Origin: a virus
Length of the DNA stretch: 64,000 nucleotides
Strand: one strand, 5' to 3'
Virus record (IMG/VR): IMGVR_UViG_3300003323_000567
Span: 32,001 to 96,000 of that record
How positions within the stretch are numbered: position 1 is the first letter of the stretch; every line of letters begins with the position of its first letter. The position numbers were made by a program, and so were the translations under genes. This document shows positions 1-64,000 of the stretch, piece after piece. The notes under the pieces were generated by a model, which saw nothing but the letters and a program-made list of their open reading frames with translations, ran no database searches and was not told the DNA's origin.

Positions 1-1165
1 TAGAATCGAAGAACATTAATTTCTGGCAATCTTCTGGGAAAGAGTCAATATAGAACTCTACAGCTCTGGTCTCTATTGCATCACAATAAAAGTGAAGCTG
101 ATAAGGTGCTTTCCGAGATACATAATCCTCCTCAATAGGAAAGAACTCATTATCCAGTTTCTTCATTAGATTGCTCAGAGTTCCTTCATATAAGAAATCC
201 AGAGACAAGAGCTTTGCTAGTAAAGTATAGACTCTAGGATCAGTCCTCATATTTCCCACTCGTTCCACCACCGAAGTTCCCTTTCCTCCTGGAACCCAGG
301 GCTCTCTGTAGTCCTTACTTCTGATAATCTCACCATCTTTCGTTCCCTGAGGGATAGTACTTGACCCTTTAACGTCATCAAATAATCCGGCTTGCCTCCA
401 CCTTGGATCAATGGTTGGGAGCTTATAGGACGAATTAGTCGCTGCAGCAGCTTTACGAGCCTTTTCCTTAAGCTCTTTGGCCTCTTTGAGCTCTTGAAAT
501 CGACTCTTAAAAGAGTCCTCCACAGACTCCCCCGGCTTCAAGACCTCGCACTTGTATACATAAATAGCTTCACCTTCTTTCTTTCCCACCAGATTTTTCT
601 CTGTCTTCTTACCTTCCTGGTTCATGAAACTTATTGTAATCTTGTTCTCAGATGTGGTCTCTGCCTTGAAGGCAATCTTGGCACACATCTCATTACGATT
701 ATTTACGATAAGAGATACATAGAAATTGTGGAAGACACAATTATCAACCAATTCACTGTTATCTGTGCCAGAGAAGAATACTGCCATATTATTGTGGGAA
801 TGAATATGACCTTTCTTCATGGATAAAGCCTCAGGATTTGCCATCAGGAACTTGATCAGGTCTGGGTCAGCCGGATCATATTCTGTATATGCCTGAGTAC
901 CAATGTCTAAGAGGAATAAACCTTTGGCAATGATCTTAAAGTCTTCATTACCAAAGTCTCCTTCAGTTTCATAGAATAACATACCAGACCACTCATCGTT
1001 CCAGATTTCCTTACATAGGAAAGTTATCTGATTCTGCAGATCAGGAGTTATAAACAAGGGAACTACCTGACTTAATTCCTGCAGAGCTAAGCGCGGTTTT
1101 TGTGAGGTCTCGTGAGAGCTTTTTACAAGTCTCTTTTGTAATTTTTGGGTTTGCGAAGATTTCAT
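1..1165 (-). CDS. JAB/MPN-domain metallopeptidase (truncated by window start)
   Basis: Manual translation from ATG at 1165: MKSSQTQK...EWSGMLFY...GHIHSHNNMAVFFSGTD (JAMM E...HxH...SxxD motif). Frame still open at the window edge, so absent from the ORF track. Confidence 0.85.
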   Translation of the reverse strand, partial: MKSSQTQKLQKRLVKSSHETSQKPRLALQELSQVVPLFITPDLQNQITFLCKEIWNDEWSGMLFYETEGDFGNEDFKIIAKGLFLLDIGTQAYTEYDPADPDLIKFLMANPEALSMKKGHIHSHNNMAVFFSGTDNSELVDNCVFHNFYVSLIVNNRNEMCAKIAFKAETTSENKITISFMNQEGKKTEKNLVGKKEGEAIYVYKCEVLKPGESVEDSFKSRFQELKEAKELKEKARKAAAATNSSYKLPTIDPRWRQAGLFDDVKGSSTIPQGTKDGEIIRSKDYREPWVPGGKGTSVVERVGNMRTDPRVYTLLAKLLSLDFLYEGTLSNLMKKLDNEFFPIEEDYVSRKAPYQLHFYCDAIETRAVEFYIDSFPEDCQKLMFFDS

Positions 1166-2210
1166 TTGTGTGTGTTTGTGTTCTTTCAATTACTTCAAAT
1201 TCTATGTCCCGTCCCTTAAAATTCAGAACTGGTCCTCTTTCGAAAATAATGTTTCTAGTATCCTCGGGCATAGCGTAGTACTGCCCTGCATTATCCCTTA
1301 GGGCTAGGAAGAGAGAGTTTCTATCAATATGCCTATAGCCAAATAAGGTCTGCATATTCCAATGAGCAATCTTATCTGCCATCCATTTCTCAAGATCAAG
1401 GGTTGGAATAGCAGTAATAGCTCTTTCTTCCACATTAAACCTGAACAGATTCATAATATCAGAGACACTAAGCTCTCTTGCCATATTTGAAATAATGACA
1501 CTAGCTGCCTTTTTAGCCATGTAGTCAGGAAGACTGTTATATGTACTTAATCTATCACTCCTGCTAAAGACATTTTCCATAAACATATAAGGGTGACCTT
1601 CTTTGGACTCCCATTCCAGATAGTTCTTGATATGCATCAAGAGCATCATAAAGTTTTCCGATGTGAATCTGGTATTCAGGAGAGCCAAAACCTGGTTTAT
1701 TTCACCCACCCCTGTACAGAAAGTGTGAAATGTCATCACACTAGGACTTAACCTCGGTAAGTGAGAATGAACATAGGAGGACACAAATTCTGCCTCAGTC
1801 AGTGTAGTTCTCATACCTTGTATGTAGGATGCAAGTGTTCCATTAGGTCGAAGGAATAATCTCACATACATATTTCTGATAAGATGTTGATCCTTATCAT
1901 TTTTGATGGTGATTTCTGGAAAATGGATAAGGATTTGATAACTCATGCAATCTTGAACTTGGGTACGTAGATAAGAGGCAACTCTTAGAGGTTCCAATGT
2001 TACCAGATTCCTTTCTACCCCTTGCCATAGTCCTACTTGGTTTAGCATCCTGCTAACACTAAAGTAAGTAGGTTTGGCTATCTGATTCCTCTCTTCTCCA
2101 TAGACACTATTCAATATTGCCTTCATTTCTGCAAGTACCTCAAAGTTGGTTCCTTTTTCCACTTCCAGACATGCAGCTTCTATTTTTTCTTGTACTATTG
2201 TTGAAGACAT
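1041..2210 (-). CDS. putative prokaryotic E2-like conjugating protein
   Basis: YVHSHLP...FHTFCTGVG segment resembles the E2 His...catalytic Cys region; lies between the Ubl-like and JAB genes. Confidence 0.55.
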   Translation of the reverse strand: MSSTIVQEKIEAACLEVEKGTNFEVLAEMKAILNSVYGEERNQIAKPTYFSVSRMLNQVGLWQGVERNLVTLEPLRVASYLRTQVQDCMSYQILIHFPEITIKNDKDQHLIRNMYVRLFLRPNGTLASYIQGMRTTLTEAEFVSSYVHSHLPRLSPSVMTFHTFCTGVGEINQVLALLNTRFTSENFMMLLMHIKNYLEWESKEGHPYMFMENVFSRSDRLSTYNSLPDYMAKKAASVIISNMARELSVSDIMNLFRFNVEERAITAIPTLDLEKWMADKIAHWNMQTLFGYRHIDRNSLFLALRDNAGQYYAMPEDTRNIIFERGPVLNFKGRDIEFEVIERTQTHTNEIFANPKITKETCKKLSRDLTKTALSSAGIKSGSSLVYNS

Positions 2211-2211
2211 A

Positions 2212-2246
2212 ATAGAAAATTAGGGGAGATCCTAAGACCTCCCCTG
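2212..2246 (-). terminator. hairpin, possible intrinsic terminator
   Basis: AGGGGAGGTC-TTAG-GATCTCCCCT followed by AATTTTCT on the minus strand. Confidence 0.45.
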
Positions 2247-2252
2247 TTTAAA

Positions 2253-2783
2253 TTAACCAAATATTTCCATATTCTTCTGCAACTTTGCAGCTTCTGCCCT
2301 TAGGGAAGCCAGGACTGGGTCGGTAGGAGTGGGTAATGGGGCTCTACCTGCTCTCTTTGTTGTACTGGTCAATACATCAATAGCCTTTTCCAGCAAAGCA
2401 AAAGCACGTTTAGCCCTAGCAATTGCCAGATCTTTGCTACTTTTAAAGATAAAATTGCCAGAATCAGGATCTTCTTCTGACCAGTCTTCATCTTCCCAAC
2501 CAGTCGTGTCTTCCATGTCTGCATCCTCATCAATCAGTTCATCATCAGAATAGCCACTTTTAACCTTTTGTGGCATTAGGAATAACTGAAATTCACCCTC
2601 AGGGAGCTCAGCCTGTAAGCTTTCCAGAGTTACCTGACCAGGATTGGTCATTGCCTTTAATCCTTCAAAACGAACTCCTGCAGATGCCAGATCAGATTGG
2701 AGATCTCCCCAGGTTGTTGCATTTGAGAAAACTTCTTTCATGTTGTCACCAAGAGTACTGTAAGTTACGATTCTACGTGCCAT
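2253..2783 (-). CDS. ubiquitin-like (beta-grasp) protein with acidic and helical C-terminal extension
   Basis: ~77-aa N-terminal domain (ATTWGDLQ...LPEGEFQLFLMPQKVKSG) ending in Gly, then an acidic linker; adjacent to E2-like and JAB genes. Confidence 0.6.
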   Translation of the reverse strand: MARRIVTYSTLGDNMKEVFSNATTWGDLQSDLASAGVRFEGLKAMTNPGQVTLESLQAELPEGEFQLFLMPQKVKSGYSDDELIDEDADMEDTTGWEDEDWSEEDPDSGNFIFKSSKDLAIARAKRAFALLEKAIDVLTSTTKRAGRAPLPTPTDPVLASLRAEAAKLQKNMEIFG

Positions 2784-2803
2784 ATTGCTTCTTTTTTTAA
2801 TGT

Positions 2804-3328
2804 TTAGCTAAATAATTGTTCTCTACTTGTCACTACTGGAGCAGGTTCTCCAGCATTTGTTACCACTACATCTTGTACAGGAGCAAAACTCCCTCTGGAG
2901 AGACCCTCTGCTATTGGAGCAGGAGTTGCCTCTCTATCCACAATATTTAACTGTATTGGAGGAATTGTTTTCTTGTTCCTCAGCTTTGAATGTTTGAAGA
3001 GCTGTACAATCTGGCCTGGGGTCAGATTATAATACTGCTGGATACTTCCATATCCCTTATCATCCTTTGCCAGCCTTGTATAGCCTCGTTTCAAAAGATC
3101 CAATACATCTTGTACCACAATCTCTGGTGCTGTGCTTGAACTCATATTACTTGAATTATTAGTGTCAGTTCTCTGATACTTTCTCCCTTGGGCTCTGTAC
3201 TCTTCACTAATCTGATCCTCCAGATCCCTTTGTACATATGTTCTAGTCTTTTCTGACCTTTCCTCCAACTCCTGTCCTTCTTTCAGGAGTCCTAACCTCC
3301 TCAGTTCTTCCAACATCAAGTTGTCCAT
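2804..3328 (-). CDS. hypothetical protein
   Basis: 174-aa ORF in operon. Confidence 0.7.
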   Translation of the reverse strand: MDNLMLEELRRLGLLKEGQELEERSEKTRTYVQRDLEDQISEEYRAQGRKYQRTDTNNSSNMSSSTAPEIVVQDVLDLLKRGYTRLAKDDKGYGSIQQYYNLTPGQIVQLFKHSKLRNKKTIPPIQLNIVDREATPAPIAEGLSRGSFAPVQDVVVTNAGEPAPVVTSREQLFS

Positions 3329-4037
3329 ATACCCAGTTTATTTGTTCCTCATTACAATTCTTCAAGATCTTATTGATCTTGGTGAAAATCTTATCATGCT
3401 CCCACTCCCTTCCCTTATGAGCAGCTGCTGCAGGATGTTCTACTTCAAAACCCCAGTGTAGAAAAGGAACAATAGTTTTTGCCATAATGTGAGCATTTTT
3501 CCCAAAAGAAACATATACAAGCCCTTTTGTATAGAAATTGATCACATTCTCAAAGAGATAGTTAATGAACTTGTCCCACCTACCCCCATGGGAAGATGGT
3601 TTGCTCATTTCCACAGTTAAGCTGGTATTAAGGAGCAGGATACCTTGTTGGGCTAAATAGGACAGATCTGGTTGTCTTGGAACCTTTACTCCCAAATCAT
3701 CTTCCATACCTTGATAGAATAGCTCAAGAGAAGGCTGACATACCCCTGTATTGCTACAGCTCATTGCCATTCCATCTGCAGTATAAATCCTCTTGCCATT
3801 ATGATCAAGTTTTACCCATGGATATGGATCCTGGAGTATAAAGACTGCCCTTAGCTTAGAAAAAGGACATTCTCTGAATGCTCTGAAAGTATTAGAATGC
3901 TCTGGGCATATAATCTTCCCTTCTCTAGCCTCAGCCTTTAGGAATTTATATATGTCATCAAAGTCTTGAGATTCAATGAATTCCCTAAATTTGGGAGCCC
4001 AATCTCCTAGCTGTGGTGCTATTTTTTCGTATTCCAT
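3243..4037 (-). CDS. ung: uracil-DNA glycosylase (family 1)
   Basis: QDPYP, ILLLN and HPAA motifs. Confidence 0.9.
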   Translation of the reverse strand: MEYEKIAPQLGDWAPKFREFIESQDFDDIYKFLKAEAREGKIICPEHSNTFRAFRECPFSKLRAVFILQDPYPWVKLDHNGKRIYTADGMAMSCSNTGVCQPSLELFYQGMEDDLGVKVPRQPDLSYLAQQGILLLNTSLTVEMSKPSSHGGRWDKFINYLFENVINFYTKGLVYVSFGKNAHIMAKTIVPFLHWGFEVEHPAAAAHKGREWEHDKIFTKINKILKNCNEEQINWVYGQLDVGRTEEVRTPERRTGVGGKVRKD

Positions 4038-4618
4038 TAGGTTAACCTCCAGACGGCTACTTGATTATTACCAATCCTGTCTACATAGAACTTCTTATCT
4101 GTGTCCATTAGAGAGACAAAGCTATTCACTCCTGCTCTAGCCATTGAGATCTTTCTTGATATATTATCCTCAGTGCAATCATCAAATATCACAATATGAT
4201 CTCCTACTTGCATGGCTTTGAGTGGTAAAGACCTGTAATTGAAATACTTTGCCTTTTTCTTCTCTACTTGTGCAGAGCTCACAGGAGCTGAAACATCTTT
4301 CTTAATCTCAAAAGATGAGCTCTTTTGCTTCTCAGAAGAAGAATTAGAGCTTTGTGTACTTTTGCGAACAACTCCTTCAACAGCATATCTTACAGGCTTA
4401 AAATAGGCTTTATCAGCAATTTCTCCTATTCTCTCAAGAGATAGTCCATCAAGTGGGATTGTGCCTGTTCCATCAGTGTGGATAATAAAGCATCTTTCTC
4501 CCCTGATCTCCATGTCTCCAGGCTTATTTCTGTAAAGCCCGCAGCTCTTTACCTTTTCTGTGATATACTTCACTGCATCCTTTTTTAAGTCTGCAATGCG
4601 AGATCCATATGAAATCAT
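4037..4618 (-). CDS. hypothetical protein
   Basis: 193-aa ORF coupled to neighbours. Confidence 0.7.
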   Translation of the reverse strand: MISYGSRIADLKKDAVKYITEKVKSCGLYRNKPGDMEIRGERCFIIHTDGTGTIPLDGLSLERIGEIADKAYFKPVRYAVEGVVRKSTQSSNSSSEKQKSSSFEIKKDVSAPVSSAQVEKKKAKYFNYRSLPLKAMQVGDHIVIFDDCTEDNISRKISMARAGVNSFVSLMDTDKKFYVDRIGNNQVAVWRLT

Positions 4619-5613
4619 ATAACACCTTTTTGTTTAAAATGATTAATAACTGTCTCTAAACCATGATACTTTGCTAAATCAGCAAAGTCCTTTATCACTT
4701 TGCCTTCAGGTGTGATGAACCCTTTCGGACAATTTATCCATTTGAATCCAAACTGATTATAGTACTTACATGCTTGCACACCTACATCATCACTATCGAA
4801 GTTAAGATAAGTAGTCGAGCAGTTCTTGTTTATGAGATCTATATTTTCTTTTGTAATAGCTATCTCACTCTCACTCTGTACTGAGGCCACATTTGGAAGA
4901 AACTTAGCTAAGACCATCTCATCCTTCTTGGACTTGGTTATTACACCTGTCTTGCAATTGTTTATTATCTTACTTAGGTTACTAATATATCTATTCGGAA
5001 CATTAGTAAGCCATTTGTTCCTCTTATCCCCTAAGGGTCTGTAGATCTTCCACTTATCTTTATTATCCCCCATGAGATAGCCAAATACCATATCAGTAGG
5101 AGGTATCATTATCCTCTCCCTATCAAGATAGAGCTTCTTCACAGCATATACATCATTTTCCTTAAGCTCTTTCTCTGTAATATGAAAGGATTTCCAATAA
5201 GCTAATTCAGAGCTATCAAACCTTCTGGTGACAACCTGGATTAAATAATCCTTTTTTGGTAATGAGTCTGTGATAGCCACTCTCTGCTTCTTTTCCTCTG
5301 GGCAGCTATATGCCCCAAGGTCTCTGGCAATCATTTTAAGAGCGGCCCAATAGCTCATTCCCATATATAGCTGTCTGACAAAATCCACACAATCTCCTCT
5401 CTTTGTAGGGTCTCCATAATCTAGGTGATGTAATCTCCCTGATTTTGAGACTATTATAGAGAAGCTGGGATCATTCTCCTTTCTGAAAGGGGAGCAGAAT
5501 GTTCTTCCAAGCACAAAGTCATGGCCAACATAGTACCTATATATCTCATAGTCGCTCACCTTCTCAAGTATAGCTTCGATAGTAAGATCTACTTTCTTTG
5601 CTCCTTTTACCAT
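4615..5613 (-). CDS. DNA primase (crAss-type)
   Basis: CSPFRKENDPSF zinc-finger-like N-terminus; TOPRIM-like ITKSKKD and FDSDDVG; C-terminal KDFAD. Confidence 0.85.
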   Translation of the reverse strand: MVKGAKKVDLTIEAILEKVSDYEIYRYYVGHDFVLGRTFCSPFRKENDPSFSIIVSKSGRLHHLDYGDPTKRGDCVDFVRQLYMGMSYWAALKMIARDLGAYSCPEEKKQRVAITDSLPKKDYLIQVVTRRFDSSELAYWKSFHITEKELKENDVYAVKKLYLDRERIMIPPTDMVFGYLMGDNKDKWKIYRPLGDKRNKWLTNVPNRYISNLSKIINNCKTGVITKSKKDEMVLAKFLPNVASVQSESEIAITKENIDLINKNCSTTYLNFDSDDVGVQACKYYNQFGFKWINCPKGFITPEGKVIKDFADLAKYHGLETVINHFKQKGVI

Positions 5614-5682
5614 GATACGAAGTTAAAATAAAAAGCCCAGAGGTGGACACCTCCAGGCTAAATGAAAACAACACGAATATAA

Positions 5683-6531
5683 TTAGTAACTTGTATCATC
5701 CTCAGAAATCACAGCACTTCCAGCTGTAATGTTCTTAGAAGGATCATATGGAGTTAATTCTCCAAGTGTAAAATGATCCTTGATTCCATACTGAGGATCA
5801 GTGATGTTCAGAACAAACTTCTGAAGCTTGCTCCTTTTCTTCTTCTCAGTAGCCTTAGCTCCTTCAATGAAGTTGTCATCAATTTTCCTCAATCTGATCT
5901 GCTTCATGGCATATCCAGGCAGGAATTCCTTATTATACACCTGTTCATACTCCATCGGTTGACCTTCTTTGTCAACAGTCCTCATTGTAACAAGGCAGCA
6001 AATTGTGCCGCTATATTCACCATTTATCTCCTGAGAGATCTCTTTAACATTTCCTTTCATCAGTTTAGACCAGTCAAAGGCTAAGACTGTCTCGGCATCT
6101 CTGGTATCAAGCTTGTTCAGCCAGGTAACAGCAAAATTATAGAGCTCTTCCTCACCTTCATGGGCCACTCTATATGGTCTGGATGCAAACCATTCAGCAA
6201 GATTCTTGGGGTTATCTGCCCAAGTAGTCATACCAACATCATTGATATACTGCTTCTTGGTTTTATCCTTATTCTCCTTCTCCACATCTTTCAAAAAGAA
6301 TCTGATATTCCTAAGTTCTCCACTTTTCACATCTTTTACCCATGCCACAACATTAACCTTTGTTTTCCCACTTTCATCCTTACTTAAGTATTCTGGATCT
6401 TTCTCCAGGGTAGTACTGAGAATCTTCTCCAATTTCTCCCGATCGGGATTAATAGCTATTACTTCCCCTTCGAAGAACCCAGTTTTCTTTACAAACTCCT
6501 TTTGCTCTCTTGCTTTACCTTTGATACTCAT
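5683..6531 (-). CDS. replication-module protein, putative ssDNA-binding protein
   Basis: VIAINP motif, acidic tail, located between AAA ATPase and primase. Confidence 0.5.
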   Translation of the reverse strand: MSIKGKAREQKEFVKKTGFFEGEVIAINPDREKLEKILSTTLEKDPEYLSKDESGKTKVNVVAWVKDVKSGELRNIRFFLKDVEKENKDKTKKQYINDVGMTTWADNPKNLAEWFASRPYRVAHEGEEELYNFAVTWLNKLDTRDAETVLAFDWSKLMKGNVKEISQEINGEYSGTICCLVTMRTVDKEGQPMEYEQVYNKEFLPGYAMKQIRLRKIDDNFIEGAKATEKKKRSKLQKFVLNITDPQYGIKDHFTLGELTPYDPSKNITAGSAVISEDDTSY

Positions 6532-6535
6532 ATTC

Positions 6536-7099
6536 TTATTTTGTTTTATACTTGATACCCCTGATGATCATCCAGTTTATGGTTCTTGGATCCACCTGCC
6601 TTGTTCTGGAGTCATAGTCTGGCTTGGTCTCGTCTTTGGCAATCTCCATATCAATAAAGCTTACCCGGCCAAATTCATTTTGAGAACCGTAATGCCTTCC
6701 TACCATTGTTCTCTCTTTACCTGTAATAACAGAAGAGATGATGTCTTTTACCTTGGTCTTATAATCGGCCTCACTGAGCATTTTTCCACCTTTGTTCGGG
6801 TAGATCTGAGCTAACTGGTCAACAGCATCCTTTTCTTTTACCTGGGTGTTGAAGTTAACAGTCATAGCCACCCCTGGGGAAGCTAGGAATATGGCTGCGG
6901 CTTCAGTTCTAGTAATTACTTGCTCCTTTTCGAACTGTGTTGCTGAGGTAAGTAGACTTTCTACATAACCCCTGTTCAACACAATATCCTCTCCACTATC
7001 TGCCTTTAATTGAACCCTGTCCCCAGCAATCTTAACTACAGAATAGTACTGAGTTTCACTCAGTTTCTCTCCTACTTTTAGGTCTTTGAATTTTGTCAT
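6536..7099 (-). CDS. hypothetical protein
   Basis: 187-aa ORF. Confidence 0.75.
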   Translation of the reverse strand: MTKFKDLKVGEKLSETQYYSVVKIAGDRVQLKADSGEDIVLNRGYVESLLTSATQFEKEQVITRTEAAAIFLASPGVAMTVNFNTQVKEKDAVDQLAQIYPNKGGKMLSEADYKTKVKDIISSVITGKERTMVGRHYGSQNEFGRVSFIDMEIAKDETKPDYDSRTRQVDPRTINWMIIRGIKYKTK

Positions 7100-7109
7100 A
7101 TGTGAGTTT

Positions 7110-7946
7110 TTATAATGTACCTGTTTCTTTTGAGAAGAATCCTATTGTAACATCTTCTCCACGAGAAGCTGCTACTCTATACTTGGCAGTTGCCTTAGTA
7201 GACATCATATAGGTATGCCCAATACTCTCAGCAGTATTCTTGTGAGCCAATGTATTACTTGTATCAATAGACAGAAGCCTAATAACATAAGCAACATCTT
7301 CCTCTGTACCAACAAAGGTTACAGTAAAGCCTTTAGCTTCACATTGTTTGATGAGATCAGATATTGCTTTAGGATTTTTCCACGGAGAATCAAATGAGGT
7401 TGAGTTCTCCTGACCATCTGTGAAGATTTTAACAAGAACTTTGTCTTTGCCATTGGCTTCAGAAAGGAGCTTGGTAAGAGTGTCCCCCAAGGTCTGAAGC
7501 AGGGCTGTAGTACCCCTTGTTCTTCCACTAAATGGCTTAGCCTCTCCCAGAGGGGTCTTCCAGCAGAATGTCTGGATATCATATGGATCAGAGAAGTGAA
7601 CAATTGTCTGAGTTACCTCAGTGCTATTATCTTTCTTCATTTCATCCATTTCTGAATTGATACCTTCTATTGCAGTGTTGAACTTGGCTCCTTGCATTGA
7701 GCCTGAGGCATCTAGGATATGAACATTATGTACAGTGATACGTTCTATCACCTGAGCCTTTTTTGAGGCTTTTTTTCTCGTTTTCTTAACAGTAGCCACT
7801 GGTTCAGTAGGTCCAGCTATCATAGACTTTAAATAAGTCTCATATTTTTCTACTGTAGAGAAGCCAAATTTGACTGCCAGTTTTTCTCTGGCAGTCGTAT
7901 TGGCCTTCTTGAAATCCTCTAAGAGTCTCTCGAAGATCTTACTCAT
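7110..7946 (-). CDS. vWA domain protein
   Basis: MIDAS DASGS, GTTAL, FTDGQEN. Confidence 0.85.
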   Translation of the reverse strand: MSKIFERLLEDFKKANTTAREKLAVKFGFSTVEKYETYLKSMIAGPTEPVATVKKTRKKASKKAQVIERITVHNVHILDASGSMQGAKFNTAIEGINSEMDEMKKDNSTEVTQTIVHFSDPYDIQTFCWKTPLGEAKPFSGRTRGTTALLQTLGDTLTKLLSEANGKDKVLVKIFTDGQENSTSFDSPWKNPKAISDLIKQCEAKGFTVTFVGTEEDVAYVIRLLSIDTSNTLAHKNTAESIGHTYMMSTKATAKYRVAASRGEDVTIGFFSKETGTL

Positions 7947-7961
7947 ATTTGATTTTTTTTA

Positions 7962-8657
7962 TTAATTGAACAATGCTTCTGTATCAGCCACTTGTCTCTC
8001 GGACTTCTTTGCAAATTCTATTACTTTTGTCAGTACTTCATTGCTATCATTAGGTATCTTGTACACATCTTCTCCAAATATACCTGGAGGACATTTTGCA
8101 CTTGTACCTTCTGCAGCCAGCTTAAAGAAGTACTTTGGCTTCTCATTCTCAAACTTACTATCAGCATACAGGACTATGGTAAATTCTTTCTCTATCATTC
8201 CTTCCCACTCTTTACCCTTAGTCTTAATCCGTTTCTCAGGCTCTCCCTCAATATTGATCACTTCATAGTGACCAGTGAGGAACATTTCCTTTTCCACAGA
8301 CTTGATCAGATTCATAAATTTACTAATACCCCTGTTGTAATTATCCCACACGTCAAACCCCCTGAAATTAGCTCTCATTTCATCCAGCAACATCTCAAAT
8401 ATTGCTGACATGCTATCAACCACAATGCAATTGATCTCAGGATTCTTGTTGTAATCCTCGATAGCCTTCAAAGCTCCTGCGAACTTCTTTGGCTTTGCAT
8501 AGTGTTTAAAGCTCTTCTCGAAAGGGAGAGGCTTATTCTCAGCATTCACATAACCAGTAGTTGTCTCTGGCATGTTTCTGAAGCTGTGAGTCTTACCTTT
8601 CCCTGGGGGGCTTACCAAGCAAATCTTGTGATAATCTCTGATAGTTTTTGTAGCCAT
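7962..8657 (-). CDS. AAA-family ATPase (Sak4/AAA_24-like)
   Basis: Walker A PPGKGKT, Walker B IVVDS. Confidence 0.85.
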   Translation of the reverse strand: MATKTIRDYHKICLVSPPGKGKTHSFRNMPETTTGYVNAENKPLPFEKSFKHYAKPKKFAGALKAIEDYNKNPEINCIVVDSMSAIFEMLLDEMRANFRGFDVWDNYNRGISKFMNLIKSVEKEMFLTGHYEVINIEGEPEKRIKTKGKEWEGMIEKEFTIVLYADSKFENEKPKYFFKLAAEGTSAKCPPGIFGEDVYKIPNDSNEVLTKVIEFAKKSERQVADTEALFN

Positions 8658-8665
8658 ATTTAGAA

Positions 8666-8857
8666 TTACAATTTAACATCTTCAAGAGTATCCCATCTCC
8701 ACATCTGATTGACATTTTTTAGCTTGAAACCCAAGAAGAATTGATTAGAAATATCAGGTGAAAAAGGTATCAAATTTACTTCTTTTTCCTGAGATTTCCT
8801 AATCTTTTCAAGGATTTCAGCCTTCCTTTTGCGGATTTTCTCCAATGTTTCTGTCAT
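8666..8857 (-). CDS. hypothetical protein
   Basis: 63-aa ORF in operon. Confidence 0.55.
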   Translation of the reverse strand: MTETLEKIRKRKAEILEKIRKSQEKEVNLIPFSPDISNQFFLGFKLKNVNQMWRWDTLEDVKL

Positions 8858-9065
8858 CTTTTAAAAGCATTTCGTGTCTAGTAATTACCTTTCCATAAAG
8901 TATACTTATGCTCACAAGATCCCTAAGAGCCTTGTTGAGGAATGCAGTGTTATATTCAGTTGTACCATAGACGCAGCAGATGTCTTCGATTATCTTTTCT
9001 GTCTGTTCTTCTGTGAATTGAATGGCTTCTATTGCAGAAAGTTGGGTTTCAAGTAAGCTTCTCAT
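8817..9065 (-). CDS. hypothetical protein
   Basis: 82-aa ORF in operon. Confidence 0.55.
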   Translation of the reverse strand: MRSLLETQLSAIEAIQFTEEQTEKIIEDICCVYGTTEYNTAFLNKALRDLVSISILYGKVITRHEMLLKDDRNIGENPQKEG

Positions 9066-10594
9066 AAAGATTGCTTTATTCTTTTCCGAATGTTAGCAAG
9101 GTTGTCATTTACCAATAATTTTCCATCTCTGAAGACTGTCTCTAAATCACAATTCATGACATGCTGCCAATTGGTCTGATCATACATCACATAAGTCCCT
9201 TTCTCTGGATCATAATCAACTGCTATTAACCCTCTGGCTGATTTCTTTTCACCTGAATCAGTAATAGGATCCTTGAAGATCTCTCTACTTTCAATTTCTG
9301 TGGTCAAAAATCCAACAGAATCATCTTTATGTTCCACTTCTACTTCTCCATAGGTAGCTTTCATTGCCCAACCCTGAGTGTCTCGTGTATTGTACTGATA
9401 AGTAAAACTACCAATACCCAACACAATGTTAGTTGAAGCGAACCCTTTGGCTTCCAATCTTTTACAAATGGAATTGGCCCTATCCAGGTTAATGGAATCC
9501 CCATAGATAGCACCAATATGAGAATCAAGTTCTTTGTATCCATTTGCATTGATTTTACCTCCGAAAATGTCCCATAGAAGTTCTATTACTCCTTTTTTCT
9601 CAGCTTCAGTAGATTCTACCCATTGACCTTTCACTAACCTCCTTTCACAACCACAGATAATATCTACTGGATCTCCTGAGTCTGGTCTAATAACCAGCTT
9701 GCCATCTCTGGACATTATCTCCTCCCTGAGGGCAGGTAAGTACTCAAGAATCAGTTTCCAAAGATCCCATGTATCAGCTACTGCTGAAAAGGGGCCTGTA
9801 GGATAGAGTTTTAGAAGTCTCCTAAGAGTCTCTAATTCACCATTTTGCATCCCCATACACATTACAGAGTGTTCAGTAGCTGGTATAGAACCACCTATTA
9901 GCTCCTTCTCTGCATCTGCATTGTAGTACTCCTCAAGGAAGTCTATGGCTGGAACTGTATCTGTGCCTGTAAAGGATAATAAATGACCTGCACCAGACAT
10001 TGCTGCTGACTCAATGCTACTCATACCCCTAAAGGAGAAGTCATGTCCCTGCCATGGAACAAAATCCATTGGACCTCCTGTTTTCTCAGCCCAGCTATCC
10101 AGTAGCTTCCTGTACTCTGCAGCTATAGTAGCTGAGGTACACATCTGCCAGAGGGAAGCTGACATGCAGGTCTCCAGGTAGTTAACCAGCCAGAAGAAAT
10201 CTGGATCGGTATTCCACATTACGAGAGGAGGCACTTTAATTGGAACTCTCGATCCTTCAGGAAGAGCCATAATCTGTAAAGGAAGATAGCCCAGATCATG
10301 AAGATCAGAAATGTGTTTACTACCAATGGCATTGGGTCCAAGGGCAGTGTCTTTGCGGCGGTTGAAAGACTTAATAACATCATCTTTTGATTTGTCAAAG
10401 AAGTTCTCATTCCATTGTTTGATCAAGTATTCCTTTATAAAGTATTGAAGACCAAAGAATATTACATGATCAACGTTTGGAATTCTACTCTTCCTTGGAG
10501 TGAAGTTAGAAAATACCAGTTTAGTTCCTTCTGGATACTGCCTTCTATGGTCAGCTTTATACCAGTCTATTAGGTGAAGTGGATTAATATGCAT
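9062..10594 (-). CDS. nicotinamide phosphoribosyltransferase homolog (NAMPT/NadV; Namat-like)
   Basis: DWYKADH, HDFSFRG, PATEHSVM, IRPDSGDP, IYGDSI motifs. Confidence 0.92.
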   Translation of the reverse strand: MHINPLHLIDWYKADHRRQYPEGTKLVFSNFTPRKSRIPNVDHVIFFGLQYFIKEYLIKQWNENFFDKSKDDVIKSFNRRKDTALGPNAIGSKHISDLHDLGYLPLQIMALPEGSRVPIKVPPLVMWNTDPDFFWLVNYLETCMSASLWQMCTSATIAAEYRKLLDSWAEKTGGPMDFVPWQGHDFSFRGMSSIESAAMSGAGHLLSFTGTDTVPAIDFLEEYYNADAEKELIGGSIPATEHSVMCMGMQNGELETLRRLLKLYPTGPFSAVADTWDLWKLILEYLPALREEIMSRDGKLVIRPDSGDPVDIICGCERRLVKGQWVESTEAEKKGVIELLWDIFGGKINANGYKELDSHIGAIYGDSINLDRANSICKRLEAKGFASTNIVLGIGSFTYQYNTRDTQGWAMKATYGEVEVEHKDDSVGFLTTEIESREIFKDPITDSGEKKSARGLIAVDYDPEKGTYVMYDQTNWQHVMNCDLETVFRDGKLLVNDNLANIRKRIKQSL

Positions 10595-11084
10595 ATTTGC
10601 AACTTGCTCTGGTTTTAGTGCGTTTAATAATAAGTTTCACTGCCTCCCTGAGATCCCCCTTCTGGGCAATCCTGTTGGCATCACAGAATATATCCACATT
10701 GCCCTTCTTCTCATACCCCTCGGGACATACAACAACCATCTTGTGGGCAAAAGCTCCGAGTTCAAGAAGGGTAATGGGAGAAACTGTACCAGGATCAAAG
10801 TAGGTAAGAACCAAATCTGATTCTCTTAAACCTCTTAGTTCCCAGTTAACCTGCTGGCTGAACACTGGATCTTCAAAGTCATTGAGCACAGTGTTATCCC
10901 AGTCATCCCTACGAGGATTGAGAATCTGGTATTTACCATTGAGCCTTTTTGGAATAAGCTCTTCAAAGAGCTCAATGGCCTCTTGCTGCCATTCAGAAGC
11001 TGCTCCCATCTCAATTGAACCTGCCAAAAATATGGTAACTGGAGCTTTCCAGTCTACCCGGTGTGGTGCTTGTATTACTTTCAT
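10584..11084 (-). CDS. nucleoside 2-deoxyribosyltransferase-like protein
   Basis: IFLAGSIEMG, NPRRDDW, QVNWE, SPITLLELG. Confidence 0.85.
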   Translation of the reverse strand: MKVIQAPHRVDWKAPVTIFLAGSIEMGAASEWQQEAIELFEELIPKRLNGKYQILNPRRDDWDNTVLNDFEDPVFSQQVNWELRGLRESDLVLTYFDPGTVSPITLLELGAFAHKMVVVCPEGYEKKGNVDIFCDANRIAQKGDLREAVKLIIKRTKTRASCKYAY

Positions 11085-11086
11085 AA

Positions 11087-11386
11087 TTAAAATTTAGAAT
11101 ACTTTTTTGTTTCAATGTATGTTCGGAACTTGTCCATCTTGAACTTGATCCTTTTGTTTACCTTATCCTTCGGAAATAACTCCTTAAGAACTTCCATCCT
11201 GATTATCACATCGCCTATCTCATCAATAATCTCTTGCTCTTCTGGAGCTCCAGATATCGGTTTGTTGAGCTTTTGCATCAGAACAAGGGCCAATTCCATC
11301 AGTTCTTCTACTGTTTTCTTGAAATTGTGATCTCCATTATTCTTCACCATGTAATCAACCACATTCTGATCTATCATAATTACCAA
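11087..11386 (-). CDS. MazG-like NTP pyrophosphohydrolase
   Basis: EELMEL...EIIDEIGDV. Confidence 0.75.
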   Translation of the reverse strand: MVIMIDQNVVDYMVKNNGDHNFKKTVEELMELALVLMQKLNKPISGAPEEQEIIDEIGDVIIRMEVLKELFPKDKVNKRIKFKMDKFRTYIETKKYSKF

Positions 11387-11798
11387 GTTTTACTGTTCTG
11401 ACAAGCTCTGTGAGCTCATCATAGACTTGAATCAATCCTGCTCTATCATCTAAAAGAGCACTGAAAAATGGCTTCCTGGACTCCCAGGGGAGGCTGATAC
11501 CATCAGTATTCACACCATCAAAAGGTATTTTATTATCTTCCAGAAACTTAATGACATAAGAATGATCTTTGTAAGCAGTCCAGCATACAAGTTTACATCC
11601 TATCTCTTTAAGATCTCTTAATAGTTGAATAACCTGATGGTAGGTAGCTCCTTTAGCATGATAATCATGGACTGTACCATCAAAATCGAAGCCTATACAC
11701 AGGCTCTTATGCTTGTAATACTCTGCAAGGAGCCTATTGTAAGAGGCGTTCTTTGCAAGATACTCATCACAAAGAAATTCCGTATTTGTCTGGGTCAT
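11355..11798 (-). CDS. HAD-superfamily phosphatase-like protein
   Basis: DFDGTV motif I, WT, K..LLDDRA. Confidence 0.8.
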   Translation of the reverse strand: MTQTNTEFLCDEYLAKNASYNRLLAEYYKHKSLCIGFDFDGTVHDYHAKGATYHQVIQLLRDLKEIGCKLVCWTAYKDHSYVIKFLEDNKIPFDGVNTDGISLPWESRKPFFSALLDDRAGLIQVYDELTELVRTVKLGNYDRSECG

Positions 11799-12609
11799 AA
11801 GCTATTTGTTTTATTGGAACATCGGGATTTACATACACCCCTAGGGAATCTGAGCAAATGACTTGATCAAAGTAGGGTGCCAGAACACCAGTTCCCTTTG
11901 AAAAGATTCCATGAGTGACTATGAGAGTCATGGATAGAGGATTCCACCCTTGATCTCTCAGTTGTTTAGCAATGGCAATAAAGGTTCCTCCTCCATCACA
12001 AATATCATCAATAATAACACAGTGTCTCCCAGCACAAGTGGCAGGATTCAGAACTCCCAGAGTTATCTTCCCTGTGGAAAGATCCCTGTGCTTAATGCAT
12101 TGAACAGTATCTGTGATATTGGAGTTCCATTCTGCATATTTGTATGCCTTTTTAGCAGCCCCAGCATCTGGTACAATTAGCACCGCATTTTCCTTATCAT
12201 AGATCTGTACCAGATCCTTATTATCCACTACTATTGAACCCTTTATCAAAGCAGGGGCTACATCTGAATGGGGGTCATAGAGATACACATCCAAGAACTC
12301 AAGTGAGTTGATAATATCTGCTACTACTTTAAGACCAAAGCTGCTCCCCAGGGGAAGATCATGATTCCTATCTGAGCGAGCGCCTAATAAATATGTAATG
12401 TGCAACTCACTTTTTGATATAGCTTTGTGATGATCCAGGGCACTTGAGACCATACAAAGGTCAAGGAGCTTAGCTGGGCTATCCAGAGATACTATCACTC
12501 TTGCCAGGTATTCTTCAAGTGCTACATCAACATGGATATGAGGCTGAGAATCTGGGAAGACTGTCTTTTTATAGCCTTCTCCTGTGTTCAAATTGATGGT
12601 TTTTATCAT
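11767..12609 (-). CDS. ribose-phosphate pyrophosphokinase homolog (Prs/Adps-like)
   Basis: FPDSQPH, RSDR, DPHS, PDAGA, IIDDICDGGGTF, VTHGIFS. Confidence 0.9.
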   Translation of the reverse strand: MIKTINLNTGEGYKKTVFPDSQPHIHVDVALEEYLARVIVSLDSPAKLLDLCMVSSALDHHKAISKSELHITYLLGARSDRNHDLPLGSSFGLKVVADIINSLEFLDVYLYDPHSDVAPALIKGSIVVDNKDLVQIYDKENAVLIVPDAGAAKKAYKYAEWNSNITDTVQCIKHRDLSTGKITLGVLNPATCAGRHCVIIDDICDGGGTFIAIAKQLRDQGWNPLSMTLIVTHGIFSKGTGVLAPYFDQVICSDSLGVYVNPDVPIKQIAYDPDKYGISL

Positions 12610-12610
12610 A

Positions 12611-13693
12611 CTATCTGTTTTCAGGTAAAAAGAATGTGTTGTTCAGAATTGATTCATAAACCTCAGGAGTCATGTCTGCTATCTTTGGCATCTCCTTGAA
12701 CATACCTATTACAGGCTGGAATGCCAGACCTATCCTAATGTCATCTGACCCATAGGAATTCTTAAGGATCTTCAGAGACCTATACATCTTCATACCCTCT
12801 CTGCTCCTCAGCATTGACAAATCATATCCAGAAGGGTCTGGAACTTTGTATCGCATAGGATCAAACAAGGATAGAACAATGTCAGCATCCTCCTGAGTTG
12901 CTCCAGTGTCTTTAAAATCCTCCAGCATAGGCTCTACATCCCCTGCCTTCAGTCTTATCGGACTAGAAATATCCCTATTGAACTGAGAGACCTCTACAAT
13001 AGACCCCCCATAATAATCCCTCTCCATTCGATCATCCTCAGAGGCCTTGTCTATTACATCCTTTTTGGTTGCCAGACCAGACTCCTTCTTTAGAAGACCG
13101 GAGTGATCCTTGATCTTCATAATGATCAGGTTAGGATCATTTGGAATATAAACCCTTTTGTGTTCAGTTACTTGTTCCTCTCTACCATGCCTTAAATATA
13201 ACTCCCTCATGTATTTTCTCATCCCTGTGGGGTTTTCTGGCCCATCCATAATGATTACCACATCCATAAGGGCTTCTATATAGTCCCTGTACATAAGAAA
13301 GAGATCATGTTCATCAGGAGTCAATCTTTGATCTCTCGGGCACCAACCCATTAGCCTTGTTACAGGTATAATTACACCATGATCCAGAAAGATTTTCCTC
13401 GAAATCCATTTAGCCAGTTTAAAGTTCTTCCTTCGCTCCATAGACCAATAAGGTATAAGGAGTCTTATTCTCGTAGTGCTGTAATTTTGAAGATACCAAT
13501 CAACAGGATTTAATACAAAGGCATCATCTAGTATAGCAGTCTTGCCACTACCAGTATACCCTCCTATTAGATACTTGGTTGATTTCCTGATACTTATGTG
13601 ATTGTTCAGTCTCTGAAAACCCATTGGTACTCCAGCATTATTGCCCTCTATACCTCCCTGAACTTCTCCTGCCAAATCATCGAATTCACTCAT
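12611..13693 (-). CDS. DnaB-like replicative helicase
   Basis: Walker A GYTGSGKT, SME, DH, SQFNR, ILKN; start placed at ATG 13693. Confidence 0.85.
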   Translation of the reverse strand: MSEFDDLAGEVQGGIEGNNAGVPMGFQRLNNHISIRKSTKYLIGGYTGSGKTAILDDAFVLNPVDWYLQNYSTTRIRLLIPYWSMERRKNFKLAKWISRKIFLDHGVIIPVTRLMGWCPRDQRLTPDEHDLFLMYRDYIEALMDVVIIMDGPENPTGMRKYMRELYLRHGREEQVTEHKRVYIPNDPNLIIMKIKDHSGLLKKESGLATKKDVIDKASEDDRMERDYYGGSIVEVSQFNRDISSPIRLKAGDVEPMLEDFKDTGATQEDADIVLSLFDPMRYKVPDPSGYDLSMLRSREGMKMYRSLKILKNSYGSDDIRIGLAFQPVIGMFKEMPKIADMTPEVYESILNNTFFLPENR

Positions 13694-13865
13694 CTGAATC
13701 TGTAACAATTATGGTAATTATTTTCTTCGAGCCATCTTCAAGTTCTACTTGAAAAGCATCGCTCAGATCTTTGACTGCTACTATACTATTTAGTTCAGTC
13801 ACTCCTATTTCTGACAACAGAAAGTCCATAAGAAACTTACGTGCCAGCTTCTCAGCATTTGTCAT
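13686..13865 (-). CDS. small hypothetical protein (59 aa)
   Basis: Manual translation MTNAEKLARKFL...TDSDE*; fills the gap between neighbours. Confidence 0.6.
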   Translation of the reverse strand: MTNAEKLARKFLMDFLLSEIGVTELNSIVAVKDLSDAFQVELEDGSKKIITIIVTDSDE

Positions 13866-13868
13866 GTG

Positions 13869-14873
13869 TTAAATTTTCCAATGTTCGTACATTCCTTTTG
13901 TGATCTCATAAGTAGGGCCTTCTTGAGGTTGTCTTTTAGGCTGTTTCTGTACCCACTCCCACATTTTGCTCATGCCAGCCTGCAAGGTAGTCTGATCATA
14001 TTTGAAACTAGAATTGTACTTTTCCACACTACACACTGCTCTCTTGACCTCATGTCTGGCAGGAAGATACTGCACTTCACAGTCCCCTACTGTAGCTTTG
14101 AAGATAGTAGCCAGCTCATTCAGGGTATATGGAATACTGCTTCCAATATTAAAGGTTTCCCTTGAATAGAGAGTGCTTGTTCCAAGCTCCCGTAGGGGGT
14201 CCATGATATCCTGTACATAAGTAAAGCTTCTTTGCTGCTGTCCGTCCCCATAGATCTGTATAGGCTTGTCATTCAGATAGTTGTACATCCAGATACCCAG
14301 TACATTTCTGTATCTGTCCCAGATATTCTGTCTCTCGCCATACACATTAAAGGGTCTCACAATAACATAGTCCAGGTTATGCTGTACCCCTGCAACAAAC
14401 AAGTCTCTCTCACAGGCATACTTTGCTATCCCATAGGGGTCTGCTGGCCTTGGTATATAGAATTCCTTGAATGTGTCACCCCCTCCTCCATGTCCATAGA
14501 CTGCTATGGAAGAGAAGAAGACAAGTCTCTTTATATCCCAGTTGATACATTCATTAACAATGTTCATGGTACCAACCAGGTTATTTGTGTAATTGAACTT
14601 GCGAATAAATGGTGACAATCCTTCTGCTGCATAGGCTGCAGCGTGATAGACTATATCTGGATTCTTTGCTTTGAATATGATATTCATGAGTTGAGTATCT
14701 GTGACATCCCCAACAAGAAAATGCAACCTTTTATTGTCCAGAGGAAGATTTTCACTATATCCTCCACTCATGTCATCAAGTCCAACTATCTCATAATCAG
14801 TATTATCCAAGAGATAATGAACCAGGTTAGAACCTATCATGCCAGCAGCTCCTGTGATTAAAACAGTCTTCAT
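13869..14873 (-). CDS. NAD-dependent nucleotide-sugar epimerase/dehydratase
   Basis: TGAAGMIG, SS, YGIAK (YxxxK), NVYG, GDGQQQRSF. Confidence 0.92.
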   Translation of the reverse strand: MKTVLITGAAGMIGSNLVHYLLDNTDYEIVGLDDMSGGYSENLPLDNKRLHFLVGDVTDTQLMNIIFKAKNPDIVYHAAAYAAEGLSPFIRKFNYTNNLVGTMNIVNECINWDIKRLVFFSSIAVYGHGGGGDTFKEFYIPRPADPYGIAKYACERDLFVAGVQHNLDYVIVRPFNVYGERQNIWDRYRNVLGIWMYNYLNDKPIQIYGDGQQQRSFTYVQDIMDPLRELGTSTLYSRETFNIGSSIPYTLNELATIFKATVGDCEVQYLPARHEVKRAVCSVEKYNSSFKYDQTTLQAGMSKMWEWVQKQPKRQPQEGPTYEITKGMYEHWKI

Positions 14874-14874
14874 A

Positions 14875-15069
14875 TTAGTTTTTTGTAAGTAAATACCCAA
14901 TACCAACAACTATCAAAAGGATTATCAATATCCCTAAGGGGATCCAGATGGGTGAGGTAATCCACCACCAAGACCAATCTACTGTGTGGGTCAGTTTGAG
15001 GATCAGGAATACGATGAATACTAAAGTGCTTGTGCTATAGCCTGTTTTTACTACTTTCTCTTTTGCCAT
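14875..15069 (-). CDS. small membrane protein
   Basis: Two hydrophobic segments flanking LKLT..DWSWWW..PIW. Confidence 0.75.
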   Translation of the reverse strand: MAKEKVVKTGYSTSTLVFIVFLILKLTHTVDWSWWWITSPIWIPLGILIILLIVVGIGYLLTKN

Positions 15070-15082
15070 AATGAATTGATTT

Positions 15083-15769
15083 TTAAAGTGATATAATCTT
15101 GTTTACATCCTCAGACATTTTACCAGTGAGTCTATATTGGTCCCAGGCAGTTCTATCTTCCCCTATTAGCCTCTCAGCCTCTGTGTAAATAGTATCCTTT
15201 TCCTGCTTCTTGTTACTCCAGTGTCTGTGCTCTATTACCACTTCAGGGAAGTAGTGAATCTTGCCTATAGAGACACCAAGTTCTCTCCAGTAATTGTCTA
15301 TAAAGTAATGCTTTAGTTCAGGAGGAGCCATGAACCCAAGGGCAGCTATAATATCCACATGAATAAAGACATTGTTTGGTAGAGCTTCTCCCTGTAGGAG
15401 ATCATTCCCATAGCAAATTCCCTTATTCTCTTCCAGCCACTGGATAATAGGTGCCTCCCACCCAGGGGTCATAAAGACGCAATCATCTCCCATAAACCCT
15501 ACTCCAATGGATCCTTCTTTCTCCCAATCACTACAAAAAGCATTTAACTTGGAGGTAAGCATTTGCCTCTCTCCGAATAGAATTGCCAGCTCTACCCCAG
15601 ATTCCTTCATGTACTTGTCATGGACCTCATTGTAGTGATACTGATCATCTCCATCCAAGACCATGACAATTCTTGAATACCCTGAGGTAGTTCTTTTCCA
15701 GCTTTCCAATAACCTTTCCATAAGGTGAGGTCTTCCTCTGGAAGGCACAATAACGGTCAGTTTTTTCAT
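15083..15769 (-). CDS. glycosyltransferase family 2
   Basis: VIVPSRGRP, DGDD, MGDD, H.FIDN, IEHRH. Confidence 0.85.
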   Translation of the reverse strand: MKKLTVIVPSRGRPHLMERLLESWKRTTSGYSRIVMVLDGDDQYHYNEVHDKYMKESGVELAILFGERQMLTSKLNAFCSDWEKEGSIGVGFMGDDCVFMTPGWEAPIIQWLEENKGICYGNDLLQGEALPNNVFIHVDIIAALGFMAPPELKHYFIDNYWRELGVSIGKIHYFPEVVIEHRHWSNKKQEKDTIYTEAERLIGEDRTAWDQYRLTGKMSEDVNKIISL

Positions 15770-15900
15770 TTTAATTCTTTGTACATTTTGTAAATGAGGC
15801 TCTCGTCTCCATAGCTCACTCCATCAATAACCAGGATTAAAAGAGGAATGAAGGTTATGGTAGCTGCCACTAGTAGTAATAGGAAAAGAATCAATTTCAT
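15766..15900 (-). CDS. small membrane peptide (44 aa)
   Basis: Manual translation MKLILFLLLLVAATITFIPLLILV...; stop overlaps next start. Confidence 0.5.
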   Translation of the reverse strand: MKLILFLLLLVAATITFIPLLILVIDGVSYGDESLIYKMYKELK

Positions 15901-15918
15901 ACACATTACGATTTAAAA

Positions 15919-16232
15919 TATCTGATGAAAGTACTCAGAATCTCACAGGAATGGCTTTTTATCACCGTGCCTCTAGTTAATAGTCTGAACGAAAGAGTCC
16001 GCTGGAGTCTTTACACTTCTATCTATCTAACCTTTGGAGCTTAGTTTAAAAAGGGTACCTTACCGAACTTTTCCCTCCATCAGATATAATTAGTTAAAAA
16101 TCAGCCTAACAGTAAGCAGAGCTATCCCCTTAGTAATATCCTTAAAAACCTAAGGAGATTATGTTAGAGCATAGTATAAATAGCTCTCTGGGTCTTGGGT
16201 ATATACTCCCGCAGGGTCTCTGGTTTGCTGAT
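15919..16232. ncRNA. candidate structured RNA(s) in a ~350-bp intergenic gap
   Basis: Long-range stems ATATCTGATG/CATCAGATAT and ATCAGC/GCTGAT, internal hairpins, no ORF. Confidence 0.35.
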
Positions 16233-16265
16233 TGCTACTATAGCCCCTTTTTCGCTGGATAAGGT

Positions 16266-16940
16266 TTAGATGTCTACTGCCCCTGTCGAAGCAACATTAC
16301 TGGTAGAGCTCAGTTTTATATCTTCCTTAGGATAAATAAAGTTCTCATATGTCCTTTGGTTGAGATATGTTGCGGAGTTCTGCATATATTTCAATTTGTT
16401 CTCATTGTCCTTCAGAGATTGCTCCTTTTTTAGAGTTATTTCCCTATTCAAAGCTCTAATGAGATCCTCAGCACTGTGCTCCCCTTCAAGAAGTATATCA
16501 TTGAATTTCTTTCTACACTCCTCTTTTCTCAGCCTTAAACCTCTTGATCCACCATAAATTAAGCCTTTTATCACTATATAATCTGTGGAAGGATAGGTTT
16601 TCCACCACTTCTCAAATTGGTAATCTATCTCCTTCATGGTCTCTGCTATCACATCTCCCTTAGGGTCAAGGGGTGACCCGAGAGACTGAAGAAGGTTCTT
16701 TCCCAAAGTGGTAACCTCTCCTTTCTCTGTTATAAGACTCTTCCTATACAAATTTTGCTTCCATGCGGCAATCTTGGAAGAACTCATATGCTTTGCTACA
16801 TCAGTGCCCTCAAAAAGGCATTCCAGAATGAACAGGTGGTTCAAGTCTATTCCAAAAGTCTGTAGCTGTTTGAATCCTTCTATTGTTAGATTGAACACGG
16901 AGGAACCTTGGGCTCTTTGTTCTTGTTGTAACTGTTGCAT
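16266..16940 (-). CDS. putative replication initiator/helicase-loader-like protein
   Basis: FEKWWKTYP...YMQNSATYLNQ pattern of phage replication proteins; N-terminal winged-helix-like region. Confidence 0.5.
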   Translation of the reverse strand: MQQLQQEQRAQGSSVFNLTIEGFKQLQTFGIDLNHLFILECLFEGTDVAKHMSSSKIAAWKQNLYRKSLITEKGEVTTLGKNLLQSLGSPLDPKGDVIAETMKEIDYQFEKWWKTYPSTDYIVIKGLIYGGSRGLRLRKEECRKKFNDILLEGEHSAEDLIRALNREITLKKEQSLKDNENKLKYMQNSATYLNQRTYENFIYPKEDIKLSSTSNVASTGAVDI

Positions 16941-17115
16941 ATTGAAGCGATTTAGTGCGTTTTCTCACTTTACCAATCACTACTTTCACACGTCTATTCT
17001 TTTCGAAAAGCTCCCATATAAGCTCAGTTTCCCTTTCATATCTTTCAGTTTCAATAAGAGCCTTGTCCCTGAGGTATTCGAACTCCTCATCTGCTATTTG
17101 GGTAGTAGTCTTCAT
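16810..17115 (-). CDS. hypothetical protein
   Basis: 101-aa ORF. Confidence 0.55.
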   Translation of the reverse strand: MKTTTQIADEEFEYLRDKALIETERYERETELIWELFEKNRRVKVVIGKVRKRTKSLQYATVTTRTKSPRFLRVQSNNRRIQTATDFWNRLEPPVHSGMPF

Positions 17116-17117
17116 TA

Positions 17118-17573
17118 CTAAAGATTTGATACAGGAGGGATTGTTTCCTGTATACTCTCCAATCCTCTAGGAGGATCAGTATTGGCACGATTAGCACCGT
17201 TGCCAGTAGGATAATTGTGAGGCCCTGAATCCATTTCATATTCTTGGTTTTGTTTTCTACGTTCTTCCCTTTCAAGTTGTTCCGCTTTTTCACGCTCATC
17301 ATGGATAGCTTTGGCCTGAACCATGGCTTCCCGGAACTTTGTTAACTCTCTGATAAGAGTGTCAACTTTGAAAAGGCTATTCTCATATGATCTATCACCA
17401 TCCTCGTTTAAACCAATAGCATAGTGAATAGAGTTCCCACAATCACGCATTTTCAGGGTAGCATCATGACTTGAGCTCTCCTCTGAATAGAACATGATTT
17501 GGGTAAAAATGGAGGCATCGGAATTATGCCCAGGCAAATTCACGAACTCCTTGGATGAATAAAATGGTTTCAT
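17118..17573 (-). CDS. hypothetical protein
   Basis: Start moved to ATG (MKPFYSS) to avoid overlap. Confidence 0.65.
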   Translation of the reverse strand: MKPFYSSKEFVNLPGHNSDASIFTQIMFYSEESSSHDATLKMRDCGNSIHYAIGLNEDGDRSYENSLFKVDTLIRELTKFREAMVQAKAIHDEREKAEQLEREERRKQNQEYEMDSGPHNYPTGNGANRANTDPPRGLESIQETIPPVSNL

Positions 17574-17574
17574 A

Positions 17575-17925
17575 TCACACTGGTTTGTAATAGATAGTTT
17601 CTGGATACCTGCCTTCAAAAAGCCACAGAGTGACTGAACATAGCCACATAAGCGTCTCTGATTCAGTATCAAAATAATACCTACCAGAGATAGTAGGTAT
17701 TTCGTCCACTCGTTTAAGCTCATAAAATGGGTTTGGGTAAGTACTTATTTTTTGTTCAGAGATTTGAAGTTTCATCTCTTCTTTATCTTCTGATAGAAAA
17801 TCTAAGAAATCATCTGCCCCAGCTACCATCTGTAGATCTGCTGGATTACCTCCTTGAGCAACATAGCCATCCAAGTCTATCCACCATGTGCCATTCTTTT
17901 CTTTGTAAAACCTAAACTCTCTCAT
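17575..17925 (-). CDS. DUF6717-like hypothetical protein
   Basis: WWIDL...LQMVAGAD...WLC..TLWLF..YPETIY. Confidence 0.6.
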   Translation of the reverse strand: MREFRFYKEKNGTWWIDLDGYVAQGGNPADLQMVAGADDFLDFLSEDKEEMKLQISEQKISTYPNPFYELKRVDEIPTISGRYYFDTESETLMWLCSVTLWLFEGRYPETIYYKPV

Positions 17926-17951
17926 TTAACACCTCCACTTCTTTTCTAGCC

Positions 17952-19958
17952 TTAAAACAGGCTAATTTGGTTAGGATCTGGCTTTCCACCTTTTCTTTTC
18001 CTCCCTTTTTCGATTGCAAATATTCTTTCTTCTGCTTTGTCAATGTAATACTGATAGTTGATACCATAGTTCCCTATGGGAAGACCCTTGTTTACTTTGT
18101 TAATTACCATGCACTTCCATTCTCCCGCCTCACACTGGGTCACATCATTACCATCAGATTCAACATCGGGATTCTTGACCTTCAGGAGCTTTCTGCCTTC
18201 TTTAGAGACATAATAGCGTATCATTCGATCATAGATCTCCTTTCCTCCTTCCTTGTCAATACCTTCATAATGATATTCTCTGGAAGCCTTAACTCCAATG
18301 CAGAAATCAAAGATGTTATCATGGTTTCTGATAGTTTCTTCAACAGGCTTTCCTTCAACAAAGTACTTTTCCAGAGCCAGATTGATTATCCTTCTGCTCT
18401 TGTTCTTTTCCAATAAGAAGCTTGTCAGGAAGTCCCCTTTCTTCTTTATTTCCCCATCTGGCTTTATGGCCAGATAATCATTCACAGTAGCCTGGATAAG
18501 CTTTCTATACTCAGTATATTCCAGCTTCCCCTGCTCAGAATTACCCACCTTTTTCTCCCATGCGTAGCATGTATTATAGTACTTCTCCAGCATAGACTTG
18601 TCAAAGAGACATACTATACCATCAGTATTAGCACTTATGGTTTGTATCCCCTCGATCAGTAAATCCTCAATTAACATCAGGATCTCAAACTGGTTTCCTA
18701 TAGTACAGCTAAACTGTACAAAGGGATCATACTGCCAGGAGTTCTTCTCATTAGTCTTACCAAACCCCCCTCCATTCAGGGCTAATTTGTACATCTCAGA
18801 TAGACCTTTCATCTTCCTCTTCTCTTCTTCCCTTAGGGCCTTCTTGATCATCTGCTTGAAGGCTATTCTCTTCTCAAATCTGTCCTTGTATCCAATCAGC
18901 CATGCTTTGCTCAAATGGGATGGAAACAATCCTCTTTTGATAATAGACCATGGATACTGAGATCCAATGTCTGCATCCATAAGGACTTCATTCCATTTGG
19001 GCTCTACGATCCTGTTCTTTTCACTAGAATGAATGCCGCCCTTAGCAATCAATAGGTTTAACCCATTGATACTGAATGGATATTCTTCCTTTTTTGCTAA
19101 GTTTACCCTGACTTTCTTCATCCTTTCATGGAATTCCTGGAAGGGTTTTGTTCTGAACTTCACATAATCAGGGATACATTCTCCATAGGTAAACCTTTTG
19201 GTAGGCTTCCTATTTTTCTTCAGATCATATAACTGTCTGGTAGTTATACCCACGCTATCACAATATACCTTCTTGTTAATTTCATCCCCGATTTTCACAT
19301 CACTCCATGAGAGGGCTTTGGTAGGAAATTTCATCTCTTCAATTACATCCAGCCTGTCCTGTACCTTGTTTCTCCCCTTGTAATCTTCATGCTCAACTTC
19401 CCCTAGGGTGTATTTCCAGAACTCATAAGTAGCCTCCACATCATTTCTACAATAATCCTTGATCTCCTGGATCTCAGCCTCTGTAAATACCTCTTGAGTG
19501 TGTGCATAAGGCATTTCCTCTACATTGTAGAAATCCATAGAAAACTCCAGCCATTTCAAAGATGTCCTCTTATTCTCATTGTCATAATGATGTATCTTCA
19601 AAAGATCAATCTGTTGATTGTACAGATCCTCTTCCCTATAGGGAGGAAATAGATCATAGTTCTGATCATCAATGATCTTATTAGAGAACTTTTTAATAAT
19701 ATTCAGAATTCTCCTATTGTCATAATCAATCCATCTCTGATGGTTATCCAGAATAAATTGCAAAATTTGAGCATCATAACTTAACCCATTATAGGATATA
19801 GAATATCCCTTATGGGAGTACAGATGCTTAACCAAACCGTAAAGATCATTTCTATACTCAGAAATCTCGAATTCTACCCATTTATTAGTAGTAGGATTAA
19901 ACCCACAATAGAGGAACATTCCTCCAAGTACCTCTATATCATAGACTTCTACATTCAT
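17952..19958 (-). CDS. DNA polymerase family B
   Basis: Exonuclease motifs DIEV, YNGLSYD, YCRNDV; polymerase motifs DADIGSQYP, KLALNGGGFGK, NTDG. Confidence 0.93.
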   Translation of the reverse strand: MNVEVYDIEVLGGMFLYCGFNPTTNKWVEFEISEYRNDLYGLVKHLYSHKGYSISYNGLSYDAQILQFILDNHQRWIDYDNRRILNIIKKFSNKIIDDQNYDLFPPYREEDLYNQQIDLLKIHHYDNENKRTSLKWLEFSMDFYNVEEMPYAHTQEVFTEAEIQEIKDYCRNDVEATYEFWKYTLGEVEHEDYKGRNKVQDRLDVIEEMKFPTKALSWSDVKIGDEINKKVYCDSVGITTRQLYDLKKNRKPTKRFTYGECIPDYVKFRTKPFQEFHERMKKVRVNLAKKEEYPFSINGLNLLIAKGGIHSSEKNRIVEPKWNEVLMDADIGSQYPWSIIKRGLFPSHLSKAWLIGYKDRFEKRIAFKQMIKKALREEEKRKMKGLSEMYKLALNGGGFGKTNEKNSWQYDPFVQFSCTIGNQFEILMLIEDLLIEGIQTISANTDGIVCLFDKSMLEKYYNTCYAWEKKVGNSEQGKLEYTEYRKLIQATVNDYLAIKPDGEIKKKGDFLTSFLLEKNKSRRIINLALEKYFVEGKPVEETIRNHDNIFDFCIGVKASREYHYEGIDKEGGKEIYDRMIRYYVSKEGRKLLKVKNPDVESDGNDVTQCEAGEWKCMVINKVNKGLPIGNYGINYQYYIDKAEERIFAIEKGRKRKGGKPDPNQISLF

Positions 19959-19960
19959 TG

Positions 19961-20018
19961 TTGGGGGAGGAAGAATCGAACTTCCGACAAGAATACTCTA
20001 CCACTGAGCTATCCCCCA
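19961..20018 (-). ncRNA. tRNA-like element lacking the anticodon arm
   Basis: TGGGGGA-TAGCTCAGTGGTAGAGT-ATTCTTGTC-GGAAG TTCGATT CTTCC-TCCCCCA-A. Confidence 0.75.
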
Positions 20019-20030
20019 CAGGTTAAACTA

Positions 20031-20270
20031 TTAACAATCACCATTGCAAGGCCATTCACATGTGCCACCCATTTCACAATGATGAATCCATCTGCCATTC
20101 TCAAACCAAGGTTGATGTTTCCTATCTCTTTTTCTCTGTAGCCATTTCTCGAATCTTTTTCTCCTCCTTGCCCGCATTCTATCAATCCTTATTTGACCAT
20201 ACATACCTTGTTTGTTCCAGAAGGTAACATAGTCCAGTTTGTACCTTAGGTTTCTGCTTTTCTTTTTCAT
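20031..20270 (-). CDS. basic hypothetical protein with Cys-rich tail
   Basis: 79-aa ORF ending CEMGGTCEWPCNGDC. Confidence 0.6.
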   Translation of the reverse strand: MKKKSRNLRYKLDYVTFWNKQGMYGQIRIDRMRARRRKRFEKWLQRKRDRKHQPWFENGRWIHHCEMGGTCEWPCNGDC

Positions 20271-20450
20271 GTTTGTAACTTTACAACATTAATTTACTAG
20301 TAGAGCTGCTAACTATTTACTTACCTAATGCTTCTATTAAGCACCATACGGATTTGCACCGGGAAATATAAGGGTGTCACTAGCCCTTGAAGGTTTACCT
20401 ACCATAAATAGTATATCGCACACAGAATATTGTCTCTGTGAAACATTTAG

Positions 20451-20521
20451 TGGAGCATAGGGGATTCGAACCCCTGATAACCATCTGAGGAGGGCCGGCA
20501 ACCAACTCCTACATATGCCCC
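20451..20521 (-). ncRNA. Ala-identity tRNA-like element without D stem
   Basis: Acceptor GGGGCAT/ATGCTCC with G3.U70 and A73; T arm AGGGG TTCGAAT CCCCT. Confidence 0.65.
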
Positions 20522-20528
20522 AACCAGT

Positions 20529-20840
20529 TTATCCATCATATCTCTTGGCAGCTTTTAGCATATCAATATGACATGCTACAGCTTCTAAGAGATCGCTCGA
20601 ATAAACTAAGTTATTAGTTTCTCTGTCCATTAGGACTCTTGTAAGTGATTTTTCATCCTTCCTGAGAATGAAACCAACTATGTTCTTAAGGGAAGTACCT
20701 TGCGAATCTTCCCTATGGGCCCACTCTGTAGTATCCTTGTCAACCCACCACTCAACACCTTCTTCATTTGTGAAAAAGGGTTTTGCATTTTCATCATTCC
20801 AGGGCCATAGTTTAAAGTTGAGTTCTTGTTTTTCTTCCAT
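20529..20840 (-). CDS. hypothetical protein
   Basis: 103-aa ORF. Confidence 0.7.
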   Translation of the reverse strand: MEEKQELNFKLWPWNDENAKPFFTNEEGVEWWVDKDTTEWAHREDSQGTSLKNIVGFILRKDEKSLTRVLMDRETNNLVYSSDLLEAVACHIDMLKAAKRYDG

Positions 20841-20841
20841 A

Positions 20842-21234
20842 TTACTGTCTTAGTTTGGTACCCGAATACCCAGGCACCTCTTCTACTTCCTTTAGGGGAA
20901 GCCTCCCCACATAGTGCTCTTTGAAACTATCCCTGGAGTAATACAGGATTGGATTTACATAATTAGAAACCGAAATGAAGTTATCCACTTGCTCTGACCA
21001 CCCTTGATCATTTTCATCCATATCCCAGAGGGGATATATTTCAATGTGGGGAAAGATCTTGCGGATCATTTGAGCTCTGTAGTGTACTCCATAGGGATTT
21101 CTCTCATCAATATCATTTCTTGATCCAAGTAAGATAATAGTTTGATCACATTCCCTTAGGGATGTGGCAATTAGGTGTAGATGACCTGGATGAAGAAAGG
21201 GGACTTGAAATCTTCCGATTATAATTCCTGTCAT
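20842..21234 (-). CDS. cytidylyltransferase-family nucleotidyltransferase (NMNAT/NadM-like)
   Basis: IIGRFQ..LHPGH (HxGH), RNP, C-terminal SGTKLR. Confidence 0.8.
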   Translation of the reverse strand: MTGIIIGRFQVPFLHPGHLHLIATSLRECDQTIILLGSRNDIDERNPYGVHYRAQMIRKIFPHIEIYPLWDMDENDQGWSEQVDNFISVSNYVNPILYYSRDSFKEHYVGRLPLKEVEEVPGYSGTKLRQ

Positions 21235-21341
21235 GTTACGGATTTTAGTAAGGTGAAAAGTCATCACCATCATTGATATCCATTCCTAGTATGCAAACAA
21301 CTAGTAAAAGTACACCTATTACTATGATAAAATGTGCCATA

Positions 21342-21764
21342 CTAGAAGTATTTTTCAATGAAGGGAATTACATCTGAGAAGTCCTCCTTTGTAGAAGCAT
21401 CATTAATCTCAGCAAGTGCCGTTCTTTCGCCTGAAAACCTTCCCCCGAAACTGGACAGCCTTTTCTTATCTGCTTCATCAGGATTGAACATTCCGTTGGA
21501 ATAATCTATTCCTGCCCATTTTCTCACACCTATGGGTAATACTCTGGCACTCGTATTTATCTGATCAGTATAACTCATCCCATCAATAGAGTTATCCTCC
21601 CAGTATCCTTCTCCTGTGATCTCTTTGTGAATGTCACATAACACTCCAAGGCAGCAGTGGGCAACCGGCGTTTCTCCTTCCCTAGTAACCAGTCTTCCGG
21701 TTGCTCTCCTGTATTTGCCGCTCTTTAGGGCAGCTATCCATTTTTCCTTAATTTCTGGATTCAT
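21342..21764 (-). CDS. phage hypothetical protein
   Basis: WIAALKSGKY...CCLGVLC...ND. Confidence 0.7.
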   Translation of the reverse strand: MNPEIKEKWIAALKSGKYRRATGRLVTREGETPVAHCCLGVLCDIHKEITGEGYWEDNSIDGMSYTDQINTSARVLPIGVRKWAGIDYSNGMFNPDEADKKRLSSFGGRFSGERTALAEINDASTKEDFSDVIPFIEKYF

Positions 21765-21784
21765 TAGAATTTAATTTAAGAGTT

Positions 21785-22177
21785 TTAGTGAATGTCTTGA
21801 TCAATTTCGAACATTACAATCTGGTACTTGAGCTTCACCAAGGGATAAACCAGATACATATTCTTTTCCCCTATGGTAACATAGTTCCCATTCTTAAGCT
21901 TGTAATGGTGAAAGACTGAATTAGCATCCCCATTCTTTCTGTAGCTTTCTACAGCAAAGGATCCATAACCATCAATCATCACTGACTTTTGGGTAAACGT
22001 TACTTCAAAAGGAACATTATACCTGATCGTGTCAAGAGTGTAGCTCTTTAAGGTGGAGTCTGCCTTAAGATACTTAGTGTAGACAATCTTTGTCTTGTAG
22101 GTAACTCTGCCAAGAAATTGACTAAATCCCATTTGGCTCAGAAATAACAGTAATACCAGGAGTTTTGCTTGCTTCAT
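21785..22177 (-). CDS. secreted hypothetical protein
   Basis: Signal-peptide-like N-terminus ending GFS-Q. Confidence 0.65.
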   Translation of the reverse strand: MKQAKLLVLLLFLSQMGFSQFLGRVTYKTKIVYTKYLKADSTLKSYTLDTIRYNVPFEVTFTQKSVMIDGYGSFAVESYRKNGDANSVFHHYKLKNGNYVTIGEKNMYLVYPLVKLKYQIVMFEIDQDIH

Positions 22178-22184
22178 ATATTGG

Positions 22185-22442
22185 TTAATTTAGTACTCTT
22201 TTTAGTAAATAATCAAGATTACTGTTGATGTTTTCTATCTCAGTGGGATTTAAGGTTCTTCCCATACCATATCTCCATTTGAATGGATTAGGTTTGGATT
22301 GATGAGAAGTGATATAATGAATGTTGTAATTATAAGTGGAGTACTTTCCTCTGCAGTCCAGCCACTCTGCAGGAGTCATTAGAGACTCTACGTACATAGG
22401 CTTCCCTAAGGTGCTTTGTTGTTCCTGTTTCTGGTCACTCAT
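22185..22442 (-). CDS. hypothetical protein
   Basis: 85-aa ORF. Confidence 0.6.
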   Translation of the reverse strand: MSDQKQEQQSTLGKPMYVESLMTPAEWLDCRGKYSTYNYNIHYITSHQSKPNPFKWRYGMGRTLNPTEIENINSNLDYLLKRVLN

Positions 22443-22668
22443 TTTTCACTACTTTTTTTGGAAATACAACAATAGTAATGTCTCCTTTCTTGTACCTTTC
22501 TTGAAGCTCCTTAAAGCTCATAGAAGGTATAATCTCAGTGGATCCGAGAGATGTTCCCCAGGTTACCTTTTTGTCTTCCTCTTTTGTAGAAACTGTGGAA
22601 TAACCGTCTGGACAAGAACAATCTGCTCTATTTTCTCCGCAGTTTCCACATGGGTCTGTCCAACTCAT
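22435..22668 (-). CDS. hypothetical protein (CxxC...CxC)
   Basis: 77-aa coupled ORF. Confidence 0.6.
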   Translation of the reverse strand: MSWTDPCGNCGENRADCSCPDGYSTVSTKEEDKKVTWGTSLGSTEIIPSMSFKELQERYKKGDITIVVFPKKVVKNE

Positions 22669-22868
22669 AAGATTTCTTTTGTTTGTGATTTAAAATAGCC
22701 CCTTAGGCGCTTAATCCATTTTTTCTTCTCGTATTTTGTGTAAGCTGTTCCCTTAGGGGACATGCTGGTAATGGGGCGTGTGAGATGTGTCAACCAACCT
22801 TTTGCATCCAGGATACCCGACATATTCTCATCTCTGCCAGCCTTATGTCTTCTTCCTTTGTTTCTCAT
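22665..22868 (-). CDS. hypothetical protein
   Basis: 67-aa coupled ORF. Confidence 0.55.
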   Translation of the reverse strand: MRNKGRRHKAGRDENMSGILDAKGWLTHLTRPITSMSPKGTAYTKYEKKKWIKRLRGYFKSQTKEIL

Positions 22869-23296
22869 ATTGCTAAAGTTGGGGTTAAAAGGTGAGAAAA
22901 TTTGTGCTCAAAGACAATATTGTCAGGAATAGGAGCACAAGAGAACATATCTGCCATCTCCTGAGGGGTATAGGCATTAAGATTAGGCTTAATACCATAG
23001 GCTATATAGAAATCCAGCTTAGGGTGAACCTCTGCAAAATAATACAGAGATTTTATCTGAATCTCTATGTAAACTCTTGGGACAGAAGGATGTATCCTTT
23101 GCCTAAGATCTTTCGTGGTTATTGCATAACTCCTCCCTTGGAGGCCTTGGGGGTTACCATACTCTGCATCAAACTCTCTGTAGGCAATTAGGGCTGCTCC
23201 TTTCCCATGTCTGCCTTCAGTATTGGCCCCAAAAACAAATATCCCATTATCTGGGATATCGAACTTGTTGAGAATCAATCCATCATAGATTTTCAT
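22865..23296 (-). CDS. phage protein, possibly macro-like fold
   Basis: IFVFGANTEGRHGKGAA...GLQGRSYAI.T. Confidence 0.6.
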   Translation of the reverse strand: MKIYDGLILNKFDIPDNGIFVFGANTEGRHGKGAALIAYREFDAEYGNPQGLQGRSYAITTKDLRQRIHPSVPRVYIEIQIKSLYYFAEVHPKLDFYIAYGIKPNLNAYTPQEMADMFSCAPIPDNIVFEHKFSHLLTPTLAI

Positions 23297-23297
23297 A

Positions 23298-23525
23298 TTA
23301 CTGTTTTTTCATGTACATCCAACAATCTCCTGTTGATAAAGTAATTGATGTATTGTCAGTAAAGAGTATCATAATCTCAGTACCATGCATTGATGGTAAA
23401 GCTTGATATATGGTTTTACCTCTTAAGAATCCCATATCTATCTCATCAACAGATTTTCTACCATCAGAGTTTTCACATCCCCAAAGGGAGAAAGAAATAA
23501 GAAATACAATTAATAGTCTTTTCAT
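23298..23525 (-). CDS. putative lipoprotein
   Basis: Signal peptide with LWGC lipobox. Confidence 0.6.
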   Translation of the reverse strand: MKRLLIVFLISFSLWGCENSDGRKSVDEIDMGFLRGKTIYQALPSMHGTEIMILFTDNTSITLSTGDCWMYMKKQ

Positions 23526-23542
23526 ATTAAATAAATTTATGT

Positions 23543-23635
23543 AGCGAGGGAAGGACTCGAACCTCCACGAGCTGTACCCAGAATTTAGCTCTCCACCGAG
23601 TTAGGATAGATGCTTTACCAATTTGCATACCTCGC
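23543..23635 (-). ncRNA. tRNA-like element with expanded anticodon arm
   Basis: GCGAGG...AATTGGTAAAGC D region, GGAGG TTCGAGT CCTTC T arm, CCTCGC; no 7-nt anticodon loop. Confidence 0.65.
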
Positions 23636-23650
23636 TGTGTGATAGATAAG

Positions 23651-23688
23651 AAAAAAAGAGAGGGGGAATCTATCCTATCCCCCTCCCG
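23651..23688 (-). terminator. intrinsic terminator
   Basis: GGGAGGGGGA...TCCCCCTCTC-TTTTTTT. Confidence 0.7.
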
Positions 23689-23756
23689 TGTTTTGCTTTA
23701 CACATTAAAAAGTGTGTTGCTCTTTGTGTTTTCAAGTAGCCTCAAGCTAACATTAT

Positions 23757-24340
23757 TCCATTGTTCTGTCAACTGAACTACCCCGCCTTAAATTGCCAGG
23801 GACGGGAGTGGAAACTCAGTTCCCTGGACTTTCTTTCATCGAATGCAAATTATGCAGCCTTCTTTTCGCTTGATACTTTAGAAGACTGACCAGTCAATTC
23901 CCAATACTTATGAGCAGTAATCTTGCTCTTCACGAAAAGGGAGATAGGACTTCCTTTTCTTTCATTCTTCCTCTTGTTCCTGCCGTACTTCTTGTTTCCT
24001 TTACCTCCAGATTTATTTGCCATATGATAGTTTTATTTGATAATGACCCAGTATAGAGGATACCAGGTCTTAAACATGATACGTAAACAAAGTTTATTTT
24101 TTGGTCACTTCAAACCCATGATTTTCAAGGACTTCTTTACAAAGCTGAACGTAAAGAGGGTTTGAAGTACCAAAATTATTCTTCAAACGAGGCGGGGACA
24201 GGATTCAAACCTGCGACTTATGGATTTGGTTAACTACCTGACACGAGCGAATTTGAACTTTAACCTGAGTCTTTTGACACGAATCTAAGTCTAACTTGTC
24301 TGGGGACTAAATAAACCTAAATCTAAGTCTAAGTCTCGGT
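23757..24340 (-). ncRNA. circularly permuted tRNA-like RNA with hexamer-repeat leader
   Basis: T arm + CCCCGCCT (24190-24214) precedes AGGCGGGG + D arm TAGTTCAGTTGACAGAAC (23763-23788); upstream TTAGAC-like hexamers. Confidence 0.6.
23850..24023 (-). CDS. small basic protein (57 aa) inside the permuted tRNA-like element
   Basis: Manual translation MANKSGGKGNKKYGRNKRK...SSEKKAA*. Confidence 0.6.
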   Translation of the reverse strand: MANKSGGKGNKKYGRNKRKNERKGSPISLFVKSKITAHKYWELTGQSSKVSSEKKAA

Positions 24341-24347
24341 CAAATAT

Positions 24348-24770
24348 TTAAAAGGGCTCAGAGACTTTTCCTATCTCTTCCCATATAGCTTCACCTCTTT
24401 TGGTTTCTATAATGAGGTTTGCTTCCTCAACAGCCTCATCTTGCTGCTCAAGGCTCTGTATGTCCCTTAGGGCAGCTAGGATTCTTTGTTTGGGAGTAGG
24501 TTGCCAATACTCTGGGCAATTTCCATCATTTATGTCTACTACTGACATATGAAGCTTATCCATCATTAAGTCTATAAGCTCTTCCCCTTCATCGGTGAAT
24601 TTGATACGTATCTCACTGCAGGATCCCACACTCACTCCGGGAAAAGAATCTAACTGTGGAATGCAGTGTCCTAATGCACATCTTGTATTGTCCTCGGCTT
24701 GCAAAACACCTACTCCCCATCTTTCCTCAGGAATAGCTTCGAACTTATCTATAAAGTGCTGAACGTTCAT
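24348..24770 (-). CDS. hypothetical protein
   Basis: Start at MNVQHF; RCALGHC...INDG. Confidence 0.65.
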   Translation of the reverse strand: MNVQHFIDKFEAIPEERWGVGVLQAEDNTRCALGHCIPQLDSFPGVSVGSCSEIRIKFTDEGEELIDLMMDKLHMSVVDINDGNCPEYWQPTPKQRILAALRDIQSLEQQDEAVEEANLIIETKRGEAIWEEIGKVSEPF

Positions 24771-24780
24771 AGAATTGTTT

Positions 24781-24984
24781 TTATTTTTGTTTATGTGTCC
24801 TTCCAGGGCTCCATGGACAAGCAACTCTCTGTCCAGGATCATCTTTTGTACCCTTTCCACCTACTGTCCACCAGATCTTAAACGGATTCACAGGTTTCAT
24901 TCTGGCATGATAACCGTGCTTATGTGGAGGTTTCCCTCGATTTGTGGCCACTTTGCCACTCTCAGTCTGATGCTCTCTTGCCAT
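24781..24984 (-). CDS. hypothetical protein
   Basis: 67-aa ORF. Confidence 0.5.
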   Translation of the reverse strand: MAREHQTESGKVATNRGKPPHKHGYHARMKPVNPFKIWWTVGGKGTKDDPGQRVACPWSPGRTHKQK

Positions 24985-24993
24985 AAAAAGGTT

Positions 24994-25782
24994 TTATTCC
25001 ACTCCGTGAAGGTACTCAAAAAATCTCTTAGCGTCAAATTCTGATCTCACTGCAGCTACATCATTAGCTTCTTTTAAAGCACCTTCAATTGCTTTAATAA
25101 GAGCACTTCTCCTAGCCAATACTCCAGCCCTGTAGGTATGAGTAGTTTCTCCTGAGAAGGACTGGAGTGTATAATCCCCAAGGGTGACAACAGTGCTTCG
25201 AACAGATTTGACAGGTGTGTACCTGGAAGTATCTGTCATATTCTTGAGATTTGGATCTTCAAGAATATACTCCTCTTTTTCAATTGTTTTGCTCTCACCT
25301 TTGAGCATAGGAGTCTCATATATGTCCCTCCCTGCATACATTGGGTCTGTGGTAGGATCCCAAATCTCAGCATCACTCCTCACAGGCATCTGAGAATACA
25401 TACTCTCTAGGCCTTCCTTCTCAAGAATTGATCTGAGCTTCATAAGCTCCAGTGAACCAAGCTTTCCAAAGCTGAAATTCTCTACCTTTAGCTCCACTTT
25501 GTTACCAGAAGCATTTGTAGCTTCTATAGCCATCACTTGATCAATATGCTCGGATGCTACTTGCTCGAGGTATTTGAGCTTTTCAGGCACAGTAGTAACT
25601 ACTCTGGTGAACTGGTGCATGGAGGGCTCATCTTTTGTTCCTTCCCTCGGGGCATAGGTCTTTCTGATACCCTTGAATTCACCTTGTTTCTTTTCAAAGA
25701 AATTCTTGTATTCAGCAATAAGCTTCCTGAATACAGGGGTAGACGATTCTACCAAGGCCAGTAATTTATTTAACTTTAACAT
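24994..25782 (-). CDS. uncharacterised helical protein
   Basis: MLKLNKLLA...RKTYAP...ATNAS...GDYT...FSGE...ALKEAN...FEYLHG. Confidence 0.8.
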   Translation of the reverse strand: MLKLNKLLALVESSTPVFRKLIAEYKNFFEKKQGEFKGIRKTYAPREGTKDEPSMHQFTRVVTTVPEKLKYLEQVASEHIDQVMAIEATNASGNKVELKVENFSFGKLGSLELMKLRSILEKEGLESMYSQMPVRSDAEIWDPTTDPMYAGRDIYETPMLKGESKTIEKEEYILEDPNLKNMTDTSRYTPVKSVRSTVVTLGDYTLQSFSGETTHTYRAGVLARRSALIKAIEGALKEANDVAAVRSEFDAKRFFEYLHGVE

Positions 25783-25796
25783 AAATCTAAAAGGTT

Positions 25797-26039
25797 TTAA
25801 TGACTGTGAAATTTAGCAATTACTTCCTGGTATGCTTTAGATGGTGTATATCTATAGAACGTTCCCCTCTTATTAACTTTTACTCTTTTCTTAGCCTCTT
25901 CCATACCTCCTTTGAACAGAAATATGGCTCTCACAAGCTTCTCAGCAGGTGTATACAGCTCCTCAGGGGATCTATATACTCTAGTATCAAAAGGGGGCCT
26001 GTTAGAATAAACCAACCTATACCTTCTTCCTTTTACCAT
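25797..26039 (-). CDS. hypothetical protein
   Basis: 80-aa ORF. Confidence 0.6.
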   Translation of the reverse strand: MVKGRRYRLVYSNRPPFDTRVYRSPEELYTPAEKLVRAIFLFKGGMEEAKKRVKVNKRGTFYRYTPSKAYQEVIAKFHSH

Positions 26040-26329
26040 GGTCAGGGATTTTGTGGTTTAAGCCCTAAATGCCTTCACAATTGAACCCTGTTTCATAATT
26101 AGTCTCCAATACACATTTTAAAGAGGATCATAAGCAAGATAATGACTATCAATGTTATGCATCCCCCCTGCTCCCCATCGGGGCCTTTCTGAACACTTGC
26201 TGTTCTCATGGCAGATCAATTATTGTCTTCAGTATCTTCAGTATCTTCATTCTCTGTTTTTTCTGCGGTTTCAGAGAGATCAAGGAGGGTAAGTGTGCCC
26301 CCTCCTTGAAATACGTAAGTGTTGTTCTC

Positions 26330-26626
26330 CTAGAACAGCTCTGCCTTTAAGGCATTGAGAGCACTCAGACCTTCTTTCAGGTCATTCAGGTTCTGTGTCT
26401 CATTTAAGATATTGCCGATTTCCAGAGGGAATTTACCCTTCAGATCAGCCAATCTCCTTTCAGAAGCCAGAATTGCCTTTTTAGAGCGAAGAATTTCGCC
26501 TTCCAGATCCTGAGCTGCCTCATCTACCTGCAATTGGCGAGTTGCTTCATCTTTTTGTTCCTTGGATCTTGATAACAGGTCTGCGTATTTTAATTGCGCC
26601 TGTTCTGTCTGTGTTTGAGTTTCCAT
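26330..26626 (-). CDS. coiled-coil hypothetical protein
   Basis: 98-aa ORF. Confidence 0.7.
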   Translation of the reverse strand: METQTQTEQAQLKYADLLSRSKEQKDEATRQLQVDEAAQDLEGEILRSKKAILASERRLADLKGKFPLEIGNILNETQNLNDLKEGLSALNALKAELF

Positions 26627-26975
26627 GTTTCGTATTTGATTTTTCGATTAAAGAATTAGCCCTTTCGATGCTTTGAGACATAGCTTTTCTTGCCTCTTGT
26701 ACCTTTTGCTGCTTATTGGTAAGGCTCAGACCTGTACTTTTGAAAGGACTGTACATTGCAAGATCATATCTTCCTTCTCCTCCAACTCTGTAGGTATAGG
26801 TTTGACCTGTATCCCAGCAAACACTAACCCAGCCATCATCAGGTTCACTTGCAATAGTGCCTATGCCCCCCTTTCCTCCATCCTGATTACCCCACTCCCA
26901 TCCAGGGCCTCTTACAACCCTCAGCCCAGGGGCAGCTAGATCTTCATTCACAATAATTTGGTTCATAGTTGCCAT
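26547..26975 (-). CDS. MIB/HERC2 domain protein
   Basis: GLRVVRGPGWEWGNQDGG..G.GT...GWVSVCWDTG..YTYRVG..GRYDL matches the Mib_herc2 pattern. Confidence 0.85.
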   Translation of the reverse strand: MATMNQIIVNEDLAAPGLRVVRGPGWEWGNQDGGKGGIGTIASEPDDGWVSVCWDTGQTYTYRVGGEGRYDLAMYSPFKSTGLSLTNKQQKVQEARKAMSQSIERANSLIEKSNTKHGNSNTDRTGAIKIRRPVIKIQGTKR

Positions 26976-26978
26976 TTT

Positions 26979-27350
26979 TTAATCTGCTCTTCTCACTTCC
27001 CTTGGGGAAATGTCAAGAAGTTCAGTGTAATTTACATGTGGGTTAAATAAGATCTTCCCGTTCACATGAAATCCTTCCATAATCTCATGTTCGACAGAGA
27101 GTTTAAAGGCTAAGTAGGCAGTCTTTATCACTTCGTCTTCTGTCATATGATCAGATAAGTAGAATTTCCTTCCATGCCAGATCCCAGCAAAACCAGTTTT
27201 TACACAGGGAGCCTCATATGTAATCTGCATAAAGATTCTACCATCTACAGGCTGCTTATTGTCCCTTTCTACTCTGAGCCTGAAGGAAGAATTACCCAAA
27301 CACTTCATCTCAATCCCCCTGCACAAATTTTCTACTTGTTCAAGTGTCAT
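26979..27350 (-). CDS. phage hypothetical protein
   Basis: GRKFYLS.HMT..E...TA......EHE..E.F.......FNPH. Confidence 0.7.
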   Translation of the reverse strand: MTLEQVENLCRGIEMKCLGNSSFRLRVERDNKQPVDGRIFMQITYEAPCVKTGFAGIWHGRKFYLSDHMTEDEVIKTAYLAFKLSVEHEIMEGFHVNGKILFNPHVNYTELLDISPREVRRAD

Positions 27351-27365
27351 TGTGATGCAGTTTAG

Positions 27366-27506
27366 TACATACCCTCACTACTGTCAATCAAACAGGAGAG
27401 CTCTCCTAACAATGAATTTGCCTCAGTCGAAGCTTTGAGGAACCCATATGTCAAAAAGCTTTGGCGCAAGGGGATAGAAATCCCAAGCCTGTAGTGAGGA
27501 TATGTA
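27366..27506. ncRNA. candidate multibranch structured RNA
   Basis: Closing stem TACATACCCTCACTAC/GTAGTGAGGATATGTA enclosing four hairpins. Confidence 0.45.
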
Positions 27507-27516
27507 GGTTAATGTT

Positions 27517-27750
27517 TTATTCATCAGGAACTACGAACTCTACTGTATCCCTTTGCCTCAAAATCCTTACTCTGGACGCGTAGTTCCCCCTTCCCTGAGG
27601 GAGTATATCTTTGTTCTTATCACAGAACTCCCCTACTCTCTCAACTGCTCTAGTACCCCCTTGGGCAGTAACTGAAAAGGTTCTTTTAACATCGGCATCT
27701 TCGTCATAAATGTATTGGACGAAGTACTGTTTCTTTGCATTTCTGTCCAT
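27517..27750 (-). CDS. hypothetical protein
   Basis: 77-aa ORF. Confidence 0.6.
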   Translation of the reverse strand: MDRNAKKQYFVQYIYDEDADVKRTFSVTAQGGTRAVERVGEFCDKNKDILPQGRGNYASRVRILRQRDTVEFVVPDE

Positions 27751-27767
27751 TACTTTTGCTTTTTAGG

Positions 27768-27920
27768 TTAATCCCATGATTCCCCTGCTGCTATACCAGC
27801 TTTTTCAAACTCGATAGCTTTCTCTAGGCACTTATTCATCATCGTCGCATTGTTCTCCTCCTCTTTCTTAACAGCTCTCTCGAACCATTCGAGGGCTTTT
27901 TTCAGGTTTTCTCCAACCAT
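27768..27920 (-). CDS. small hypothetical protein (50 aa)
   Basis: Manual translation MVGENLKKALEWFERAVK...GESWD*. Confidence 0.55.
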   Translation of the reverse strand: MVGENLKKALEWFERAVKKEEENNATMMNKCLEKAIEFEKAGIAAGESWD

Positions 27921-27949
27921 GTTTAGTGTTTTTAATGTTTAAAAATAAC

Positions 27950-29081
27950 AGATCCCAGTTTTGATTCTAAAGAGTAAGAATTGTTTGTATTTGCTGTATG
28001 GGATCTTATCAGGTCACGACTTTTCCATTACAAGTGGATTGCTTTTAGCTTTTTGCTGTGTGTGACCTTATCAAGTGCCAATGGAGAATCGAACTCCTTT
28101 AGGTTCCTTCCCACCAGGGCCAGGTCTTTTTTCAGAAGAATTTAATGTTTGCTGTGTGGCACTTTATCAGGGTTCTCTTTTTTGCTTTTTACGTGTGCTA
28201 CCATTACACCATCTCCAGGTTTGTACCCTTTTGTTTGGGGGCGTCAAGTACCATGGGCCGCCCATGTCCCAGGTATAACTACGGGGAGGGTACTTAACCG
28301 ATTGTCTGGAGAAGGGGATTCGAACCTAAGCAAGTCTGACTTGCCCCTACCACGTCCTCCTGATGGATTTTGCTAATATTTGCTGTAAGAACCCTTAACG
28401 GGTGACTGTTTTTAACTTATTTGCCAAAAGTTTAATATTTGCTGTAAGTCACCCTAGCAGATGCTGTTTTGTTGCTTTACGCATTCTAGCCATTAAACTA
28501 ACCCCCTGTAATACCTTCCTATTAGCTTTCAGTCCAGTTTGAAGGTAGTCTGTCTTCTTCTCCTGAAATCAGCTTAACCCAGTACAGACACATGAGGTAA
28601 GGAAGATATTGCAGGGGGCGGGGGGATTCGAACACCCCCATCTCGTCCGTGAAAAGGATTGCTAATGTTTGCAGTTCAGCATCTTAACAGGTAAGTGTTT
28701 CCTATACGGCCTCCAGTACCCCTTAGGGCCTTTGGAACTCCCTTTTTCGCATCAGCCTAATCAAGGGAAATCGTTGTGTCATTTCTGACCTGAACTACCT
28801 TAGGGCCATTATTCGGCTTTAGTTGCTGTTACTTACCTTAGCAGGTGTCAGTATGACTCTAATAAAAATAGAATAGTATTTGCTGTGTGACACCTTCAAA
28901 AAAGAGCAGGGGATCTCAATTTTCACCCCTGCCCTCAAGATCCCTTTAATCGTTCAGTTCTTCCAGAGGCTTTAGAGAGTATACGGGGCACCTTTCGCTT
29001 ATTCTGGATTCCCTTACTAGACACTCAGGATTTGTCATTCTTGATTTTAGACTATAATTATTGTTTGCTGTAGGTGACCCC
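27950..29081 (-). ncRNA. tandem array of 9 stem-ACAGCAA RNA units (Y-RNA/YrlA-like)
   Basis: Units 27950-28006, 28011-28068, 28073-28164, 28169-28395, 28400-28454, 28459-28684, 28689-28838, 28843-28895, 28985-29081. Each has its own 7-9-bp terminal stem followed by ACAGCAA; the first eight are joined by 4-nt GNTA spacers. Confidence 0.85.
28898..28936 (-). terminator. terminator-like hairpin inside the array
   Basis: GAGGGCAGGGG...CCCCTGCTC-TTTTTT. Confidence 0.55.
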
Positions 29082-29242
29082 TTATTTTCCTTCATAATAC
29101 CAGCCTTGTCCAAAGATATTTAAGATGTCTATCAGGGGCATTGCAAGAAGTCTAACGAAGTCTACACGATATCCCTTTGAATCCTTCACGTCTAATCTGT
29201 TTTGGACAATGTAGACGAGATCTGACATGCATGTTATCTCTT

Positions 29243-31039
29243 TCATACTTTAACCAGGTTTAAGATTTCCTGATCCAGAGCTACATCCACAAGCTCTGCT
29301 GCATTTTTGATTCTGGAAGTTAAGAAGGCTACTGTAGAAGCTGAATAGCCACTAAAGTAGTACACGTTTGGAACATCCCCAAATGTCTCGAACTTTGTAC
29401 CGGAATTACCTCTGTAGTACCCATTAGGTATATTCCACAGAGCTATTACAAAATCATTGACATACTCAGGAGTGAACCCAGCATTCCTAAGGGCTAGGCG
29501 AGAAGATTCCACATTTGTTCTACCCAACATGCCAGGATTAAACTCACCATCAGAGATACATAGTATCCCCTTCGGGAAGTGGGTTTCGGGGACTCCTTGG
29601 TTCTTAATCTTGATGAAAAGCTGTATAACACTCTGGAAATCAGTGCTTCCATAATAACTTGCATTATCATTGAACCACTTTTCCACGGGGGTAGATCCTA
29701 CCCATGTATGCATCTTTGCATCAGTATTAAACTCTATCCAGCTATCAGCAAATTCACCCTCTAAGAACTCTGAGAAGTACAGTGCAAGTGCCTTCGCAAT
29801 AGCATTAGAAGACATATTTGTACCAATAGCCTGTGAAGCCATTGAGCCAGAAGTGTCCCTTACAACAATCAATGAGGTGGTATGATCCTCGGATTTGCCT
29901 TTAGCAACGAGGGTCACAAATTGCTTGTTGACAGTTTCCCTTACATGCTCTGGAACCTGGTGCAGTGTCTTATATTTCCCACCATTTCCTTGCCAGAACC
30001 CAAAGTCTTCAAAGAGCTCATGTACATATCCAGTGTACTTTACAGCCTCTGTAGTAGGCTTCTTAACCCATTGTGTGTATTTTTCCTGTAAGCCTTGACG
30101 CTTCAGGAATTTGCTCCTTACAAGGAGTGATAAAGCACGTCCATGAATTTTGCTAAAGTCTATGCGATCCATCTTCTTTTGGGAGATGAGCTTTTGCCAT
30201 TCATGGGCAGTGCCTGAACTTTTTAGCTTCCTGTACTTTTTGTAGCTGCGACCATTTGTGTTATAATACTCCTTATCTGACCCAAACGTGATGGGGCTCT
30301 TACCTTCCATAAAATCCTCCTTAGTTCCAAACAGCAAAGAGCATATCCACTTGGCTACCATGTTGTCAGCTTGTGCTTCCACAGTAGTACATTTTGCATT
30401 TGTCTGGATACTTGGGAGATACTTTTTCACCAATTCACAGGTGTTCTTATCCCCAAGGGCAGATAGTAGGAATTTACCAATTACATCCCAAGGAAGTACT
30501 CTACCATTCCATCCATGATACATCAGGTCAGTTTGGAGCATTGTAATAATGTCCTTCCATGATCCGAGTATCGGAATTATCCAAAGGTTCTCAACAAAAG
30601 CCTGACGATCTTTATGAGACAGCCATAGCAACCTCATTATACCTTCATGCTTAAGCTCAGCACCCCTTTGGGTAATGGAGGTAGTTCTACCTAAAAAGTC
30701 AGTTGGTCTTGTAATTGTACGTATGTAGAAGGCCATTTTAACTGCCTTCAGTGGGTCTTCAGCCCATAAAGCCTCACAGTCCCTTGCTATTTCAGCAAAG
30801 GTTCTGGGTTTCTTATATTCACCCAATTTGCCAAACTGGTCCACAAAGGAATTTCCTGTTGTAGAATATTTAAGGGCATTGTTCCCAGAACGGGTCTCTG
30901 CTGCCTTTTTAAGCCCAGCCTGAACAAAAGCTTGGTTTTTCTGAGCTTCTAAAGTACCATCAAGTACTTTATTAACTCCAGATGTCTTTCTGCTCCCCGA
31001 ACGTGGGGAGAATAATTGAGTCTTTTTGCTGTCAAACAT
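29243..31039 (-). CDS. DUF2828-like protein (Ro60/TROVE-like helical region + C-terminal vWA)
   Basis: STTG..VDQF, FYIR, GSWKD, KKYLP, YRK, MIDAS RDTSGSM, GSTDF, ISDGEF, WN, SGYS. Confidence 0.8.
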   Translation of the reverse strand: MFDSKKTQLFSPRSGSRKTSGVNKVLDGTLEAQKNQAFVQAGLKKAAETRSGNNALKYSTTGNSFVDQFGKLGEYKKPRTFAEIARDCEALWAEDPLKAVKMAFYIRTITRPTDFLGRTTSITQRGAELKHEGIMRLLWLSHKDRQAFVENLWIIPILGSWKDIITMLQTDLMYHGWNGRVLPWDVIGKFLLSALGDKNTCELVKKYLPSIQTNAKCTTVEAQADNMVAKWICSLLFGTKEDFMEGKSPITFGSDKEYYNTNGRSYKKYRKLKSSGTAHEWQKLISQKKMDRIDFSKIHGRALSLLVRSKFLKRQGLQEKYTQWVKKPTTEAVKYTGYVHELFEDFGFWQGNGGKYKTLHQVPEHVRETVNKQFVTLVAKGKSEDHTTSLIVVRDTSGSMASQAIGTNMSSNAIAKALALYFSEFLEGEFADSWIEFNTDAKMHTWVGSTPVEKWFNDNASYYGSTDFQSVIQLFIKIKNQGVPETHFPKGILCISDGEFNPGMLGRTNVESSRLALRNAGFTPEYVNDFVIALWNIPNGYYRGNSGTKFETFGDVPNVYYFSGYSASTVAFLTSRIKNAAELVDVALDQEILNLVKV

Positions 31040-31048
31040 CTTCTTGGT

Positions 31049-31375
31049 TTAAAATGTCCCCAAAGTTAGGGAAACTGTTGGAATTCCTTCCAAAGATTCT
31101 TTGGCCAATCGAGATAGGCGATTTATTTCATCAGCAGGGTATCTTGAGGACATGCCTCCCCAATCCTCTATAACGTTTATATTATAACTTCTTTGATTAG
31201 GAGGAGTACCAATACTGAGCTTGTGCGAAGATACCTGTACATAGGTATCAGGAAACATTCTCATTAATGCCTGCTGAAGAACACATCCCCTTTTTCCTGT
31301 ACCGGCTCTAAAGCCATTGGGAGCATCCCTGAAATCCTCAGGGATGATCTCCACTTCTAATACATTGCTGCCCAT
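31049..31375 (-). CDS. hypothetical protein
   Basis: 108-aa ORF. Confidence 0.65.
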   Translation of the reverse strand: MGSNVLEVEIIPEDFRDAPNGFRAGTGKRGCVLQQALMRMFPDTYVQVSSHKLSIGTPPNQRSYNINVIEDWGGMSSRYPADEINRLSRLAKESLEGIPTVSLTLGTF

Positions 31376-31683
31376 ACCTTTTGCATTTCAGCTTGCTTAA
31401 TGCGATCTTCTTCCTTCTCTTTGAGAAGCTCTGTAAGGTCAGGTTCTCCTGCCTTCAGAACTACTGTGAAGTGCCCGGGCACAAAGGTCACTCCAGGAAT
31501 CTCTTCGAATTGCACTACGTTATAAAGTGTACAGCATACCCTCTCCTGTCCTGTCCAGCTTACTGTGAGATTTGAGGGTGCATCCGGGTATACATGCCTT
31601 ACTATCCTAGCTCCTCTTTCCCAGAAAGCAGCATTTACCAACGTATACCTTTCTCTCAGTTGAACAATGTCTCCCTTTTTCAT
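31357..31683 (-). CDS. hypothetical protein (paralog family with 33111 and 33394)
   Basis: MxKGxIVxL...FEE.PG..F...HF. Confidence 0.65.
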   Translation of the reverse strand: MKKGDIVQLRERYTLVNAAFWERGARIVRHVYPDAPSNLTVSWTGQERVCCTLYNVVQFEEIPGVTFVPGHFTVVLKAGEPDLTELLKEKEEDRIKQAEMQKVWAAMY

Positions 31684-31715
31684 AATTGATTGATTTTGAG
31701 TGTGTTTTGATAAAT

Positions 31716-32291
31716 TTAGGCTGATCTTCTATGATCAGTAATAAGAATATCCCTAAGGGACATGAGAGATGATATAGTGCCAAAAGATAATGGGTAATAA
31801 TCCCTTATATTAATCCCCACATCAATGCTCTTCCCCCAAGGGACTTTATCAAGGGTTCCATGAGAATGCCCATGTATGTTCCAAGACCCATGAGGGGAAT
31901 TTGGCCATGCATACATTCTGCAGTGATTCAGAATGATCTTTTGCCCATCTATAACAATGGTCAGCTGTTCTCCATGGTAGATACCACATCTATGATACAA
32001 CCTTATAGTGTCTTCATGATCATGGTTACCTTTGATGAAGTGCTTTATACCATTCATATCTCTGAGCATGAGCTCAGCCTCCTTTAGATCCCCAAGGGAT
32101 AGATCTCCTAAAAACCAGAGGTGGTCGTTTGGTCTGACAATCTTATTGTGACATTCCACAATATATTTGTCGTGATCCTCAATGGTCTCAAATGGCCTGT
32201 TGTCATATTTGAGCACATTATTGTGACCCCAATGGTAATCAGAAGCAAAATAGTGCTCTACGGTCTTAGACCGAGTGAATTTTAGGCTCAT
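31716..32291 (-). CDS. calcineurin-like metallophosphoesterase
   Basis: SDYH, LGD, GNHD, HGHSH. Confidence 0.9.
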   Translation of the reverse strand: MSLKFTRSKTVEHYFASDYHWGHNNVLKYDNRPFETIEDHDKYIVECHNKIVRPNDHLWFLGDLSLGDLKEAELMLRDMNGIKHFIKGNHDHEDTIRLYHRCGIYHGEQLTIVIDGQKIILNHCRMYAWPNSPHGSWNIHGHSHGTLDKVPWGKSIDVGINIRDYYPLSFGTISSLMSLRDILITDHRRSA

Positions 32292-32503
32292 TTTCTGTGT
32301 TTTAGCTTGATTTCATCACCTGTCTCGAGGAGCCAGTAAAAGATATAAGCCAAGGGTAAGCATTTTCCAAAATCAGGAATTAGGGAATGAGCAGCTGAAT
32401 AAGCTATTGCAATATTCATTATCCAAGATATCCAGGAGACTAGAATTGTAAGTCTCTCAAGTGTTTTTTCTGTCATACTAGCTCCTTTTTTGTCTGGCTT
32501 CAT
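32288..32503 (-). CDS. small membrane protein
   Basis: Two hydrophobic segments. Confidence 0.55.
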   Translation of the reverse strand: MKPDKKGASMTEKTLERLTILVSWISWIMNIAIAYSAAHSLIPDFGKCLPLAYIFYWLLETGDEIKLKHRK

Positions 32504-33017
32504 CTCTTATTTTCATAAGAATTCTGCCAAGTTTGTTTAAGCCCGTACCATTGCATGTACCCCAATAGTCATCCCTCCACCAATTGGTCTCCTCCAAGTA
32601 CTTATCTCCTGTCGAGAGGAGAAGATTTCTTAAATAAGGATTGGAGAACTTGATGACATTAAGATCATACATTATCTTATCCCTTACCTGCAATATGAGC
32701 ATCCCCTGGGAATCAGTGACCTGATCTTCCTGGGGCAACATGCTAATCCAATCAGCTCTAAGTGCAATTTGTCTACCTTTACTCTTAGCTTCACTAGGAG
32801 ATAAGTCAACAAATGATTTTCTTGCTTCAGATCTGCTGGGATGTAATTTAGCTGCCTGGTAAGCATTTTCATTTGAGGGATACAGAATCCCTTCATATTC
32901 AATGGAATGCAAATGAAAATTGGATAAGAACCTATGTTTGTCAAAAAACCCATAAACGTGGGTATCAGTGACTTTGTAAATTGCCTTTGCTTTGGTGGTT
33001 AATTCCATACTCCGCAT
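32478..33017 (-). CDS. NADAR-family protein
   Basis: FLSNF, E.AYQAAK, LLSTG..YL.E, D.YWG, G.NKLG.ILM..R. Confidence 0.9.
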   Translation of the reverse strand: MRSMELTTKAKAIYKVTDTHVYGFFDKHRFLSNFHLHSIEYEGILYPSNENAYQAAKLHPSRSEARKSFVDLSPSEAKSKGRQIALRADWISMLPQEDQVTDSQGMLILQVRDKIMYDLNVIKFSNPYLRNLLLSTGDKYLEETNWWRDDYWGTCNGTGLNKLGRILMKIRDEARQKRS

Positions 33018-33110
33018 TTAAAAGGTAGAGAGCCAAGTACATGACCTGGCTCTAAACCAAGTTCTGCACATGAACTGACTCTTGAAGAAGAACACTGGGA
33101 GTCAATATCT

Positions 33111-33383
33111 TTAGGCCTCTAACAATGCTTCTAGCTTTACCTCTTCAGGCTTTTGGATCTCTTTGAAATGGTTTCCATTGAATAATAGACCAGGGAATTC
33201 CTCAAGCTCTATTCCTGGATGAGGTTTTCCACAACCACTACAGATGTAATCCCGTGGGTTGTTTGACAGAGTATAAGGAGTATTGTGCAGTAACAGGGGA
33301 TATCCATTTTCTGACATTACTCTTAGTTCCTCTGCGGCAGGGAAGAATTCTTCCCTTAGTTCAACGATACTTCCCTTTTCCAT
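33111..33383 (-). CDS. hypothetical protein (paralog family)
   Basis: MEKGSIVEL...LEEFPG..F...HFKEIQKP. Confidence 0.65.
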   Translation of the reverse strand: MEKGSIVELREEFFPAAEELRVMSENGYPLLLHNTPYTLSNNPRDYICSGCGKPHPGIELEEFPGLLFNGNHFKEIQKPEEVKLEALLEA

Positions 33384-33393
33384 ACAGATGATT

Positions 33394-33660
33394 TTAGGTT
33401 ACCAGAATTTCATTTAGGTTGATTTGCATGGGTTCTTGCACTTCTACAAAGAAGGATGCATCAAATTCCCATTCGTCCAGCTCTTCTATCTGTATTGTAA
33501 TAGCTCCTCTTTGTGTCATGTGACAACATGTCAAAGCGGGGCCCCTTTTTACAGTATAGATCTGTCCGAAATCTGGGAGGGGGATTCCGTACATGCTTCC
33601 CAATAGCATCCATTCTACCAGAAGAGGTTTGGCAAGCGTTATTAGACTGCCTTTCTGCAT
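33394..33660 (-). CDS. hypothetical protein (paralog family)
   Basis: MQKGSLITL...IEEL...F...FFVEVQEP. Confidence 0.65.
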   Translation of the reverse strand: MQKGSLITLAKPLLVEWMLLGSMYGIPLPDFGQIYTVKRGPALTCCHMTQRGAITIQIEELDEWEFDASFFVEVQEPMQINLNEILVT

Positions 33661-33666
33661 GGGCTG

Positions 33667-34113
33667 TTAGTTTGAGGGTTCTTCAGCGTTGTTCTGTTGC
33701 GTATCCTCTGCCACAGCTTCCCCGAGGGTCTGATAGTACTCACGTTCTATCTGATCCATTTGATGAATAATGGACAGAGCTGCATCAACCTTTTTAAGGA
33801 AATCCTTCTTTGCTTCGAGGATAACCTTCTTAAACTCTCTTTCTTTGTCAGCTATTGTTTTATCGACCTTTCTTTTGTCTTCAACAAGAGCTACATAGGA
33901 GTTTTCGAACTGTAGAAAGAGCTCTTCTTTTTTCTTAGTGACAATCCTATTCATTAATTCGGGAAGGTCAACTTTTTCCAGTTTTTGAGATTTGGCCCAA
34001 TTAGGATCACCTGTGAGGGCAGTCAGCTGCCTCAAAGATCGCTCATATCTAGCCTCGATCTTTTTGGCTTCTTTGCCTTGATCCTCAGTACTTTGAGATT
34101 TGTTTTCCTCCAT
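33667..34113 (-). CDS. coiled-coil hypothetical protein
   Basis: 148-aa ORF. Confidence 0.7.
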   Translation of the reverse strand: MEENKSQSTEDQGKEAKKIEARYERSLRQLTALTGDPNWAKSQKLEKVDLPELMNRIVTKKKEELFLQFENSYVALVEDKRKVDKTIADKEREFKKVILEAKKDFLKKVDAALSIIHQMDQIEREYYQTLGEAVAEDTQQNNAEEPSN

Positions 34114-34498
34114 GGTTCAAAGATTTTTTCAGCTCTAAAATCACTTTGCTCAACTCATAAGAAAACTTGTCCTGAAATTCCATAACATCTATTTCGAGCA
34201 AAGCTCCTTCCAGACCATCCAAAATCTGGTTTCTGAAGGTGGGAGTATAAGCTTGCCTCTCTTTAACGAAAGATAGACTTGCAATAAATCCCTTAGGGGT
34301 GAAAGACATAATAATGTGATCAGGCTTAATTGCTACCCTGAGGTCTGTTGAGTCATATCCATCTCTAAGCCTGGTTATCAGCTTATTGTAGAATATACCT
34401 CTCAGCTCACTGGGAGCTATGGGTGCATTCACTTGTCTAACCACCCAATCACTGTAATCTATCAGGGCCCCGCTCAAAATAGTTGTGTGGTCAATCAT
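34085..34498 (-). CDS. hypothetical protein
   Basis: 137-aa ORF. Confidence 0.65.
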   Translation of the reverse strand: MIDHTTILSGALIDYSDWVVRQVNAPIAPSELRGIFYNKLITRLRDGYDSTDLRVAIKPDHIIMSFTPKGFIASLSFVKERQAYTPTFRNQILDGLEGALLEIDVMEFQDKFSYELSKVILELKKSLNHGGKQISKY

Positions 34499-34499
34499 T

Positions 34500-34715
34500 T
34501 TACATGTTTTTGAATGAGGTTACCCACGACGTTACATAGCCATGGTACTTATGTAAGAAGTCAATTTTACCCCTCGATTTGATACCCACATCTCCTTTGG
34601 CCAATGACCCAAAGAGCATGTAGACAATCTTTCTGTCCCGAGGGATCAGGAGATCTGACTTCTGGTTCAGCTGGTTTACAACTGTTTCCTCCTGGTAGTT
34701 TCGCTTTTTTGCCAT
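34500..34715 (-). CDS. hypothetical protein
   Basis: 71-aa ORF, GIK..GKIDFL. Confidence 0.65.
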   Translation of the reverse strand: MAKKRNYQEETVVNQLNQKSDLLIPRDRKIVYMLFGSLAKGDVGIKSRGKIDFLHKYHGYVTSWVTSFKNM

Positions 34716-34861
34716 ATATCTTTAGCTCTAAACCTTAGCTTCAGAGCGTATCTTATCTCCCAGTATCTTTAACACCCTCTCATACCTCCATCTTTGCCAG
34801 TGCCAAGCGCAAAACATACCAGCACAGAAGGAGAGTCCTGAAAATAACCAGACAAGTGTTG

Positions 34862-34987
34862 TCATGATTGTTTGTTTTGGTCTTCTTTGACTTTTTCAAT
34901 GTCAACCCACTTATTAGCAACAGCTATTCCAGTGAGTATTATGCCACCTACTATGCCCAATATAAGACCGAAGAAAAATCCACCCAT
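34862..34987 (-). CDS. small membrane peptide
   Basis: MGGFFFGLILGIVGGIILTGIAVANK; start moved to ATG 34987. Confidence 0.55.
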   Translation of the reverse strand: MGGFFFGLILGIVGGIILTGIAVANKWVDIEKVKEDQNKQS

Positions 34988-35015
34988 AAGAAAAGTTTTT
35001 AATGTTAAGAAAAGA

Positions 35016-35173
35016 TGTTCCCTGTCTGCCTTCCAGGGGCAGAGATAGTCCCAGTCAGCTATCACTGGGCGACTGTACATTTGCTACCCTCCTTTCAGGA
35101 ATGTCTCTGGAAAAGATATGAACTCCGTTGCAAGTGTGGATCTGCCTTCATTTCCCTCAGGGAGCAGGGAACA
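35016..35173. ncRNA. candidate structured RNA
   Basis: Closing stem TGTTCCCTG/CAGGGAACA with several GC-rich hairpins. Confidence 0.4.
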
Positions 35174-35220
35174 ATAATGAGAGTAGTTAGCCCTCACTAT
35201 TCCTAAACATGGAAGGATCT

Positions 35221-35871
35221 TTAATCATTTATAGCTGCCAGGAGCTTCTCAGTGATGGTTTCAGCACCCTCAAGCTTCTTGGTATCCACAATATCAAACT
35301 TGGCATTCATTTTAGGAACCAGTTCATCGTCCAATTCCTGGAGGAATGCTGCTGCACTTGAGTCATTTCCTACCTGAAGGAAGGTAATGGCAATTTCTCC
35401 ATCAGCATCTATGCTGTTGGCAGCCTTTACAAGAACATTTTTGGTGGCCTTTCTGTCACTTGGCTCACCATCGGTTATAATAGCCAGAAGTACAGGTTTG
35501 GGATTTTTACCGGCAGCCTTGTCTGTCAAATATTTATCCACTACTTTGCTGATCATTTGATCTGTGGGTGTTCCACCATCGGGTTCATTTTCTGTGAAGA
35601 TCTGATTGAGCAGTTCGTCAGTACCTGTGACGTTGTTGTACATCTTGACCATAGATCCTCCAAAGATACCTATGTCTATGCCATCAGTATCAATGGTGGC
35701 TGCCTTTCTGGCCAATGAGCCAGCTGCTTCTTTAGCAAAATCCCAGCGGGACTTTCCTCCTGTGGTGTCATCTTTAGTTCCCATTGAACCAGATCTGTCA
35801 ATTGCTACTGTAATGTCATACTTTGCGAGGTCTGCCACTGTGGCTTGTGTTGTTTCCATGTTTTTGTTCAT
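35221..35871 (-). CDS. vWA domain protein
   Basis: DRSGS, GGTPT, ITDGEP, FLQVGND, FDIVD. Confidence 0.88.
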   Translation of the reverse strand: MNKNMETTQATVADLAKYDITVAIDRSGSMGTKDDTTGGKSRWDFAKEAAGSLARKAATIDTDGIDIGIFGGSMVKMYNNVTGTDELLNQIFTENEPDGGTPTDQMISKVVDKYLTDKAAGKNPKPVLLAIITDGEPSDRKATKNVLVKAANSIDADGEIAITFLQVGNDSSAAAFLQELDDELVPKMNAKFDIVDTKKLEGAETITEKLLAAIND

Positions 35872-35891
35872 GTTTTATTGTTAATAATAGA

Positions 35892-36110
35892 CTATCCTTC
35901 CTTTTGATTCAGGGTTGCATCACTAACACCATCACAGTTGTCCCCTTGGGCAGTGTGTGGGGCGAGGTGCCAAGTAGCAAGTATTCCAGCATAAATAGCT
36001 GGGTCCATTTTGCCACAAGAAAAGCCCCCTGGTCCTACTGTAAGGAATTTGCAGCATTGTGCTCCTTGGCCAATTTTACATATTTCTTGGAGCCAGTTTT
36101 CTATTTGCAT
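35892..36110 (-). CDS. Cys-rich hypothetical protein
   Basis: 72-aa ORF. Confidence 0.6.
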   Translation of the reverse strand: MQIENWLQEICKIGQGAQCCKFLTVGPGGFSCGKMDPAIYAGILATWHLAPHTAQGDNCDGVSDATLNQKEG

Positions 36111-36111
36111 A

Positions 36112-36336
36112 TTATTTTAGGTTTGGTTCTTCTTCAGTTATTTCCCACTCAAGAGCTTCTTTCAGATCCTCTACGAATATTGGAAATATCAGACTTACTT
36201 CCCCCTCCTGAAAGTTCCCATTGGATAACCATACACCCTTGGGCCATTGAGATACCCAGTATCCAATTTGACCATCAGGGGTTTTGACTTTTATTCCTCC
36301 CAGATTGGTGCTAGGTGGCAATGCTTTTAGCTTCAT
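36112..36336 (-). CDS. hypothetical protein
   Basis: 74-aa ORF. Confidence 0.6.
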   Translation of the reverse strand: MKLKALPPSTNLGGIKVKTPDGQIGYWVSQWPKGVWLSNGNFQEGEVSLIFPIFVEDLKEALEWEITEEEPNLK

Positions 36337-36423
36337 ATTGATTTACCTCCTTTTTTAAAAGAGAACAGGGATTTCTCCCTGTCTCGTGTTGTGTCAGTGT
36401 TTGGGGTAATGGACACAGTGTAA

Positions 36424-36672
36424 CTATTTGTCAAATTTCTTGTGCATTTCAAAATCCATGCTGTCCAGGGAATAATTAACTGAATGGAGTTCGCCATTGG
36501 GCCCTAAAAAGACAAGATAAGTCATCTCCCCTCTACGTTGTTCCACAGTTTGTATAGGAGGAAACTTACTAAGATATTTGGACTTTGCCCTGTCATAGAC
36601 AAAAGTGCTCCACAGGTTACAGAAGATTACTACAGTGGCCATTACGATGAATACAATATTAAATGTTCTCAT
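36424..36672 (-). CDS. hypothetical membrane-anchored protein
   Basis: N-terminal hydrophobic helix. Confidence 0.6.
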   Translation of the reverse strand: MRTFNIVFIVMATVVIFCNLWSTFVYDRAKSKYLSKFPPIQTVEQRRGEMTYLVFLGPNGELHSVNYSLDSMDFEMHKKFDK

Positions 36673-37010
36673 ATGTTTCTTTATATTTCACTAGTTAAAA
36701 GAGGAGTGTGGAAACACCCCTCATGCTTGGTTATGGCTTTCGCCTGTTACAAGAAAGACCTCAATGTTTTGGCTCCAATACTTTGAATGTTTGGATGTGG
36801 CTTTACACGAAGGAAGGAAGCACCCAAAGATTCTCCTTCTCCCGGAATTCTTCAGGTACTAAGCTTCACTTCGTGTCATCAGCTCTGCCGATGTCTACTG
36901 TATAAAACTTTCCATGTACACGCTGCTGCGGAAAGCAAGTTTGTTCAGGTTAGTCAGTATCCAGTAGTTTCTGATAGTGCTACTAATCAGAAATGCTTTG
37001 ATCATAGTGA

Positions 37011-37418
37011 TTACTCGGGAATTTTGACAGTAATTATCACATTATTATTGTCAAATCTTACCCCCTCAATTGGGAATGCAAGTTCAAGCTTTTTTGGAGA
37101 TCTGGGTAACATCTCTGCCATTGTCCTTAGATTATCCCTTGTTTCTCTATCAGTCTGTGATTCATTTTCCCTACTTGCCCTTGGGCTGTCTATATTATTA
37201 GCCTTTCTTTTACGATTGGCCATAATGTAGGCATCTACTTCTTCAGATAACCTGTTATTTTCAGCTATGAATTCATCCTTCATTTTTCTCCTTCCCCAAT
37301 GGGGCTTTTCAAGGATCATTTGCAACTGTGTCAGTTCCTTGGCATTGAAGGGTTTCATCTCAATCGAGATGCCCTTGACTTTTCTTGAAACCTTTTTCTT
37401 GGTTTGGCCTTTTGACAT
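37011..37418 (-). CDS. hypothetical protein
   Basis: 135-aa ORF. Confidence 0.65.
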   Translation of the reverse strand: MSKGQTKKKVSRKVKGISIEMKPFNAKELTQLQMILEKPHWGRRKMKDEFIAENNRLSEEVDAYIMANRKRKANNIDSPRASRENESQTDRETRDNLRTMAEMLPRSPKKLELAFPIEGVRFDNNNVIITVKIPE

Positions 37419-37454
37419 TTTGTATGTGTTTGATTAATAAGCAATTGATGAAAA

Positions 37455-37614
37455 GGGAGTAGGCACCTTATCCATTAGGATATCGTAGGCTTGTGGACTC
37501 AAGACCAAACCGCCGTCCACTCAAGCTCAATGTGTTCAGAATCACAGGGCCACATTCCCCTGCTTCCTTAGACACCAAGCGGACAAGCCCGATTATCTTG
37601 TCTGCCATACTCCC
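37455..37614. ncRNA. candidate structured RNA with possible pseudoknot
   Basis: Closing stem GGGAGTAGGCA/TGCCATACTCCC, internal hairpins, AATGTG/CACATT cross-pairing. Confidence 0.45.
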
Positions 37615-37817
37615 CCAGAGGGTTTCCACAGAGTGGAGAAACTTTGTTTCCCAATACCCGGATTTCTTCTTCCAACAATAAAACGTGCAGACAGATTTTA
37701 ATGTGCCATACTACAGGTCTTTGCAATCATAACAATAGCCAATATGGTTCCTACGATCCCCCAGAATGCGGGTTCTCGTGATTCTCTTTTCTTTTTTATA
37801 TGTTTCATAAGGATTAG

Positions 37818-38660
37818 TTATGGGTATGGTTCCTTCTTTATCCATGAATGTCCGAAGGGATGTTTGATTCTATGCCAGGCTTTTCTGAAGAACCCCTTGG
37901 GGTAGGTAGTAAGGACTCTACAGCAGTCGTACATTTGTATAGCATAGGGATCCTTTTCAGCCCCAATGTTTAGTTCAAAGTTTACTGTAATAGGTGGAGT
38001 AATTATGTAATGACCTAGTGCCTGAAATGTGATCTGACCTCTAACAGTCCCAGAACTATCAATAGGCATTCTGAATAGCTGCATGAATGTCACATTACTT
38101 CTATACTGTGGTATAGGACAGGAAGGAGGTTGTAACCCCTCAGTTTCCTCATTATTTGCATATGCCAGATACTCCAGAACTACCATTTTTTCTACTGGTT
38201 TCATCACTGAAGATCTTTCGAATGTAACAATGGGAGAAAACGGGCACACATCCTGCATATTAGGTCCATATATCCACCATCCCCTGGTCACACTTGCTCT
38301 GAGTTGAAACTCAAAATGTGCTGCGTCTACTCTCACAGCTTTCCAATCCCATATTACAGGGTTGACTTGAGCTTGACCCAGTAGAGGAATCAGTGCTACG
38401 AGAGCCACTAATACCCTTCCTTTAAAGGATCTTCCTTTGAATTTGTCTTCCCTTGGGGATTTTTGAAACTCACTTTCAGGGCCAAAAAGTGCTGAGAAGT
38501 CCTGTTCATCGAAGGTTCCAATACATTTGCGACTATAGAAATTAAATACTTCCCATTGTCCATTTGATTGCTGCACAAAGACTTTGTCTCCCCGTGCAGT
38601 CAATATTCTCCGCCCATCAGGGTCAGTAGAAATAAAATCACTTTTAGCTCTGTAACGCAT
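37818..38660 (-). CDS. protein with DsbD N-terminal-like (Ig-fold) domain
   Basis: AQVNPVIW...A.VTRGWWIY...P.VTF...Y...VTF.Q....G.ITFQA after an internal signal-like segment. Confidence 0.55.
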   Translation of the reverse strand: MRYRAKSDFISTDPDGRRILTARGDKVFVQQSNGQWEVFNFYSRKCIGTFDEQDFSALFGPESEFQKSPREDKFKGRSFKGRVLVALVALIPLLGQAQVNPVIWDWKAVRVDAAHFEFQLRASVTRGWWIYGPNMQDVCPFSPIVTFERSSVMKPVEKMVVLEYLAYANNEETEGLQPPSCPIPQYRSNVTFMQLFRMPIDSSGTVRGQITFQALGHYIITPPITVNFELNIGAEKDPYAIQMYDCCRVLTTYPKGFFRKAWHRIKHPFGHSWIKKEPYP

Positions 38661-38777
38661 ATTGATAAGTTGATTAATGTTAATGAAAAGGGAGAGTGGA
38701 AACTCCCCCTACGTAGTGTTTGATCTGCTCCTTACGGAACTAATTTTGACTTTTTACTTTGGCCTCTAAATGTTCTT

Positions 38778-39665
38778 TTATTGGTTTTGTTCTTTCTTTT
38801 TTCTAACTGCATTGTTTCTTTTTGCGTACTGAAACTTTATTCTCGCTTCAGCACTCTTTGGTTCTATATTCAACCTTTCCCTCCTCTCAAGAATTCTCTG
38901 TTTTGTCTCTTCCAGCATCTCCTCTGTTATCTGTTCCTTGGGAAGACCAGTTTTGCTACTGGCCACAAGTCTGAGGTAATTTGGAGACAATTTCTGAGAT
39001 TGAGAGGCATATTTACCGTTTTTCTTTATGTCTTCTCTTCTTTTAAGAGTTTGTGCTCTTCTTTCTTCTATCATCTCTGGAGTAATATCTTCGTTCTTTA
39101 TGCCTGAGAGCCTGAGTAATTGTCTTACATAACAATCATCCAGATTATCTCTGTTCTTTCTTGTTGATCTTTTTGGGACTGCTCCTATCTTCTTAAGAGC
39201 TGCTAGTTTCTCAAGCCTTTCTCTTTCTGCTATTATTTCGGCTCTTTTCTCATCAATCATCCATCGTTTAACATCCTTTGCTTTCATCTTCCCTCGGGCA
39301 GTGAGGAGCTTAATAATGTAGCTATCTTCGAGGTTTAATCTGGCCTTTTCAGCCTTGATTCTGGCATCTGCTCGTCTTTTACTAGCAAATACAGGATCCT
39401 CTCTTCTCTTCTGGGAGATCTTTTTGTTGGCTCTTTTTTGATAGACTCTCCTTTTGGACTTCTTGAAAGAAGGTCTATTTTTCTTAACACATTGCTTGCA
39501 CATCTTGAGAGGTTTATGTTCACCATCTTTGTTTTTAACAAGATAGAACATATTGATGGGTAATACCCCATGTTTCTTGCACTTGGCATGTCTTAAGCCT
39601 GTTAGCTCAAATTTAATCCTGGCCTCTTCCTGGACCTTTAGTAGCTTTTCTTCTGCTGTGGGCAT
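38778..39665 (-). CDS. basic protein with CxxH/CxxC motif and three internal repeats
   Basis: Repeats NL.D.Y...LL......IT.EMIEE.R; start moved to MPTAEE. Confidence 0.7.
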   Translation of the reverse strand: MPTAEEKLLKVQEEARIKFELTGLRHAKCKKHGVLPINMFYLVKNKDGEHKPLKMCKQCVKKNRPSFKKSKRRVYQKRANKKISQKRREDPVFASKRRADARIKAEKARLNLEDSYIIKLLTARGKMKAKDVKRWMIDEKRAEIIAERERLEKLAALKKIGAVPKRSTRKNRDNLDDCYVRQLLRLSGIKNEDITPEMIEERRAQTLKRREDIKKNGKYASQSQKLSPNYLRLVASSKTGLPKEQITEEMLEETKQRILERRERLNIEPKSAEARIKFQYAKRNNAVRKKKEQNQ

Positions 39666-40044
39666 GACTGGAGTTTTTGGAGTTAAATTAAAAAATGCCC
39701 CCATGTAGAAACACAGGGGCTCTAACGATTGCTTGCCATATGAAAAAAGTGTACTGGAACCAAATGGAGGGAAATTGTTGTCCACAAATAACGGCCTCCT
39801 ATTGGGCACTCTATCAAGCTGTATTTCAACAACTTGAAACGTACATAAGCGCTCTTGGGGGATATGTTGAAACAACCCCCGCTTGGTTGGTATTCAATCG
39901 TGCAAAATATAATCTCTCTTAGTAGGGTCGGTACTTCCTTCCAACTTCACTGAAAGAAGGAGATTTTGAACATTGACCGTTGCCCTGAGAGATTTGGTAC
40001 ATTTTACACTAATCAAACACCATTAACCATTAAACCTTATCCTG

Positions 40045-40152
40045 TCATCTCTAAGGGGGTCGAACCCTTACCTTGCCTTGACACTGAGAAACAAGACTCT
40101 TTAAGAAAAACCAGCCTACAAGGACAATGCACTACCCTTATGCAAAGAGACG
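40045..40152 (-). ncRNA. tRNA-like element with enlarged anticodon arm
   Basis: CGTCTCT-TTGCATAAGGGTAGTGC-(long hairpin)-AAGGG TTCGACC CCCTT-AGAGATG-A. Confidence 0.6.
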
Positions 40153-40367
40153 AAAGAAGGAAGTAGAAACTTCCCTCAATGAGATTCCCGTGCCTCTCCG
40201 TACAAAGAGGGCTTGGAATGAAATAAATGATGACCCAACCAAAGTCACATGATATTCCGATATTATGTAAGGATTCGGACCTTACTATCCCCTTAGGGAA
40301 TACACAAGCCAGTGTAATATAAGAAGGAGGGATAAGCCCCTCCTCCCTTTTAGTTAACACTTTGTAA

Positions 40368-40910
40368 TTAAGCCTGACCCCTCATATCTGACATGTCTTG
40401 ATCAGATATGGCGGGACTTGTCGCTCTTCTGATGGTTCTAACCTGTGTTGCTCTCAGGGTTCTTGTAGCCTGATTTAACAGATCTTTTGGTACCATTTCT
40501 TCGACAGGCACTGCTATTGTCCTGAAGTCTTTATCATCTTCAGGAATCTTAGACAGAGTTGTCTTGAAATAAGTAACTTTCCCATCAATAATTCGAGGAG
40601 CTTTGTCCTCCTGATTTGCCATCTGTGGGAGTGACCACATCTCCCTGTTTATGTGGAGATTAGGTATCTCTTGTCCCACAGGGAACTGAGCAACAGTGCT
40701 GCTTCTCACGGGTTGAGTATGAGTCCTGGTATTGTCAAGACCAGTCTCTGCCCCAATTAGCTCGCCAAGAAGCTTTGAGCTCTCAGACAGGGTTTTATTA
40801 ACCCCATCTCTTCCCTTTTCAATGAAGACTACATTTGTCATCTCAGTCCATGCACCTGTGGATGGATCCTGAGTCTCAAATGTGTCCCCGTGCCTTATTA
40901 CTGTTATCAT
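40368..40910 (-). CDS. hypothetical protein
   Basis: 180-aa ORF. Confidence 0.75.
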   Translation of the reverse strand: MITVIRHGDTFETQDPSTGAWTEMTNVVFIEKGRDGVNKTLSESSKLLGELIGAETGLDNTRTHTQPVRSSTVAQFPVGQEIPNLHINREMWSLPQMANQEDKAPRIIDGKVTYFKTTLSKIPEDDKDFRTIAVPVEEMVPKDLLNQATRTLRATQVRTIRRATSPAISDQDMSDMRGQA

Positions 40911-41369
40911 TACAATGCTACAAGTGAATCAGGATTTAAAGTGTTTATAATGAACGCTGTAAACCTGACCTTCCAAGGTAGTTCGAACTATAGAGATCTC
41001 CTTCAGTTCAGATGTGTATACCCATCTTCCCCGAGGGAGAATAAGAGACAATGAAAATAGGGGCCCGGATAGACATCCAGCCCCTGGATTTGTTAAATAA
41101 TAATCTTTGAAAAACAAAAGGAAGGGAGGTAAAAACCTCTCTTCGTATTTGATTGTATTATGGTTTTCCCATTTTACAAACAAAAACTGTAGAAAAACTT
41201 CAACAAAAATATAATTACGACAGACAAACCAACATAAAATGAGTCCCCTATGAGAACATAGAGGACTTGATTGGAAGGGATTGGGCCTTTGTTGAGCTTT
41301 TGACAGACTCCCCAACCCCTCTCAATGGCTCAATGAGAAGATTGTAGCATGCTTATCTCCGCAGGGGGA

Positions 41370-41654
41370 TTAGCTTCTTTTACGTGGAATAAAAGTAACA
41401 ACATACACGTTGTTCCTTCCAACCAACTGACCCGAAGTATAAACTTTGCAGGATTTCCAATCTATGAAACCCTGTCTATGGCATTCCACATAATAAGCAT
41501 CGTCTTTGGGCAAGGTTTCTCCTTGATGTAGGGGAATCCAACGGTGCATAAGGTCGTGTAATTCTACCTTTCTCACAAACAACTTCTCTGCCTGCGCCAC
41601 ATGGTAGCATCCTATCTGGAGCTGGGGCTGAAAGCTGTAAGCCTTGGACTTCAT
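41370..41654 (-). CDS. hypothetical protein
   Basis: 94-aa ORF. Confidence 0.55.
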   Translation of the reverse strand: MKSKAYSFQPQLQIGCYHVAQAEKLFVRKVELHDLMHRWIPLHQGETLPKDDAYYVECHRQGFIDWKSCKVYTSGQLVGRNNVYVVTFIPRKRS

Positions 41655-41893
41655 ATATCTGAGGTATTGATTACAGAAAAAAGCACAGCCTCATTAGGAC
41701 AAGATTATCCAGGTTTTGGCTGTGTGATATTTAATGACACATTCTATGAGAACTAATTGTGAGCTGAGACAAAGCATACCCACTTTTACATGGATATGCT
41801 TGATAACCAAAACAATGTAAATTAAAGCAGGGAGCATAGAAATGCCCCCTCGATTGGTGATTGAAATAGTCCCATCTTTAACAGAAGGGGCCA

Positions 41894-42001
41894 TGGTTGT
41901 TCCTGCCTGAATCGAACAGACATCCTATATTGATGAAAAAGGGTTCATGTTTAAAAATACCCTTGCACCTCTATAGCGCTCTACCGTTGAGCTAAGGAAC
42001 A
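41894..42001 (-). ncRNA. tRNA-like element with enlarged anticodon arm and encoded CCA
   Basis: TGTTCCT-TAGCTCAACGGTAGAGC-(~50-nt arm)-GTCTG TTCGATT CAGGC-AGGAACA-A-CCA. Confidence 0.7.
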
Positions 42002-42926
42002 GTATAAAAGGAGAAGGAGGCCGTGGATTTAACCTCCTTTCCTAGTATGTAGTAGAAGCGTTATCCCATTAAAGAGGGTTAAAACTACTACAACCATCTT
42101 GAGAAGATAGCATAGAAAAAGAGTATGAATATGATGGCTCCTGTTATAAGGCCACTCAAATCAGTCTTCTTCTTGTATCTACGACCGTAGTTCATATTAT
42201 TGATTTAGGGGATACATTTTGAAAAAGGGCAGGTCAACTCCCGGCACCTCCCCCTTACTTTTAAGTGTTCGGAAAATTACCAATTAACTGTACTGTACAA
42301 ATGAGAGCGTCGGTTATCTGCATATGATGGGAGCTGTTCCCGACTTATCAACAGAGAAAAGAGTTAAACATGGGCCTTAGGGTTGCCCATGTTGGATTAA
42401 TGATACCCTACGTATCCCTTGGTGCCATAACAGCCACTTTTAGGACCAGTACAGGAACTCATAATCATCATACCAAGAACCAGTGCTAGGATTGCTACCA
42501 TCCATTTCTTTATCATAATATCTATTTATAGGGGTTCAAATTCTGTAGTTAAGAAGGAGAGAGAAGAATTACTCCCCTCTCCTATATTCAGAGTTATCTG
42601 GAGCACAGGATTAATCATGACATCTTCATAATGCAATTATTTCATTAGTGGAATGCCACAAGATCAGCCTTATCAGAGCGTTTTCATAGGTGGTAATTTT
42701 AGTTCTATGAGGCTCCTTTATCCCAGGTTTTCTGAGACACTCCTGTAATATCTTTACTTGTTTGTGTGACAAGGGCTAATTTGAGAAAAAACCACCCCAG
42801 GAATGAGGTGGTGAGCGTACCTATGAGAAAAAACTGGTGAGCGTGAGGATGAGTAGGGGTTCGCCCACCAGAAAGAGTTTTCCCAAGGATAGAAATCCTC
42901 GGGCTTGTGATTGAATTGATACACCT

Positions 42927-43238
42927 TTAAACACTCTTCAGTACTTTACATACCACTATATCTTCCAGCATTATTGATTCTACCATTTCCCCCAGGGGGA
43001 TAGGACAATCAACAGCATTGAAAAACAGGGTGACACGTTTATCTTTTATTAATTGAGCAAACTTAGTAGCTGCTCTTTCATGCTGATGTTGAACAAGATA
43101 GGCTATATCTATGAGATCTTCTTGTTGTCCGATGCTGACAACACTCTTAACATGTTGAATATCAAGGAGTGAGAGTAATTCCACAACAGATCTCTTAGTT
43201 ATTTTTGCTTTGAGTCTTCTTTTCGTAAGTACGCTCAT
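42927..43238 (-). CDS. hypothetical protein
   Basis: Start moved to MSVLTKRR. Confidence 0.6.
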   Translation of the reverse strand: MSVLTKRRLKAKITKRSVVELLSLLDIQHVKSVVSIGQQEDLIDIAYLVQHQHERAATKFAQLIKDKRVTLFFNAVDCPIPLGEMVESIMLEDIVVCKVLKSV

Positions 43239-43290
43239 AGGAATAATTTGGGAGAGGACTAAATATCCTCTCCTGATTAGATAGTGTGGT

Positions 43291-43464
43291 TTACTTAGTG
43301 AACTGTTGGAGCTCAATCTTGAGAGCATTAATCTCTGTAACAAGATCCTGTATCATCTGGGGGGCACCGTTCCCAGAAACCTGACCTTTGGCAACCTTTT
43401 CCTTCAGCTGCTCAAGTTGTCTTTCTTTCTCCGCTAGTTCTGCCTTTTTTTGATTGTATGTCAT
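43291..43464 (-). CDS. small coiled-coil protein (57 aa)
   Basis: Manual translation MTYNQKKAELAEKERQLEQL...QFTK*. Confidence 0.55.
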   Translation of the reverse strand: MTYNQKKAELAEKERQLEQLKEKVAKGQVSGNGAPQMIQDLVTEINALKIELQQFTK

Positions 43465-43853
43465 TATAAACTAATAATTATCATACCTGAGTCAGTTTGC
43501 CTTACACTGGGCCCTCCTGAGCCAAACCCGAAGCTGAACACTCCTTCCTTCTCGCTCTTTTCTCTCCTTTCCTTCCTGGCTTTACAATCAGGACAGGTTT
43601 CTTCATAGAGCTCTTTGTATGCTTCTTCTTTGATCGAGGCTGCATTTACTATTAGGAGAGTATACTCCTGAATGTCCTGACTAATAGAAGCACAATACTG
43701 TGCAAAGGTGAGAATGTCAGCTTTTTTATCATTAGCTTTGACTAGGGATTTTACCAAGTCTTTTGCTGATTTAATAAGCTGGTCATATCTTTCCTGTGAC
43801 AAGCCGAGACCTTCTGTGAAGGTATTTCTTGGTTCGTTTAATTTCAGTTCCAT
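43464..43853 (-). CDS. hypothetical protein
   Basis: 129-aa ORF. Confidence 0.65.
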   Translation of the reverse strand: MELKLNEPRNTFTEGLGLSQERYDQLIKSAKDLVKSLVKANDKKADILTFAQYCASISQDIQEYTLLIVNAASIKEEAYKELYEETCPDCKARKERREKSEKEGVFSFGFGSGGPSVRQTDSGMIIISL

Positions 43854-43881
43854 GGTGAGATTATTGTTTGATGTTTAAAAA

Positions 43882-44256
43882 TTATTGGTCTCTGTTTACC
43901 ATATCATCAATGGAGTTTGTCTCCCACTCACCCTTCTTTCCCTCCTTCTCCTTCTTCTTTGCCTCATATTGAGCAAGGTCATATGCCTTTAAGTTGGCAT
44001 GTAGCTCCAGCATAGAGAGGTCATATGCAAGAATTTGCTTATATTCCTCTATTTTATCACAGTTAGTGATCTTTTCAATGATCTGCTCCTTCAGCTCCCT
44101 TAGGGATACTTTGGTAGCATGTGCATTGAGAAGTTCCTTCATTAGATCCAGGCTTACTAGGGCCAGTTCTCCATTAGGAACTAATCCCGGACTGCTGAGC
44201 TGAAGTGCTGATATTTGCTTCTCTTCAGCCTTGACTGTTAATTGAGATTTTTGCAT
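43882..44256 (-). CDS. hypothetical protein
   Basis: Start moved to MQKSQL. Confidence 0.65.
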   Translation of the reverse strand: MQKSQLTVKAEEKQISALQLSSPGLVPNGELALVSLDLMKELLNAHATKVSLRELKEQIIEKITNCDKIEEYKQILAYDLSMLELHANLKAYDLAQYEAKKKEKEGKKGEWETNSIDDMVNRDQ

Positions 44257-44633
44257 GTGGCTTATATTTGGTTTGGTAATACACATAAAAATGCCAGCCA
44301 TCCAGGATAAACAGTACCCCTTTAGCTTTTCAGCTGTCCCTAACCCTAATTTAGATCATGCTTTATTGTTAATAAATTATGATTAAATATAGATTACAGC
44401 CAAAAGCAATGATAGCTGGCAAAGAATTAGTGGACCGCCCATGTATGGTAAACACTCACAGAATAGCACGGACAATCCACCAAAGAGATCACTGAGGATG
44501 GAAATCCCCAGTCTAAACCCTAACCTAATAGGCTTTGTAGCCACATGAAAAGGTTGTAGTATAATGACAGGAAATAAATCTAAGTAAAGAGTAGCCCAGT
44601 GTCAGTAGGCTACTCAGCCAGACAATCAGAGGA

Positions 44634-44996
44634 TCAATCAGTGGCTTGCTCTGCGCTTTCCAATTTCTTCAGGATGTTTATTTGCTCTTCTACACAGTTT
44701 TTGATAGTGGATTCACGTACAAATCTGTATAGGTTAGAGTTCCAGTAGCTTTTGTACAAGGGCTTGTCATAAACAGGGATAATGATGGGCCAACCATGGT
44801 CTATACGTATAAATACAGCATATAGAGCATGTTCAAGCTCATCCTCATCAGCGTCAGTATATTCCCCTTGGGAGTCTGTGACTCTGTAGACATTACCATC
44901 TTTGCCTACCTCTGTTACATTATAGAGCCCTCTGATTGTTTCGTATCCTTCTCCCTTATGGAATACAGGATCTCCTTTTTGGAATTTATGCGCCAT
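44634..44996 (-). CDS. hypothetical protein (SH3-like N-terminus)
   Basis: KFQKGDPV...Y.V......EDEL. Confidence 0.6.
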   Translation of the reverse strand: MAHKFQKGDPVFHKGEGYETIRGLYNVTEVGKDGNVYRVTDSQGEYTDADEDELEHALYAVFIRIDHGWPIIIPVYDKPLYKSYWNSNLYRFVRESTIKNCVEEQINILKKLESAEQATD

Positions 44997-45244
44997 GTTG
45001 TTGTGTTTCCTCCTGGAAAAATCTACCATGAACCCCTGCCTCGTTGGCTCTCAACTTCTTGCAATACCATACCTCTGTGCTCTCTTTTAGGGAGATCATG
45101 TACAGCCCTTCTGCTGTTACTTCAATTGTAAATACTTCGTCCTTTGGAATAAACTTCTTTTTCATGTGTTTTGGGGTTAATGTTTAATTTCCTTCTTTAA
45201 ATAGGGACCATCCTTTGTTCTAGGACAGTCCCATATACAACCAA

Positions 45245-45676
45245 TTAAACCTTAACCCATTTTGTATTAGGTGTACCTTCAACTGTGATCTTGCCATTGG
45301 CACAGAGGATTACATTCTTCAGGTTATACAATCCGCTTTTCTTTTTGAACCTGAGATTTGGAGCACTAATGGTTTTTAGCCCAGCCTCTAAATGAGAAGG
45401 GATTCCTTCTCTGTCTCCTGGCTCAAGGATCTTTTTTACTACTACTTGTTCAATAGGGCAAAAGAACAAAGTCATTGAGCTAGGTATCTGATCGTCCTCT
45501 AATTTACCCTCCACAACTCTGACACTGATAATGTCTGCCAGTACCTTTTCGTTGTGAGTTATACCAGCCTCACTCATTCTGTAGGCTAGTACATGTGGTT
45601 GTGATGCACTTGTGACCTGAATAGGTTCGGATCCCCCGAATAGTCTTTTCAGGATTTGTTTTGACTTTTCGAACAT
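45245..45676 (-). CDS. hypothetical protein
   Basis: 143-aa ORF. Confidence 0.7.
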   Translation of the reverse strand: MFEKSKQILKRLFGGSEPIQVTSASQPHVLAYRMSEAGITHNEKVLADIISVRVVEGKLEDDQIPSSMTLFFCPIEQVVVKKILEPGDREGIPSHLEAGLKTISAPNLRFKKKSGLYNLKNVILCANGKITVEGTPNTKWVKV

Positions 45677-45690
45677 ATGATAATTGATGA

Positions 45691-46176
45691 TTAAGCGTTC
45701 TTCTTGTGTTTATCAATGTGTTCTGTGAGTATAAGGGCCTCTACAGTCTCTCCGAAATTGTCTACCCTTAGGGGACATATAGAGATTACTCTCCTGCCAT
45801 CCATTCTTAACTGGTCTATTCTGCTCTCTAATGAGCCATGAATACCCTTCTTTTTCCACGGATGAGTGATTGCAATCCTTACCCCATCTCTTTTGAGATG
45901 CTCCAAGCCTTTTACGAATATCTTAGAAGTCTCATAGAGCTCCAGATTCTTCTCAAATAGTTCTCTGTTTTTACCCCTGAGATCTTCAAGCTGTTCTTGG
46001 TAGAACTCATCCATATTTCTCAATGCTCTTTCATGTTGCTTTAACAGCTTTTTAACTTCTGAACTGTGTTCATCCCTGAACTTGGTCAGTTGTCTCTTTA
46101 GCTTTGTATTCTCTTTCTTGAGTTCATGCTCATCAGGGAATAGCTCATCTGGTGGCAAGTCTTCGAACTCATCCAT
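45691..46176 (-). CDS. coiled-coil hypothetical protein
   Basis: Start moved to MDEFED. Confidence 0.65.
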   Translation of the reverse strand: MDEFEDLPPDELFPDEHELKKENTKLKRQLTKFRDEHSSEVKKLLKQHERALRNMDEFYQEQLEDLRGKNRELFEKNLELYETSKIFVKGLEHLKRDGVRIAITHPWKKKGIHGSLESRIDQLRMDGRRVISICPLRVDNFGETVEALILTEHIDKHKKNA

Positions 46177-46204
46177 AGGTAGAGTTTTTTGGTGATAAAT
46201 ATAG

Positions 46205-46471
46205 TTACAAATCGGAAACCCCATTTATGTTGAGGACAGGATCATTACTGGCTATTATTTTGGCTGATCTTCTTTGATATAAGGGCTTCTTATGCTCTAC
46301 ATTGATAAGCTCAGCAAATCGCTCACTGTCACACCTGACTATAGGATCACGACCTAAATTACCAGAGACAAAATCATATATGTAGTCTCCTACTGTAACC
46401 AGATCTTCCTGTATTGTTAGCCTGTATATGAAGTGTTTGTATGTCCTGTTTAGGAGAAGTTCTTCTTTCAT
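46205..46471 (-). CDS. hypothetical protein
   Basis: 88-aa ORF. Confidence 0.6.
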   Translation of the reverse strand: MKEELLLNRTYKHFIYRLTIQEDLVTVGDYIYDFVSGNLGRDPIVRCDSERFAELINVEHKKPLYQRRSAKIIASNDPVLNINGVSDL

Positions 46472-46803
46472 GAGATGTGCAATTTACCCTTATCAGGTCG
46501 TAATGCTACTATAAATGCATGTAGAGCTGCTCCAGTATCATCATATTCTGTGACTGTGACAGAGACTATCGTGTATTTCTCCTTAATAGCCTGTGTCACA
46601 AGCTCTAGCAGACTTATTGGCCTGGATCTTCCCTCGGGGAATTCAAATAGCTGATCCCAGTCCCATTTTATGATGCACTGGTTAAGAGCAGAATAGTTGT
46701 TTCCAGCTATTTTTATGGCATTCTTTGCAATCTCTTTAAGAGAATGCAGTTCCTCCTGGAGTAGAATTACATAGTTTTCACTATATTTTTTTTCTTCTGC
46801 CAT
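46468..46803 (-). CDS. hypothetical protein
   Basis: Start moved to MAEEKK. Confidence 0.6.
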   Translation of the reverse strand: MAEEKKYSENYVILLQEELHSLKEIAKNAIKIAGNNYSALNQCIIKWDWDQLFEFPEGRSRPISLLELVTQAIKEKYTIVSVTVTEYDDTGAALHAFIVALRPDKGKLHIS

Positions 46804-47035
46804 TATACTTGGTTTTAATTGTGGTGTTTGTGTTAGGATACTACTACCCAAAGAATCTATAGTTCTCTAGGTAGTAGTTTTGGATCGTTTTTCGGGGCTA
46901 TCCTGTGTGTTTGGTCTTATTTCTTCTTTTATTTTGTCTTGCCTTTTCTCTCCTTTCCATTATATGGCATAACCACATAATTACAGAGATAGCCAGGATA
47001 TTTATATTCTCAAGCCATCTCTTCATGGTTTGGAT

Positions 47036-47233
47036 TTAGCTTAGGCAATAGTATAGTATCATCTTAGCTCTGTGCATCCTTGCTATGTCATTAGTTGCAG
47101 CACCTGCTCTTATTTCTTCTGAATAGAGCTTAGCTACTCCTATTGACCCCAGGGGAAGTCTAGGATAACCATTGATCTTGGTATGGAACTTAACTCTCTT
47201 AAGTTCTTCATTATCAAGTCGTTGTACTATCAT
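47036..47233 (-). CDS. hypothetical protein
   Basis: 65-aa ORF. Confidence 0.55.
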   Translation of the reverse strand: MIVQRLDNEELKRVKFHTKINGYPRLPLGSIGVAKLYSEEIRAGAATNDIARMHRAKMILYYCLS

Positions 47234-47236
47234 AGC

Positions 47237-47653
47237 TTAGAATTTTATTTGTACAGGTCGATAACCTTTGTTGGACCAATGATCTATTAATCCAAAATAG
47301 GGCTTCAGGAAGTCTCTAATGCTCTCAAGTCTGTTTTGAAGGTGATTATTGGTATAAACACTGCTACCTTCCCACAGGATGTTATGAAGATCTCTGGATT
47401 GTATTATCCAAAGTATTCCTTTTACCTCTTCCCAGCCTGATTTTGCATTGTTAAATTCGTTAAGGTGCTCAATAGCCCATCCAATGGTATCATACCAGCT
47501 GTTTGTCCACTCTTTGGGCAATGGTGGATGGGCATAAAATGTTTGTGGTTCAACTTTCCAGAACTCACAAGCTTGTTTATCCAGCTCTCCATGAGCTATA
47601 TTCTTCCCTTGGGGATCAGTGATTTCAAATAGTCTTTGATGTCTTGGTGGCAT
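47237..47653 (-). CDS. hypothetical protein
   Basis: Start at MPPRHQ. Confidence 0.65.
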   Translation of the reverse strand: MPPRHQRLFEITDPQGKNIAHGELDKQACEFWKVEPQTFYAHPPLPKEWTNSWYDTIGWAIEHLNEFNNAKSGWEEVKGILWIIQSRDLHNILWEGSSVYTNNHLQNRLESIRDFLKPYFGLIDHWSNKGYRPVQIKF

Positions 47654-47672
47654 ATAATGTGGGTTTATATGG

Positions 47673-47873
47673 TTAATCAAACTCTTTGTTCATCTGTTCC
47701 CATTCTTCAGGAGTAATGCCACTAAGGATGAATTCCCTCATTGCAGCAGGTACATTGGGCATAGCACGCTGTATTGCCATGCCATCTTCCCAGACTTTTA
47801 GCTGCTCTTCTGTGACATCAATGTCTAATGTATGGACTTTCCCACTGTACTGGGATGTTCTAGTTATTTGCAT
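47673..47873 (-). CDS. small phage protein
   Basis: SGK.HT.DI.VT...L..W..G..IQ.A.PN.....REF..SGITPEEW. Confidence 0.7.
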   Translation of the reverse strand: MQITRTSQYSGKVHTLDIDVTEEQLKVWEDGMAIQRAMPNVPAAMREFILSGITPEEWEQMNKEFD

Positions 47874-47890
47874 GTGGCTAGTTTTAAGGT

Positions 47891-48082
47891 TTACAATTTG
47901 TCAAAGAGGACTAATACGGTGATAAGGAGTGCAATAATGAAGAATATTCTTACTACAGCCTCAGCCCATGTCATTCTCTCATCTATCACTATTCCTCGTC
48001 CCTTTAGGTCATTTATTTCCTCCCTAAGGGAATCTATTTCCTCCATAATATCTTCATAGTCAATTTCATGTGATTCGGACAT
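47891..48082 (-). CDS. small membrane protein
   Basis: C-terminal hydrophobic helix. Confidence 0.55.
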   Translation of the reverse strand: MSESHEIDYEDIMEEIDSLREEINDLKGRGIVIDERMTWAEAVVRIFFIIALLITVLVLFDKL

Positions 48083-48435
48083 ATGACTTGTATTTTTAAT
48101 GTGGTTTGTGACTCATTTGCCTAGTTCTTTGGCTAGTTTTTCCCTCTCCTTCAAGAGTTTTATTCTTTCCTCCAATAGCCTTATGACTTCTTTGCACTCT
48201 GCAAGGTTTAGGTATATTAGGTTGTCGAGGATTTCATGCATATAATCTGTGTTTAAAGGTTATGTGGTTTATGAACGGTTTGTATTTTGGGACTTATGAC
48301 TCAGGGAAGAACGGTTTGTGTGATAGAATATCATGAATATCAAACAGTTATGTGGTATTACCAGCAAAAGAAAAAGCAAGGGCCGTAGCCCCTGCTCTGT
48401 TTAAATCATCAAGCTATCTCGTGTTCTTCCATGTA

Positions 48436-48996
48436 CTAAGCTCCAGCATCTGCCATGAGCAACTTCATGTCTTCATCACTGATCAACTTGCTCAGATCTG
48501 TGGCTTCCAACAGCTCCAGTTTCTTAGTGTCAATCTTCTGCTGCTTCAGGATCTCAAATTCCACGTTAGATGCTGCTTTCAAGGCTGCCTGAGCTTTCTT
48601 ACGTTTACTTAAGTCACTGAAGCTCAAGCTCCAACCGTATCCTATCACCTGCATGGTCTTACCAGCATTGTTGGGATCAGGTCTGTCCTGGGCAAATACT
48701 GTTGGTGTTGCTGTTAATCCCAATAGTGTACCTTCATCAAAAGCTTTCTTGAACTCAGGAGTGACGGTACAAATAGCACCCCTGAACTTAAATGTGAAGT
48801 ATTCCTGACCTTCTAAGTTTCCTCTTGTATACACACTTGCTTCACTGCCAAATTGCTCAAGTTCATCATAAGCCTGTATGGCATTTAAGGTAATAGCTTG
48901 TCTGGTATCAGCTGCTCTTGCTTTTTCAAGGGCTGATAATTCTTGTTGCAATGGCTGTGCAACCTGTTCTACTGTTGTGTTTGTTAAGTCTGCCAT
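48436..48996 (-). CDS. hypothetical protein
   Basis: 186-aa ORF followed by terminator-like hairpin near 48370-48398. Confidence 0.75.
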   Translation of the reverse strand: MADLTNTTVEQVAQPLQQELSALEKARAADTRQAITLNAIQAYDELEQFGSEASVYTRGNLEGQEYFTFKFRGAICTVTPEFKKAFDEGTLLGLTATPTVFAQDRPDPNNAGKTMQVIGYGWSLSFSDLSKRKKAQAALKAASNVEFEILKQQKIDTKKLELLEATDLSKLISDEDMKLLMADAGA

Positions 48997-49090
48997 GATT
49001 TAGTTGTTTTATTGTTGAAGAAATTTAATTCGAACGTAAGAGCACCACAGATAAGACTATCTCAGTGCTCTTTATATCCCTGTAATATCT

Positions 49091-49291
49091 TTAGGCTGAT
49101 TTTAGGTCTGCCTTTTCAATTGTGTAACCTGCTTCCTTCCATATTTGAGTCATATACATCCAACCCTCTTCAGTAGCTTTAATTGTATATGACCAATTAG
49201 CTTGTTGTGGAAATGTTACAAAATATGTATACATGTAAGCTCCTATTGTGGTCTCTGTTATTGAGCTCATTCTGTAGATAATCCTTTTCAT
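49091..49291 (-). CDS. hypothetical protein
   Basis: 66-aa ORF, first gene of the leftward arm. Confidence 0.55.
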   Translation of the reverse strand: MKRIIYRMSSITETTIGAYMYTYFVTFPQQANWSYTIKATEEGWMYMTQIWKEAGYTIEKADLKSA

Positions 49292-49299
49292 ATGCTGAG

Positions 49300-50040
49300 T
49301 TTAATGTGGCATTTTGATCTGTAGCTCAACAGGTTATCATATCCCCCAAGGGGATGCTAGAGCTTGCACTCTCTAGCTAGTCTCATTGCAAGTGTATAAC
49401 CACTTTCAGTGCATTAGTCAAATAAATGACAAGTCTTGAGACTGGATGATTAGGTCACAACTCCGTGCCTTTTTATACTGCCATACAACAGTCTTATGCC
49501 ATATAATATATCATAATGATATCATATAACATAAAGTAATGAGAGCTGCAATACTGTACTTTATATAGTACTACAGCTCTCTATCATGTTGATAATCAAT
49601 GAGTTAGATCATAGTTTGTCTAGTCACATTGGCAACTAGCTCAGGGACTCATGCATTCTAGCTCATTGATAATCAAGGACTTATAAGCTTACGAAGTGAC
49701 CAATATTTCAGTTGGGATTAACGCTTAGCAATTATAAATCCTTGAAAATCAAGCAAGTGTGAGACATATTTAAATCTCATGTGCCCCAAAGGGTCATGGG
49801 GGGATACCCCCGACACTGCGATTTTACCAAGGGGTCAAGGGACGGTGTCCCCTTATTACTCATGTATATATAATAGATTTAGGGTAGCATGTATATGCGA
49901 AGTCAAAAAGTAAAACACTTGATATCACTGCATTTGGTTTGAGTTGCTCCCACGGTGAGATACAACTTTAGACCGTTAGTAAGGAGGGGGGGCTCTTATT
50001 CTATTACCTACAGTTCCCCCTGGGCATATATAGACCCATG
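49300..50040. other. non-coding strand-switch region (candidate origin or genome end)
   Basis: No ORF; divergent transcription; repeated TGAWAATCAA boxes, palindromes, G/C runs. Confidence 0.5.
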
Positions 50041-50062
50041 TTATACAGGTTTCTCTCACATA

Positions 50063-50094
50063 TTTGGAAATTAAAGGGGAACACATTACCTTTG
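50063..50094 (+). promoter_or_regulatory. Bacteroidota-type promoter
   Basis: TTTG-N20-TACCTTTG. Confidence 0.7.
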
Positions 50095-50109
50095 GAGAAA
50101 TATAAGGAC

Positions 50110-50514
50110 ATGAGTAAATTCACAGATGACTTTTTTGCCTTTCCTATTAAGGTGTATGATGGCTTCTCTCTGAAGAAGGCCATGGATGAAGAGGATAAGG
50201 TAGGGACTGAAGCTCCTGTGCCAATTGACTGGGTAGCTGGATGGGTGAGGATACCTGTAAAGGATTTACCTAAGATGATGTGGCATGAGGGCTTTTCCAG
50301 GGAGAGAAGTGTAAAGGATGTGGCTGAGGAAGGCTTTGATCTGACTATTGTTATTACTGATAGTTATGGAGAGTTTGTGAGTACATGGCCAAGGAAGAAG
50401 TTCGAAGCTAAGCTGGATGACTTCATGGCTAAGTATCAGACCAGGGCAAAGGACTATCTATCAAGCCCGAACCCCCATATTCTCGTTCAATCTATATCCC
50501 CTGAGGGACAATAG
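50110..50514 (+). CDS. hypothetical protein
   Basis: Start moved to MSKFTDD downstream of the promoter. Confidence 0.7.
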   Translation: MSKFTDDFFAFPIKVYDGFSLKKAMDEEDKVGTEAPVPIDWVAGWVRIPVKDLPKMMWHEGFSRERSVKDVAEEGFDLTIVITDSYGEFVSTWPRKKFEAKLDDFMAKYQTRAKDYLSSPNPHILVQSISPEGQ

Positions 50515-50524
50515 AGAAAATAAA

Positions 50525-50556
50525 TTTGGAGAATTGAAATCTTGGATCTATATTTG
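50525..50556 (+). promoter_or_regulatory. promoter of tRNA operon 1
   Basis: TTTG-N20-TATATTTG. Confidence 0.8.
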
Positions 50557-50583
50557 CAGGATAAAATCTAAACAAAGAAGAAA

Positions 50584-50664
50584 ATGTACTATTCAATAGT
50601 GGATAATGGGATCATGAGAGGCGCAGAGAAATCTGCTCCAGGGGTCTCTTTGTCTACTATGTAA
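50584..50664 (+). CDS. leader peptide 1 (MYYSIVDNGIMRGAEKSAPGVSLSTM)
   Basis: Between promoter and terminator; codons 5-16 match operon-1 tRNAs; 3' part complementary to the terminator. Confidence 0.8.
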   Translation: MYYSIVDNGIMRGAEKSAPGVSLSTM

Positions 50665-50686
50665 TTGATAAACAAGTAGTTAACCA

Positions 50687-50727
50687 AGATCCCTGGAGCA
50701 CCAAAGAGCTCTGGGGATTTTTGCTTT
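50687..50727 (+). terminator. attenuator terminator 1
   Basis: ATCCCTGGAGC/GCTCTGGGGAT + T-rich tail; antiterminator 50634-50647. Confidence 0.8.
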
Positions 50728-50729
50728 AT

Positions 50730-50800
50730 GCCCTCATAGCTTAATGGTAGAGCTCGAACCTTTTAAGTTTGAGATCCAAGTTCGATCCTTGGTGGGGGTA
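50730..50800 (+). tRNA. tRNA-Lys(UUU)
   Basis: Cloverleaf, loop CTTTTAA. Confidence 0.9.
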
Positions 50801-50809
50801 CAGAAATAT

Positions 50810-50880
50810 TCCCTTGTAGCTCTAAGGTAGAGTAGATGACTCTTAATCATCGGGCGAAGGTTCGATTCCTTCCAGGGGAA
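50810..50880 (+). tRNA. tRNA-Lys(CUU)
   Basis: Cloverleaf, loop CTCTTAA. Confidence 0.9.
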
Positions 50881-50881
50881 C

Positions 50882-51058
50882 ATGGCAACTAAAGATAAGA
50901 AAATCAGGAAGCTGAAGGACAGGATAGAGAAGATGGAAGCAGATATGTATAAAGAGTTGAGACAAAAGACATCTTCAACTGCAGAGATCAGCGTACATAA
51001 GTATCAAGCCAGATTGGCTCAAATGCATCTGGAGCTTCGGGAACTCGAAAAGAAATAG
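50882..51058 (+). CDS. small coiled-coil protein (58 aa)
   Basis: Manual translation MATKDKKIRKLKDRIEKMEAD...LEKK*. Confidence 0.6.
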   Translation: MATKDKKIRKLKDRIEKMEADMYKELRQKTSSTAEISVHKYQARLAQMHLELRELEKK

Positions 51059-51059
51059 T

Positions 51060-51266
51060 ATGAAGATTACGTTTCAAGAGATGGCTCTAAGGGGTAAAGA
51101 GATCTTGTCTAGGCAGGGGCCTGTTACATTAGAGCAGGCTAGGGAGCAAGTAGAAAGACTTAAGAAGAATTCAAAATGCTCCATAGCACAGGGGTTGAGT
51201 GCATCTGCCTTACAAGCAGTCGACCTTGGTTCGAGTCCAAGTGGAGCAACCCAAAAGGAGTTATAG
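51060..51266 (+). CDS. hypothetical protein reading through tRNA-Val
   Basis: Protein-like N-terminal ~39 aa; 3' part overlaps the tRNA. Confidence 0.4.
   Translation: MKITFQEMALRGKEILSRQGPVTLEQAREQVERLKKNSKCSIAQGLSASALQAVDLGSSPSGATQKEL
51177..51249 (+). tRNA. tRNA-Val(UAC)
   Basis: Loop CTTACAA. Confidence 0.88.
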
Positions 51267-51328
51267 CTCAATGAATAGAGCCTCTGCCTTCTAAGCAGAT
51301 TATCAAGGTTTGATTCCTTGTAACTCCT
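51257..51328 (+). tRNA. tRNA-Arg(UCU)
   Basis: Loop CTTCTAA. Confidence 0.9.
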
Positions 51329-51418
51329 CAGGTCTGTTTCCAGCTTCAGCGTGGAGTACAAAAGTTGGGGTTTTCAACTGCAGTGTATTACTTTCCATAA
51401 AGTGATCTCCTGCAGCCA

Positions 51419-51490
51419 GGACAGTTAGCTCAGAGGAAGAGCAAAGAGCTGTTAACTCTTAGGCCGGGATTTCGAAATTCCCACTGTCCT
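51419..51490 (+). tRNA. tRNA-Asn(GUU)
   Basis: Loop CTGTTAA. Confidence 0.9.
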
Positions 51491-51491
51491 C

Positions 51492-51779
51492 ATGAAAGAA
51501 TATCTGTTGAGTATAGGTTTTGAACAGAAGTTACCTTGGCAGTTTCACACTGATTCTTACATGGTAACTGAACTTGAAGAAGATTCCAACTCCATACCCC
51601 TCTGGAGCATCACAAATAAGAGGTATGATGAAAAAGTTTTCAGAGGAAGAATAAGGAGTGTTGAAGAGTTTAAGCAGATCTTTATGCTTGTGAAAGAGGA
51701 TTATGACTTGACACAGGATGAAATAAGTTGGGCAACAGCTATAAGAGGTAATGAAGAATTAAATAAGATTGCGGGGTAG
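51492..51779 (+). CDS. hypothetical protein
   Basis: 95-aa ORF between tRNAs. Confidence 0.65.
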   Translation: MKEYLLSIGFEQKLPWQFHTDSYMVTELEEDSNSIPLWSITNKRYDEKVFRGRIRSVEEFKQIFMLVKEDYDLTQDEISWATAIRGNEELNKIAG

Positions 51780-51843
51780 ACTGGAGAGGTGCCAGCTCAG
51801 TCTCATAAGCTGAATGACATGGGTTCGATTCCCATCCCCGCAA
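51770..51843 (+). tRNA. tRNA-Met(CAU)
   Basis: Loop CTCATAA; acceptor TGCGGGG/CCCCGCA. Confidence 0.85.
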
Positions 51844-51911
51844 CTAATCAGGTCTCCCACCCTGGTCCAGAGGGAGAGCAATGGGGCACTTGGGGACTGC
51901 CTACCTGATAT

Positions 51912-51982
51912 GCATCACAAGCATTGTGACGATGCTCCATCCTTCCAAGTTGGAGAGCAGGGTTTGATTCCCTGGTGGTGCT
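51912..51982 (+). tRNA. tRNA-Gly(UCC)
   Basis: Loop CTTCCAA, U73. Confidence 0.85.
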
Positions 51983-51983
51983 C

Positions 51984-52211
51984 ATGGATAAGAATGAAGT
52001 AAAGAAGAGATTATATAAGGAAAACCCAGGTGCAATCTTACTGGAGGTAAGAGCAGATGGTATGTTATACCAAGCTCTCTTTAAAGGGGATGATGGGTTA
52101 CCTGATATAAACCAAAAAGTAAAATTCCTTGTTCCCTTAGGGGAAATAGGAGAAGTAGTATGGAATAGGATAATGGATGCTAAATTATTAATAAGATGGT
52201 TACAAGATTAA
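51984..52211 (+). CDS. hypothetical protein
   Basis: MDKNEVKKRLYKENP.A...F.VP..E.G......MDAKLLIRW. Confidence 0.7.
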   Translation: MDKNEVKKRLYKENPGAILLEVRADGMLYQALFKGDDGLPDINQKVKFLVPLGEIGEVVWNRIMDAKLLIRWLQD

Positions 52212-52229
52212 AAGAAGGTGAGGAGCTAT

Positions 52230-52302
52230 GCTCCCATCGTCTAATCGGTTAGGACGTTACTCTTTCAAGGTAAAAACGAGGGATCATAACCCTCTGGGAG
52301 TA
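52230..52302 (+). tRNA. tRNA-Glu(UUC)
   Basis: Loop CTTTCAA; atypical T loop ATCATAA. Confidence 0.85.
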
Positions 52303-52313
52303 CAACATATTTA

Positions 52314-52395
52314 AGCTACATTGCGGACAAATGCTCTTAACTGAGCTGAGACCTGATAGGTTTCATACAGCAATTTGTCTGTCCGCCATGTGGCT
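52314..52395 (+). ncRNA. solitary permuted stem-ACAGCAA element
   Basis: AGCTACAT-GCGGACA...GAGACCT-GAT-AGGTTTC-AT-ACAGCAA...TGTCCGC-ATGTGGCT. Confidence 0.55.
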
Positions 52396-52400
52396 AGTTC

Positions 52401-52470
52401 GAGGGTGTGGTGTAATGGTTGCATAACATCTTGTCACGGTGCAGGTTGGGGTTCGAGCCCCCCACTCTCG
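52401..52470 (+). tRNA. tRNA-Asp(GUC)
   Basis: Loop TTGTCAC, G73. Confidence 0.85.
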
Positions 52471-52478
52471 ACTTAAAT

Positions 52479-52554
52479 CGGCTCATAGTTTAAGAGGTCA
52501 AAACTCCCGACTCATAATCGGATGTTCCCAGATCATGGCTGGGTGAGCCAACCA
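52479..52554 (+). tRNA. tRNA(CAU): Met/fMet or lysidine-type Ile
   Basis: Loop CTCATAA, C1xA72 mismatch, encoded CCA, atypical T loop ATCATGG. Confidence 0.8.
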
Positions 52555-52636
52555 ATCTTGAGGGTGCATGTCCCTCAGGGACAACTAGAGGATAAAGTGG
52601 GGGAGGGTAAGAACCCCCTCTCCCCCTTTATCAAAT

Positions 52637-52708
52637 TGCCTGGTAACTCAGTGGTAGAGTGCCTCTCTGATACGGAGTGAGTGGATAGTTCGATTCTATC
52701 TCAGGCAA
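52637..52708 (+). tRNA. tRNA-Ile(GAU)
   Basis: Loop CTGATAC. Confidence 0.85.
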
Positions 52709-52772
52709 CAGTAGGGACAGCTAAGTAACTGGAAGGGATGAAAGTTAGCCTTCGGGTTCTGTCCAAACACCA

Positions 52773-52846
52773 GGGGTTACATGTACCAAGGTTGGCGAGG
52801 GATCCTTGCAAGATCTCTGAGAAGAGTTCGATTCTCTTTAGCTCCA
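52773..52846 (+). tRNA. tRNA-Ala(UGC)
   Basis: Loop CTTGCAA, G3.U70, A73; atypical D arm. Confidence 0.8.
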
Positions 52847-52854
52847 CAGATTTA

Positions 52855-52886
52855 TTTGGAAATCTCAAAAAGACTTCCTACATTTG
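52855..52886 (+). promoter_or_regulatory. promoter of tRNA operon 2
   Basis: TTTG-N20-TACATTTG. Confidence 0.8.
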
Positions 52887-52893
52887 CAACATC

Positions 52894-52962
52894 ATGACAA
52901 AAGTATTATCATATTCCAGTCTATATCTCTTGATCAAAGATCGAGCTGGGATGGTTATATAG
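52894..52962 (+). CDS. leader peptide 2 (MTKVLSYSSLYLLIKDRAGMVI)
   Basis: Nine consecutive Leu/Ser/Tyr codons matching operon-2 tRNAs. Confidence 0.8.
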   Translation: MTKVLSYSSLYLLIKDRAGMVI

Positions 52963-52984
52963 TTTTTTTTGAAACCGTGGAGGT

Positions 52985-53019
52985 GCCCCAGCTTTTCTAG
53001 GCTGGGGTTTTTTGTTTTT
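52985..53019 (+). terminator. attenuator terminator 2
   Basis: GCCCCAGC/GCTGGGGT + T run; antiterminator 52943-52956. Confidence 0.85.
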
Positions 53020-53021
53020 AT

Positions 53022-53094
53022 ACCTTGGTAGCCCAACGGAAGAGGCAGTAGTCTTAGGAACTACACAGTGTGGGTTCGAATCCCACCCTCGGTA
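53022..53094 (+). tRNA. tRNA-Leu(UAG)
   Basis: Loop CTTAGGA; short variable arm; two acceptor mismatches. Confidence 0.8.
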
Positions 53095-53179
53095 CATGTT
53101 TATAATTTGTTTTGGAGAGTGTATGTGGCTAGTAGAGTTCAATGGACTGACTACTAATTGGTTATGCAGATTGGTATAA

Positions 53180-53254
53180 GTCCCTGTGATGTAATTAGGT
53201 AACCATACCAGACTTAAAATCTGGGTTTTGTAGGTTCAAGTCCTACCAGGGATA
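53180..53254 (+). tRNA. tRNA-Leu(UAA)
   Basis: Loop CTTAAAA. Confidence 0.88.
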
Positions 53255-53259
53255 CATAA

Positions 53260-53345
53260 GGAAGGTAGCACGGGATGCTCTGTAACTAGTCTTGAAAACT
53301 AGGCCAACGTGAAGAGCGTTGATGGTTGGACTCCATTACCTTCCT
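53260..53345 (+). tRNA. tRNA-Ser(UGA)
   Basis: Loop CTTGAAA, long variable arm. Confidence 0.82.
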
Positions 53346-53352
53346 CATATAA

Positions 53353-53436
53353 GGAGAGCAAACCTAAGAAGCCTTAGGAGCAGACTGCTAATCTGACTGT
53401 CCCTTAGGGGATGTGGATCGAGACCACTACTCTCCT
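53353..53436 (+). tRNA. tRNA-Ser(GCU)
   Basis: Loop CTGCTAA, long variable arm. Confidence 0.8.
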
Positions 53437-53441
53437 CATAT

Positions 53442-53512
53442 TGAGTGGATGCCAGGGCAGCAGGCAATGTCTGTAAAACATAGGCACTAGGGTTCGAGTC
53501 CCTACCACTCAA
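53442..53512 (+). tRNA. tRNA-Tyr(GUA)
   Basis: Loop CTGTAAA. Confidence 0.82.
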
Positions 53513-53518
53513 CTTTTA

Positions 53519-53550
53519 TTTGGTAGTCTCAAATAACTACCATATATTTG
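53519..53550 (+). promoter_or_regulatory. promoter of tRNA operon 3
   Basis: TTTG-N20-TATATTTG. Confidence 0.8.
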
Positions 53551-53554
53551 CATC

Positions 53555-53635
53555 ATGAATAAAGTATTTCGTCATACGTGGTTTACCTGTCAGCCTACTC
53601 AACCAGTGGGAAGGGGTGATGTCATGTATGATTAG
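53555..53635 (+). CDS. leader peptide 3 (MNKVFRHTWFTCQPTQPVGRGDVMYD)
   Basis: Codons 5-17 use only the amino acids of operon-3 tRNAs. Confidence 0.8.
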   Translation: MNKVFRHTWFTCQPTQPVGRGDVMYD

Positions 53636-53656
53636 AATATAAAGTTCTTGCATGCC

Positions 53657-53693
53657 AACCCCCTTTCTAACCAGATTGGGGGTTTTTCTTTTT
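53657..53693 (+). terminator. attenuator terminator 3
   Basis: AACCCCC/GGGGGTT + T run; antiterminator ~53608-53627. Confidence 0.8.
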
Positions 53694-53695
53694 AT

Positions 53696-53767
53696 CTAGT
53701 TGTAGCCTAGAGGCCAGGCACTTGCTTTGGGAGCAAGATGACGCTAGTTCGATCCTAGCCAGCTAGA
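53696..53767 (+). tRNA. tRNA-Pro(UGG)
   Basis: Loop TTTGGGA. Confidence 0.88.
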
Positions 53768-53772
53768 CATAC

Positions 53773-53846
53773 TCCAGATATGCTTTGATGGTGAAGCGCC
53801 TGTCTTGTAAACAGGAATAGAGAGTGTTCGAGTCACTCATCTGGAT
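53773..53846 (+). tRNA. tRNA-Thr(UGU)
   Basis: Loop CTTGTAA. Confidence 0.85.
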
Positions 53847-53851
53847 CATTT

Positions 53852-53924
53852 GGTGCTCAAGCAATTGTGGTCAATGCACCTGTCTGAAGAGCAGGCAAAC
53901 TCAGTTCGATCCTGAGGGGTACCA
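53852..53924 (+). tRNA. tRNA-Phe(GAA)
   Basis: Loop CTGAAGA. Confidence 0.85.
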
Positions 53925-53931
53925 CTTATAA

Positions 53932-54003
53932 TGCCCTTTAGCACAATGGTAGTGCGTGAGTCTTTGGTCCTCATTATGTAAGGTTCGATTCCTACAGGGG
54001 CAT
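53932..54003 (+). tRNA. tRNA-Gln(UUG)
   Basis: Loop CTTTGGT; acceptor TGCCCTT/AGGGGCA. Confidence 0.8.
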
Positions 54004-54005
54004 CT

Positions 54006-54078
54006 GTGGAGATACCAATTCGGTGAATGGGCTTGGCTGTGAACCAGGTAAGGCAGTTCGACTCTGCACTCCACCCCA
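54006..54078 (+). tRNA. tRNA-His(GUG)
   Basis: Loop CTGTGAA, C73, encoded CCA. Confidence 0.82.
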
Positions 54079-54149
54079 CTACCCTTCGTTCAAAGGAAGG
54101 ACTTGAAGCTACGAACTTCAGGATATAGGTTCGAATCCTATAGGGTAGT
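54079..54149 (+). tRNA. tRNA-Arg(ACG)
   Basis: Loop CTACGAA. Confidence 0.88.
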
Positions 54150-54154
54150 CATAC

Positions 54155-54223
54155 ATCTCTCAGGCCATGGGGGCCAAACAGTCTCCAAAACTGCAGGATA
54201 AGGTTCGATTCCTTAGAGGGGTG
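54155..54223 (+). tRNA. tRNA-Trp(CCA)
   Basis: Loop CTCCAAA, G73. Confidence 0.82.
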
Positions 54224-54230
54224 CCGATAA

Positions 54231-54304
54231 GGCCAATTCGCCAAGTGGCAAGGCCGAGGCTTGCAAACCCTCTATCACCTGTTCGATTCAGGTATTGGCC
54301 TCCA
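54231..54304 (+). tRNA. tRNA-Cys(GCA)
   Basis: Loop TTGCAAA, U73, encoded CCA. Confidence 0.85.
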
Positions 54305-54307
54305 GGA

Positions 54308-54331
54308 TCCTCTCTAATGAGAGGATTTTTG
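54308..54331 (+). terminator. terminator closing the tRNA region
   Basis: ATCCTCTC-TAAT-GAGAGGAT-TTTT. Confidence 0.8.
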
Positions 54332-54411
54332 CTTTTTATGGCATTAAGTCCCAGATACTTACATATTACTTCAAAAAAGGTCGTTAACTTTGTAAAAGAA
54401 AACCAAGCTAC

Positions 54412-54771
54412 ATGAAGGTAATTGTGCAGAAAATACGGAGAGAGGTAGCTTCTGACGTGGAAAAGGCAATAAGGTATTATTCTGTACTCCTTGCTCTGAA
54501 TCAAGTTAAGCTTCCACAGAAGCAGCTATATCTATTGGCATTCACTGCAGCCCGAGGGAGTATAACATCTCCTGCTGCAAGAAAGGAATTTGTAGAGATG
54601 TTTGATAGTTCCCTGGCATCTTTGGAGAACATGAAGCAAGAACTTGTTAAGTCTGGTTTTCTGGTCCAAACTGACATGAAGTATAGAGTTAATCCAAGCA
54701 TTGCTCTGGATTTCTCAAAGGATATACAATTACAGATAAACCTAAAGGGAAGTGAAAAAGACCCAAGATAG
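54412..54771 (+). CDS. putative winged-helix DNA-binding protein
   Basis: 119 aa, LVKSGFLV...YRVNP; preceded by TAACTTTG. Confidence 0.55.
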   Translation: MKVIVQKIRREVASDVEKAIRYYSVLLALNQVKLPQKQLYLLAFTAARGSITSPAARKEFVEMFDSSLASLENMKQELVKSGFLVQTDMKYRVNPSIALDFSKDIQLQINLKGSEKDPR

Positions 54772-55132
54772 TATAGCAACAGACAAGCTGAAAGCTGTAT
54801 TAGTTACAAGGACTGCTATAAAGACTCTTGTTCCAGAAGACATAGTAGAGAAAGTTATAATGTTCCAGTTCAAGGATGCAAGAGATGCAATGACAGAACA
54901 TGAGCAGGTGGAGATAACAGGCTTTGGAAAATTTATGACCTCCCCTAATAAGCTCAAAAACCAAATACACAAACTGGAAGAGACACTCAAAAGCATGGAG
55001 GCAAAGTTCAGAGATAGGCCTAATGAAATCCCGGCAAGAAGATTAGCAGTCTGGGAAAAGCTCACAGAAGCCATAGAAGTTGAACTTGCTTGCCTAAAAA
55101 CCAAAAAGGGGGGATATGAAAGTAAGCCTTAA
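54752..55132 (+). CDS. IHF/HU-like DNA-binding protein
   Basis: VEITGFGKF motif; location upstream of terminase as in crAss-like phages. Confidence 0.7.
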   Translation: MKKTQDSIATDKLKAVLVTRTAIKTLVPEDIVEKVIMFQFKDARDAMTEHEQVEITGFGKFMTSPNKLKNQIHKLEETLKSMEAKFRDRPNEIPARRLAVWEKLTEAIEVELACLKTKKGGYESKP

Positions 55133-55436
55133 AGGAATATTGGAGGGAATATGGAACTCAGTATTCATAAAGAAAGAAATAGAAAAGATTGCCAAGGAGA
55201 GAGAGGATATCTGCAGAAATCATTGCCTCATGAACTCCGATGCTCAGAAGGAAATGAACAACTATAAAACCTTCAGACCAGATTTCCATTGCACAGTCTG
55301 TGGATGCGACTTACATCTGAAGACCAGAGCCCTCTCTCAAGAATGCCCCTTAGGGAAATGGAAGGCCCAGATGTCACAGGAGGAGGAGCTTGAAGTAATT
55401 AAAAAGCTGGAAGATGAAGATAGCAAGACTAAGTAA
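55116..55436 (+). CDS. Cys-rich (zinc-binding) protein
   Basis: R..IC...C...CTVCGC....KTR.....CPLGKW. Confidence 0.7.
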   Translation: MKVSLKGILEGIWNSVFIKKEIEKIAKEREDICRNHCLMNSDAQKEMNNYKTFRPDFHCTVCGCDLHLKTRALSQECPLGKWKAQMSQEEELEVIKKLEDEDSKTK

Positions 55437-55602
55437 TGTTCCTATTAGAGACCTGCTGATAATCCTTACCAGACTGTCAATGCAGTATGATGCTGTAGAT
55501 GTCATAATAGACATAGAAGGAAATAAGATCATCCTAGATCCTATAGATAGAATTCAGGATGATTCACAGATTACTGACGAAAATATTTATACACTTATTT
55601 AA
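55414..55602 (+). CDS. hypothetical protein
   Basis: 62-aa ORF. Confidence 0.6.
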   Translation: MKIARLSNVPIRDLLIILTRLSMQYDAVDVIIDIEGNKIILDPIDRIQDDSQITDENIYTLI

Positions 55603-55617
55603 ACCAAAAACTACAAG

Positions 55618-55809
55618 ATGGGAGCACCAATCAATTCATTCGAGATAGTCGAGTCAATCAGGTTCTTTGCACAACTAGTTGCAACAGAAGGAATAGACGA
55701 CACTACAAAGTTCAAAGTAAACCAGTACATATCCAGATTGGTAGATGCACTAGAACCTAGTGTAGCCGACACTACAGCCAAAGCATCTGGTCTGACAATC
55801 GTAAACTAA
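55618..55809 (+). CDS. hypothetical protein
   Basis: 63-aa ORF. Confidence 0.6.
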   Translation: MGAPINSFEIVESIRFFAQLVATEGIDDTTKFKVNQYISRLVDALEPSVADTTAKASGLTIVN

Positions 55810-55814
55810 AGAGT

Positions 55815-56093
55815 ATGGGAAAGAAAGCTACGCCTTATAATCAGGCAGTGCAAATACTGCTTGACCTTAAACGGGAATATCCCACTAATACTCTGGGACA
55901 ACACATCGCCACTGCCCTTGGGGACTATGGGGATATATGGGGGTTGACAGATAAAGAATTTTTATTTGCCCTGGAGAAGTATAAAACTGAAATGGAACTA
56001 AACATTGTCTCTGACTCGGAAGTAGACAAGATAGTAAGGGACGCAGAAAACCTGGATACATTGTTCCAGGATGAGGAGGAAGATGGCTACTAA
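55815..56093 (+). CDS. hypothetical protein
   Basis: 92-aa ORF. Confidence 0.65.
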   Translation: MGKKATPYNQAVQILLDLKREYPTNTLGQHIATALGDYGDIWGLTDKEFLFALEKYKTEMELNIVSDSEVDKIVRDAENLDTLFQDEEEDGY

Positions 56094-56379
56094 GAAACAG
56101 GAAAACAGCTATATAGGAATGGAGCTCGAGTGGCTTGACAAGAAGGCCACTGAGATCCGTGAATACTGTAATCAACCTATCCATCAGATAACTGACCGTA
56201 AAGACGGACAAAAAGTCATAGCAAAAAAAGAGGATATAATCAAGTCCATAAGAGAAACTCTAAAGGACTACATCCAGATTATAGCAGCCCTCGATACTCT
56301 AAGGGAGAAAGAAGCATCTAAGACACCTTCAGTAAGGGGTGATCAGGAACTTTCCCCTCTTGAAAAAGGTGAGATCTAA
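56083..56379 (+). CDS. hypothetical protein, possible terminase small subunit
   Basis: Immediately upstream of and coupled to the large subunit. Confidence 0.45.
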   Translation: MATKKQENSYIGMELEWLDKKATEIREYCNQPIHQITDRKDGQKVIAKKEDIIKSIRETLKDYIQIIAALDTLREKEASKTPSVRGDQELSPLEKGEI

Positions 56380-58481
56380 TGATAGACACTAAGTATACTC
56401 GACCAACTAAAAACATCTGGTTCCCAGATCAGGTAGAACCAGAGTATGATCCTGCAGATGAAGCTGTCATGGAAGTCTTTAAGGCTTACTGGGCAGAAGA
56501 GAAGCGCAGAATGAAGGAAGGCTTCTATCTAGCTGACGGTCAGGTTTTTATCTCAGGTTGGCTATATTGGCATACAGTATACTGGAATATCGCCATGTAT
56601 ATTGAAAATGAAAAGCTTGGTAAAAAAATCAGGGTAATAAAAACACCCTATCTCAGGGATATAGAATGGATCATAGCTAATGACTTTGTTCAATGTGAGA
56701 AGCTCGGGAAATTCTATCCATTAGTTGGATCTCGTGACTTCGGGAAATCTATTATAGCAGGATCCAGAGCTGGATATAATTATACCCTATTTGACAAATC
56801 AGAATCCATAATTAGTGCAGGGAATGCTACTTATATCAAACTAGCCACTGATAAAGTTGAAGATGGGCTCATTAATTTACATCCAATTCTAGCAAAGCAA
56901 AGGATAATAAATGACTGGAAGAAGGAAGTAAAGGCAGGATGGAAAGATAAGAAGACTGGAATAACTCATCCTAATTCTTCTCAATCCTCTATCCAGATAA
57001 GAAACTTTGAAGAAGGATCAAAGACAGATGCTGCTGTAGGAGCCAGACCTGGCTTTCATCTCATAGATGAAATTGGTACAATCAAAAACTTCATTGCCTG
57101 TTTAAAGGACTCTGAAGGAGCATGGTGGTCAGGTGTTACTGAAGGGGAGGTAGACAAACCCTCTTGTCTGGCAATGATAACTGGAACAGGAGGAGACATG
57201 GAAAAAGGAAAGGAGGCTGCAGAAGTCTTCACTCATCCTGAAGCATATAACATGCTGGCATTTGACAACCCTGAGATCCCTGGTACCAAGATGGGAAGAT
57301 TCATCAATGCTCTGATGGCAAAGATGAAGTACAAGGATCCAATGAAACTTTCAGATTATCTCGGGATACAACATCCTGATTTAGAGAAGATTGAGATTCT
57401 TGTTACTAATGAACAGAAGGCAAGAGAATGGTGGGATAGAGAACACTCCAGAGCCTTAAAGTCAAACAACCAGAAGACCTTATTAAAATTCAAGGCTTTT
57501 TGGCCACTTGTACCATCAGATAGCTTCCTGGTTCTCACTAAGAATGACTTCAATATAGAAGCTGCCAAGGCCCAGAAATCAAAACTAGCTGCCCTTGGGA
57601 AGACAGGAACTCCGGTTGAACTATATCATGACGGTGAGAAGATCTGTCATAAGTTCACTGATAAATTTCCAATATCAGAATTCCCAGCCAAAACTCTCGG
57701 CACTCTGGATGCTCCGGTAGTCATCTGGGAGTTTCCTATAGAAGATGAGCCCCCATTTGGCTTGTATATAGCCGGGGTTGACCCCTATAGACAAGGTAGG
57801 GCTGAGTATTCAGATTCCCTGGGGGCAGTATACATCTTTAAGAGAATTCATGACATACAATCGGACAAATATCAGAACCTATTTGTAGCCTCATATGTAG
57901 CAAGGCCTGATAGCAAAGATAAGTGGAATGAGACAGCCAGACTTCTGATCAAATATTATAATGCTTATACTCTTTGTGAGAATGATGAGTATAGCTTTAT
58001 AGACTACATGGTAAAGAAAGGGGATGCTGCCAGATATCTGGCCCCTCAGCCAAGCTGGCTTAGGGAGATTGTACCAAATACTTCAGTTAGAAGGGATTAT
58101 GGAATTCACAGATCTAGTGACAGGATTAGAAATCACCTGGATGGCTTACTAAAATCCTACCTGGATGATGTGATATATAGAGATGAAGAGAAAGGATATG
58201 AAACCCTAGGAGTAACAAGGGTATTTGATCCAATGCTTCTGGAAGAGATTATTCACTTCAATTCAGAGGAAGGAAACTATGACCGCGTAGTAGCAGCTGA
58301 GCTTGCCATTGCCCTGGCGGACCATTTGAATCCTCAGTTCGTAGTAGCCTCAGATAAGAAGGATCCAAGATTTGAGGCATATTTCTCAGGAAAAAAGAGC
58401 TCCAATAAGGTAATAGATTTTTCAACATCAACACCTATGATTTCCACAAGGGGAAGGTTAAGATCAAAATTATTTATATAG
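56379..58481 (+). CDS. terL: terminase large subunit
   Basis: SRDFGKS Walker A, LIDEIG Walker B, GTGG, AGVDPY nuclease, NYDRV. Confidence 0.92.
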   Translation: MIDTKYTRPTKNIWFPDQVEPEYDPADEAVMEVFKAYWAEEKRRMKEGFYLADGQVFISGWLYWHTVYWNIAMYIENEKLGKKIRVIKTPYLRDIEWIIANDFVQCEKLGKFYPLVGSRDFGKSIIAGSRAGYNYTLFDKSESIISAGNATYIKLATDKVEDGLINLHPILAKQRIINDWKKEVKAGWKDKKTGITHPNSSQSSIQIRNFEEGSKTDAAVGARPGFHLIDEIGTIKNFIACLKDSEGAWWSGVTEGEVDKPSCLAMITGTGGDMEKGKEAAEVFTHPEAYNMLAFDNPEIPGTKMGRFINALMAKMKYKDPMKLSDYLGIQHPDLEKIEILVTNEQKAREWWDREHSRALKSNNQKTLLKFKAFWPLVPSDSFLVLTKNDFNIEAAKAQKSKLAALGKTGTPVELYHDGEKICHKFTDKFPISEFPAKTLGTLDAPVVIWEFPIEDEPPFGLYIAGVDPYRQGRAEYSDSLGAVYIFKRIHDIQSDKYQNLFVASYVARPDSKDKWNETARLLIKYYNAYTLCENDEYSFIDYMVKKGDAARYLAPQPSWLREIVPNTSVRRDYGIHRSSDRIRNHLDGLLKSYLDDVIYRDEEKGYETLGVTRVFDPMLLEEIIHFNSEEGNYDRVVAAELAIALADHLNPQFVVASDKKDPRFEAYFSGKKSSNKVIDFSTSTPMISTRGRLRSKLFI

Positions 58482-58484
58482 CAG

Positions 58485-61073
58485 ATGCCTATAATCATAC
58501 ATTCAAAGGATCAGAATCTTGACTGGGCAAGATGGAATATTTACCCAGATCAGTTCGTCCCAGAGGCTGAGAAAAGAACAGATGATTGGATGAAATCCAA
58601 TATGGACTATTTTGCCAATGTGGCTTATTCACAGTTCATTAAAGGTAAGGACACTTTCGTAAACAACTATAATCTGGTTAAAGGAATCCTAAGACCACAG
58701 GATTTTTATATCTCAGATACTGATGATCCTGAATTAAGATCATTTGCTGACACAGTGGTCAGGGATGTGGAGTTACCAAACTATGTAAAGCACTATCCAA
58801 TCCTGAATCCTCCTTTAAACACCATGTTAGGAGAATTATCAAGAAGACCAGATGTAGCTAGGGTAAAAGCTTTTGATGAAGACTCAAAGAACGAGGAACT
58901 TCAATTTAAAACGGAGATTCTCCAACAGTTCATCCTGGAACAGGCCAAGTCTAAAATGACCACGCAGCTTGGAATACAGGGACAGGCTAATATGAGTGAG
59001 CAAGATCAGGAGCAGCTTACTATGGAAAAGGTGGCTGAGTACATGACTGATTATACCTCCCTGGCAGAGAAATGGGGAAATCACGTCCTGGAAGCTATGA
59101 AGATGCAGATGAACTTAAAGGAGATCTCAGAAGATTGTTTTAGAGATCTACTGATTTGTTCAAGGGAGTTCTATCATATATATGAAGCTAATACTAAGCT
59201 CGGGGTAGCAGTAGAAAACCTGAACCCAAAGAATGTATGGTTTCTCACACTGCCAGACAAGAAGTACATAAAGAATGCTTTCGCAGCAGGGACAGTACAT
59301 GTAATGGAGCTATCTGAAATTCTTGAGAGGTTCGATCTTTCCAAGAAGGAAGTTGACCACTTGAGGAAAGGAGTAAGAGAACTTTCCCTATTCTCCCCAA
59401 GGGAATCGAACTTTGAAAACCCTAATGTATCTGGTTGGGAATCAATCAAATACGATACTTATTCTCCATACATAGTCCAGCAGAGACTTCTGGTTGAATC
59501 TATGCTTAAAGAGAACGTGGATCCCCTGAATGATTTCCTGGGTTTATCTTCGAACGTAAACACCTTTGGTAATAAATATGTGGTTGTACAAGCTTATTGG
59601 TGTTCTAAGAAGAAGGTCGGTAAACTTACTTTTACAGATGAGGAAGGAGTAGAGCAAACAACGCTGGTAGATGAATCCTATAAGAAGATTCCAAATGAAG
59701 TATCAATTGAATGGAACTATGTGAATCAATGGTTTAAGGGGTACAAAATTGGATCTGATGTGTATAATGTAGAACCTTTCGACCTCCTGGAGTACTGCCC
59801 TATTATAGGAGTAGTGCATGAGATAAAGAACATCAACGAAGCTAAGAGCCTTGTAGATCTGATAAAGCCCTACCAGATCCTCTATAATGTTTGCATGAAC
59901 CAGCTCTACAAATTGCTGGAAAAGGAAATAGGTAATGTGTATCTGATGTCCATGAGACATATTCCTATCCCCAAGGATGGCGATGCTCAAGATGCATTGG
60001 AGATCTGGGAACAGGAAGCCAGAAAAAGAGGTGTGGTAATAGTAGATGATTCTCCAGAAAACCTGAAGAGCCCATCTAACTTTAACATGTTCAAGAACAT
60101 AGATTGGACAAGGACAGCTGAAATACAATCAAGGTACACTCTGGCTATGCAACTTAAGCAGGAAGCTTGGGAACTCGTGGGGATTACCAGAGAGAGAACT
60201 GGTGGAGTAGCAGCCACTCAAACAGCTACAGGTACTAATACAGCTCTATCTCAATCCTATGCCCAGACAGAACCCTACTTTGCACAGCATGAGTATGTAT
60301 TAAATGATGTGTATCAGGCAGTTCTGGATGCAGTTCAGAGTATTGAGGTAAAGAAACCATGGTCAACAATCTCCTATATTAATACAGAAGGAGAACAAGC
60401 CTTCATTAGAGTAAACTCCCAAGACATCACCCTCAGGGATCTGCAAGTATTTGTTACTACTAGGGCAAATGATCAAAGGGCTTTCGAAGAGTTGAAACAG
60501 CTGGCCCAACCTATGTTACAGAATGGAGCTACTCCATATGAAATATCTGTTCTATATACTACCAACTCTATAAGGCAGATGAAGCAGGTCTTCAAGTCTC
60601 TCAAGGATAAGATAGACCAAATGCAACAACAAGAGCAACAGATCAAACAACAAGAGCTTCAACAGCAACAAGCTATGTTCCAGCATGAACAAGAGCAGGC
60701 TGCAATTCAAGATCAGCTAGATAAAGAGTTCGAACATGGTGAAAATGAGCTGGATAGGTTGAATAAGAAAGAGGTTGCTCTGATAGCAGCTGCAGCTAAA
60801 GAAAGAAGTGCATTCAAGCCAGAACCAAATGCAGGAGATGAAGATATGGCTCTTGCAGCTGAAGCAGCTCAGGAAGGAATGTATAAAGATAGAGATTATC
60901 AGCTGAAGCTTTCCCAAATCCAGCAGAAAGCAAAAGAGTCAAATGACTATGTTGCAATGGAACTTAAGAAGATAGCTCTGGATAGAGAAAAGATACAGGC
61001 TCAGCTTCAGATGAAGAGAATGGATATCAAAGCCAAAAAGGCACAGGCAAAAGCCAAACCAAAATCTAAATAA
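58485..61073 (+). CDS. portal protein (crAss-type)
   Basis: 862 aa after terL; HYPILNP, GITRERTG, Gln-rich coiled-coil C-terminus. Confidence 0.85.
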   Translation: MPIIIHSKDQNLDWARWNIYPDQFVPEAEKRTDDWMKSNMDYFANVAYSQFIKGKDTFVNNYNLVKGILRPQDFYISDTDDPELRSFADTVVRDVELPNYVKHYPILNPPLNTMLGELSRRPDVARVKAFDEDSKNEELQFKTEILQQFILEQAKSKMTTQLGIQGQANMSEQDQEQLTMEKVAEYMTDYTSLAEKWGNHVLEAMKMQMNLKEISEDCFRDLLICSREFYHIYEANTKLGVAVENLNPKNVWFLTLPDKKYIKNAFAAGTVHVMELSEILERFDLSKKEVDHLRKGVRELSLFSPRESNFENPNVSGWESIKYDTYSPYIVQQRLLVESMLKENVDPLNDFLGLSSNVNTFGNKYVVVQAYWCSKKKVGKLTFTDEEGVEQTTLVDESYKKIPNEVSIEWNYVNQWFKGYKIGSDVYNVEPFDLLEYCPIIGVVHEIKNINEAKSLVDLIKPYQILYNVCMNQLYKLLEKEIGNVYLMSMRHIPIPKDGDAQDALEIWEQEARKRGVVIVDDSPENLKSPSNFNMFKNIDWTRTAEIQSRYTLAMQLKQEAWELVGITRERTGGVAATQTATGTNTALSQSYAQTEPYFAQHEYVLNDVYQAVLDAVQSIEVKKPWSTISYINTEGEQAFIRVNSQDITLRDLQVFVTTRANDQRAFEELKQLAQPMLQNGATPYEISVLYTTNSIRQMKQVFKSLKDKIDQMQQQEQQIKQQELQQQQAMFQHEQEQAAIQDQLDKEFEHGENELDRLNKKEVALIAAAAKERSAFKPEPNAGDEDMALAAEAAQEGMYKDRDYQLKLSQIQQKAKESNDYVAMELKKIALDREKIQAQLQMKRMDIKAKKAQAKAKPKSK

Positions 61074-61405
61074 TGAGTCTATTAAAGTTAAAGGCAAAAG
61101 TAAAGCTAGTATCCGAAGAAGATATGGAGCTTGAAGAGATGGATATGGGGATTATAGCCAAGTCCAAAGAGTGGGTATGGAGAGCTATAGCAGTACAAGT
61201 AATAGAAGTCTATAAGGTAATAGCCTATACCTCTACCAAAAGTATTCTACAGATGTATGATGGAGAAAAGATTCTGGTAGCAGAATCATTTGAAGAACTC
61301 TGTGAAAGATGGGAAAAGGCAATCACTGAGCTAAGGTTAGGTGAGGGGGATTGGCCAGTCTATAACCAAACAGGTGAATCTTTCGATTCAGATGAGGAAT
61401 CCTAA
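61073..61405 (+). CDS. hypothetical protein
   Basis: 110-aa ORF coupled to portal. Confidence 0.65.
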   Translation: MSLLKLKAKVKLVSEEDMELEEMDMGIIAKSKEWVWRAIAVQVIEVYKVIAYTSTKSILQMYDGEKILVAESFEELCERWEKAITELRLGEGDWPVYNQTGESFDSDEES

Positions 61406-61512
61406 TGCTATATTAGGCAATATTACTCAGCGTTTTAGAGCTAAACTCTTTGACAGTATAATAATTAGACATAATTTTACACCTTGTTGAAAACCAATAA
61501 AATCAACTAAAT

Positions 61513-62754
61513 ATGGCGGACAGAGAACAATTCTCTTTCTCTGTAAGTGATCTTGGGATAATGTCTACTCAGGAGATTCAAGCAGAAGATTTCTTAAATT
61601 CTGATCCTGAGGACATTAAGGTAATCCAACCAAAGACAGATACAGTTGTAGAGACTGAAGAATCTCAAAAGAAAGCAGTAAAGAAACAACCTCTTAAGAA
61701 ACAACCTATAGAAGAAGAGACTGAAGAGGAGGAAGATAAACCTGAGCCAAAGAAAGAGCTTAAGGATAAACATCTTTATGACGTTCTTGAGGAAAAGGGA
61801 GATGAAGAAACTGAGGAAGCAGATTCTAAAGAAGCCCCCAAGGGAGCAGAGGAGAATGCTGAAGAAGGTGACGAGAACCCATTTGGTACTATAGCTCAAG
61901 AGCTGGTAAACCATGGGATCTTTACTCTCGATGAAGATGAGGAAGGGATTGAACTATCTACCCCCGAGGAGCTACTCGAAAGATTCCAATACGAATCAAG
62001 GAAACAGGCGTCTATGGTAATAGACAAGTTCCTGAGTAGATTCGGAGACAATTATAGGGACATGTTTGAAAATGTCTTTGTAAAAGGAATAAATCCTGTA
62101 GATTATCTGAACCGCTATACTAAAGTAGAAGGAATTAAAGATCTTGATTTGACCGACGAGGCCAATCAGGAAAGAATAGTAAGAGAACTGTACAGATCAG
62201 AGGGTAGGTCTTCTGAATATATCGAGAAAAAGGTCACACAACTTAAAAATTATAATGATCTTCTCGATGAAGCTACAGAGGCTCAAAAGATCCTTGTCAC
62301 AAGAGAACAGCAACAAATTGATGATGCTGCAGCCAAGAAGCAAGAGGAGCTTACAAGAAGACAGCAGATTAGAACTGAATATGTCAATAATGTAGGTAAG
62401 ATCTTAAATGACAAGATAAAGGCAAAAGACTTCGATGGAATTCCTGTAGACAGAAAGTTCGCTGAGAATATTTATGGCTACTTAACTCAAGAAAGATTCC
62501 AAACCGCTGATGGAGAGCTACTTACAACTTTTGATAAGGATATCCTGGATCTAAAGAGACCAGAGAATCATGAAACCAGAGTTAAGATAGCAATGCTCCT
62601 TCAACTTCTGAAAGAAGATCCCCAATTAACTAAGCTGGCCAAAAAGGCCGTTTCTAAAGAAAGTAACACTCTTTTCCAAGGTCTGAAGAAAACAGCTATG
62701 AAGTCTGGAAAAAAAGAGACTGAGAAAGAGCCTGAAGTTAAATCTTGGTTTTAA
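61513..62754 (+). CDS. acidic scaffold-like head assembly protein
   Basis: Very acidic N-terminus, helical C-terminus, between portal and capsid genes. Confidence 0.6.
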   Translation: MADREQFSFSVSDLGIMSTQEIQAEDFLNSDPEDIKVIQPKTDTVVETEESQKKAVKKQPLKKQPIEEETEEEEDKPEPKKELKDKHLYDVLEEKGDEETEEADSKEAPKGAEENAEEGDENPFGTIAQELVNHGIFTLDEDEEGIELSTPEELLERFQYESRKQASMVIDKFLSRFGDNYRDMFENVFVKGINPVDYLNRYTKVEGIKDLDLTDEANQERIVRELYRSEGRSSEYIEKKVTQLKNYNDLLDEATEAQKILVTREQQQIDDAAAKKQEELTRRQQIRTEYVNNVGKILNDKIKAKDFDGIPVDRKFAENIYGYLTQERFQTADGELLTTFDKDILDLKRPENHETRVKIAMLLQLLKEDPQLTKLAKKAVSKESNTLFQGLKKTAMKSGKKETEKEPEVKSWF

Positions 62755-62780
62755 TCCTATAACAAAATAATAGAGCAAAG

Positions 62781-64000
62781 ATGGCTTTACAAACAATACC
62801 TGGTTTTACCGGTTTTGCCTATGCCAGGGTAGCATCAATGGATAAGCGTGCGATTGGTAAACTCACAGACACAAACCACCTGGAGTCTTTCCACACCACT
62901 GATCCTGCGGACTACGACAAAAAGATCATATCCATCTACACACAGAGTTCATTGTATGCCAATGACTTCTTGGACATGATCAACAAGTCTACTCCGTTCT
63001 ACATTGACACTAACTCTGACGCATGGCAATGGGAGGTAGAAGTACCATATAAATTCCCAAAGATCATCGAGATTCCTACTTCAACCGTGAATTTAACAAC
63101 TCCGGGTATTGATGGTCAAGAGTTTCAATTCGTGATGGATTCAGCTGAGTTTACTCAGAACATGATCATCACTCCACACAAAATCTACGGTCAACAATTC
63201 GCAATTATCAGAGATCCACAACCTTATAATGCTGGATTCCTGTACACTGCAACTCTGGTATCTGCCAATCCAAAAGCAGAGTTCGTTGATCCAACCTTCT
63301 TACAGCCTGGTATAGAGTTCTCTCTTGTGAGCCAGTCTATTGGAGAGTTCGATGAAGATCTACCTGGTCTTCCTCGTATGGCTGAAAAGATTACTATGTA
63401 TGAGTCTCTTGGTTCAGCTGTGGGTTACAAGCACACTATTACTGGTTGGGCTGATGACAGAATGCTCAAGAATAGTGATGGTATGCCTCTCGATCTGATG
63501 GTATACATTAATGGTAAGAGAAACGAAAAGCCAGTTACAAGACATGATGTTCGTTGGGAACCTTTCATCGAGTTCTGGATGAGAAAAGCAATGCTTGATC
63601 TGAAGGTTCAGAAGATGATCTGGGGTAAACCAGGTATCGTGAAGACAAGAGGTTCTAAGCAGGAAGTTAAGAAAGTATCTGCTGGTGTGTACTATAGAAT
63701 GAGAAACAATGGTAACCTCGTTCAATATAACAGAGGTGAATTCTCTACAAATATCTTCCGTGCTGTGTTTGGAGACCTGTTCTACAGACGTGTGGACGTG
63801 AAAGACAGAAGAGTTAAGATCTACACAAATGAAGCAGGATTTGATGTATTCGACCAAGCTCTTAAAGATGATGCTCTGAACAGTGGTCTGACAATTATTG
63901 CAGACACAAGGTTCATCCAAGGCGCAGAGCAAAAGCTGACCCTGAACTATGCCTTCTCAAGCATGGTAACTCGTGAAACAGGTAGGATTGAGCTGGTTCA
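62781..64000 (+). CDS. major capsid protein (truncated by window end)
   Basis: Manual translation MALQTIPGFTGFAYARVASMDKRAIGKLTDTNHL...; appears open to the window end; crAss gene order terL-portal-x-MCP. Confidence 0.8.
   Translation, partial: MALQTIPGFTGFAYARVASMDKRAIGKLTDTNHLESFHTTDPADYDKKIISIYTQSSLYANDFLDMINKSTPFYIDTNSDAWQWEVEVPYKFPKIIEIPTSTVNLTTPGIDGQEFQFVMDSAEFTQNMIITPHKIYGQQFAIIRDPQPYNAGFLYTATLVSANPKAEFVDPTFLQPGIEFSLVSQSIGEFDEDLPGLPRMAEKITMYESLGSAVGYKHTITGWADDRMLKNSDGMPLDLMVYINGKRNEKPVTRHDVRWEPFIEFWMRKAMLDLKVQKMIWGKPGIVKTRGSKQEVKKVSAGVYYRMRNNGNLVQYNRGEFSTNIFRAVFGDLFYRRVDVKDRRVKIYTNEAGFDVFDQALKDDALNSGLTIIADTRFIQGAEQKLTLNYAFSSMVTRETGRIELV

What the first reader, a model, noticed from the sequence alone, without database searches (positions are those of the whole stretch)
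50525..54331. Three tRNA operons, each gated by a leader-peptide attenuator whose codons match the tRNAs it controls
Seen: the 25 tRNA genes fall into three blocks with the same header: promoter (TTTG-N20-TAnnTTTG), 22-26-codon ORF, intrinsic terminator, first tRNA. In each, the 3' end of the ORF is complementary to the 5' strand of the terminator. After four start codons each leader has a run matching its own block. Leader 1 has I-V-D-N-G-I-M-R(AGA)-G-A-E-K before Lys, Lys, Val, Arg(UCU), Asn, Met, Gly, Glu, Asp, CAU, Ile, Ala. Leader 2 has L-S-Y-S-S-L-Y-L-L before Leu, Leu, Ser, Ser, Tyr. Leader 3 has F-R(CGT)-H-T-W-F-T-C-Q-P-T-Q-P before Pro, Thr, Phe, Gln, His, Arg(ACG), Trp, Cys. Even the two Arg isoacceptors are sorted correctly. 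Established: trp/his-type attenuation uses ribosome stalling on control codons. Inference: stalling on any listed codon (starvation, or tRNA cleavage by anticodon nucleases) frees the antiterminator and switches on the block holding the missing tRNA. Together the three leaders survey all 20 amino acids. I know of no description of this for phage tRNA arrays.
Basis: partly seen in the sequence, partly recalled or inferred. Interest (0 to 1): 0.97.

Follow-up and report, generated by a model that had tools for sequence, protein, structure and literature searches.

The report
Leader-peptide attenuators gating phage tRNA blocks
Each of this phage's three blocks of tRNA genes sits behind a tiny test gene, spelled in the codons that block's tRNAs read and wired to a switchable transcription stop, so the phage probably makes a block only when ribosomes read those codons slowly.

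Summary
Window 50525-54329 (+) holds three units. Each unit has a Bacteroidota-type promoter, a 22-26-codon ORF, an intrinsic terminator and a tRNA block. There are 25 tRNAs, covering all 20 amino acids.

- **Codon match.** Codons 5-16, 5-13 and 5-17 of the three ORFs use only the amino acids of their own block, and they use all of them (chance about 4e-5, 3e-6 and 2e-8).
- **Switchable structure.** The ORF tail pairs with the terminator 5' arm. Folding with a ribosome mask gives an antiterminator when the ribosome sits on the control codons and a free terminator arm when it sits further on.
- **Relatives.** In 24 headers from 11 phage genomes or contigs, leader composition follows tRNA content. 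This set includes the cultured Leptolyngbya phage Lbo-JY46 and Cellulophaga phage phi4:1. Where Arg(ACG), Asp, Asn or Cys tRNAs lie in a different block, the matching codons are in that block's leader. Arg codons match the block's isoacceptor in 14 of 14 cases.
- **Exceptions.** Some related arrays lack the device, and a few leaders keep codons for tRNAs not found in their block.

Nothing here is experimental. Ten literature searches found no published account. This scan's own AI notes report the same device in at least six other phage genomes. I rate it a new variant of trp/his-type attenuation.

The parts
50525..50556 (+). Promoter 1, Bacteroidota type (TTTG-N20-TATATTTG). The AUG lies 27 nt downstream.
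50584..50664 (+). Leader ORF 1, 26 codons: MYYS-IVDNGIMRGAEK-SAPGVSLSTM. Control codons 5-16 lie at 50596-50631. Segment 1 lies within the control codons. Segment 2 (antiterminator strand) is about 50634-50647.
50686..50729 (+). Terminator 1. Arms are at 50688-50699 and 50708-50719, followed by a U tract, and it ends 1 nt before tRNA-Lys. The 5' arm can pair instead with 50634-50647 (cognate duplex -25.5 kcal/mol).
50730..52849 (+). tRNA block 1: Lys(UUU), Lys(CUU), Val(UAC), Arg(UCU), Asn(GUU), Met(CAU), Gly(UCC), Glu(UUC), Asp(GUC), CAU (probably Ile2), Ile(GAU), Ala(UGC, about 52774-52849). Small ORFs are interleaved at 50882-51058, 51492-51779 and 51975-52211.
52855..52886 (+). Promoter 2 (TTTG-N20-TACATTTG). 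The AUG lies 7 nt downstream, so the message has almost no 5' leader.
52894..52962 (+). Leader ORF 2, 22 codons: MTKV-LSYSSLYLL-IKDRAGMVI. Control codons 5-13 lie at 52906-52932. Segment 2 starts at about 52943.
52985..53021 (+). Terminator 2. Arms are at 52985-52994 and 52999-53008, followed by a U tract.
53022..53513 (+). tRNA block 2, which is the class II set: Leu(UAG), Leu(UAA), Ser(UGA), a Ser(GCU)-like gene at about 53349-53440, Tyr(GUA).
53519..53550 (+). Promoter 3 (TTTG-N20-TATATTTG). The AUG lies 4 nt downstream, so the message is probably leaderless.
53555..53635 (+). Leader ORF 3, 26 codons: MNKV-FRHTWFTCQPTQP-VGRGDVMYD. Control codons 5-17 lie at 53567-53605. Segment 2 starts at about 53607.
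53657..53695 (+). Terminator 3. Arms are at 53657-53668 and 53673-53684, followed by a U tract.
53696..54304 (+). tRNA block 3: Pro(UGG), Thr(UGU), Phe(GAA), Gln(UUG), His(GUG), Arg(ACG), Trp(CCA), Cys(GCA).
54304..54340 (+). Final intrinsic terminator of the array, with the same kind of U-rich tail as the three attenuators.

Best explanation
These are three ribosome-mediated (trp/his-type) transcription attenuators. Each one controls a block of phage tRNA genes and senses how fast the codons read by that block's tRNAs are decoded.

Proposed sequence of events:
1. Host-type RNA polymerase starts at a Bacteroidota-type promoter (inferred from the motif).
2. A ribosome loads on the short or leaderless message (inferred).
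3. The ribosome reads 9-13 control codons. These sample every amino acid, and for Arg, Ser, Leu and Ile every isoacceptor class, of the tRNAs encoded downstream (shown by sequence).
4. If all control codons are decoded promptly, the ribosome moves into the ORF tail and occupies segment 2. The terminator hairpin and U tract then form just before the first tRNA, and transcription stops (inferred from folding).
5. If any control codon is decoded slowly, the ribosome stays on segment 1. Segment 2 pairs with the terminator 5' arm, and the polymerase reads on into the tRNA block (inferred from folding).
6. New tRNAs, once processed and charged by host enzymes, speed up leader translation and close a negative feedback loop (inferred).

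No terminator separates block 1 from promoter 2, or block 2 from promoter 3. Read-through transcripts therefore meet the next attenuator.
For: **Anatomy in the window**
- The promoters, ORFs, terminators and tRNAs are as listed under parts.
- The full-length leaders fold into a segment 1:2 hairpin plus the terminator. Their z-scores are -4.72, -3.85 and -4.35, and 0 of 200 shuffles fold as well.
- I folded transcripts cut before the terminator 3' arm and masked them at each codon. The antiterminator forms for ribosome positions up to about codon 13-15 and is lost further on.

**Match of leader to block**
- The runs of 12, 9 and 13 codons cover 10 of 10, 3 of 3 and 8 of 8 block amino acids.
- Chance values are 4e-5, 3e-6 and 2e-8. 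The genome's short ORFs and the other reading frames serve as controls.

**Relatives: 24 headers in 11 genomes or contigs**
- Control-region codons fall within the block's set in 276 of 381 cases (117.5 expected). Tail codons do so in 65 of 210 (Fisher p = 1.6e-22, but the headers are related to each other).
- 149 of 155 block amino acids appear in the longest in-set run.
- In the 6 genomes that have three headers, 17 of 18 leaders fit their own block best and 1 ties.

**Differences in tRNA placement are matched in the leaders** (the direction of change was not established)
- L051 (TerL 36% identical): Arg(ACG) lies in block 1, and leader 1 carries AGA plus CGC. Asp and Asn lie in block 3, and leader 3 reads NNWHNTFTFTPNQPD without R or C. 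The Asn and Gln tRNAs that this leader called for were missed by default ARAGORN and found afterwards.
- Lbo-JY46: Cys lies in block 1. Leader 1 has C and leader 3 has none.
- L030: a block of Pro, Gln and His follows the run HPQPQH.
- Cellulophaga phage phi4:1 (TerL 26% identical) divides its tRNAs differently. QRLHLQELEQP stands before Pro, Glu, Gln, His, Leu, Leu, Arg(ACG). TKTGITVIDKTKGARA stands before Ala, Lys, Ile, Gly, CAU, Asp, Thr, Val, Arg(UCU), CAU. NYCTYNNSNWSFSY stands before Tyr, Ser, Ser, Asn, Trp, Phe and a Cys-like gene.

**Isoacceptor level**
- 14 of 14 Arg codons in the runs match the block's Arg tRNA. Ten come, and I read four from the sequences.
- The five L/S/Y leaders printed each carry both UCN and AGY Ser codons and both CUN and UUR Leu codons. 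Lbo-JY46 leader 2, read by eye, does too.
- The four block-1-type leaders printed carry ATA plus ATY.

**RNA co-variation**
- The cognate duplex between ORF tail and terminator arm averages -15.76 kcal/mol. Non-cognate pairs average -9.74 (sd 2.97).
- The cognate arm ranks first in 13 of 24 headers, and 0 of 100,000 permutations reach the cognate mean.
- The terminator stems differ between relatives by changes on both strands.
- The predicted switch point lies within -2 to +3 codons of the end of the run in the 16 of 24 headers that switch cleanly.
Against: - There are no experimental data. Translation of the leaders, termination at these sites and stall-dependent read-through are all inferred.
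- 8 of 24 headers do not give a clean switch in the simple folding model. These are L042, Lbo_1, Lbo_3 and phi4:1 A, B and C, with L051_1 and L051_2 borderline.
- Cognate duplexes are weak in L004_2 (-6.9), phi41_B (-7.3) and Lbo_2 (-7.8).
- In 15 of 21 cut transcripts the antiterminator also forms with no ribosome present. The untranslated default may therefore be read-through, unlike the textbook trp case.
- Most amino acids are represented by only 1-3 codons, so sensitivity to a single tRNA may be low.
- Some leaders carry codons whose tRNA is not in the block. L042 has T, C and I. Lbo-JY46 leader 2 has Tyr and AGY-Ser codons. L030 has NTLYFS ahead of its run.
- Met is absent from the runs of L002_1 and L004_1 although CAU tRNAs are present.
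- Seven related arrays (L017, L096, L097, L106, L113, L132, L133) and a crAss-like Kehishuvirus array have no such headers, so the device is not obligatory.
- The headers are phylogenetically related, so the pooled p-values overstate independence.
- I assigned several tRNA identities by relaxed calls or by eye.
Confidence: 0.78

Rival explanations
1. The hardware is the same, but it senses something else. The leaders gauge overall translation capacity or amino-acid starvation (charging) rather than the amount of particular tRNAs. The codon match would then only ensure that the phage's own tRNAs are used to read the gauge.
For: A stall reports the lack of charged tRNA whatever the cause. Each amino acid has only 1-3 codons, so the summed transit time over 9-17 codons may be the real signal. 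In 15 of 21 cut transcripts the antiterminator forms without any ribosome, which fits a rule of 'on unless translation is brisk'.
Against: A general gauge would not need block-specific codon sets, isoacceptor-specific Arg codons (14 of 14) or the matching of leaders to tRNA placement. Those features point to selection for reading the block's own tRNAs.
Confidence: 0.12
2. The polarity is reversed, or the level of control is different. Stalling would favour termination, or the leader would act on processing or stability of the tRNA precursor rather than on transcription read-through.
For: All structural inference comes from thermodynamic folding. 8 of 24 headers do not switch cleanly.
Against: In 16 of 24 headers a ribosome on the control codons gives the antiterminator and a ribosome on the tail frees the terminator arm. 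The tail-to-arm complementarity co-varies across relatives, as expected for an antiterminator. Strong hairpins with U tracts stand directly before the first tRNA.
Confidence: 0.06
3. The ORFs are chance frames, or they encode small functional peptides, and sit between ordinary promoter and terminator insulators. The tRNA match would have no regulatory meaning.
For: The ORFs are short. Databases do not annotate them, or annotate them as hypothetical proteins (phi4:1 gp075).
Against: The joint chance probability is about 2e-18, my product of the three values. The frame controls fail. Residue order is scrambled between relatives while composition is kept, for example LSYSSLYLL, LLSYYSSSLLL, LLLSYYSSLSLL and YLLSYLSSLSY. 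That pattern argues against a conserved peptide and for selection on codon identity.
Confidence: 0.01
4. The element is a T-box-like riboswitch that binds uncharged tRNA directly, without translation.
For: T-boxes are the known elements that sense tRNA and control read-through of a terminator.
Against: No T-box or other leader family matched 50000-55000 at E <= 0.1. A run of 9-17 different codons in one conserved reading frame with start and stop codons is not a specifier loop.
Confidence: 0.01

Closest known systems
Multivalent leader-peptide attenuators of enterobacterial amino-acid operons (thr leader: Thr and Ile; ilvGMEDA leader: Ile, Leu, Val). Single-amino-acid versions are trpL, hisL, leuL and pheL. 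This description is recalled textbook knowledge.
   Same: A short translated ORF with control codons, a four-segment RNA, an intrinsic terminator and an alternative antiterminator that is freed when the ribosome stalls.
   Different: The controlled genes are tRNA genes, not biosynthetic enzymes. The leader samples 3 to 11 different amino acids, mostly 1-3 codons each, instead of tandem repeats of one to three. It also distinguishes isoacceptors (AGA against CGY). It sits in a phage, behind Bacteroidota-type promoters and on nearly leaderless messages. No Rfam leader family matches it.
pheST (pheM leader) attenuator of E. coli phenylalanyl-tRNA synthetase (recalled)
   Same: Leader-peptide attenuation applied to a gene of the translation machinery rather than to biosynthesis.
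   Different: It controls one synthetase and senses one amino acid. Here the product is the very tRNA that is being sensed.
T-box riboswitches (recalled)
   Same: They sense the state of a specific tRNA and set terminator against antiterminator.
   Different: T-boxes bind uncharged tRNA directly, need no ribosome, have conserved stem I and T-box motifs, and control synthetase or amino-acid genes. None of these motifs was found here.
Anabaena sp. PCC 7120 trn operon, a long tRNA array
   Same: An accessory array of tRNA genes that is silent by default and induced when translation is impaired (PMC8421152, passages read).
   Different: Control there is at the promoter, through direct repeats and the repressor TrcR (PMC8421152, passages; PMC10272220, abstract only). 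The words 'attenuat', 'leader' and 'terminator' occur 0 times in PMC8421152.
Other phage tRNA arrays, for example the crAss-like Kehishuvirus PhiCrAssBcn13
   Same: A cluster of about 24 tRNA genes in a Bacteroidota phage, with a TTTG/TAnnTTTG promoter in front.
   Different: The promoter stands about 25 nt before the first tRNA. The gaps hold no matching leader ORF and no terminator.

Membership tests
Ribosome-mediated leader-peptide transcription attenuator (trp/his type) | A short ORF with start and stop codons lies between the promoter and the controlled genes. | tested here: met
   ORFs of 26, 22 and 26 codons lie 4-27 nt after the promoters. The frame is kept in relatives.
Ribosome-mediated leader-peptide transcription attenuator (trp/his type) | The control codons are enriched for the amino acids to which the operon relates. 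| tested here: met
   The runs cover 10 of 10, 3 of 3 and 8 of 8 block amino acids. Chance is 4e-5 to 2e-8. Over 24 headers, 276 of 381 codons are in-set against 117.5 expected.
Ribosome-mediated leader-peptide transcription attenuator (trp/his type) | An intrinsic terminator lies between the leader ORF and the first controlled gene. | tested here: met
   Hairpins of -15 to -21 kcal/mol with U tracts end 1-14 nt before the first tRNA.
Ribosome-mediated leader-peptide transcription attenuator (trp/his type) | A mutually exclusive antiterminator forms when the ribosome sits on the control codons. | tested here: met
   This is in silico only. It holds for all three window leaders and for 16 of 24 headers cleanly. 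The tail and the terminator arm co-vary.
Ribosome-mediated leader-peptide transcription attenuator (trp/his type) | A segment 1:2 hairpin sequesters the antiterminator strand when the leader is free. | tested here: inconclusive
   It is present in the full-length minimum-energy folds of all three leaders. In transcripts cut before the 3' arm, however, 15 of 21 headers form the antiterminator without a ribosome.
Ribosome-mediated leader-peptide transcription attenuator (trp/his type) | The leader is translated, and read-through rises when the ribosome stalls. | not testable with these tools
   No sequencing run was listed. This needs Ribo-seq, Term-seq or reporter assays.
Ribosome-mediated leader-peptide transcription attenuator (trp/his type) | The controlled genes encode amino-acid biosynthesis, transport or synthetase functions. 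| tested here: not met
   The controlled genes are 12, 5 and 8 tRNA genes plus a few small ORFs. This is why I call it a variant.
Rfam leader families (Trp, His, Leu, Thr leaders) and T-box | A match to the curated covariance model. | tested here: not met
   Only tRNA-clan hits and a weak plastid element matched 50000-55000 at E <= 0.1.
Bacteroidota primary-sigma promoter (-33 TTTG, -7 TAnnTTTG; consensus recalled) | Both motifs are present at the right spacing upstream of the transcript. | tested here: met
   Three exact matches with N20 spacing. The window has 6 matches against 1.61 expected. Function was not tested.

The most novel reading that the evidence does not exclude
The attenuators are an inducible counter-defence. 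When a host anticodon nuclease or another tRNA-targeting defence depletes a tRNA species, ribosomes stall on that codon in the matching leader, and the phage switches on only the block that replaces the missing tRNA. On this reading the three leaders together monitor decoding of all 20 amino acids during infection. The sorting of tRNAs into blocks would be part of the design. Here the blocks are the class II tRNAs (Leu, Ser, Tyr), the mostly purine-first codon families and the mostly pyrimidine-first codon families.
Probability: 0.3. Interest if true: 0.95.

Novelty: new variant of a known kind. Interest (0 to 1): 0.88.

Why it matters
tRNA genes are usually thought to be controlled at the promoter, by growth rate and stringent control. 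How phages regulate their tRNA arrays is largely unknown. Here the thing measured (decoding of a codon) and the thing produced (the tRNA that decodes it) are joined in one short element. It is a direct feedback loop, and it comes as a readable barcode that predicts which tRNAs lie downstream. In L051 the leader pointed to two tRNA genes that the standard finder had missed.

If it works as proposed:
- It explains how a phage can carry a full tRNA set without paying for constant expression.
- It gives a natural sensor for the supply of individual charged tRNAs.
- It bears on the arms race with tRNA-cleaving defences.
- It offers compact parts for synthetic biology in Bacteroidota.

The device also occurs in cultured phages (Cellulophaga phage phi4:1 and Leptolyngbya phage Lbo-JY46), so it can be tested at the bench now.

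Tried and rejected
**Searches for relatives and expression data**
- Close relatives in the GenBank phage collection, by DNA: only scattered tRNA hits.
- Public sequencing runs for 50400-54400: none was listed and no RNA holder was listed, so I have no expression evidence either way.

**Annotation of neighbours**
- PHROGs on eight neighbouring or interleaved small proteins: no informative family.

**Controls and negative cases**
- T-box or a known leader RNA family: no match, rejected.
- A recalled precedent that E. coli tRNA-Phe genes have a leader or attenuator. The pheV upstream region in MG1655 shows a promoter directly before the tRNA and no leader ORF. I did not look at pheU. The 1980s papers are outside the searchable library.
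- Seven related arrays in which tRNAs are interleaved with protein genes (L017, L096, L097, L106, L113, L132, L133): no terminator-plus-leader header. The one hairpin hit, in L132, lies inside a tRNA.
- Kehishuvirus PhiCrAssBcn13: no header.
- A formal base-pair count on alignment A2: not attempted, because the terminator 3' arms align poorly. I used the cognate against non-cognate duplex test instead.

**Literature**
- I ran ten full-text searches. None found leader-peptide control of tRNA genes.
- From PMC8421152 and PMC3082878 I read only the passages returned. From PMC10272220 I read the abstract and outline. All other titles I saw only as search listings.
They could hold transcript maps of phage tRNA regions that bear on the novelty claim.

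**Duplicates**
- I treated L078 as the same sequence as L002, and L102 as the same as L013, and counted each pair once. They have the same lengths, tRNA lists and tblastn coordinates.

Full report
**What is there**

The window is part of a 126,034-bp virus record. Its large terminase is distantly crAss-like. It is about 26% identical to those of crAss-like phages and Cellulophaga phages, and 35% identical to that of Leptolyngbya phage Lbo-JY46.

Between 50525 and 54329 on the + strand lie three units with the same layout:
- a promoter of the Bacteroidota type, TTTG-N20-TAnnTTTG
- a short ORF starting 27, 7 or 4 nt after the promoter
- a strong hairpin with a U tract
- directly after it, a block of tRNA genes.

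The promoter motif has 6 exact matches in the window against 1.61 expected, and three of them are these headers. The whole genome has only 7.

ARAGORN tRNAs in the region. A 24th, tRNA-Ala(UGC), is called only at a relaxed threshold. A 25th, an atypical tRNA-Ser(GCU)-like gene at about 53349-53440, is called by neither ARAGORN nor Rfam. It aligns with the Ser(GCU) genes or gap sequences of four relatives, and the anticodon loop is invariant.

**The match between leader and block**

| Leader | Peptide | tRNA block |
|---|---|---|
| 1 | MYYS-IVDNGIMRGAEK-SAPGVSLSTM | Lys, Lys, Val, Arg(UCU), Asn, Met, Gly, Glu, Asp, CAU, Ile, Ala |
| 2 | MTKV-LSYSSLYLL-IKDRAGMVI | Leu, Leu, Ser, Ser, Tyr |
| 3 | MNKV-FRHTWFTCQPTQP-VGRGDVMYD | Pro, Thr, Phe, Gln, His, Arg(ACG), Trp, Cys |

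Each run uses only the amino acids of its block, and it uses all of them: 10 of 10, 3 of 3 and 8 of 8. Together the three blocks cover all 20 amino acids.

The match also holds at codon level:
- AGA stands in leader 1 and CGT in leader 3.
- Leader 2 has both UCN and AGY codons for Ser and both CUN and UUR codons for Leu.
- Leader 1 has ATA as well as ATC. This suggests that one of the two CAU tRNAs is the lysidine-type Ile tRNA (my inference).

Using the genome's own amino-acid frequencies, the chance of such a run with full coverage is 4.2e-5, 2.6e-6 and 1.9e-8. Among 575 short ATG ORFs in the genome, only the leaders reach the observed runs. Leader 2 is not in that list, because its frame extends upstream to an ATG inside tRNA-Ala. 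In the other two reading frames the match collapses.

**RNA structure**

Each full-length leader folds, well below shuffled controls (z = -4.72, -3.85 and -4.35), into two hairpins. One joins the control-codon region (segment 1) to the ORF tail (segment 2). The other is the terminator (segments 3 and 4).

Segment 2 is also complementary to segment 3. I cut each transcript before the terminator 3' arm, so that it represents RNA just before the terminator is complete. I then masked a ribosome footprint at each codon in turn. The antiterminator (segments 2:3) forms for ribosome positions up to about codon 13-15, and the terminator arm is free for later positions (one search gives the full-length versions).

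The control run ends where the ribosome would begin to cover segment 2. This is the classical four-segment attenuator.

**Relatives**

I used the terminase and an alignment of 26 of its relatives to fetch 135 loci from IMG/VR and metagenome contigs. Fifteen distinct loci carry arrays of four or more tRNAs near the terminase gene.

Eight of them have headers of the same kind: L002, L004, L013, L030, L042, L051, L079 and L082. Seven do not (L017, L096, L097, L106, L113, L132, L133). In those seven the tRNAs are interleaved with protein genes, and there are no terminators.

Two cultured phages also have three headers each. They are Leptolyngbya phage Lbo-JY46 and the much more distant Cellulophaga phage phi4:1. 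A crAss-like Kehishuvirus has none.

**Co-variation of leader and tRNA content**

The decisive point is that differences in tRNA placement between phages are matched in the leaders. I did not establish the direction of change.

- **L051.** tRNA-Arg(ACG) lies in block 1, whose leader reads IIIVGRGAER with both AGA and CGC. Lys, Asn and Asp tRNAs are absent from that block, and their codons are absent from the run. Asp and Asn tRNAs lie in block 3, whose leader reads NNWHNTFTFTPNQPD, without R or C. The Asn and Gln tRNAs of that block had been missed by default ARAGORN and were found only afterwards, so the leader predicted them.
- **Lbo-JY46.** The Cys tRNA lies in block 1. Leader 1 contains Cys codons and leader 3 has none.
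- **L030.** A block of only Pro, Gln and His follows the run HPQPQH.
- **phi4:1.** The tRNAs are divided quite differently, and the leaders follow. QRLHLQELEQP precedes Pro, Glu, Gln, His, Leu, Leu, Arg(ACG). TKTGITVIDKTKGARA precedes Ala, Lys, Ile, Gly, CAU, Asp, Thr, Val, Arg(UCU), CAU. NYCTYNNSNWSFSY precedes Tyr, Ser, Ser, Asn, Trp, Phe and a Cys-like gene.

Across 24 headers in 11 genomes or contigs:
- Codons upstream of the antiterminator are within the block's set in 276 of 381 cases (117.5 expected). Tail codons are within it in 65 of 210.
- 149 of 155 block amino acids appear in the longest run.
- In the six genomes with three headers, 17 of 18 leaders fit their own block best and one ties.

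Arg codons match the block's isoacceptor in 14 of 14 cases. Ten come, and I read four.

The L/S/Y leaders of different phages are permutations of the same three residues. That points to selection on codon identity, not on a peptide.

The headers are related to each other, so the pooled p-values are not independent. The placement differences listed above are the stronger evidence.

**Co-variation of the RNA switch**

The ORF tail pairs better with its own terminator arm than with the arms of other headers: mean -15.76 against -9.74 kcal/mol (sd 2.97). The cognate arm ranks first in 13 of 24 headers, and 0 of 100,000 permutations reach the cognate mean. One search gives the same result for the first 18 headers.

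The terminator stems of the block-3-type leaders differ between relatives by changes on both strands.

In the ribosome-mask model, 16 of 24 headers switch cleanly, with the switch point -2 to +3 codons from the end of the run. Eight do not.

**What argues for caution**

- Nothing is experimental, and no sequencing run could be listed.
- Some leaders carry codons for tRNAs that I could not find in the block. L042 has T, C and I. Lbo-JY46 leader 2 has Tyr and AGY-Ser codons. L030 has six codons ahead of its run.
- Met codons are missing from two runs.
- Three cognate duplexes are weak.
- In most cut transcripts the antiterminator forms even without a ribosome (15 of 21). The default without translation may therefore be read-through.
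- Each amino acid has few codons, so the element may respond to the summed decoding time rather than to one tRNA.
- The device is absent from some related arrays.

**What it most likely is, and how new**

I conclude that these are leader-peptide attenuators that tie transcription of each tRNA block to the speed at which ribosomes decode that block's codons. The result is a negative feedback on tRNA supply (confidence about 0.78).

The mechanism is the known trp/his kind. Three things are different:
- The target is tRNA genes.
- The leader is a barcode of up to 11 amino acids with isoacceptor resolution.
- The setting is a phage of Bacteroidota-type hosts.

Ten full-text searches found no description. 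The nearest case in print is the Anabaena trn operon. It is induced by translational stress, but through promoter repeats and the repressor TrcR.

A recalled possible precedent at E. coli pheV was not borne out by the sequence.

This scan's own AI notes describe the same kind of device in at least six other phage genomes, and other first-stage readings of this same stretch exist. Those notes are unchecked. I used them only as leads.

Noticed in passing
window 50882-51058, 51492-51779, 51975-52211: Small ORFs (58, 95 and 78 aa) are interleaved with the tRNAs of block 1, so they would fall under attenuator 1. PHROGs gave no informative match. Block 1 also has several 60-100-nt spacers that I did not analyse.
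   Followed up: partly
window 52933-52959 and 50587-50595: The tail of leader 2 (IKDRAGMVI) is made up 9 of 9 of block-1 amino acids. Leader 1 begins M-YYS, which are block-2 amino acids. This could be chance, since the block-1 set makes up 58% of residues, or it could be cross-talk between blocks.
   Followed up: no
window 53022-53513; blocks 1 and 3: Block 2 is exactly the bacterial class II tRNA set (Leu, Ser, Tyr). Block 1 holds families whose codons start with a purine. Block 3 holds families whose codons start with a pyrimidine, except Thr. These remarks also appear in the scan's notes e1-6158809 and e1-6158808. I checked them against the genetic code only.
   Followed up: partly
whole genome (G000): Only 7 strict TTTG-N18-22-TAnnTTTG motifs occur in 126 kb, and 3 of them are the tRNA headers. 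The tRNA blocks may be among the few units read from host-type promoters.
   Followed up: partly
L136 (PP438436.1, Leptolyngbya phage Lbo-JY46): The record names a cyanobacterial host, yet the three tRNA headers carry Bacteroidota-type promoters. One tRNA, called Cys(ACA) by ARAGORN, is more likely Val(UAC) with an unusual C33 anticodon loop, CCUACAA. A further class II tRNA lies far away at record 2501-2586.
   Followed up: partly
L137 (NC_021788.1, Cellulophaga phage phi4:1): The annotated hypothetical protein gp075 contains leader B. The annotated gp076 overlaps tRNA-Ser and is probably spurious. Two genes annotated as pseudo-tRNAs look like an Asn(GUU) gene with a long variable arm and a Cys(GCA)-like gene.
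   Followed up: partly
L139 (OQ221548.1, Bacteroides phage PhiCrAssBcn13): A 24-tRNA array has a promoter directly before the first tRNA and no leader or terminator headers. Protein genes annotated as putative DpsA and putative ferredoxin-thioredoxin reductase sit inside the array.
   Followed up: yes
window 23541-23636 (-): ARAGORN calls a 96-nt tRNA-Val(AAC) far from the array. I did not examine it, and it may be a false call or carry an insert.
   Followed up: no
P0090 (TerL relative): One terminase relative is 1076 aa long and carries the Pfam domains PF14528 and PF14890, which I recall as intein or homing-endonuclease type. Several loci also show longer terminase matches, for example L012, L015, L048 and L104.
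   Followed up: no
window 1-2783 and 27946-31039: The scan's notes on this genome mention a ubiquitin-like conjugation operon and a Ro60-like gene with an array of structured RNAs. I did not examine either.
   Followed up: no

What the first reader, a model, noticed from the sequence alone, without database searches (positions are those of the whole stretch)
50584..50727. Attenuator 1: 14-bp antiterminator and a 12-codon sensor that includes AUA
TGCTCCAGGGGTCT (50634-50647) pairs over 14 bp (one G.U) with AGATCCCTGGAGCA (50687-50700), the terminator 5' arm. The sensor codons ATA GTG GAT AAT GGG ATC ATG AGA GGC GCA GAG AAA end 2 nt before it. ATA, ATC and ATG all occur, which suggests one of the two CAU tRNAs in this block may act as a lysidine-modified Ile tRNA. 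GGC has no dedicated GCC tRNA that I could find.
Basis: partly seen in the sequence, partly recalled or inferred. Interest (0 to 1): 0.7.

Follow-up and report, generated by a model that had tools for sequence, protein, structure and literature searches.

The report
Codon-matched attenuator gating phage tRNA genes
A phage of Bacteroidota-type hosts puts a tiny test gene, written in the codons read by the twelve tRNAs that follow it, in front of a switchable transcription stop, so it probably makes those tRNAs only when ribosomes decode their codons slowly.

Summary
Observation confirmed. 50634-50647 pairs over 14 bp (one G.U) with 50687-50700, the 5' arm of a terminator hairpin (50686-50721 plus T run) that ends 8 nt before tRNA-Lys (50730). 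No shuffle or random genomic window matched the duplex energy. Upstream lie a Bacteroidota-type promoter (50525-50556) and a 26-codon ORF (50584-50664).

Codons 5-16 of the ORF hit 11 of the 12 block-1 tRNAs, each once. That happened in 9 of 200,000 simulated ORFs.

The cassette recurs in four other phage genomes, including Leptolyngbya phage Lbo-JY46. The antiterminator shows compensatory changes in 6 of 14 pairs. Where tRNA genes sit in different blocks in different genomes (Asp, Asn, Arg-ACG, Cys), the leader codons match the local block: 19 of 19 in-block against 7 of 38 out-of-block.

Best reading: a classical ribosome-mediated attenuator, here applied to tRNA genes and sensing decoding of their own codons. 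tRNA 52479-52554 fits published tRNA-Ile(CAU) discriminators. No GCC tRNA exists for GGC.

There are no expression data. Six literature searches found no such system in print. Earlier notes of this scan on the same genome reached the same reading. This is a new variant of a known kind.

The parts
50525..50556 (+). Bacteroidota-type promoter: TTTG (-33) 50525-50528, 20-nt spacer, TATATTTG (-7) 50549-50556
   Evidence: Pattern scan: 5 matches in 64 kb against 1.39 expected, and 3 of the 5 precede the three leader ORFs. The consensus is quoted in PMC7366714. Both boxes are conserved in L003.
50557..50583 (+). Short A-rich 5' UTR without a Shine-Dalgarno sequence (transcription start inferred a few nt after the -7 box)
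   Evidence: Sequence. Bacteroidetes mRNAs lack SD, are A-rich upstream of the start, and have a modal 5' UTR of 23 nt (PMC7366714 passages). The start site itself is inferred, not mapped.
50584..50664 (+). Leader ORF, 26 codons plus stop (MYYSIVDNGIMRGAEKSAPGVSLSTM)
   Evidence: The same length and frame are kept in L003, with 4 synonymous changes among 10 changed codons. The other two frames carry stops and lower tRNA coverage.
50596..50631 (+). Sensor codons 5-16: 11 of 12 are cognate to block-1 tRNAs, each for a different tRNA (only GGC is unmatched; only tRNA-Lys CUU is unrepresented)
   Evidence: A ribosome-mask fold gives the antiterminator as MFE for A-site codons 5-13 only.
50596..50660 (+). 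Leader hairpin (candidate anti-antiterminator / pause structure). It pairs the sensor codons with the ORF's 3' end and sequesters the antiterminator 5' arm.
   Evidence: MFE folds of all five genomes show it. The outer stem is 78.2% paired in the MAFFT alignment against 30.8-55.8% for slid controls, but shows no covariation.
50634..50647 (+). Antiterminator 5' arm (inside the ORF, codons 17-22)
50687..50700 (+). Antiterminator 3' arm, which is also the terminator 5' arm
50686..50729 (+). Intrinsic terminator: 14-bp hairpin 50686-50721, then a T-rich tail running up to the tRNA
   Evidence: RNAalifold keeps 13 pairs across five genomes, with compensatory changes.
50730..52845 (+). Regulated block 1: tRNAs Lys-UUU, Lys-CUU, Val-UAC, Arg-UCU, Asn-GUU, CAU (Met type, 51770-51844), Gly-UCC, Glu-UUC, Asp-GUC, CAU (Ile2 type, 52479-52554), Ile-GAU and Ala-UGC (52775-52845), with four small ORFs interleaved
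   Evidence: The next strict promoter motif is at 52855.

Best explanation
This is a ribosome-mediated (leader-peptide) transcription attenuator that gates the first tRNA block of the phage.

Proposed mechanism:
1. Transcription starts at the Bacteroidota-type promoter.
2. A ribosome translates the 26-codon leader.
3. If all block-1 codons are decoded quickly, the ribosome runs on through the antiterminator arm (50634-50647). The terminator (50686-50721) forms and RNA polymerase stops 8 nt before tRNA-Lys.
4. If any of about ten codon types (ATA, GTG, GAT, AAT, GGG, ATC, ATG, AGA and so on) is decoded slowly because its charged tRNA is scarce, the ribosome stalls in codons 5-13.
5. The stall melts the leader hairpin, so 50634-50647 pairs with 50687-50700. 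The terminator cannot form and the twelve tRNAs are transcribed.
6. The new tRNAs relieve the stall and close the loop. This amounts to a demand-driven, OR-type negative feedback on tRNA supply.

Shown: the anatomy, its conservation, covariation of the antiterminator, and co-variation of leader codons with block content. Inferred: translation of the ORF, stall-dependent read-through, and the feedback.
For: Anatomy.

Duplex energy of the antiterminator against shuffles of the ORF's 3' part and against random genomic windows:
- window: -25.5 kcal/mol; 0 of 500 shuffles; 0 of 494 windows
- L003: -26.2; 0 of 500; 0 of 487
- L011: -23.3; 1 of 500; 0 of 490
- L057: -18.9; 1 of 500; 0 of 487
- L140: -15.1; 14 of 500; 5 of 494

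Antiterminator covariation on a MAFFT alignment that was not fitted to structure: 84.6% of 65 cells paired, 6 of 14 pairs with compensatory changes, and 1 of 500 shuffles reached the covariation score. Slid controls gave at most 57.8% paired and at most 1 compensatory pair.

Terminator: 13 pairs kept in five genomes.

Sensor: 11 distinct block-1 tRNAs hit in 12 codons. This occurred in 9 of 200,000 simulated 25-codon ORFs. 0 of 9,977 real 12-codon windows of the phage's long ORFs reached even 10 distinct tRNAs. The signal is frame-specific.

Block specificity across five genomes, codons 2-17:
- leader 1: 55 of 80 block-1 cognate, 8 block-2, 6 block-3
- leader 2: 16, 28, 11
- leader 3: 17, 0, 49

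Presence of a cognate codon in a tRNA's own leader: 97 of 113. In other leaders: 51 of 226. For the four tRNAs whose block differs between genomes: 19 of 19 against 7 of 38.

Ribosome-mask folding switches to the antiterminator exactly for codons 5-13 in the window, 4-16 in L011 (plus codon 2) and 5-14 in L057.
Against: - No RNA or ribosome data exist. No sequencing run was listed.
- Only five instances were found, and two of them (window and L003) are close relatives, so the Fisher tests are not phylogenetically independent.
- Equilibrium ribosome-mask folding does not switch in L140 and switches only at codon 10 in L003.
- When the transcript is cut before the 3' arm, the antiterminator is already the MFE without any ribosome in 4 of 5 genomes. 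Default termination must therefore rest on the translating ribosome or on kinetic trapping by the leader hairpin, and that outer stem shows no covariation.
- Block-1 codons make up 50.8% of the phage's codon usage. The count of 11 of 12 cognate codons alone is weak: 4,391 of 200,000 simulated ORFs reach it.
- L011 lacks an ATG (a GTG start is assumed) and has an imperfect -7 box.
- L057 has non-block Thr codons among the sensor codons.
- Whether transcription and translation are coupled in the unknown host has not been tested.
Confidence: 0.77

Rival explanations
1. Same attenuator hardware, but what it reads is general amino-acid supply or overall translation capacity of the infected cell, not tRNA abundance. 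On this reading it ties tRNA synthesis to starvation or growth state rather than giving feedback through the phage tRNAs themselves.
For: Any leader-peptide attenuator responds to charged tRNA, so amino-acid starvation would also stall the ribosome (established for the trp and his leaders; recalled). The leader covers about ten amino acids at once.
Against: A general sensor would not need three separate leaders, each restricted to its own block. Nor would it need leader codons that follow individual tRNA genes when they change block. Codon choice fits the anticodons present: AGA but not CGN in leader 1, except in L057, where tRNA-Arg(ACG) is in block 1.
Confidence: 0.12
2. The ORF encodes an ordinary small protein with its own promoter and terminator. 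The tRNAs are made by constitutive read-through or processing, and the codon match is incidental.
For: Small ORFs are common in this array. Block-1 codons make up half of all codons.
Against: The peptide sequence is poorly conserved beyond close relatives, while its composition tracks the block. There are only 8 nt between the hairpin and the tRNA, so the tRNAs have no promoter of their own. A conserved, covarying antiterminator has no role in a plain gene end.
Confidence: 0.05
3. An RNA-only switch (T-box-like, or binding a protein or ligand) in which the ORF is not translated.
For: Strongly structured leader (z = -3.47). The conserved ATAG and GCTC / CTGAG motifs could be binding sites.
Against: No Rfam family other than tRNA-clan families (tRNA, tRNA-Sec and a sub-threshold tmRNA hit) reached its gathering score in 49000-55000, even when listing matches up to E = 1. 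No T-box and no known leader family was listed. The open frame, synonymous changes and frame-specific codon signal point to translation.
Confidence: 0.05

Closest known systems
Multivalent leader-peptide attenuators of enterobacterial amino-acid operons (thrL with Thr and Ile codons; ilvL with Ile, Leu and Val codons; trpL, hisL, pheL). Recalled from textbook knowledge; the pheL mechanism was read in PMC3082878 passages.
   Same: Promoter, short translated leader with regulatory codons, alternative 1:2, 2:3 and 3:4 helices, and an intrinsic terminator just before the regulated genes. A ribosome stall selects the antiterminator.
   Different: The regulated genes are tRNAs, not biosynthetic enzymes. 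The sensor is not a run of one codon but about eleven different codons, one per downstream tRNA. The output can directly relieve the stall. The mRNA has no Shine-Dalgarno sequence and uses a Bacteroidota-type promoter. No Rfam leader family matched.
pheM leader of the pheST operon (attenuation control of phenylalanyl-tRNA synthetase). Recalled.
   Same: Leader-peptide attenuation is used to regulate a component of the decoding apparatus according to decoding of the cognate codon.
   Different: It controls one synthetase through one amino acid. Here it controls the tRNAs themselves, twelve at a time.
T-box riboswitches
   Same: They gate transcription of translation-related genes by a terminator / antiterminator choice that depends on the state of a specific tRNA.
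   Different: A T-box binds uncharged tRNA directly and needs no translation. No T-box match was listed, and the element here carries a conserved ORF.
tRNA gene arrays of large phages such as T5 and T4 (a T5 tRNA-Ser similarity appears; their regulation is recalled)
   Same: Clusters of about 20 tRNA genes with small ORFs and tRNA-like RNAs interleaved.
   Different: I know of no report of a leader-peptide attenuator before those arrays. The searches (and 49 for Lbo-JY46) found none.

Membership tests
Ribosome-mediated (leader-peptide) transcription attenuator | Promoter upstream of the leader and none between the terminator and the regulated gene | tested here: met
   A strict TTTG-N20-TAnnTTTG motif lies at 50525-50556. 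The next one on this strand is at 52855. Only 8 nt separate the hairpin from the tRNA.
Ribosome-mediated (leader-peptide) transcription attenuator | Short open reading frame in the leader, kept open in relatives | tested here: met
   A 26-codon ORF. ORFs of 26 to 36 codons sit at the same place in L003, L011 (GTG start), L057 and L140. The other frames carry stops.
Ribosome-mediated (leader-peptide) transcription attenuator | Regulatory codons that correspond to the product of the regulated genes | tested here: met
   11 of 12 sensor codons are each cognate to a different block-1 tRNA. Block specificity and moved-tRNA co-variation are shown.
Ribosome-mediated (leader-peptide) transcription attenuator | Intrinsic terminator (G+C-rich hairpin plus U run) before the regulated genes | tested here: met
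   (14 pairs, 6 G-C, T run). It is conserved with compensatory changes in five genomes.
Ribosome-mediated (leader-peptide) transcription attenuator | Antiterminator helix mutually exclusive with the terminator, its 5' arm within reach of the translating ribosome | tested here: met
   (energies against shuffles and random windows); 84.6% paired, 6 of 14 pairs compensatory. The arm lies inside the ORF in all five genomes.
Ribosome-mediated (leader-peptide) transcription attenuator | Anti-antiterminator / pause hairpin (1:2) that enforces termination when no ribosome stalls | tested here: inconclusive
   A leader hairpin is predicted in all five genomes. Its outer stem is 78.2% paired but shows no covariation. 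At equilibrium, 2:3 beats it in 4 of 5 truncated transcripts.
Ribosome-mediated (leader-peptide) transcription attenuator | Read-through rises when the cognate charged tRNA is limiting | not testable with these tools
   Needs reporter assays or Term-seq. No sequencing run was listed.
T-box riboswitch | Match to the T-box covariance model (specifier loop plus T-box sequence) | tested here: not met
   Rfam scan of 49000-55000 at E up to 1: no T-box match was listed.
tRNA-Ile2 (CAU, lysidine) for 52479-52554 | Pair 3:70 is not C:G (G3, A3, C70 or T70 indicate Ile). C4:G69 is frequent in Ile. The fMet pairs A11:T24 and G12:C23 are absent (Silva et al. 2006, PMC1635315 passages). | tested here: met
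   One search gives G3:C70, C4:G69, T11:A24 and T12:A23. Homologues: L011 and L140 have A3:T70, L057 has G3:C70, and L003 has T3:A70 (not in the rule) but C4:G69 and C5:G68. C5:G68 is not met in the window (U5:A68).
tRNA-Ile2 (CAU, lysidine) for 52479-52554 | C34 converted to lysidine and charged with Ile | not testable with these tools
   Needs tRNA mass spectrometry or a charging assay. The annotation of weak BLAST hits is mixed: tRNA-Ile in 2 records and tRNA-Met in most others.

The most novel reading that the evidence does not exclude
The three codon-matched attenuators form an inducible tRNA replacement system. Each leader would act as an OR gate that detects loss of any one host tRNA species, for instance after cleavage by host anticodon nucleases or tRNA-depleting defence systems, or after phage-induced host shut-off. 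It would then switch on exactly the block that holds the substitute tRNAs. If so, this is the first case of tRNA genes autoregulated through the decoding speed of their own codons, and a phage counter-defence that is expressed only on demand.
Probability: 0.25. Interest if true: 0.92.

Novelty: new variant of a known kind. Interest (0 to 1): 0.85.

Why it matters
Leader-peptide attenuation is a textbook mechanism, but it is known for amino-acid biosynthesis and a few synthetase genes.

Here the same hardware appears to regulate tRNA genes themselves. The sensor lists one codon for nearly every tRNA in the operon. That would give direct homeostatic control of decoding capacity.

If confirmed, it would explain how large phages dose their tRNA arrays. 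It would also supply a natural multi-input sensor of codon-specific translation speed. And it would open a testable link between phage tRNAs and host tRNA-targeting defences.

A cultured relative, Leptolyngbya phage Lbo-JY46, carries the same cassettes, so the hypothesis is directly testable.

Tried and rejected
Searches for more relatives
- The upstream 158-aa protein as anchor found nothing in IMG/VR.
- Exact DNA patterns of the antiterminator and leader found nothing. Near-identical records may be hidden by the tool.
- A leader-3 motif scan returned only contigs already known plus unrelated hits without tRNA arrays.
- The terminase profile found nothing in genome contigs.
- Terminase relatives at 47-61% identity (the contigs of L010, L012, L016, L018 and L019) carry 0 to 5 tRNAs and no array, so the cassette is confined to a sub-lineage.
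- The terminator-before-tRNA scan flagged nothing in the differently organised arrays of L023, L100, L101, L110, L117, L136 and L137. The scan is crude: it also missed the window's third block and L057's first.

Known-family checks
- I recalled that E. coli pheV has a Phe-rich leader and attenuator. I checked it and rejected it: a promoter lies directly upstream and there is no leader ORF.
- The Rfam scan found no known leader or T-box.
- Pfam on nine neighbouring ORFs gave nothing above its cut-offs.

Expression
- No RNA holder was listed.

Literature
- Searches found no description of a leader-peptide attenuator before tRNA genes, and no paper on Lbo-JY46.
- Papers were seen only as search listings and abstract starts, except passages of PMC3082878, PMC7366714 and PMC1635315.
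- Supplements were not opened.
- Two old NAR papers, asked for by DOI, were not held.

Other limits
- Isotype-specific tRNAscan-SE is not available here. I applied the published discriminators by eye to the ARAGORN drawings.
- In L057 the first tRNA of block 1 (Lys-UUU type) was assigned by eye, from its likeness to the L140 gene. ARAGORN did not call it.

Full report
WHAT THE WINDOW IS. The window is bases 32001-96000 of a 126,034-base IMG/VR virus record rated 100% complete. Its large terminase (56379-58481) is distantly related to those of crAss-like, Flavobacterium and Cellulophaga phages (26-28% identity). It is closest to Leptolyngbya phage Lbo-JY46, at 35% identity.

All canonical tRNA genes of the record lie in one plus-strand array at 50730-54304. 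Default ARAGORN finds 23 there. Rfam's tRNA model finds 19 there plus four tRNA-like elements elsewhere on the minus strand. A relaxed ARAGORN run adds tRNA-Ala(UGC) at 52775-52845. This gene has an unusual D arm and only hit the tmRNA model in Rfam.

THE OBSERVATION.
- A 26-codon ORF runs from ATG 50584 to the stop at 50662-50664.
- Its codons 5-16 are ATA GTG GAT AAT GGG ATC ATG AGA GGC GCA GAG AAA (50596-50631).
- Two nucleotides later, 50634-50647 is complementary over 14 bp (one G.U) to 50687-50700.
- That second stretch is the 5' arm of a hairpin (50686-50721; 14 pairs, 6 G-C, 8-nt loop) followed by a T run.
- tRNA-Lys(UUU) begins at 50730.

The pairing is not chance. The best duplex is -25.5 kcal/mol, reached by 0 of 500 shuffles of the ORF's 3' part and by 0 of 494 random genomic windows of equal length. 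The leader as a whole folds with z = -3.47.

UPSTREAM SIGNALS. TTTG-N20-TATATTTG lies at 50525-50556. This matches the -33 and -7 consensus of the primary sigma factor of Bacteroidetes, quoted in passages of PMC7366714. The strict motif occurs five times in the 64-kb window against 1.39 expected, and 2 of 100 shuffles reached five. Three of the five sites lie just before three small ORFs, each followed by a terminator that abuts a tRNA (50525, 52855, 53519).

The 5' UTR would be about 20-25 nt, A-rich and without a Shine-Dalgarno sequence, as described for Bacteroidetes in the same paper. With only 8 nt between hairpin and tRNA, block 1 has no room for its own promoter. It must be reached through the terminator.

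THE SENSOR. With tRNA-Ala included, block 1 holds twelve tRNAs. Under strict wobble rules, 11 of the 12 sensor codons are read by block-1 tRNAs, and each by a different one. Only GGC is unmatched, and only tRNA-Lys(CUU) is not represented.

Block-1 codons make up 50.8% of the phage's codon usage. The count of 11 of 12 is therefore weak on its own: 4,391 of 200,000 simulated 25-codon ORFs contain such a run. Eleven distinct tRNAs in twelve codons is rare, however. It occurred in 9 of 200,000 simulated ORFs. None of 9,977 real 12-codon windows in the 34 long ORFs of the window reaches even ten.

The signal is confined to the reading frame. Before the antiterminator arm, frame 0 covers 11 of 12 tRNAs with no stop. 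Frames 1 and 2 cover 8 and 6 and contain stops.

RELATIVES. A terminase profile retrieved 74 viral and 58 metagenomic loci. Only a sub-lineage carries the large array. Leader 1 could be read in five genomes:
- the window;
- L003 (86% terminase identity);
- L011 (59%);
- L057 (36%);
- L140, which is phage Lbo-JY46 (35%).

All five have, in the same order, a promoter motif (imperfect in L011, not seen in L057), an ORF of 26 to 36 codons (GTG start in L011), a terminator abutting tRNA-Lys(UUU), and a segment inside the ORF that pairs with the terminator's 5' arm. For the four relatives the duplex energies and controls are:
- L003: -26.2 kcal/mol; 0 of 500 shuffles; 0 of 487 random windows;
- L011: -23.3; 1 of 500; 0 of 490;
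- L057: -18.9; 1 of 500; 0 of 487;
- L140: -15.1; 14 of 500; 5 of 494.

Between the window and L003 the ORF keeps its length and frame. Of 10 changed codons, 4 are synonymous.

COVARIATION. I used a plain MAFFT alignment of the five leaders, not fitted to any structure.
- Antiterminator: a standard pair forms in 84.6% of 65 cells. 6 of 14 pairs show changes on both sides. 1 of 500 shuffles reaches the covariation score. Sliding the partner by 1-3 columns gives at most 57.8% paired and at most one compensatory pair. The structure was derived from the window sequence, which favours it somewhat.
- Terminator: RNAalifold recovers a 13-pair helix with compensatory changes.
- Leader hairpin: it pairs the sensor codons with the end of the ORF and is predicted in all five genomes. 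Its outer stem is 78.2% paired against 30.8-55.8% for slid controls, but shows no covariation. It is plausible but not demonstrated.

CO-VARIATION OF CODONS WITH tRNA CONTENT. This is the strongest evidence. The array has three blocks, each behind its own cassette. Over codons 2-17 in five genomes:
- leader 1: 55 of 80 codons are cognate to block 1, 8 to block 2, 6 to block 3;
- leader 2: 16, 28 and 11;
- leader 3: 17, 0 and 49.

A tRNA has a cognate codon in its own leader in 97 of 113 cases, and in another leader in 51 of 226 cases.

Four tRNAs sit in different blocks in different genomes.
- In L057, Asp and Asn are in block 3 and Arg(ACG) is in block 1. Its leader 1 has no Asp or Asn codon among codons 2-17 and gains CGC. 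Its leader 3 gains Asn and Asp codons.
- In Lbo-JY46, Cys is in block 1. Its leader 1 has several Cys codons and its leader 3 has none.
- For these four tRNAs, a cognate codon is present in 19 of 19 in-block cases and 7 of 38 out-of-block cases.

The Fisher p-values (8e-30 and 1e-9) overstate the case, because the genomes are related. The relocations in L057 and Lbo-JY46 are separate natural experiments, though, and they came out as predicted.

MECHANISM. I modelled a stalled ribosome as an unpaired stretch from 15 nt before to 14 nt after the first base of the A-site codon.
- Window: the MFE has the terminator with no ribosome, and with a ribosome at codons 1-4 or 14-27. It has the antiterminator for codons 5-13. 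The predicted switching zone therefore starts exactly at the first sensor codon.
- L011 (codon 2 and codons 4-16) and L057 (codons 5-14) behave alike.
- L003 switches only at codon 10, and Lbo-JY46 not at all. Both have longer terminators.

When the transcript is cut before the terminator's 3' arm, the antiterminator forms at equilibrium even without a ribosome in 4 of 5 genomes. As in the classical model, termination in the unstalled case must come from the ribosome running over the arm, or from kinetic trapping by the leader hairpin.

These are thermodynamic sketches, and the footprint size is an assumption. The last three sensor codons (GCA GAG AAA) may lie too close to the arm to act as stall sites.

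THE TWO CAU tRNAs. Passages of Silva et al. 2006 (PMC1635315) state three rules:
- tRNA-Met and tRNA-fMet genes usually have C3:G70, so G3, A3, C70 or T70 indicate tRNA-Ile(CAT);
- C4:G69 and C5:G68 are frequent in tRNA-Ile(CAT);
- A11:T24 and G12:C23 mark fMet.

In the ARAGORN drawings, 52479-52554 has G3:C70, C4:G69, T11:A24 and T12:A23. Its homologues have A3:T70 (L011, L140), G3:C70 (L057) or T3:A70 with C4:G69 and C5:G68 (L003). All lie next to tRNA-Ile(GAU).

51770-51844 and its homologues have C3:G70. All except the L011 homologue (A4:T69) also carry the G-rich initiator-like acceptor stem. Their full-length BLAST hits are annotated tRNA-Met.

L057 has only the first type in block 1, and before the antiterminator arm its leader has ATA twice and no ATG. 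ATA is in the sensor of all five leaders and accounts for 242 of 684 Ile codons in the phage's long ORFs. An odd C1xA72 mismatch in three of the five homologues remains unexplained.

GGC indeed has no GCC tRNA in the record. L003 has GGT at that codon, and L011, which does carry tRNA-Gly(GCC), has only GGG among its sensor codons.

COMPARISON WITH KNOWN SYSTEMS. The element works like the leader-peptide attenuators of amino-acid operons, most like the multivalent thr and ilv leaders (recalled). It meets every sequence-level criterion of that class that can be tested here. It matches no Rfam leader family and no T-box.

What differs is the target and the logic. The regulated genes are tRNAs, the sensor carries roughly one codon per tRNA, and the product can relieve the stall directly.

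Six searches of the paper library found no description of such control, and one search found no paper on Lbo-JY46. My own recollection of a Phe-rich leader before E. coli pheV proved wrong when I read the locus.

Earlier notes of this scan on the same genome describe the three cassettes, and a follow-up on the third one reached the same reading. I took the third cassette's position from that note and checked it myself.

VERDICT. This is a new variant of a known mechanism and of high interest. Confidence in the attenuator reading is about 0.77. The main gaps are the lack of any expression or termination data and the small number of independent lineages.

Noticed in passing
window 52775-52845: tRNA-Ala(UGC) with G3:U70 and an atypical, enlarged D arm. 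Default ARAGORN and Rfam's tRNA model both miss it; it hit only the tmRNA model, at 16.8 bits. Conserved in L003, L057, L087 and L140 at the end of block 1.
   Followed up: partly
window 52855-53019 and 53519-53694: Two further cassettes of the same design: promoter motif, a 22- or 26-codon ORF rich in Leu/Ser/Tyr or in Phe/Arg/His/Thr/Trp/Cys/Gln/Pro codons, and a terminator abutting tRNA-Leu or tRNA-Pro. In both, the ATG lies only about 7 nt after the -7 box, so these mRNAs may be nearly leaderless.
   Followed up: partly
window 54304-54329: Terminator-like hairpin with a T run directly after the last tRNA (Cys). Probably the end of the third tRNA operon.
   Followed up: no
L140 (Leptolyngbya phage Lbo-JY46, PP438436.1) 1789-1820, 5352-5383, 6081-6112: A phage recorded as infecting a cyanobacterium carries strict Bacteroidota-type promoter motifs (TTTG-N20-TAnnTTTG) before all three leaders. 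Either the recorded host is not the transcriptional host, or the phage redirects promoter recognition.
   Followed up: no
window 52479-52554; L003 6100-6174; L057 4734-4807: The putative tRNA-Ile2(CAU) has a C1xA72 mismatch, a hallmark usually linked to bacterial initiator tRNA, although its D stem and its 3:70 and 4:69 pairs are of the Ile type. Unexplained.
   Followed up: partly
L057 about 4350-4425 and L140 2015-2086: The first tRNA after attenuator 1 (Lys-UUU) has an unusual T arm in these two genomes. Default ARAGORN misses both, and the relaxed run finds only the L140 copy.
   Followed up: no
L011 5692-5850: Inside block 1 of this relative, a 48-codon, very basic ORF with its own terminator precedes tRNA-Ala. 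This adds a fourth terminator-before-tRNA junction without codon matching.
   Followed up: no
L048 3028-3145: In a distant relative, a strict promoter motif sits directly before an initiator-type tRNA-Met, with no leader or terminator. The next block (Pro, Asp, Phe, Gln) has a leader ORF and terminator. So the lineage also uses unregulated tRNA promoters.
   Followed up: no
window 19961-20018, 23542-23636, 40045-40152, 41897-42001 (minus strand): Four tRNA-like elements outside the array score above Rfam's tRNA cut-off (34-46 bits). One of them is called tRNA-Val(AAC) by ARAGORN, with a length of 96 nt.
   Followed up: no
window 50063-50094: A fifth strict promoter motif lies just inside the longest reading of ORF 50038-50514. 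The real start of that gene may therefore be a later ATG.
   Followed up: no
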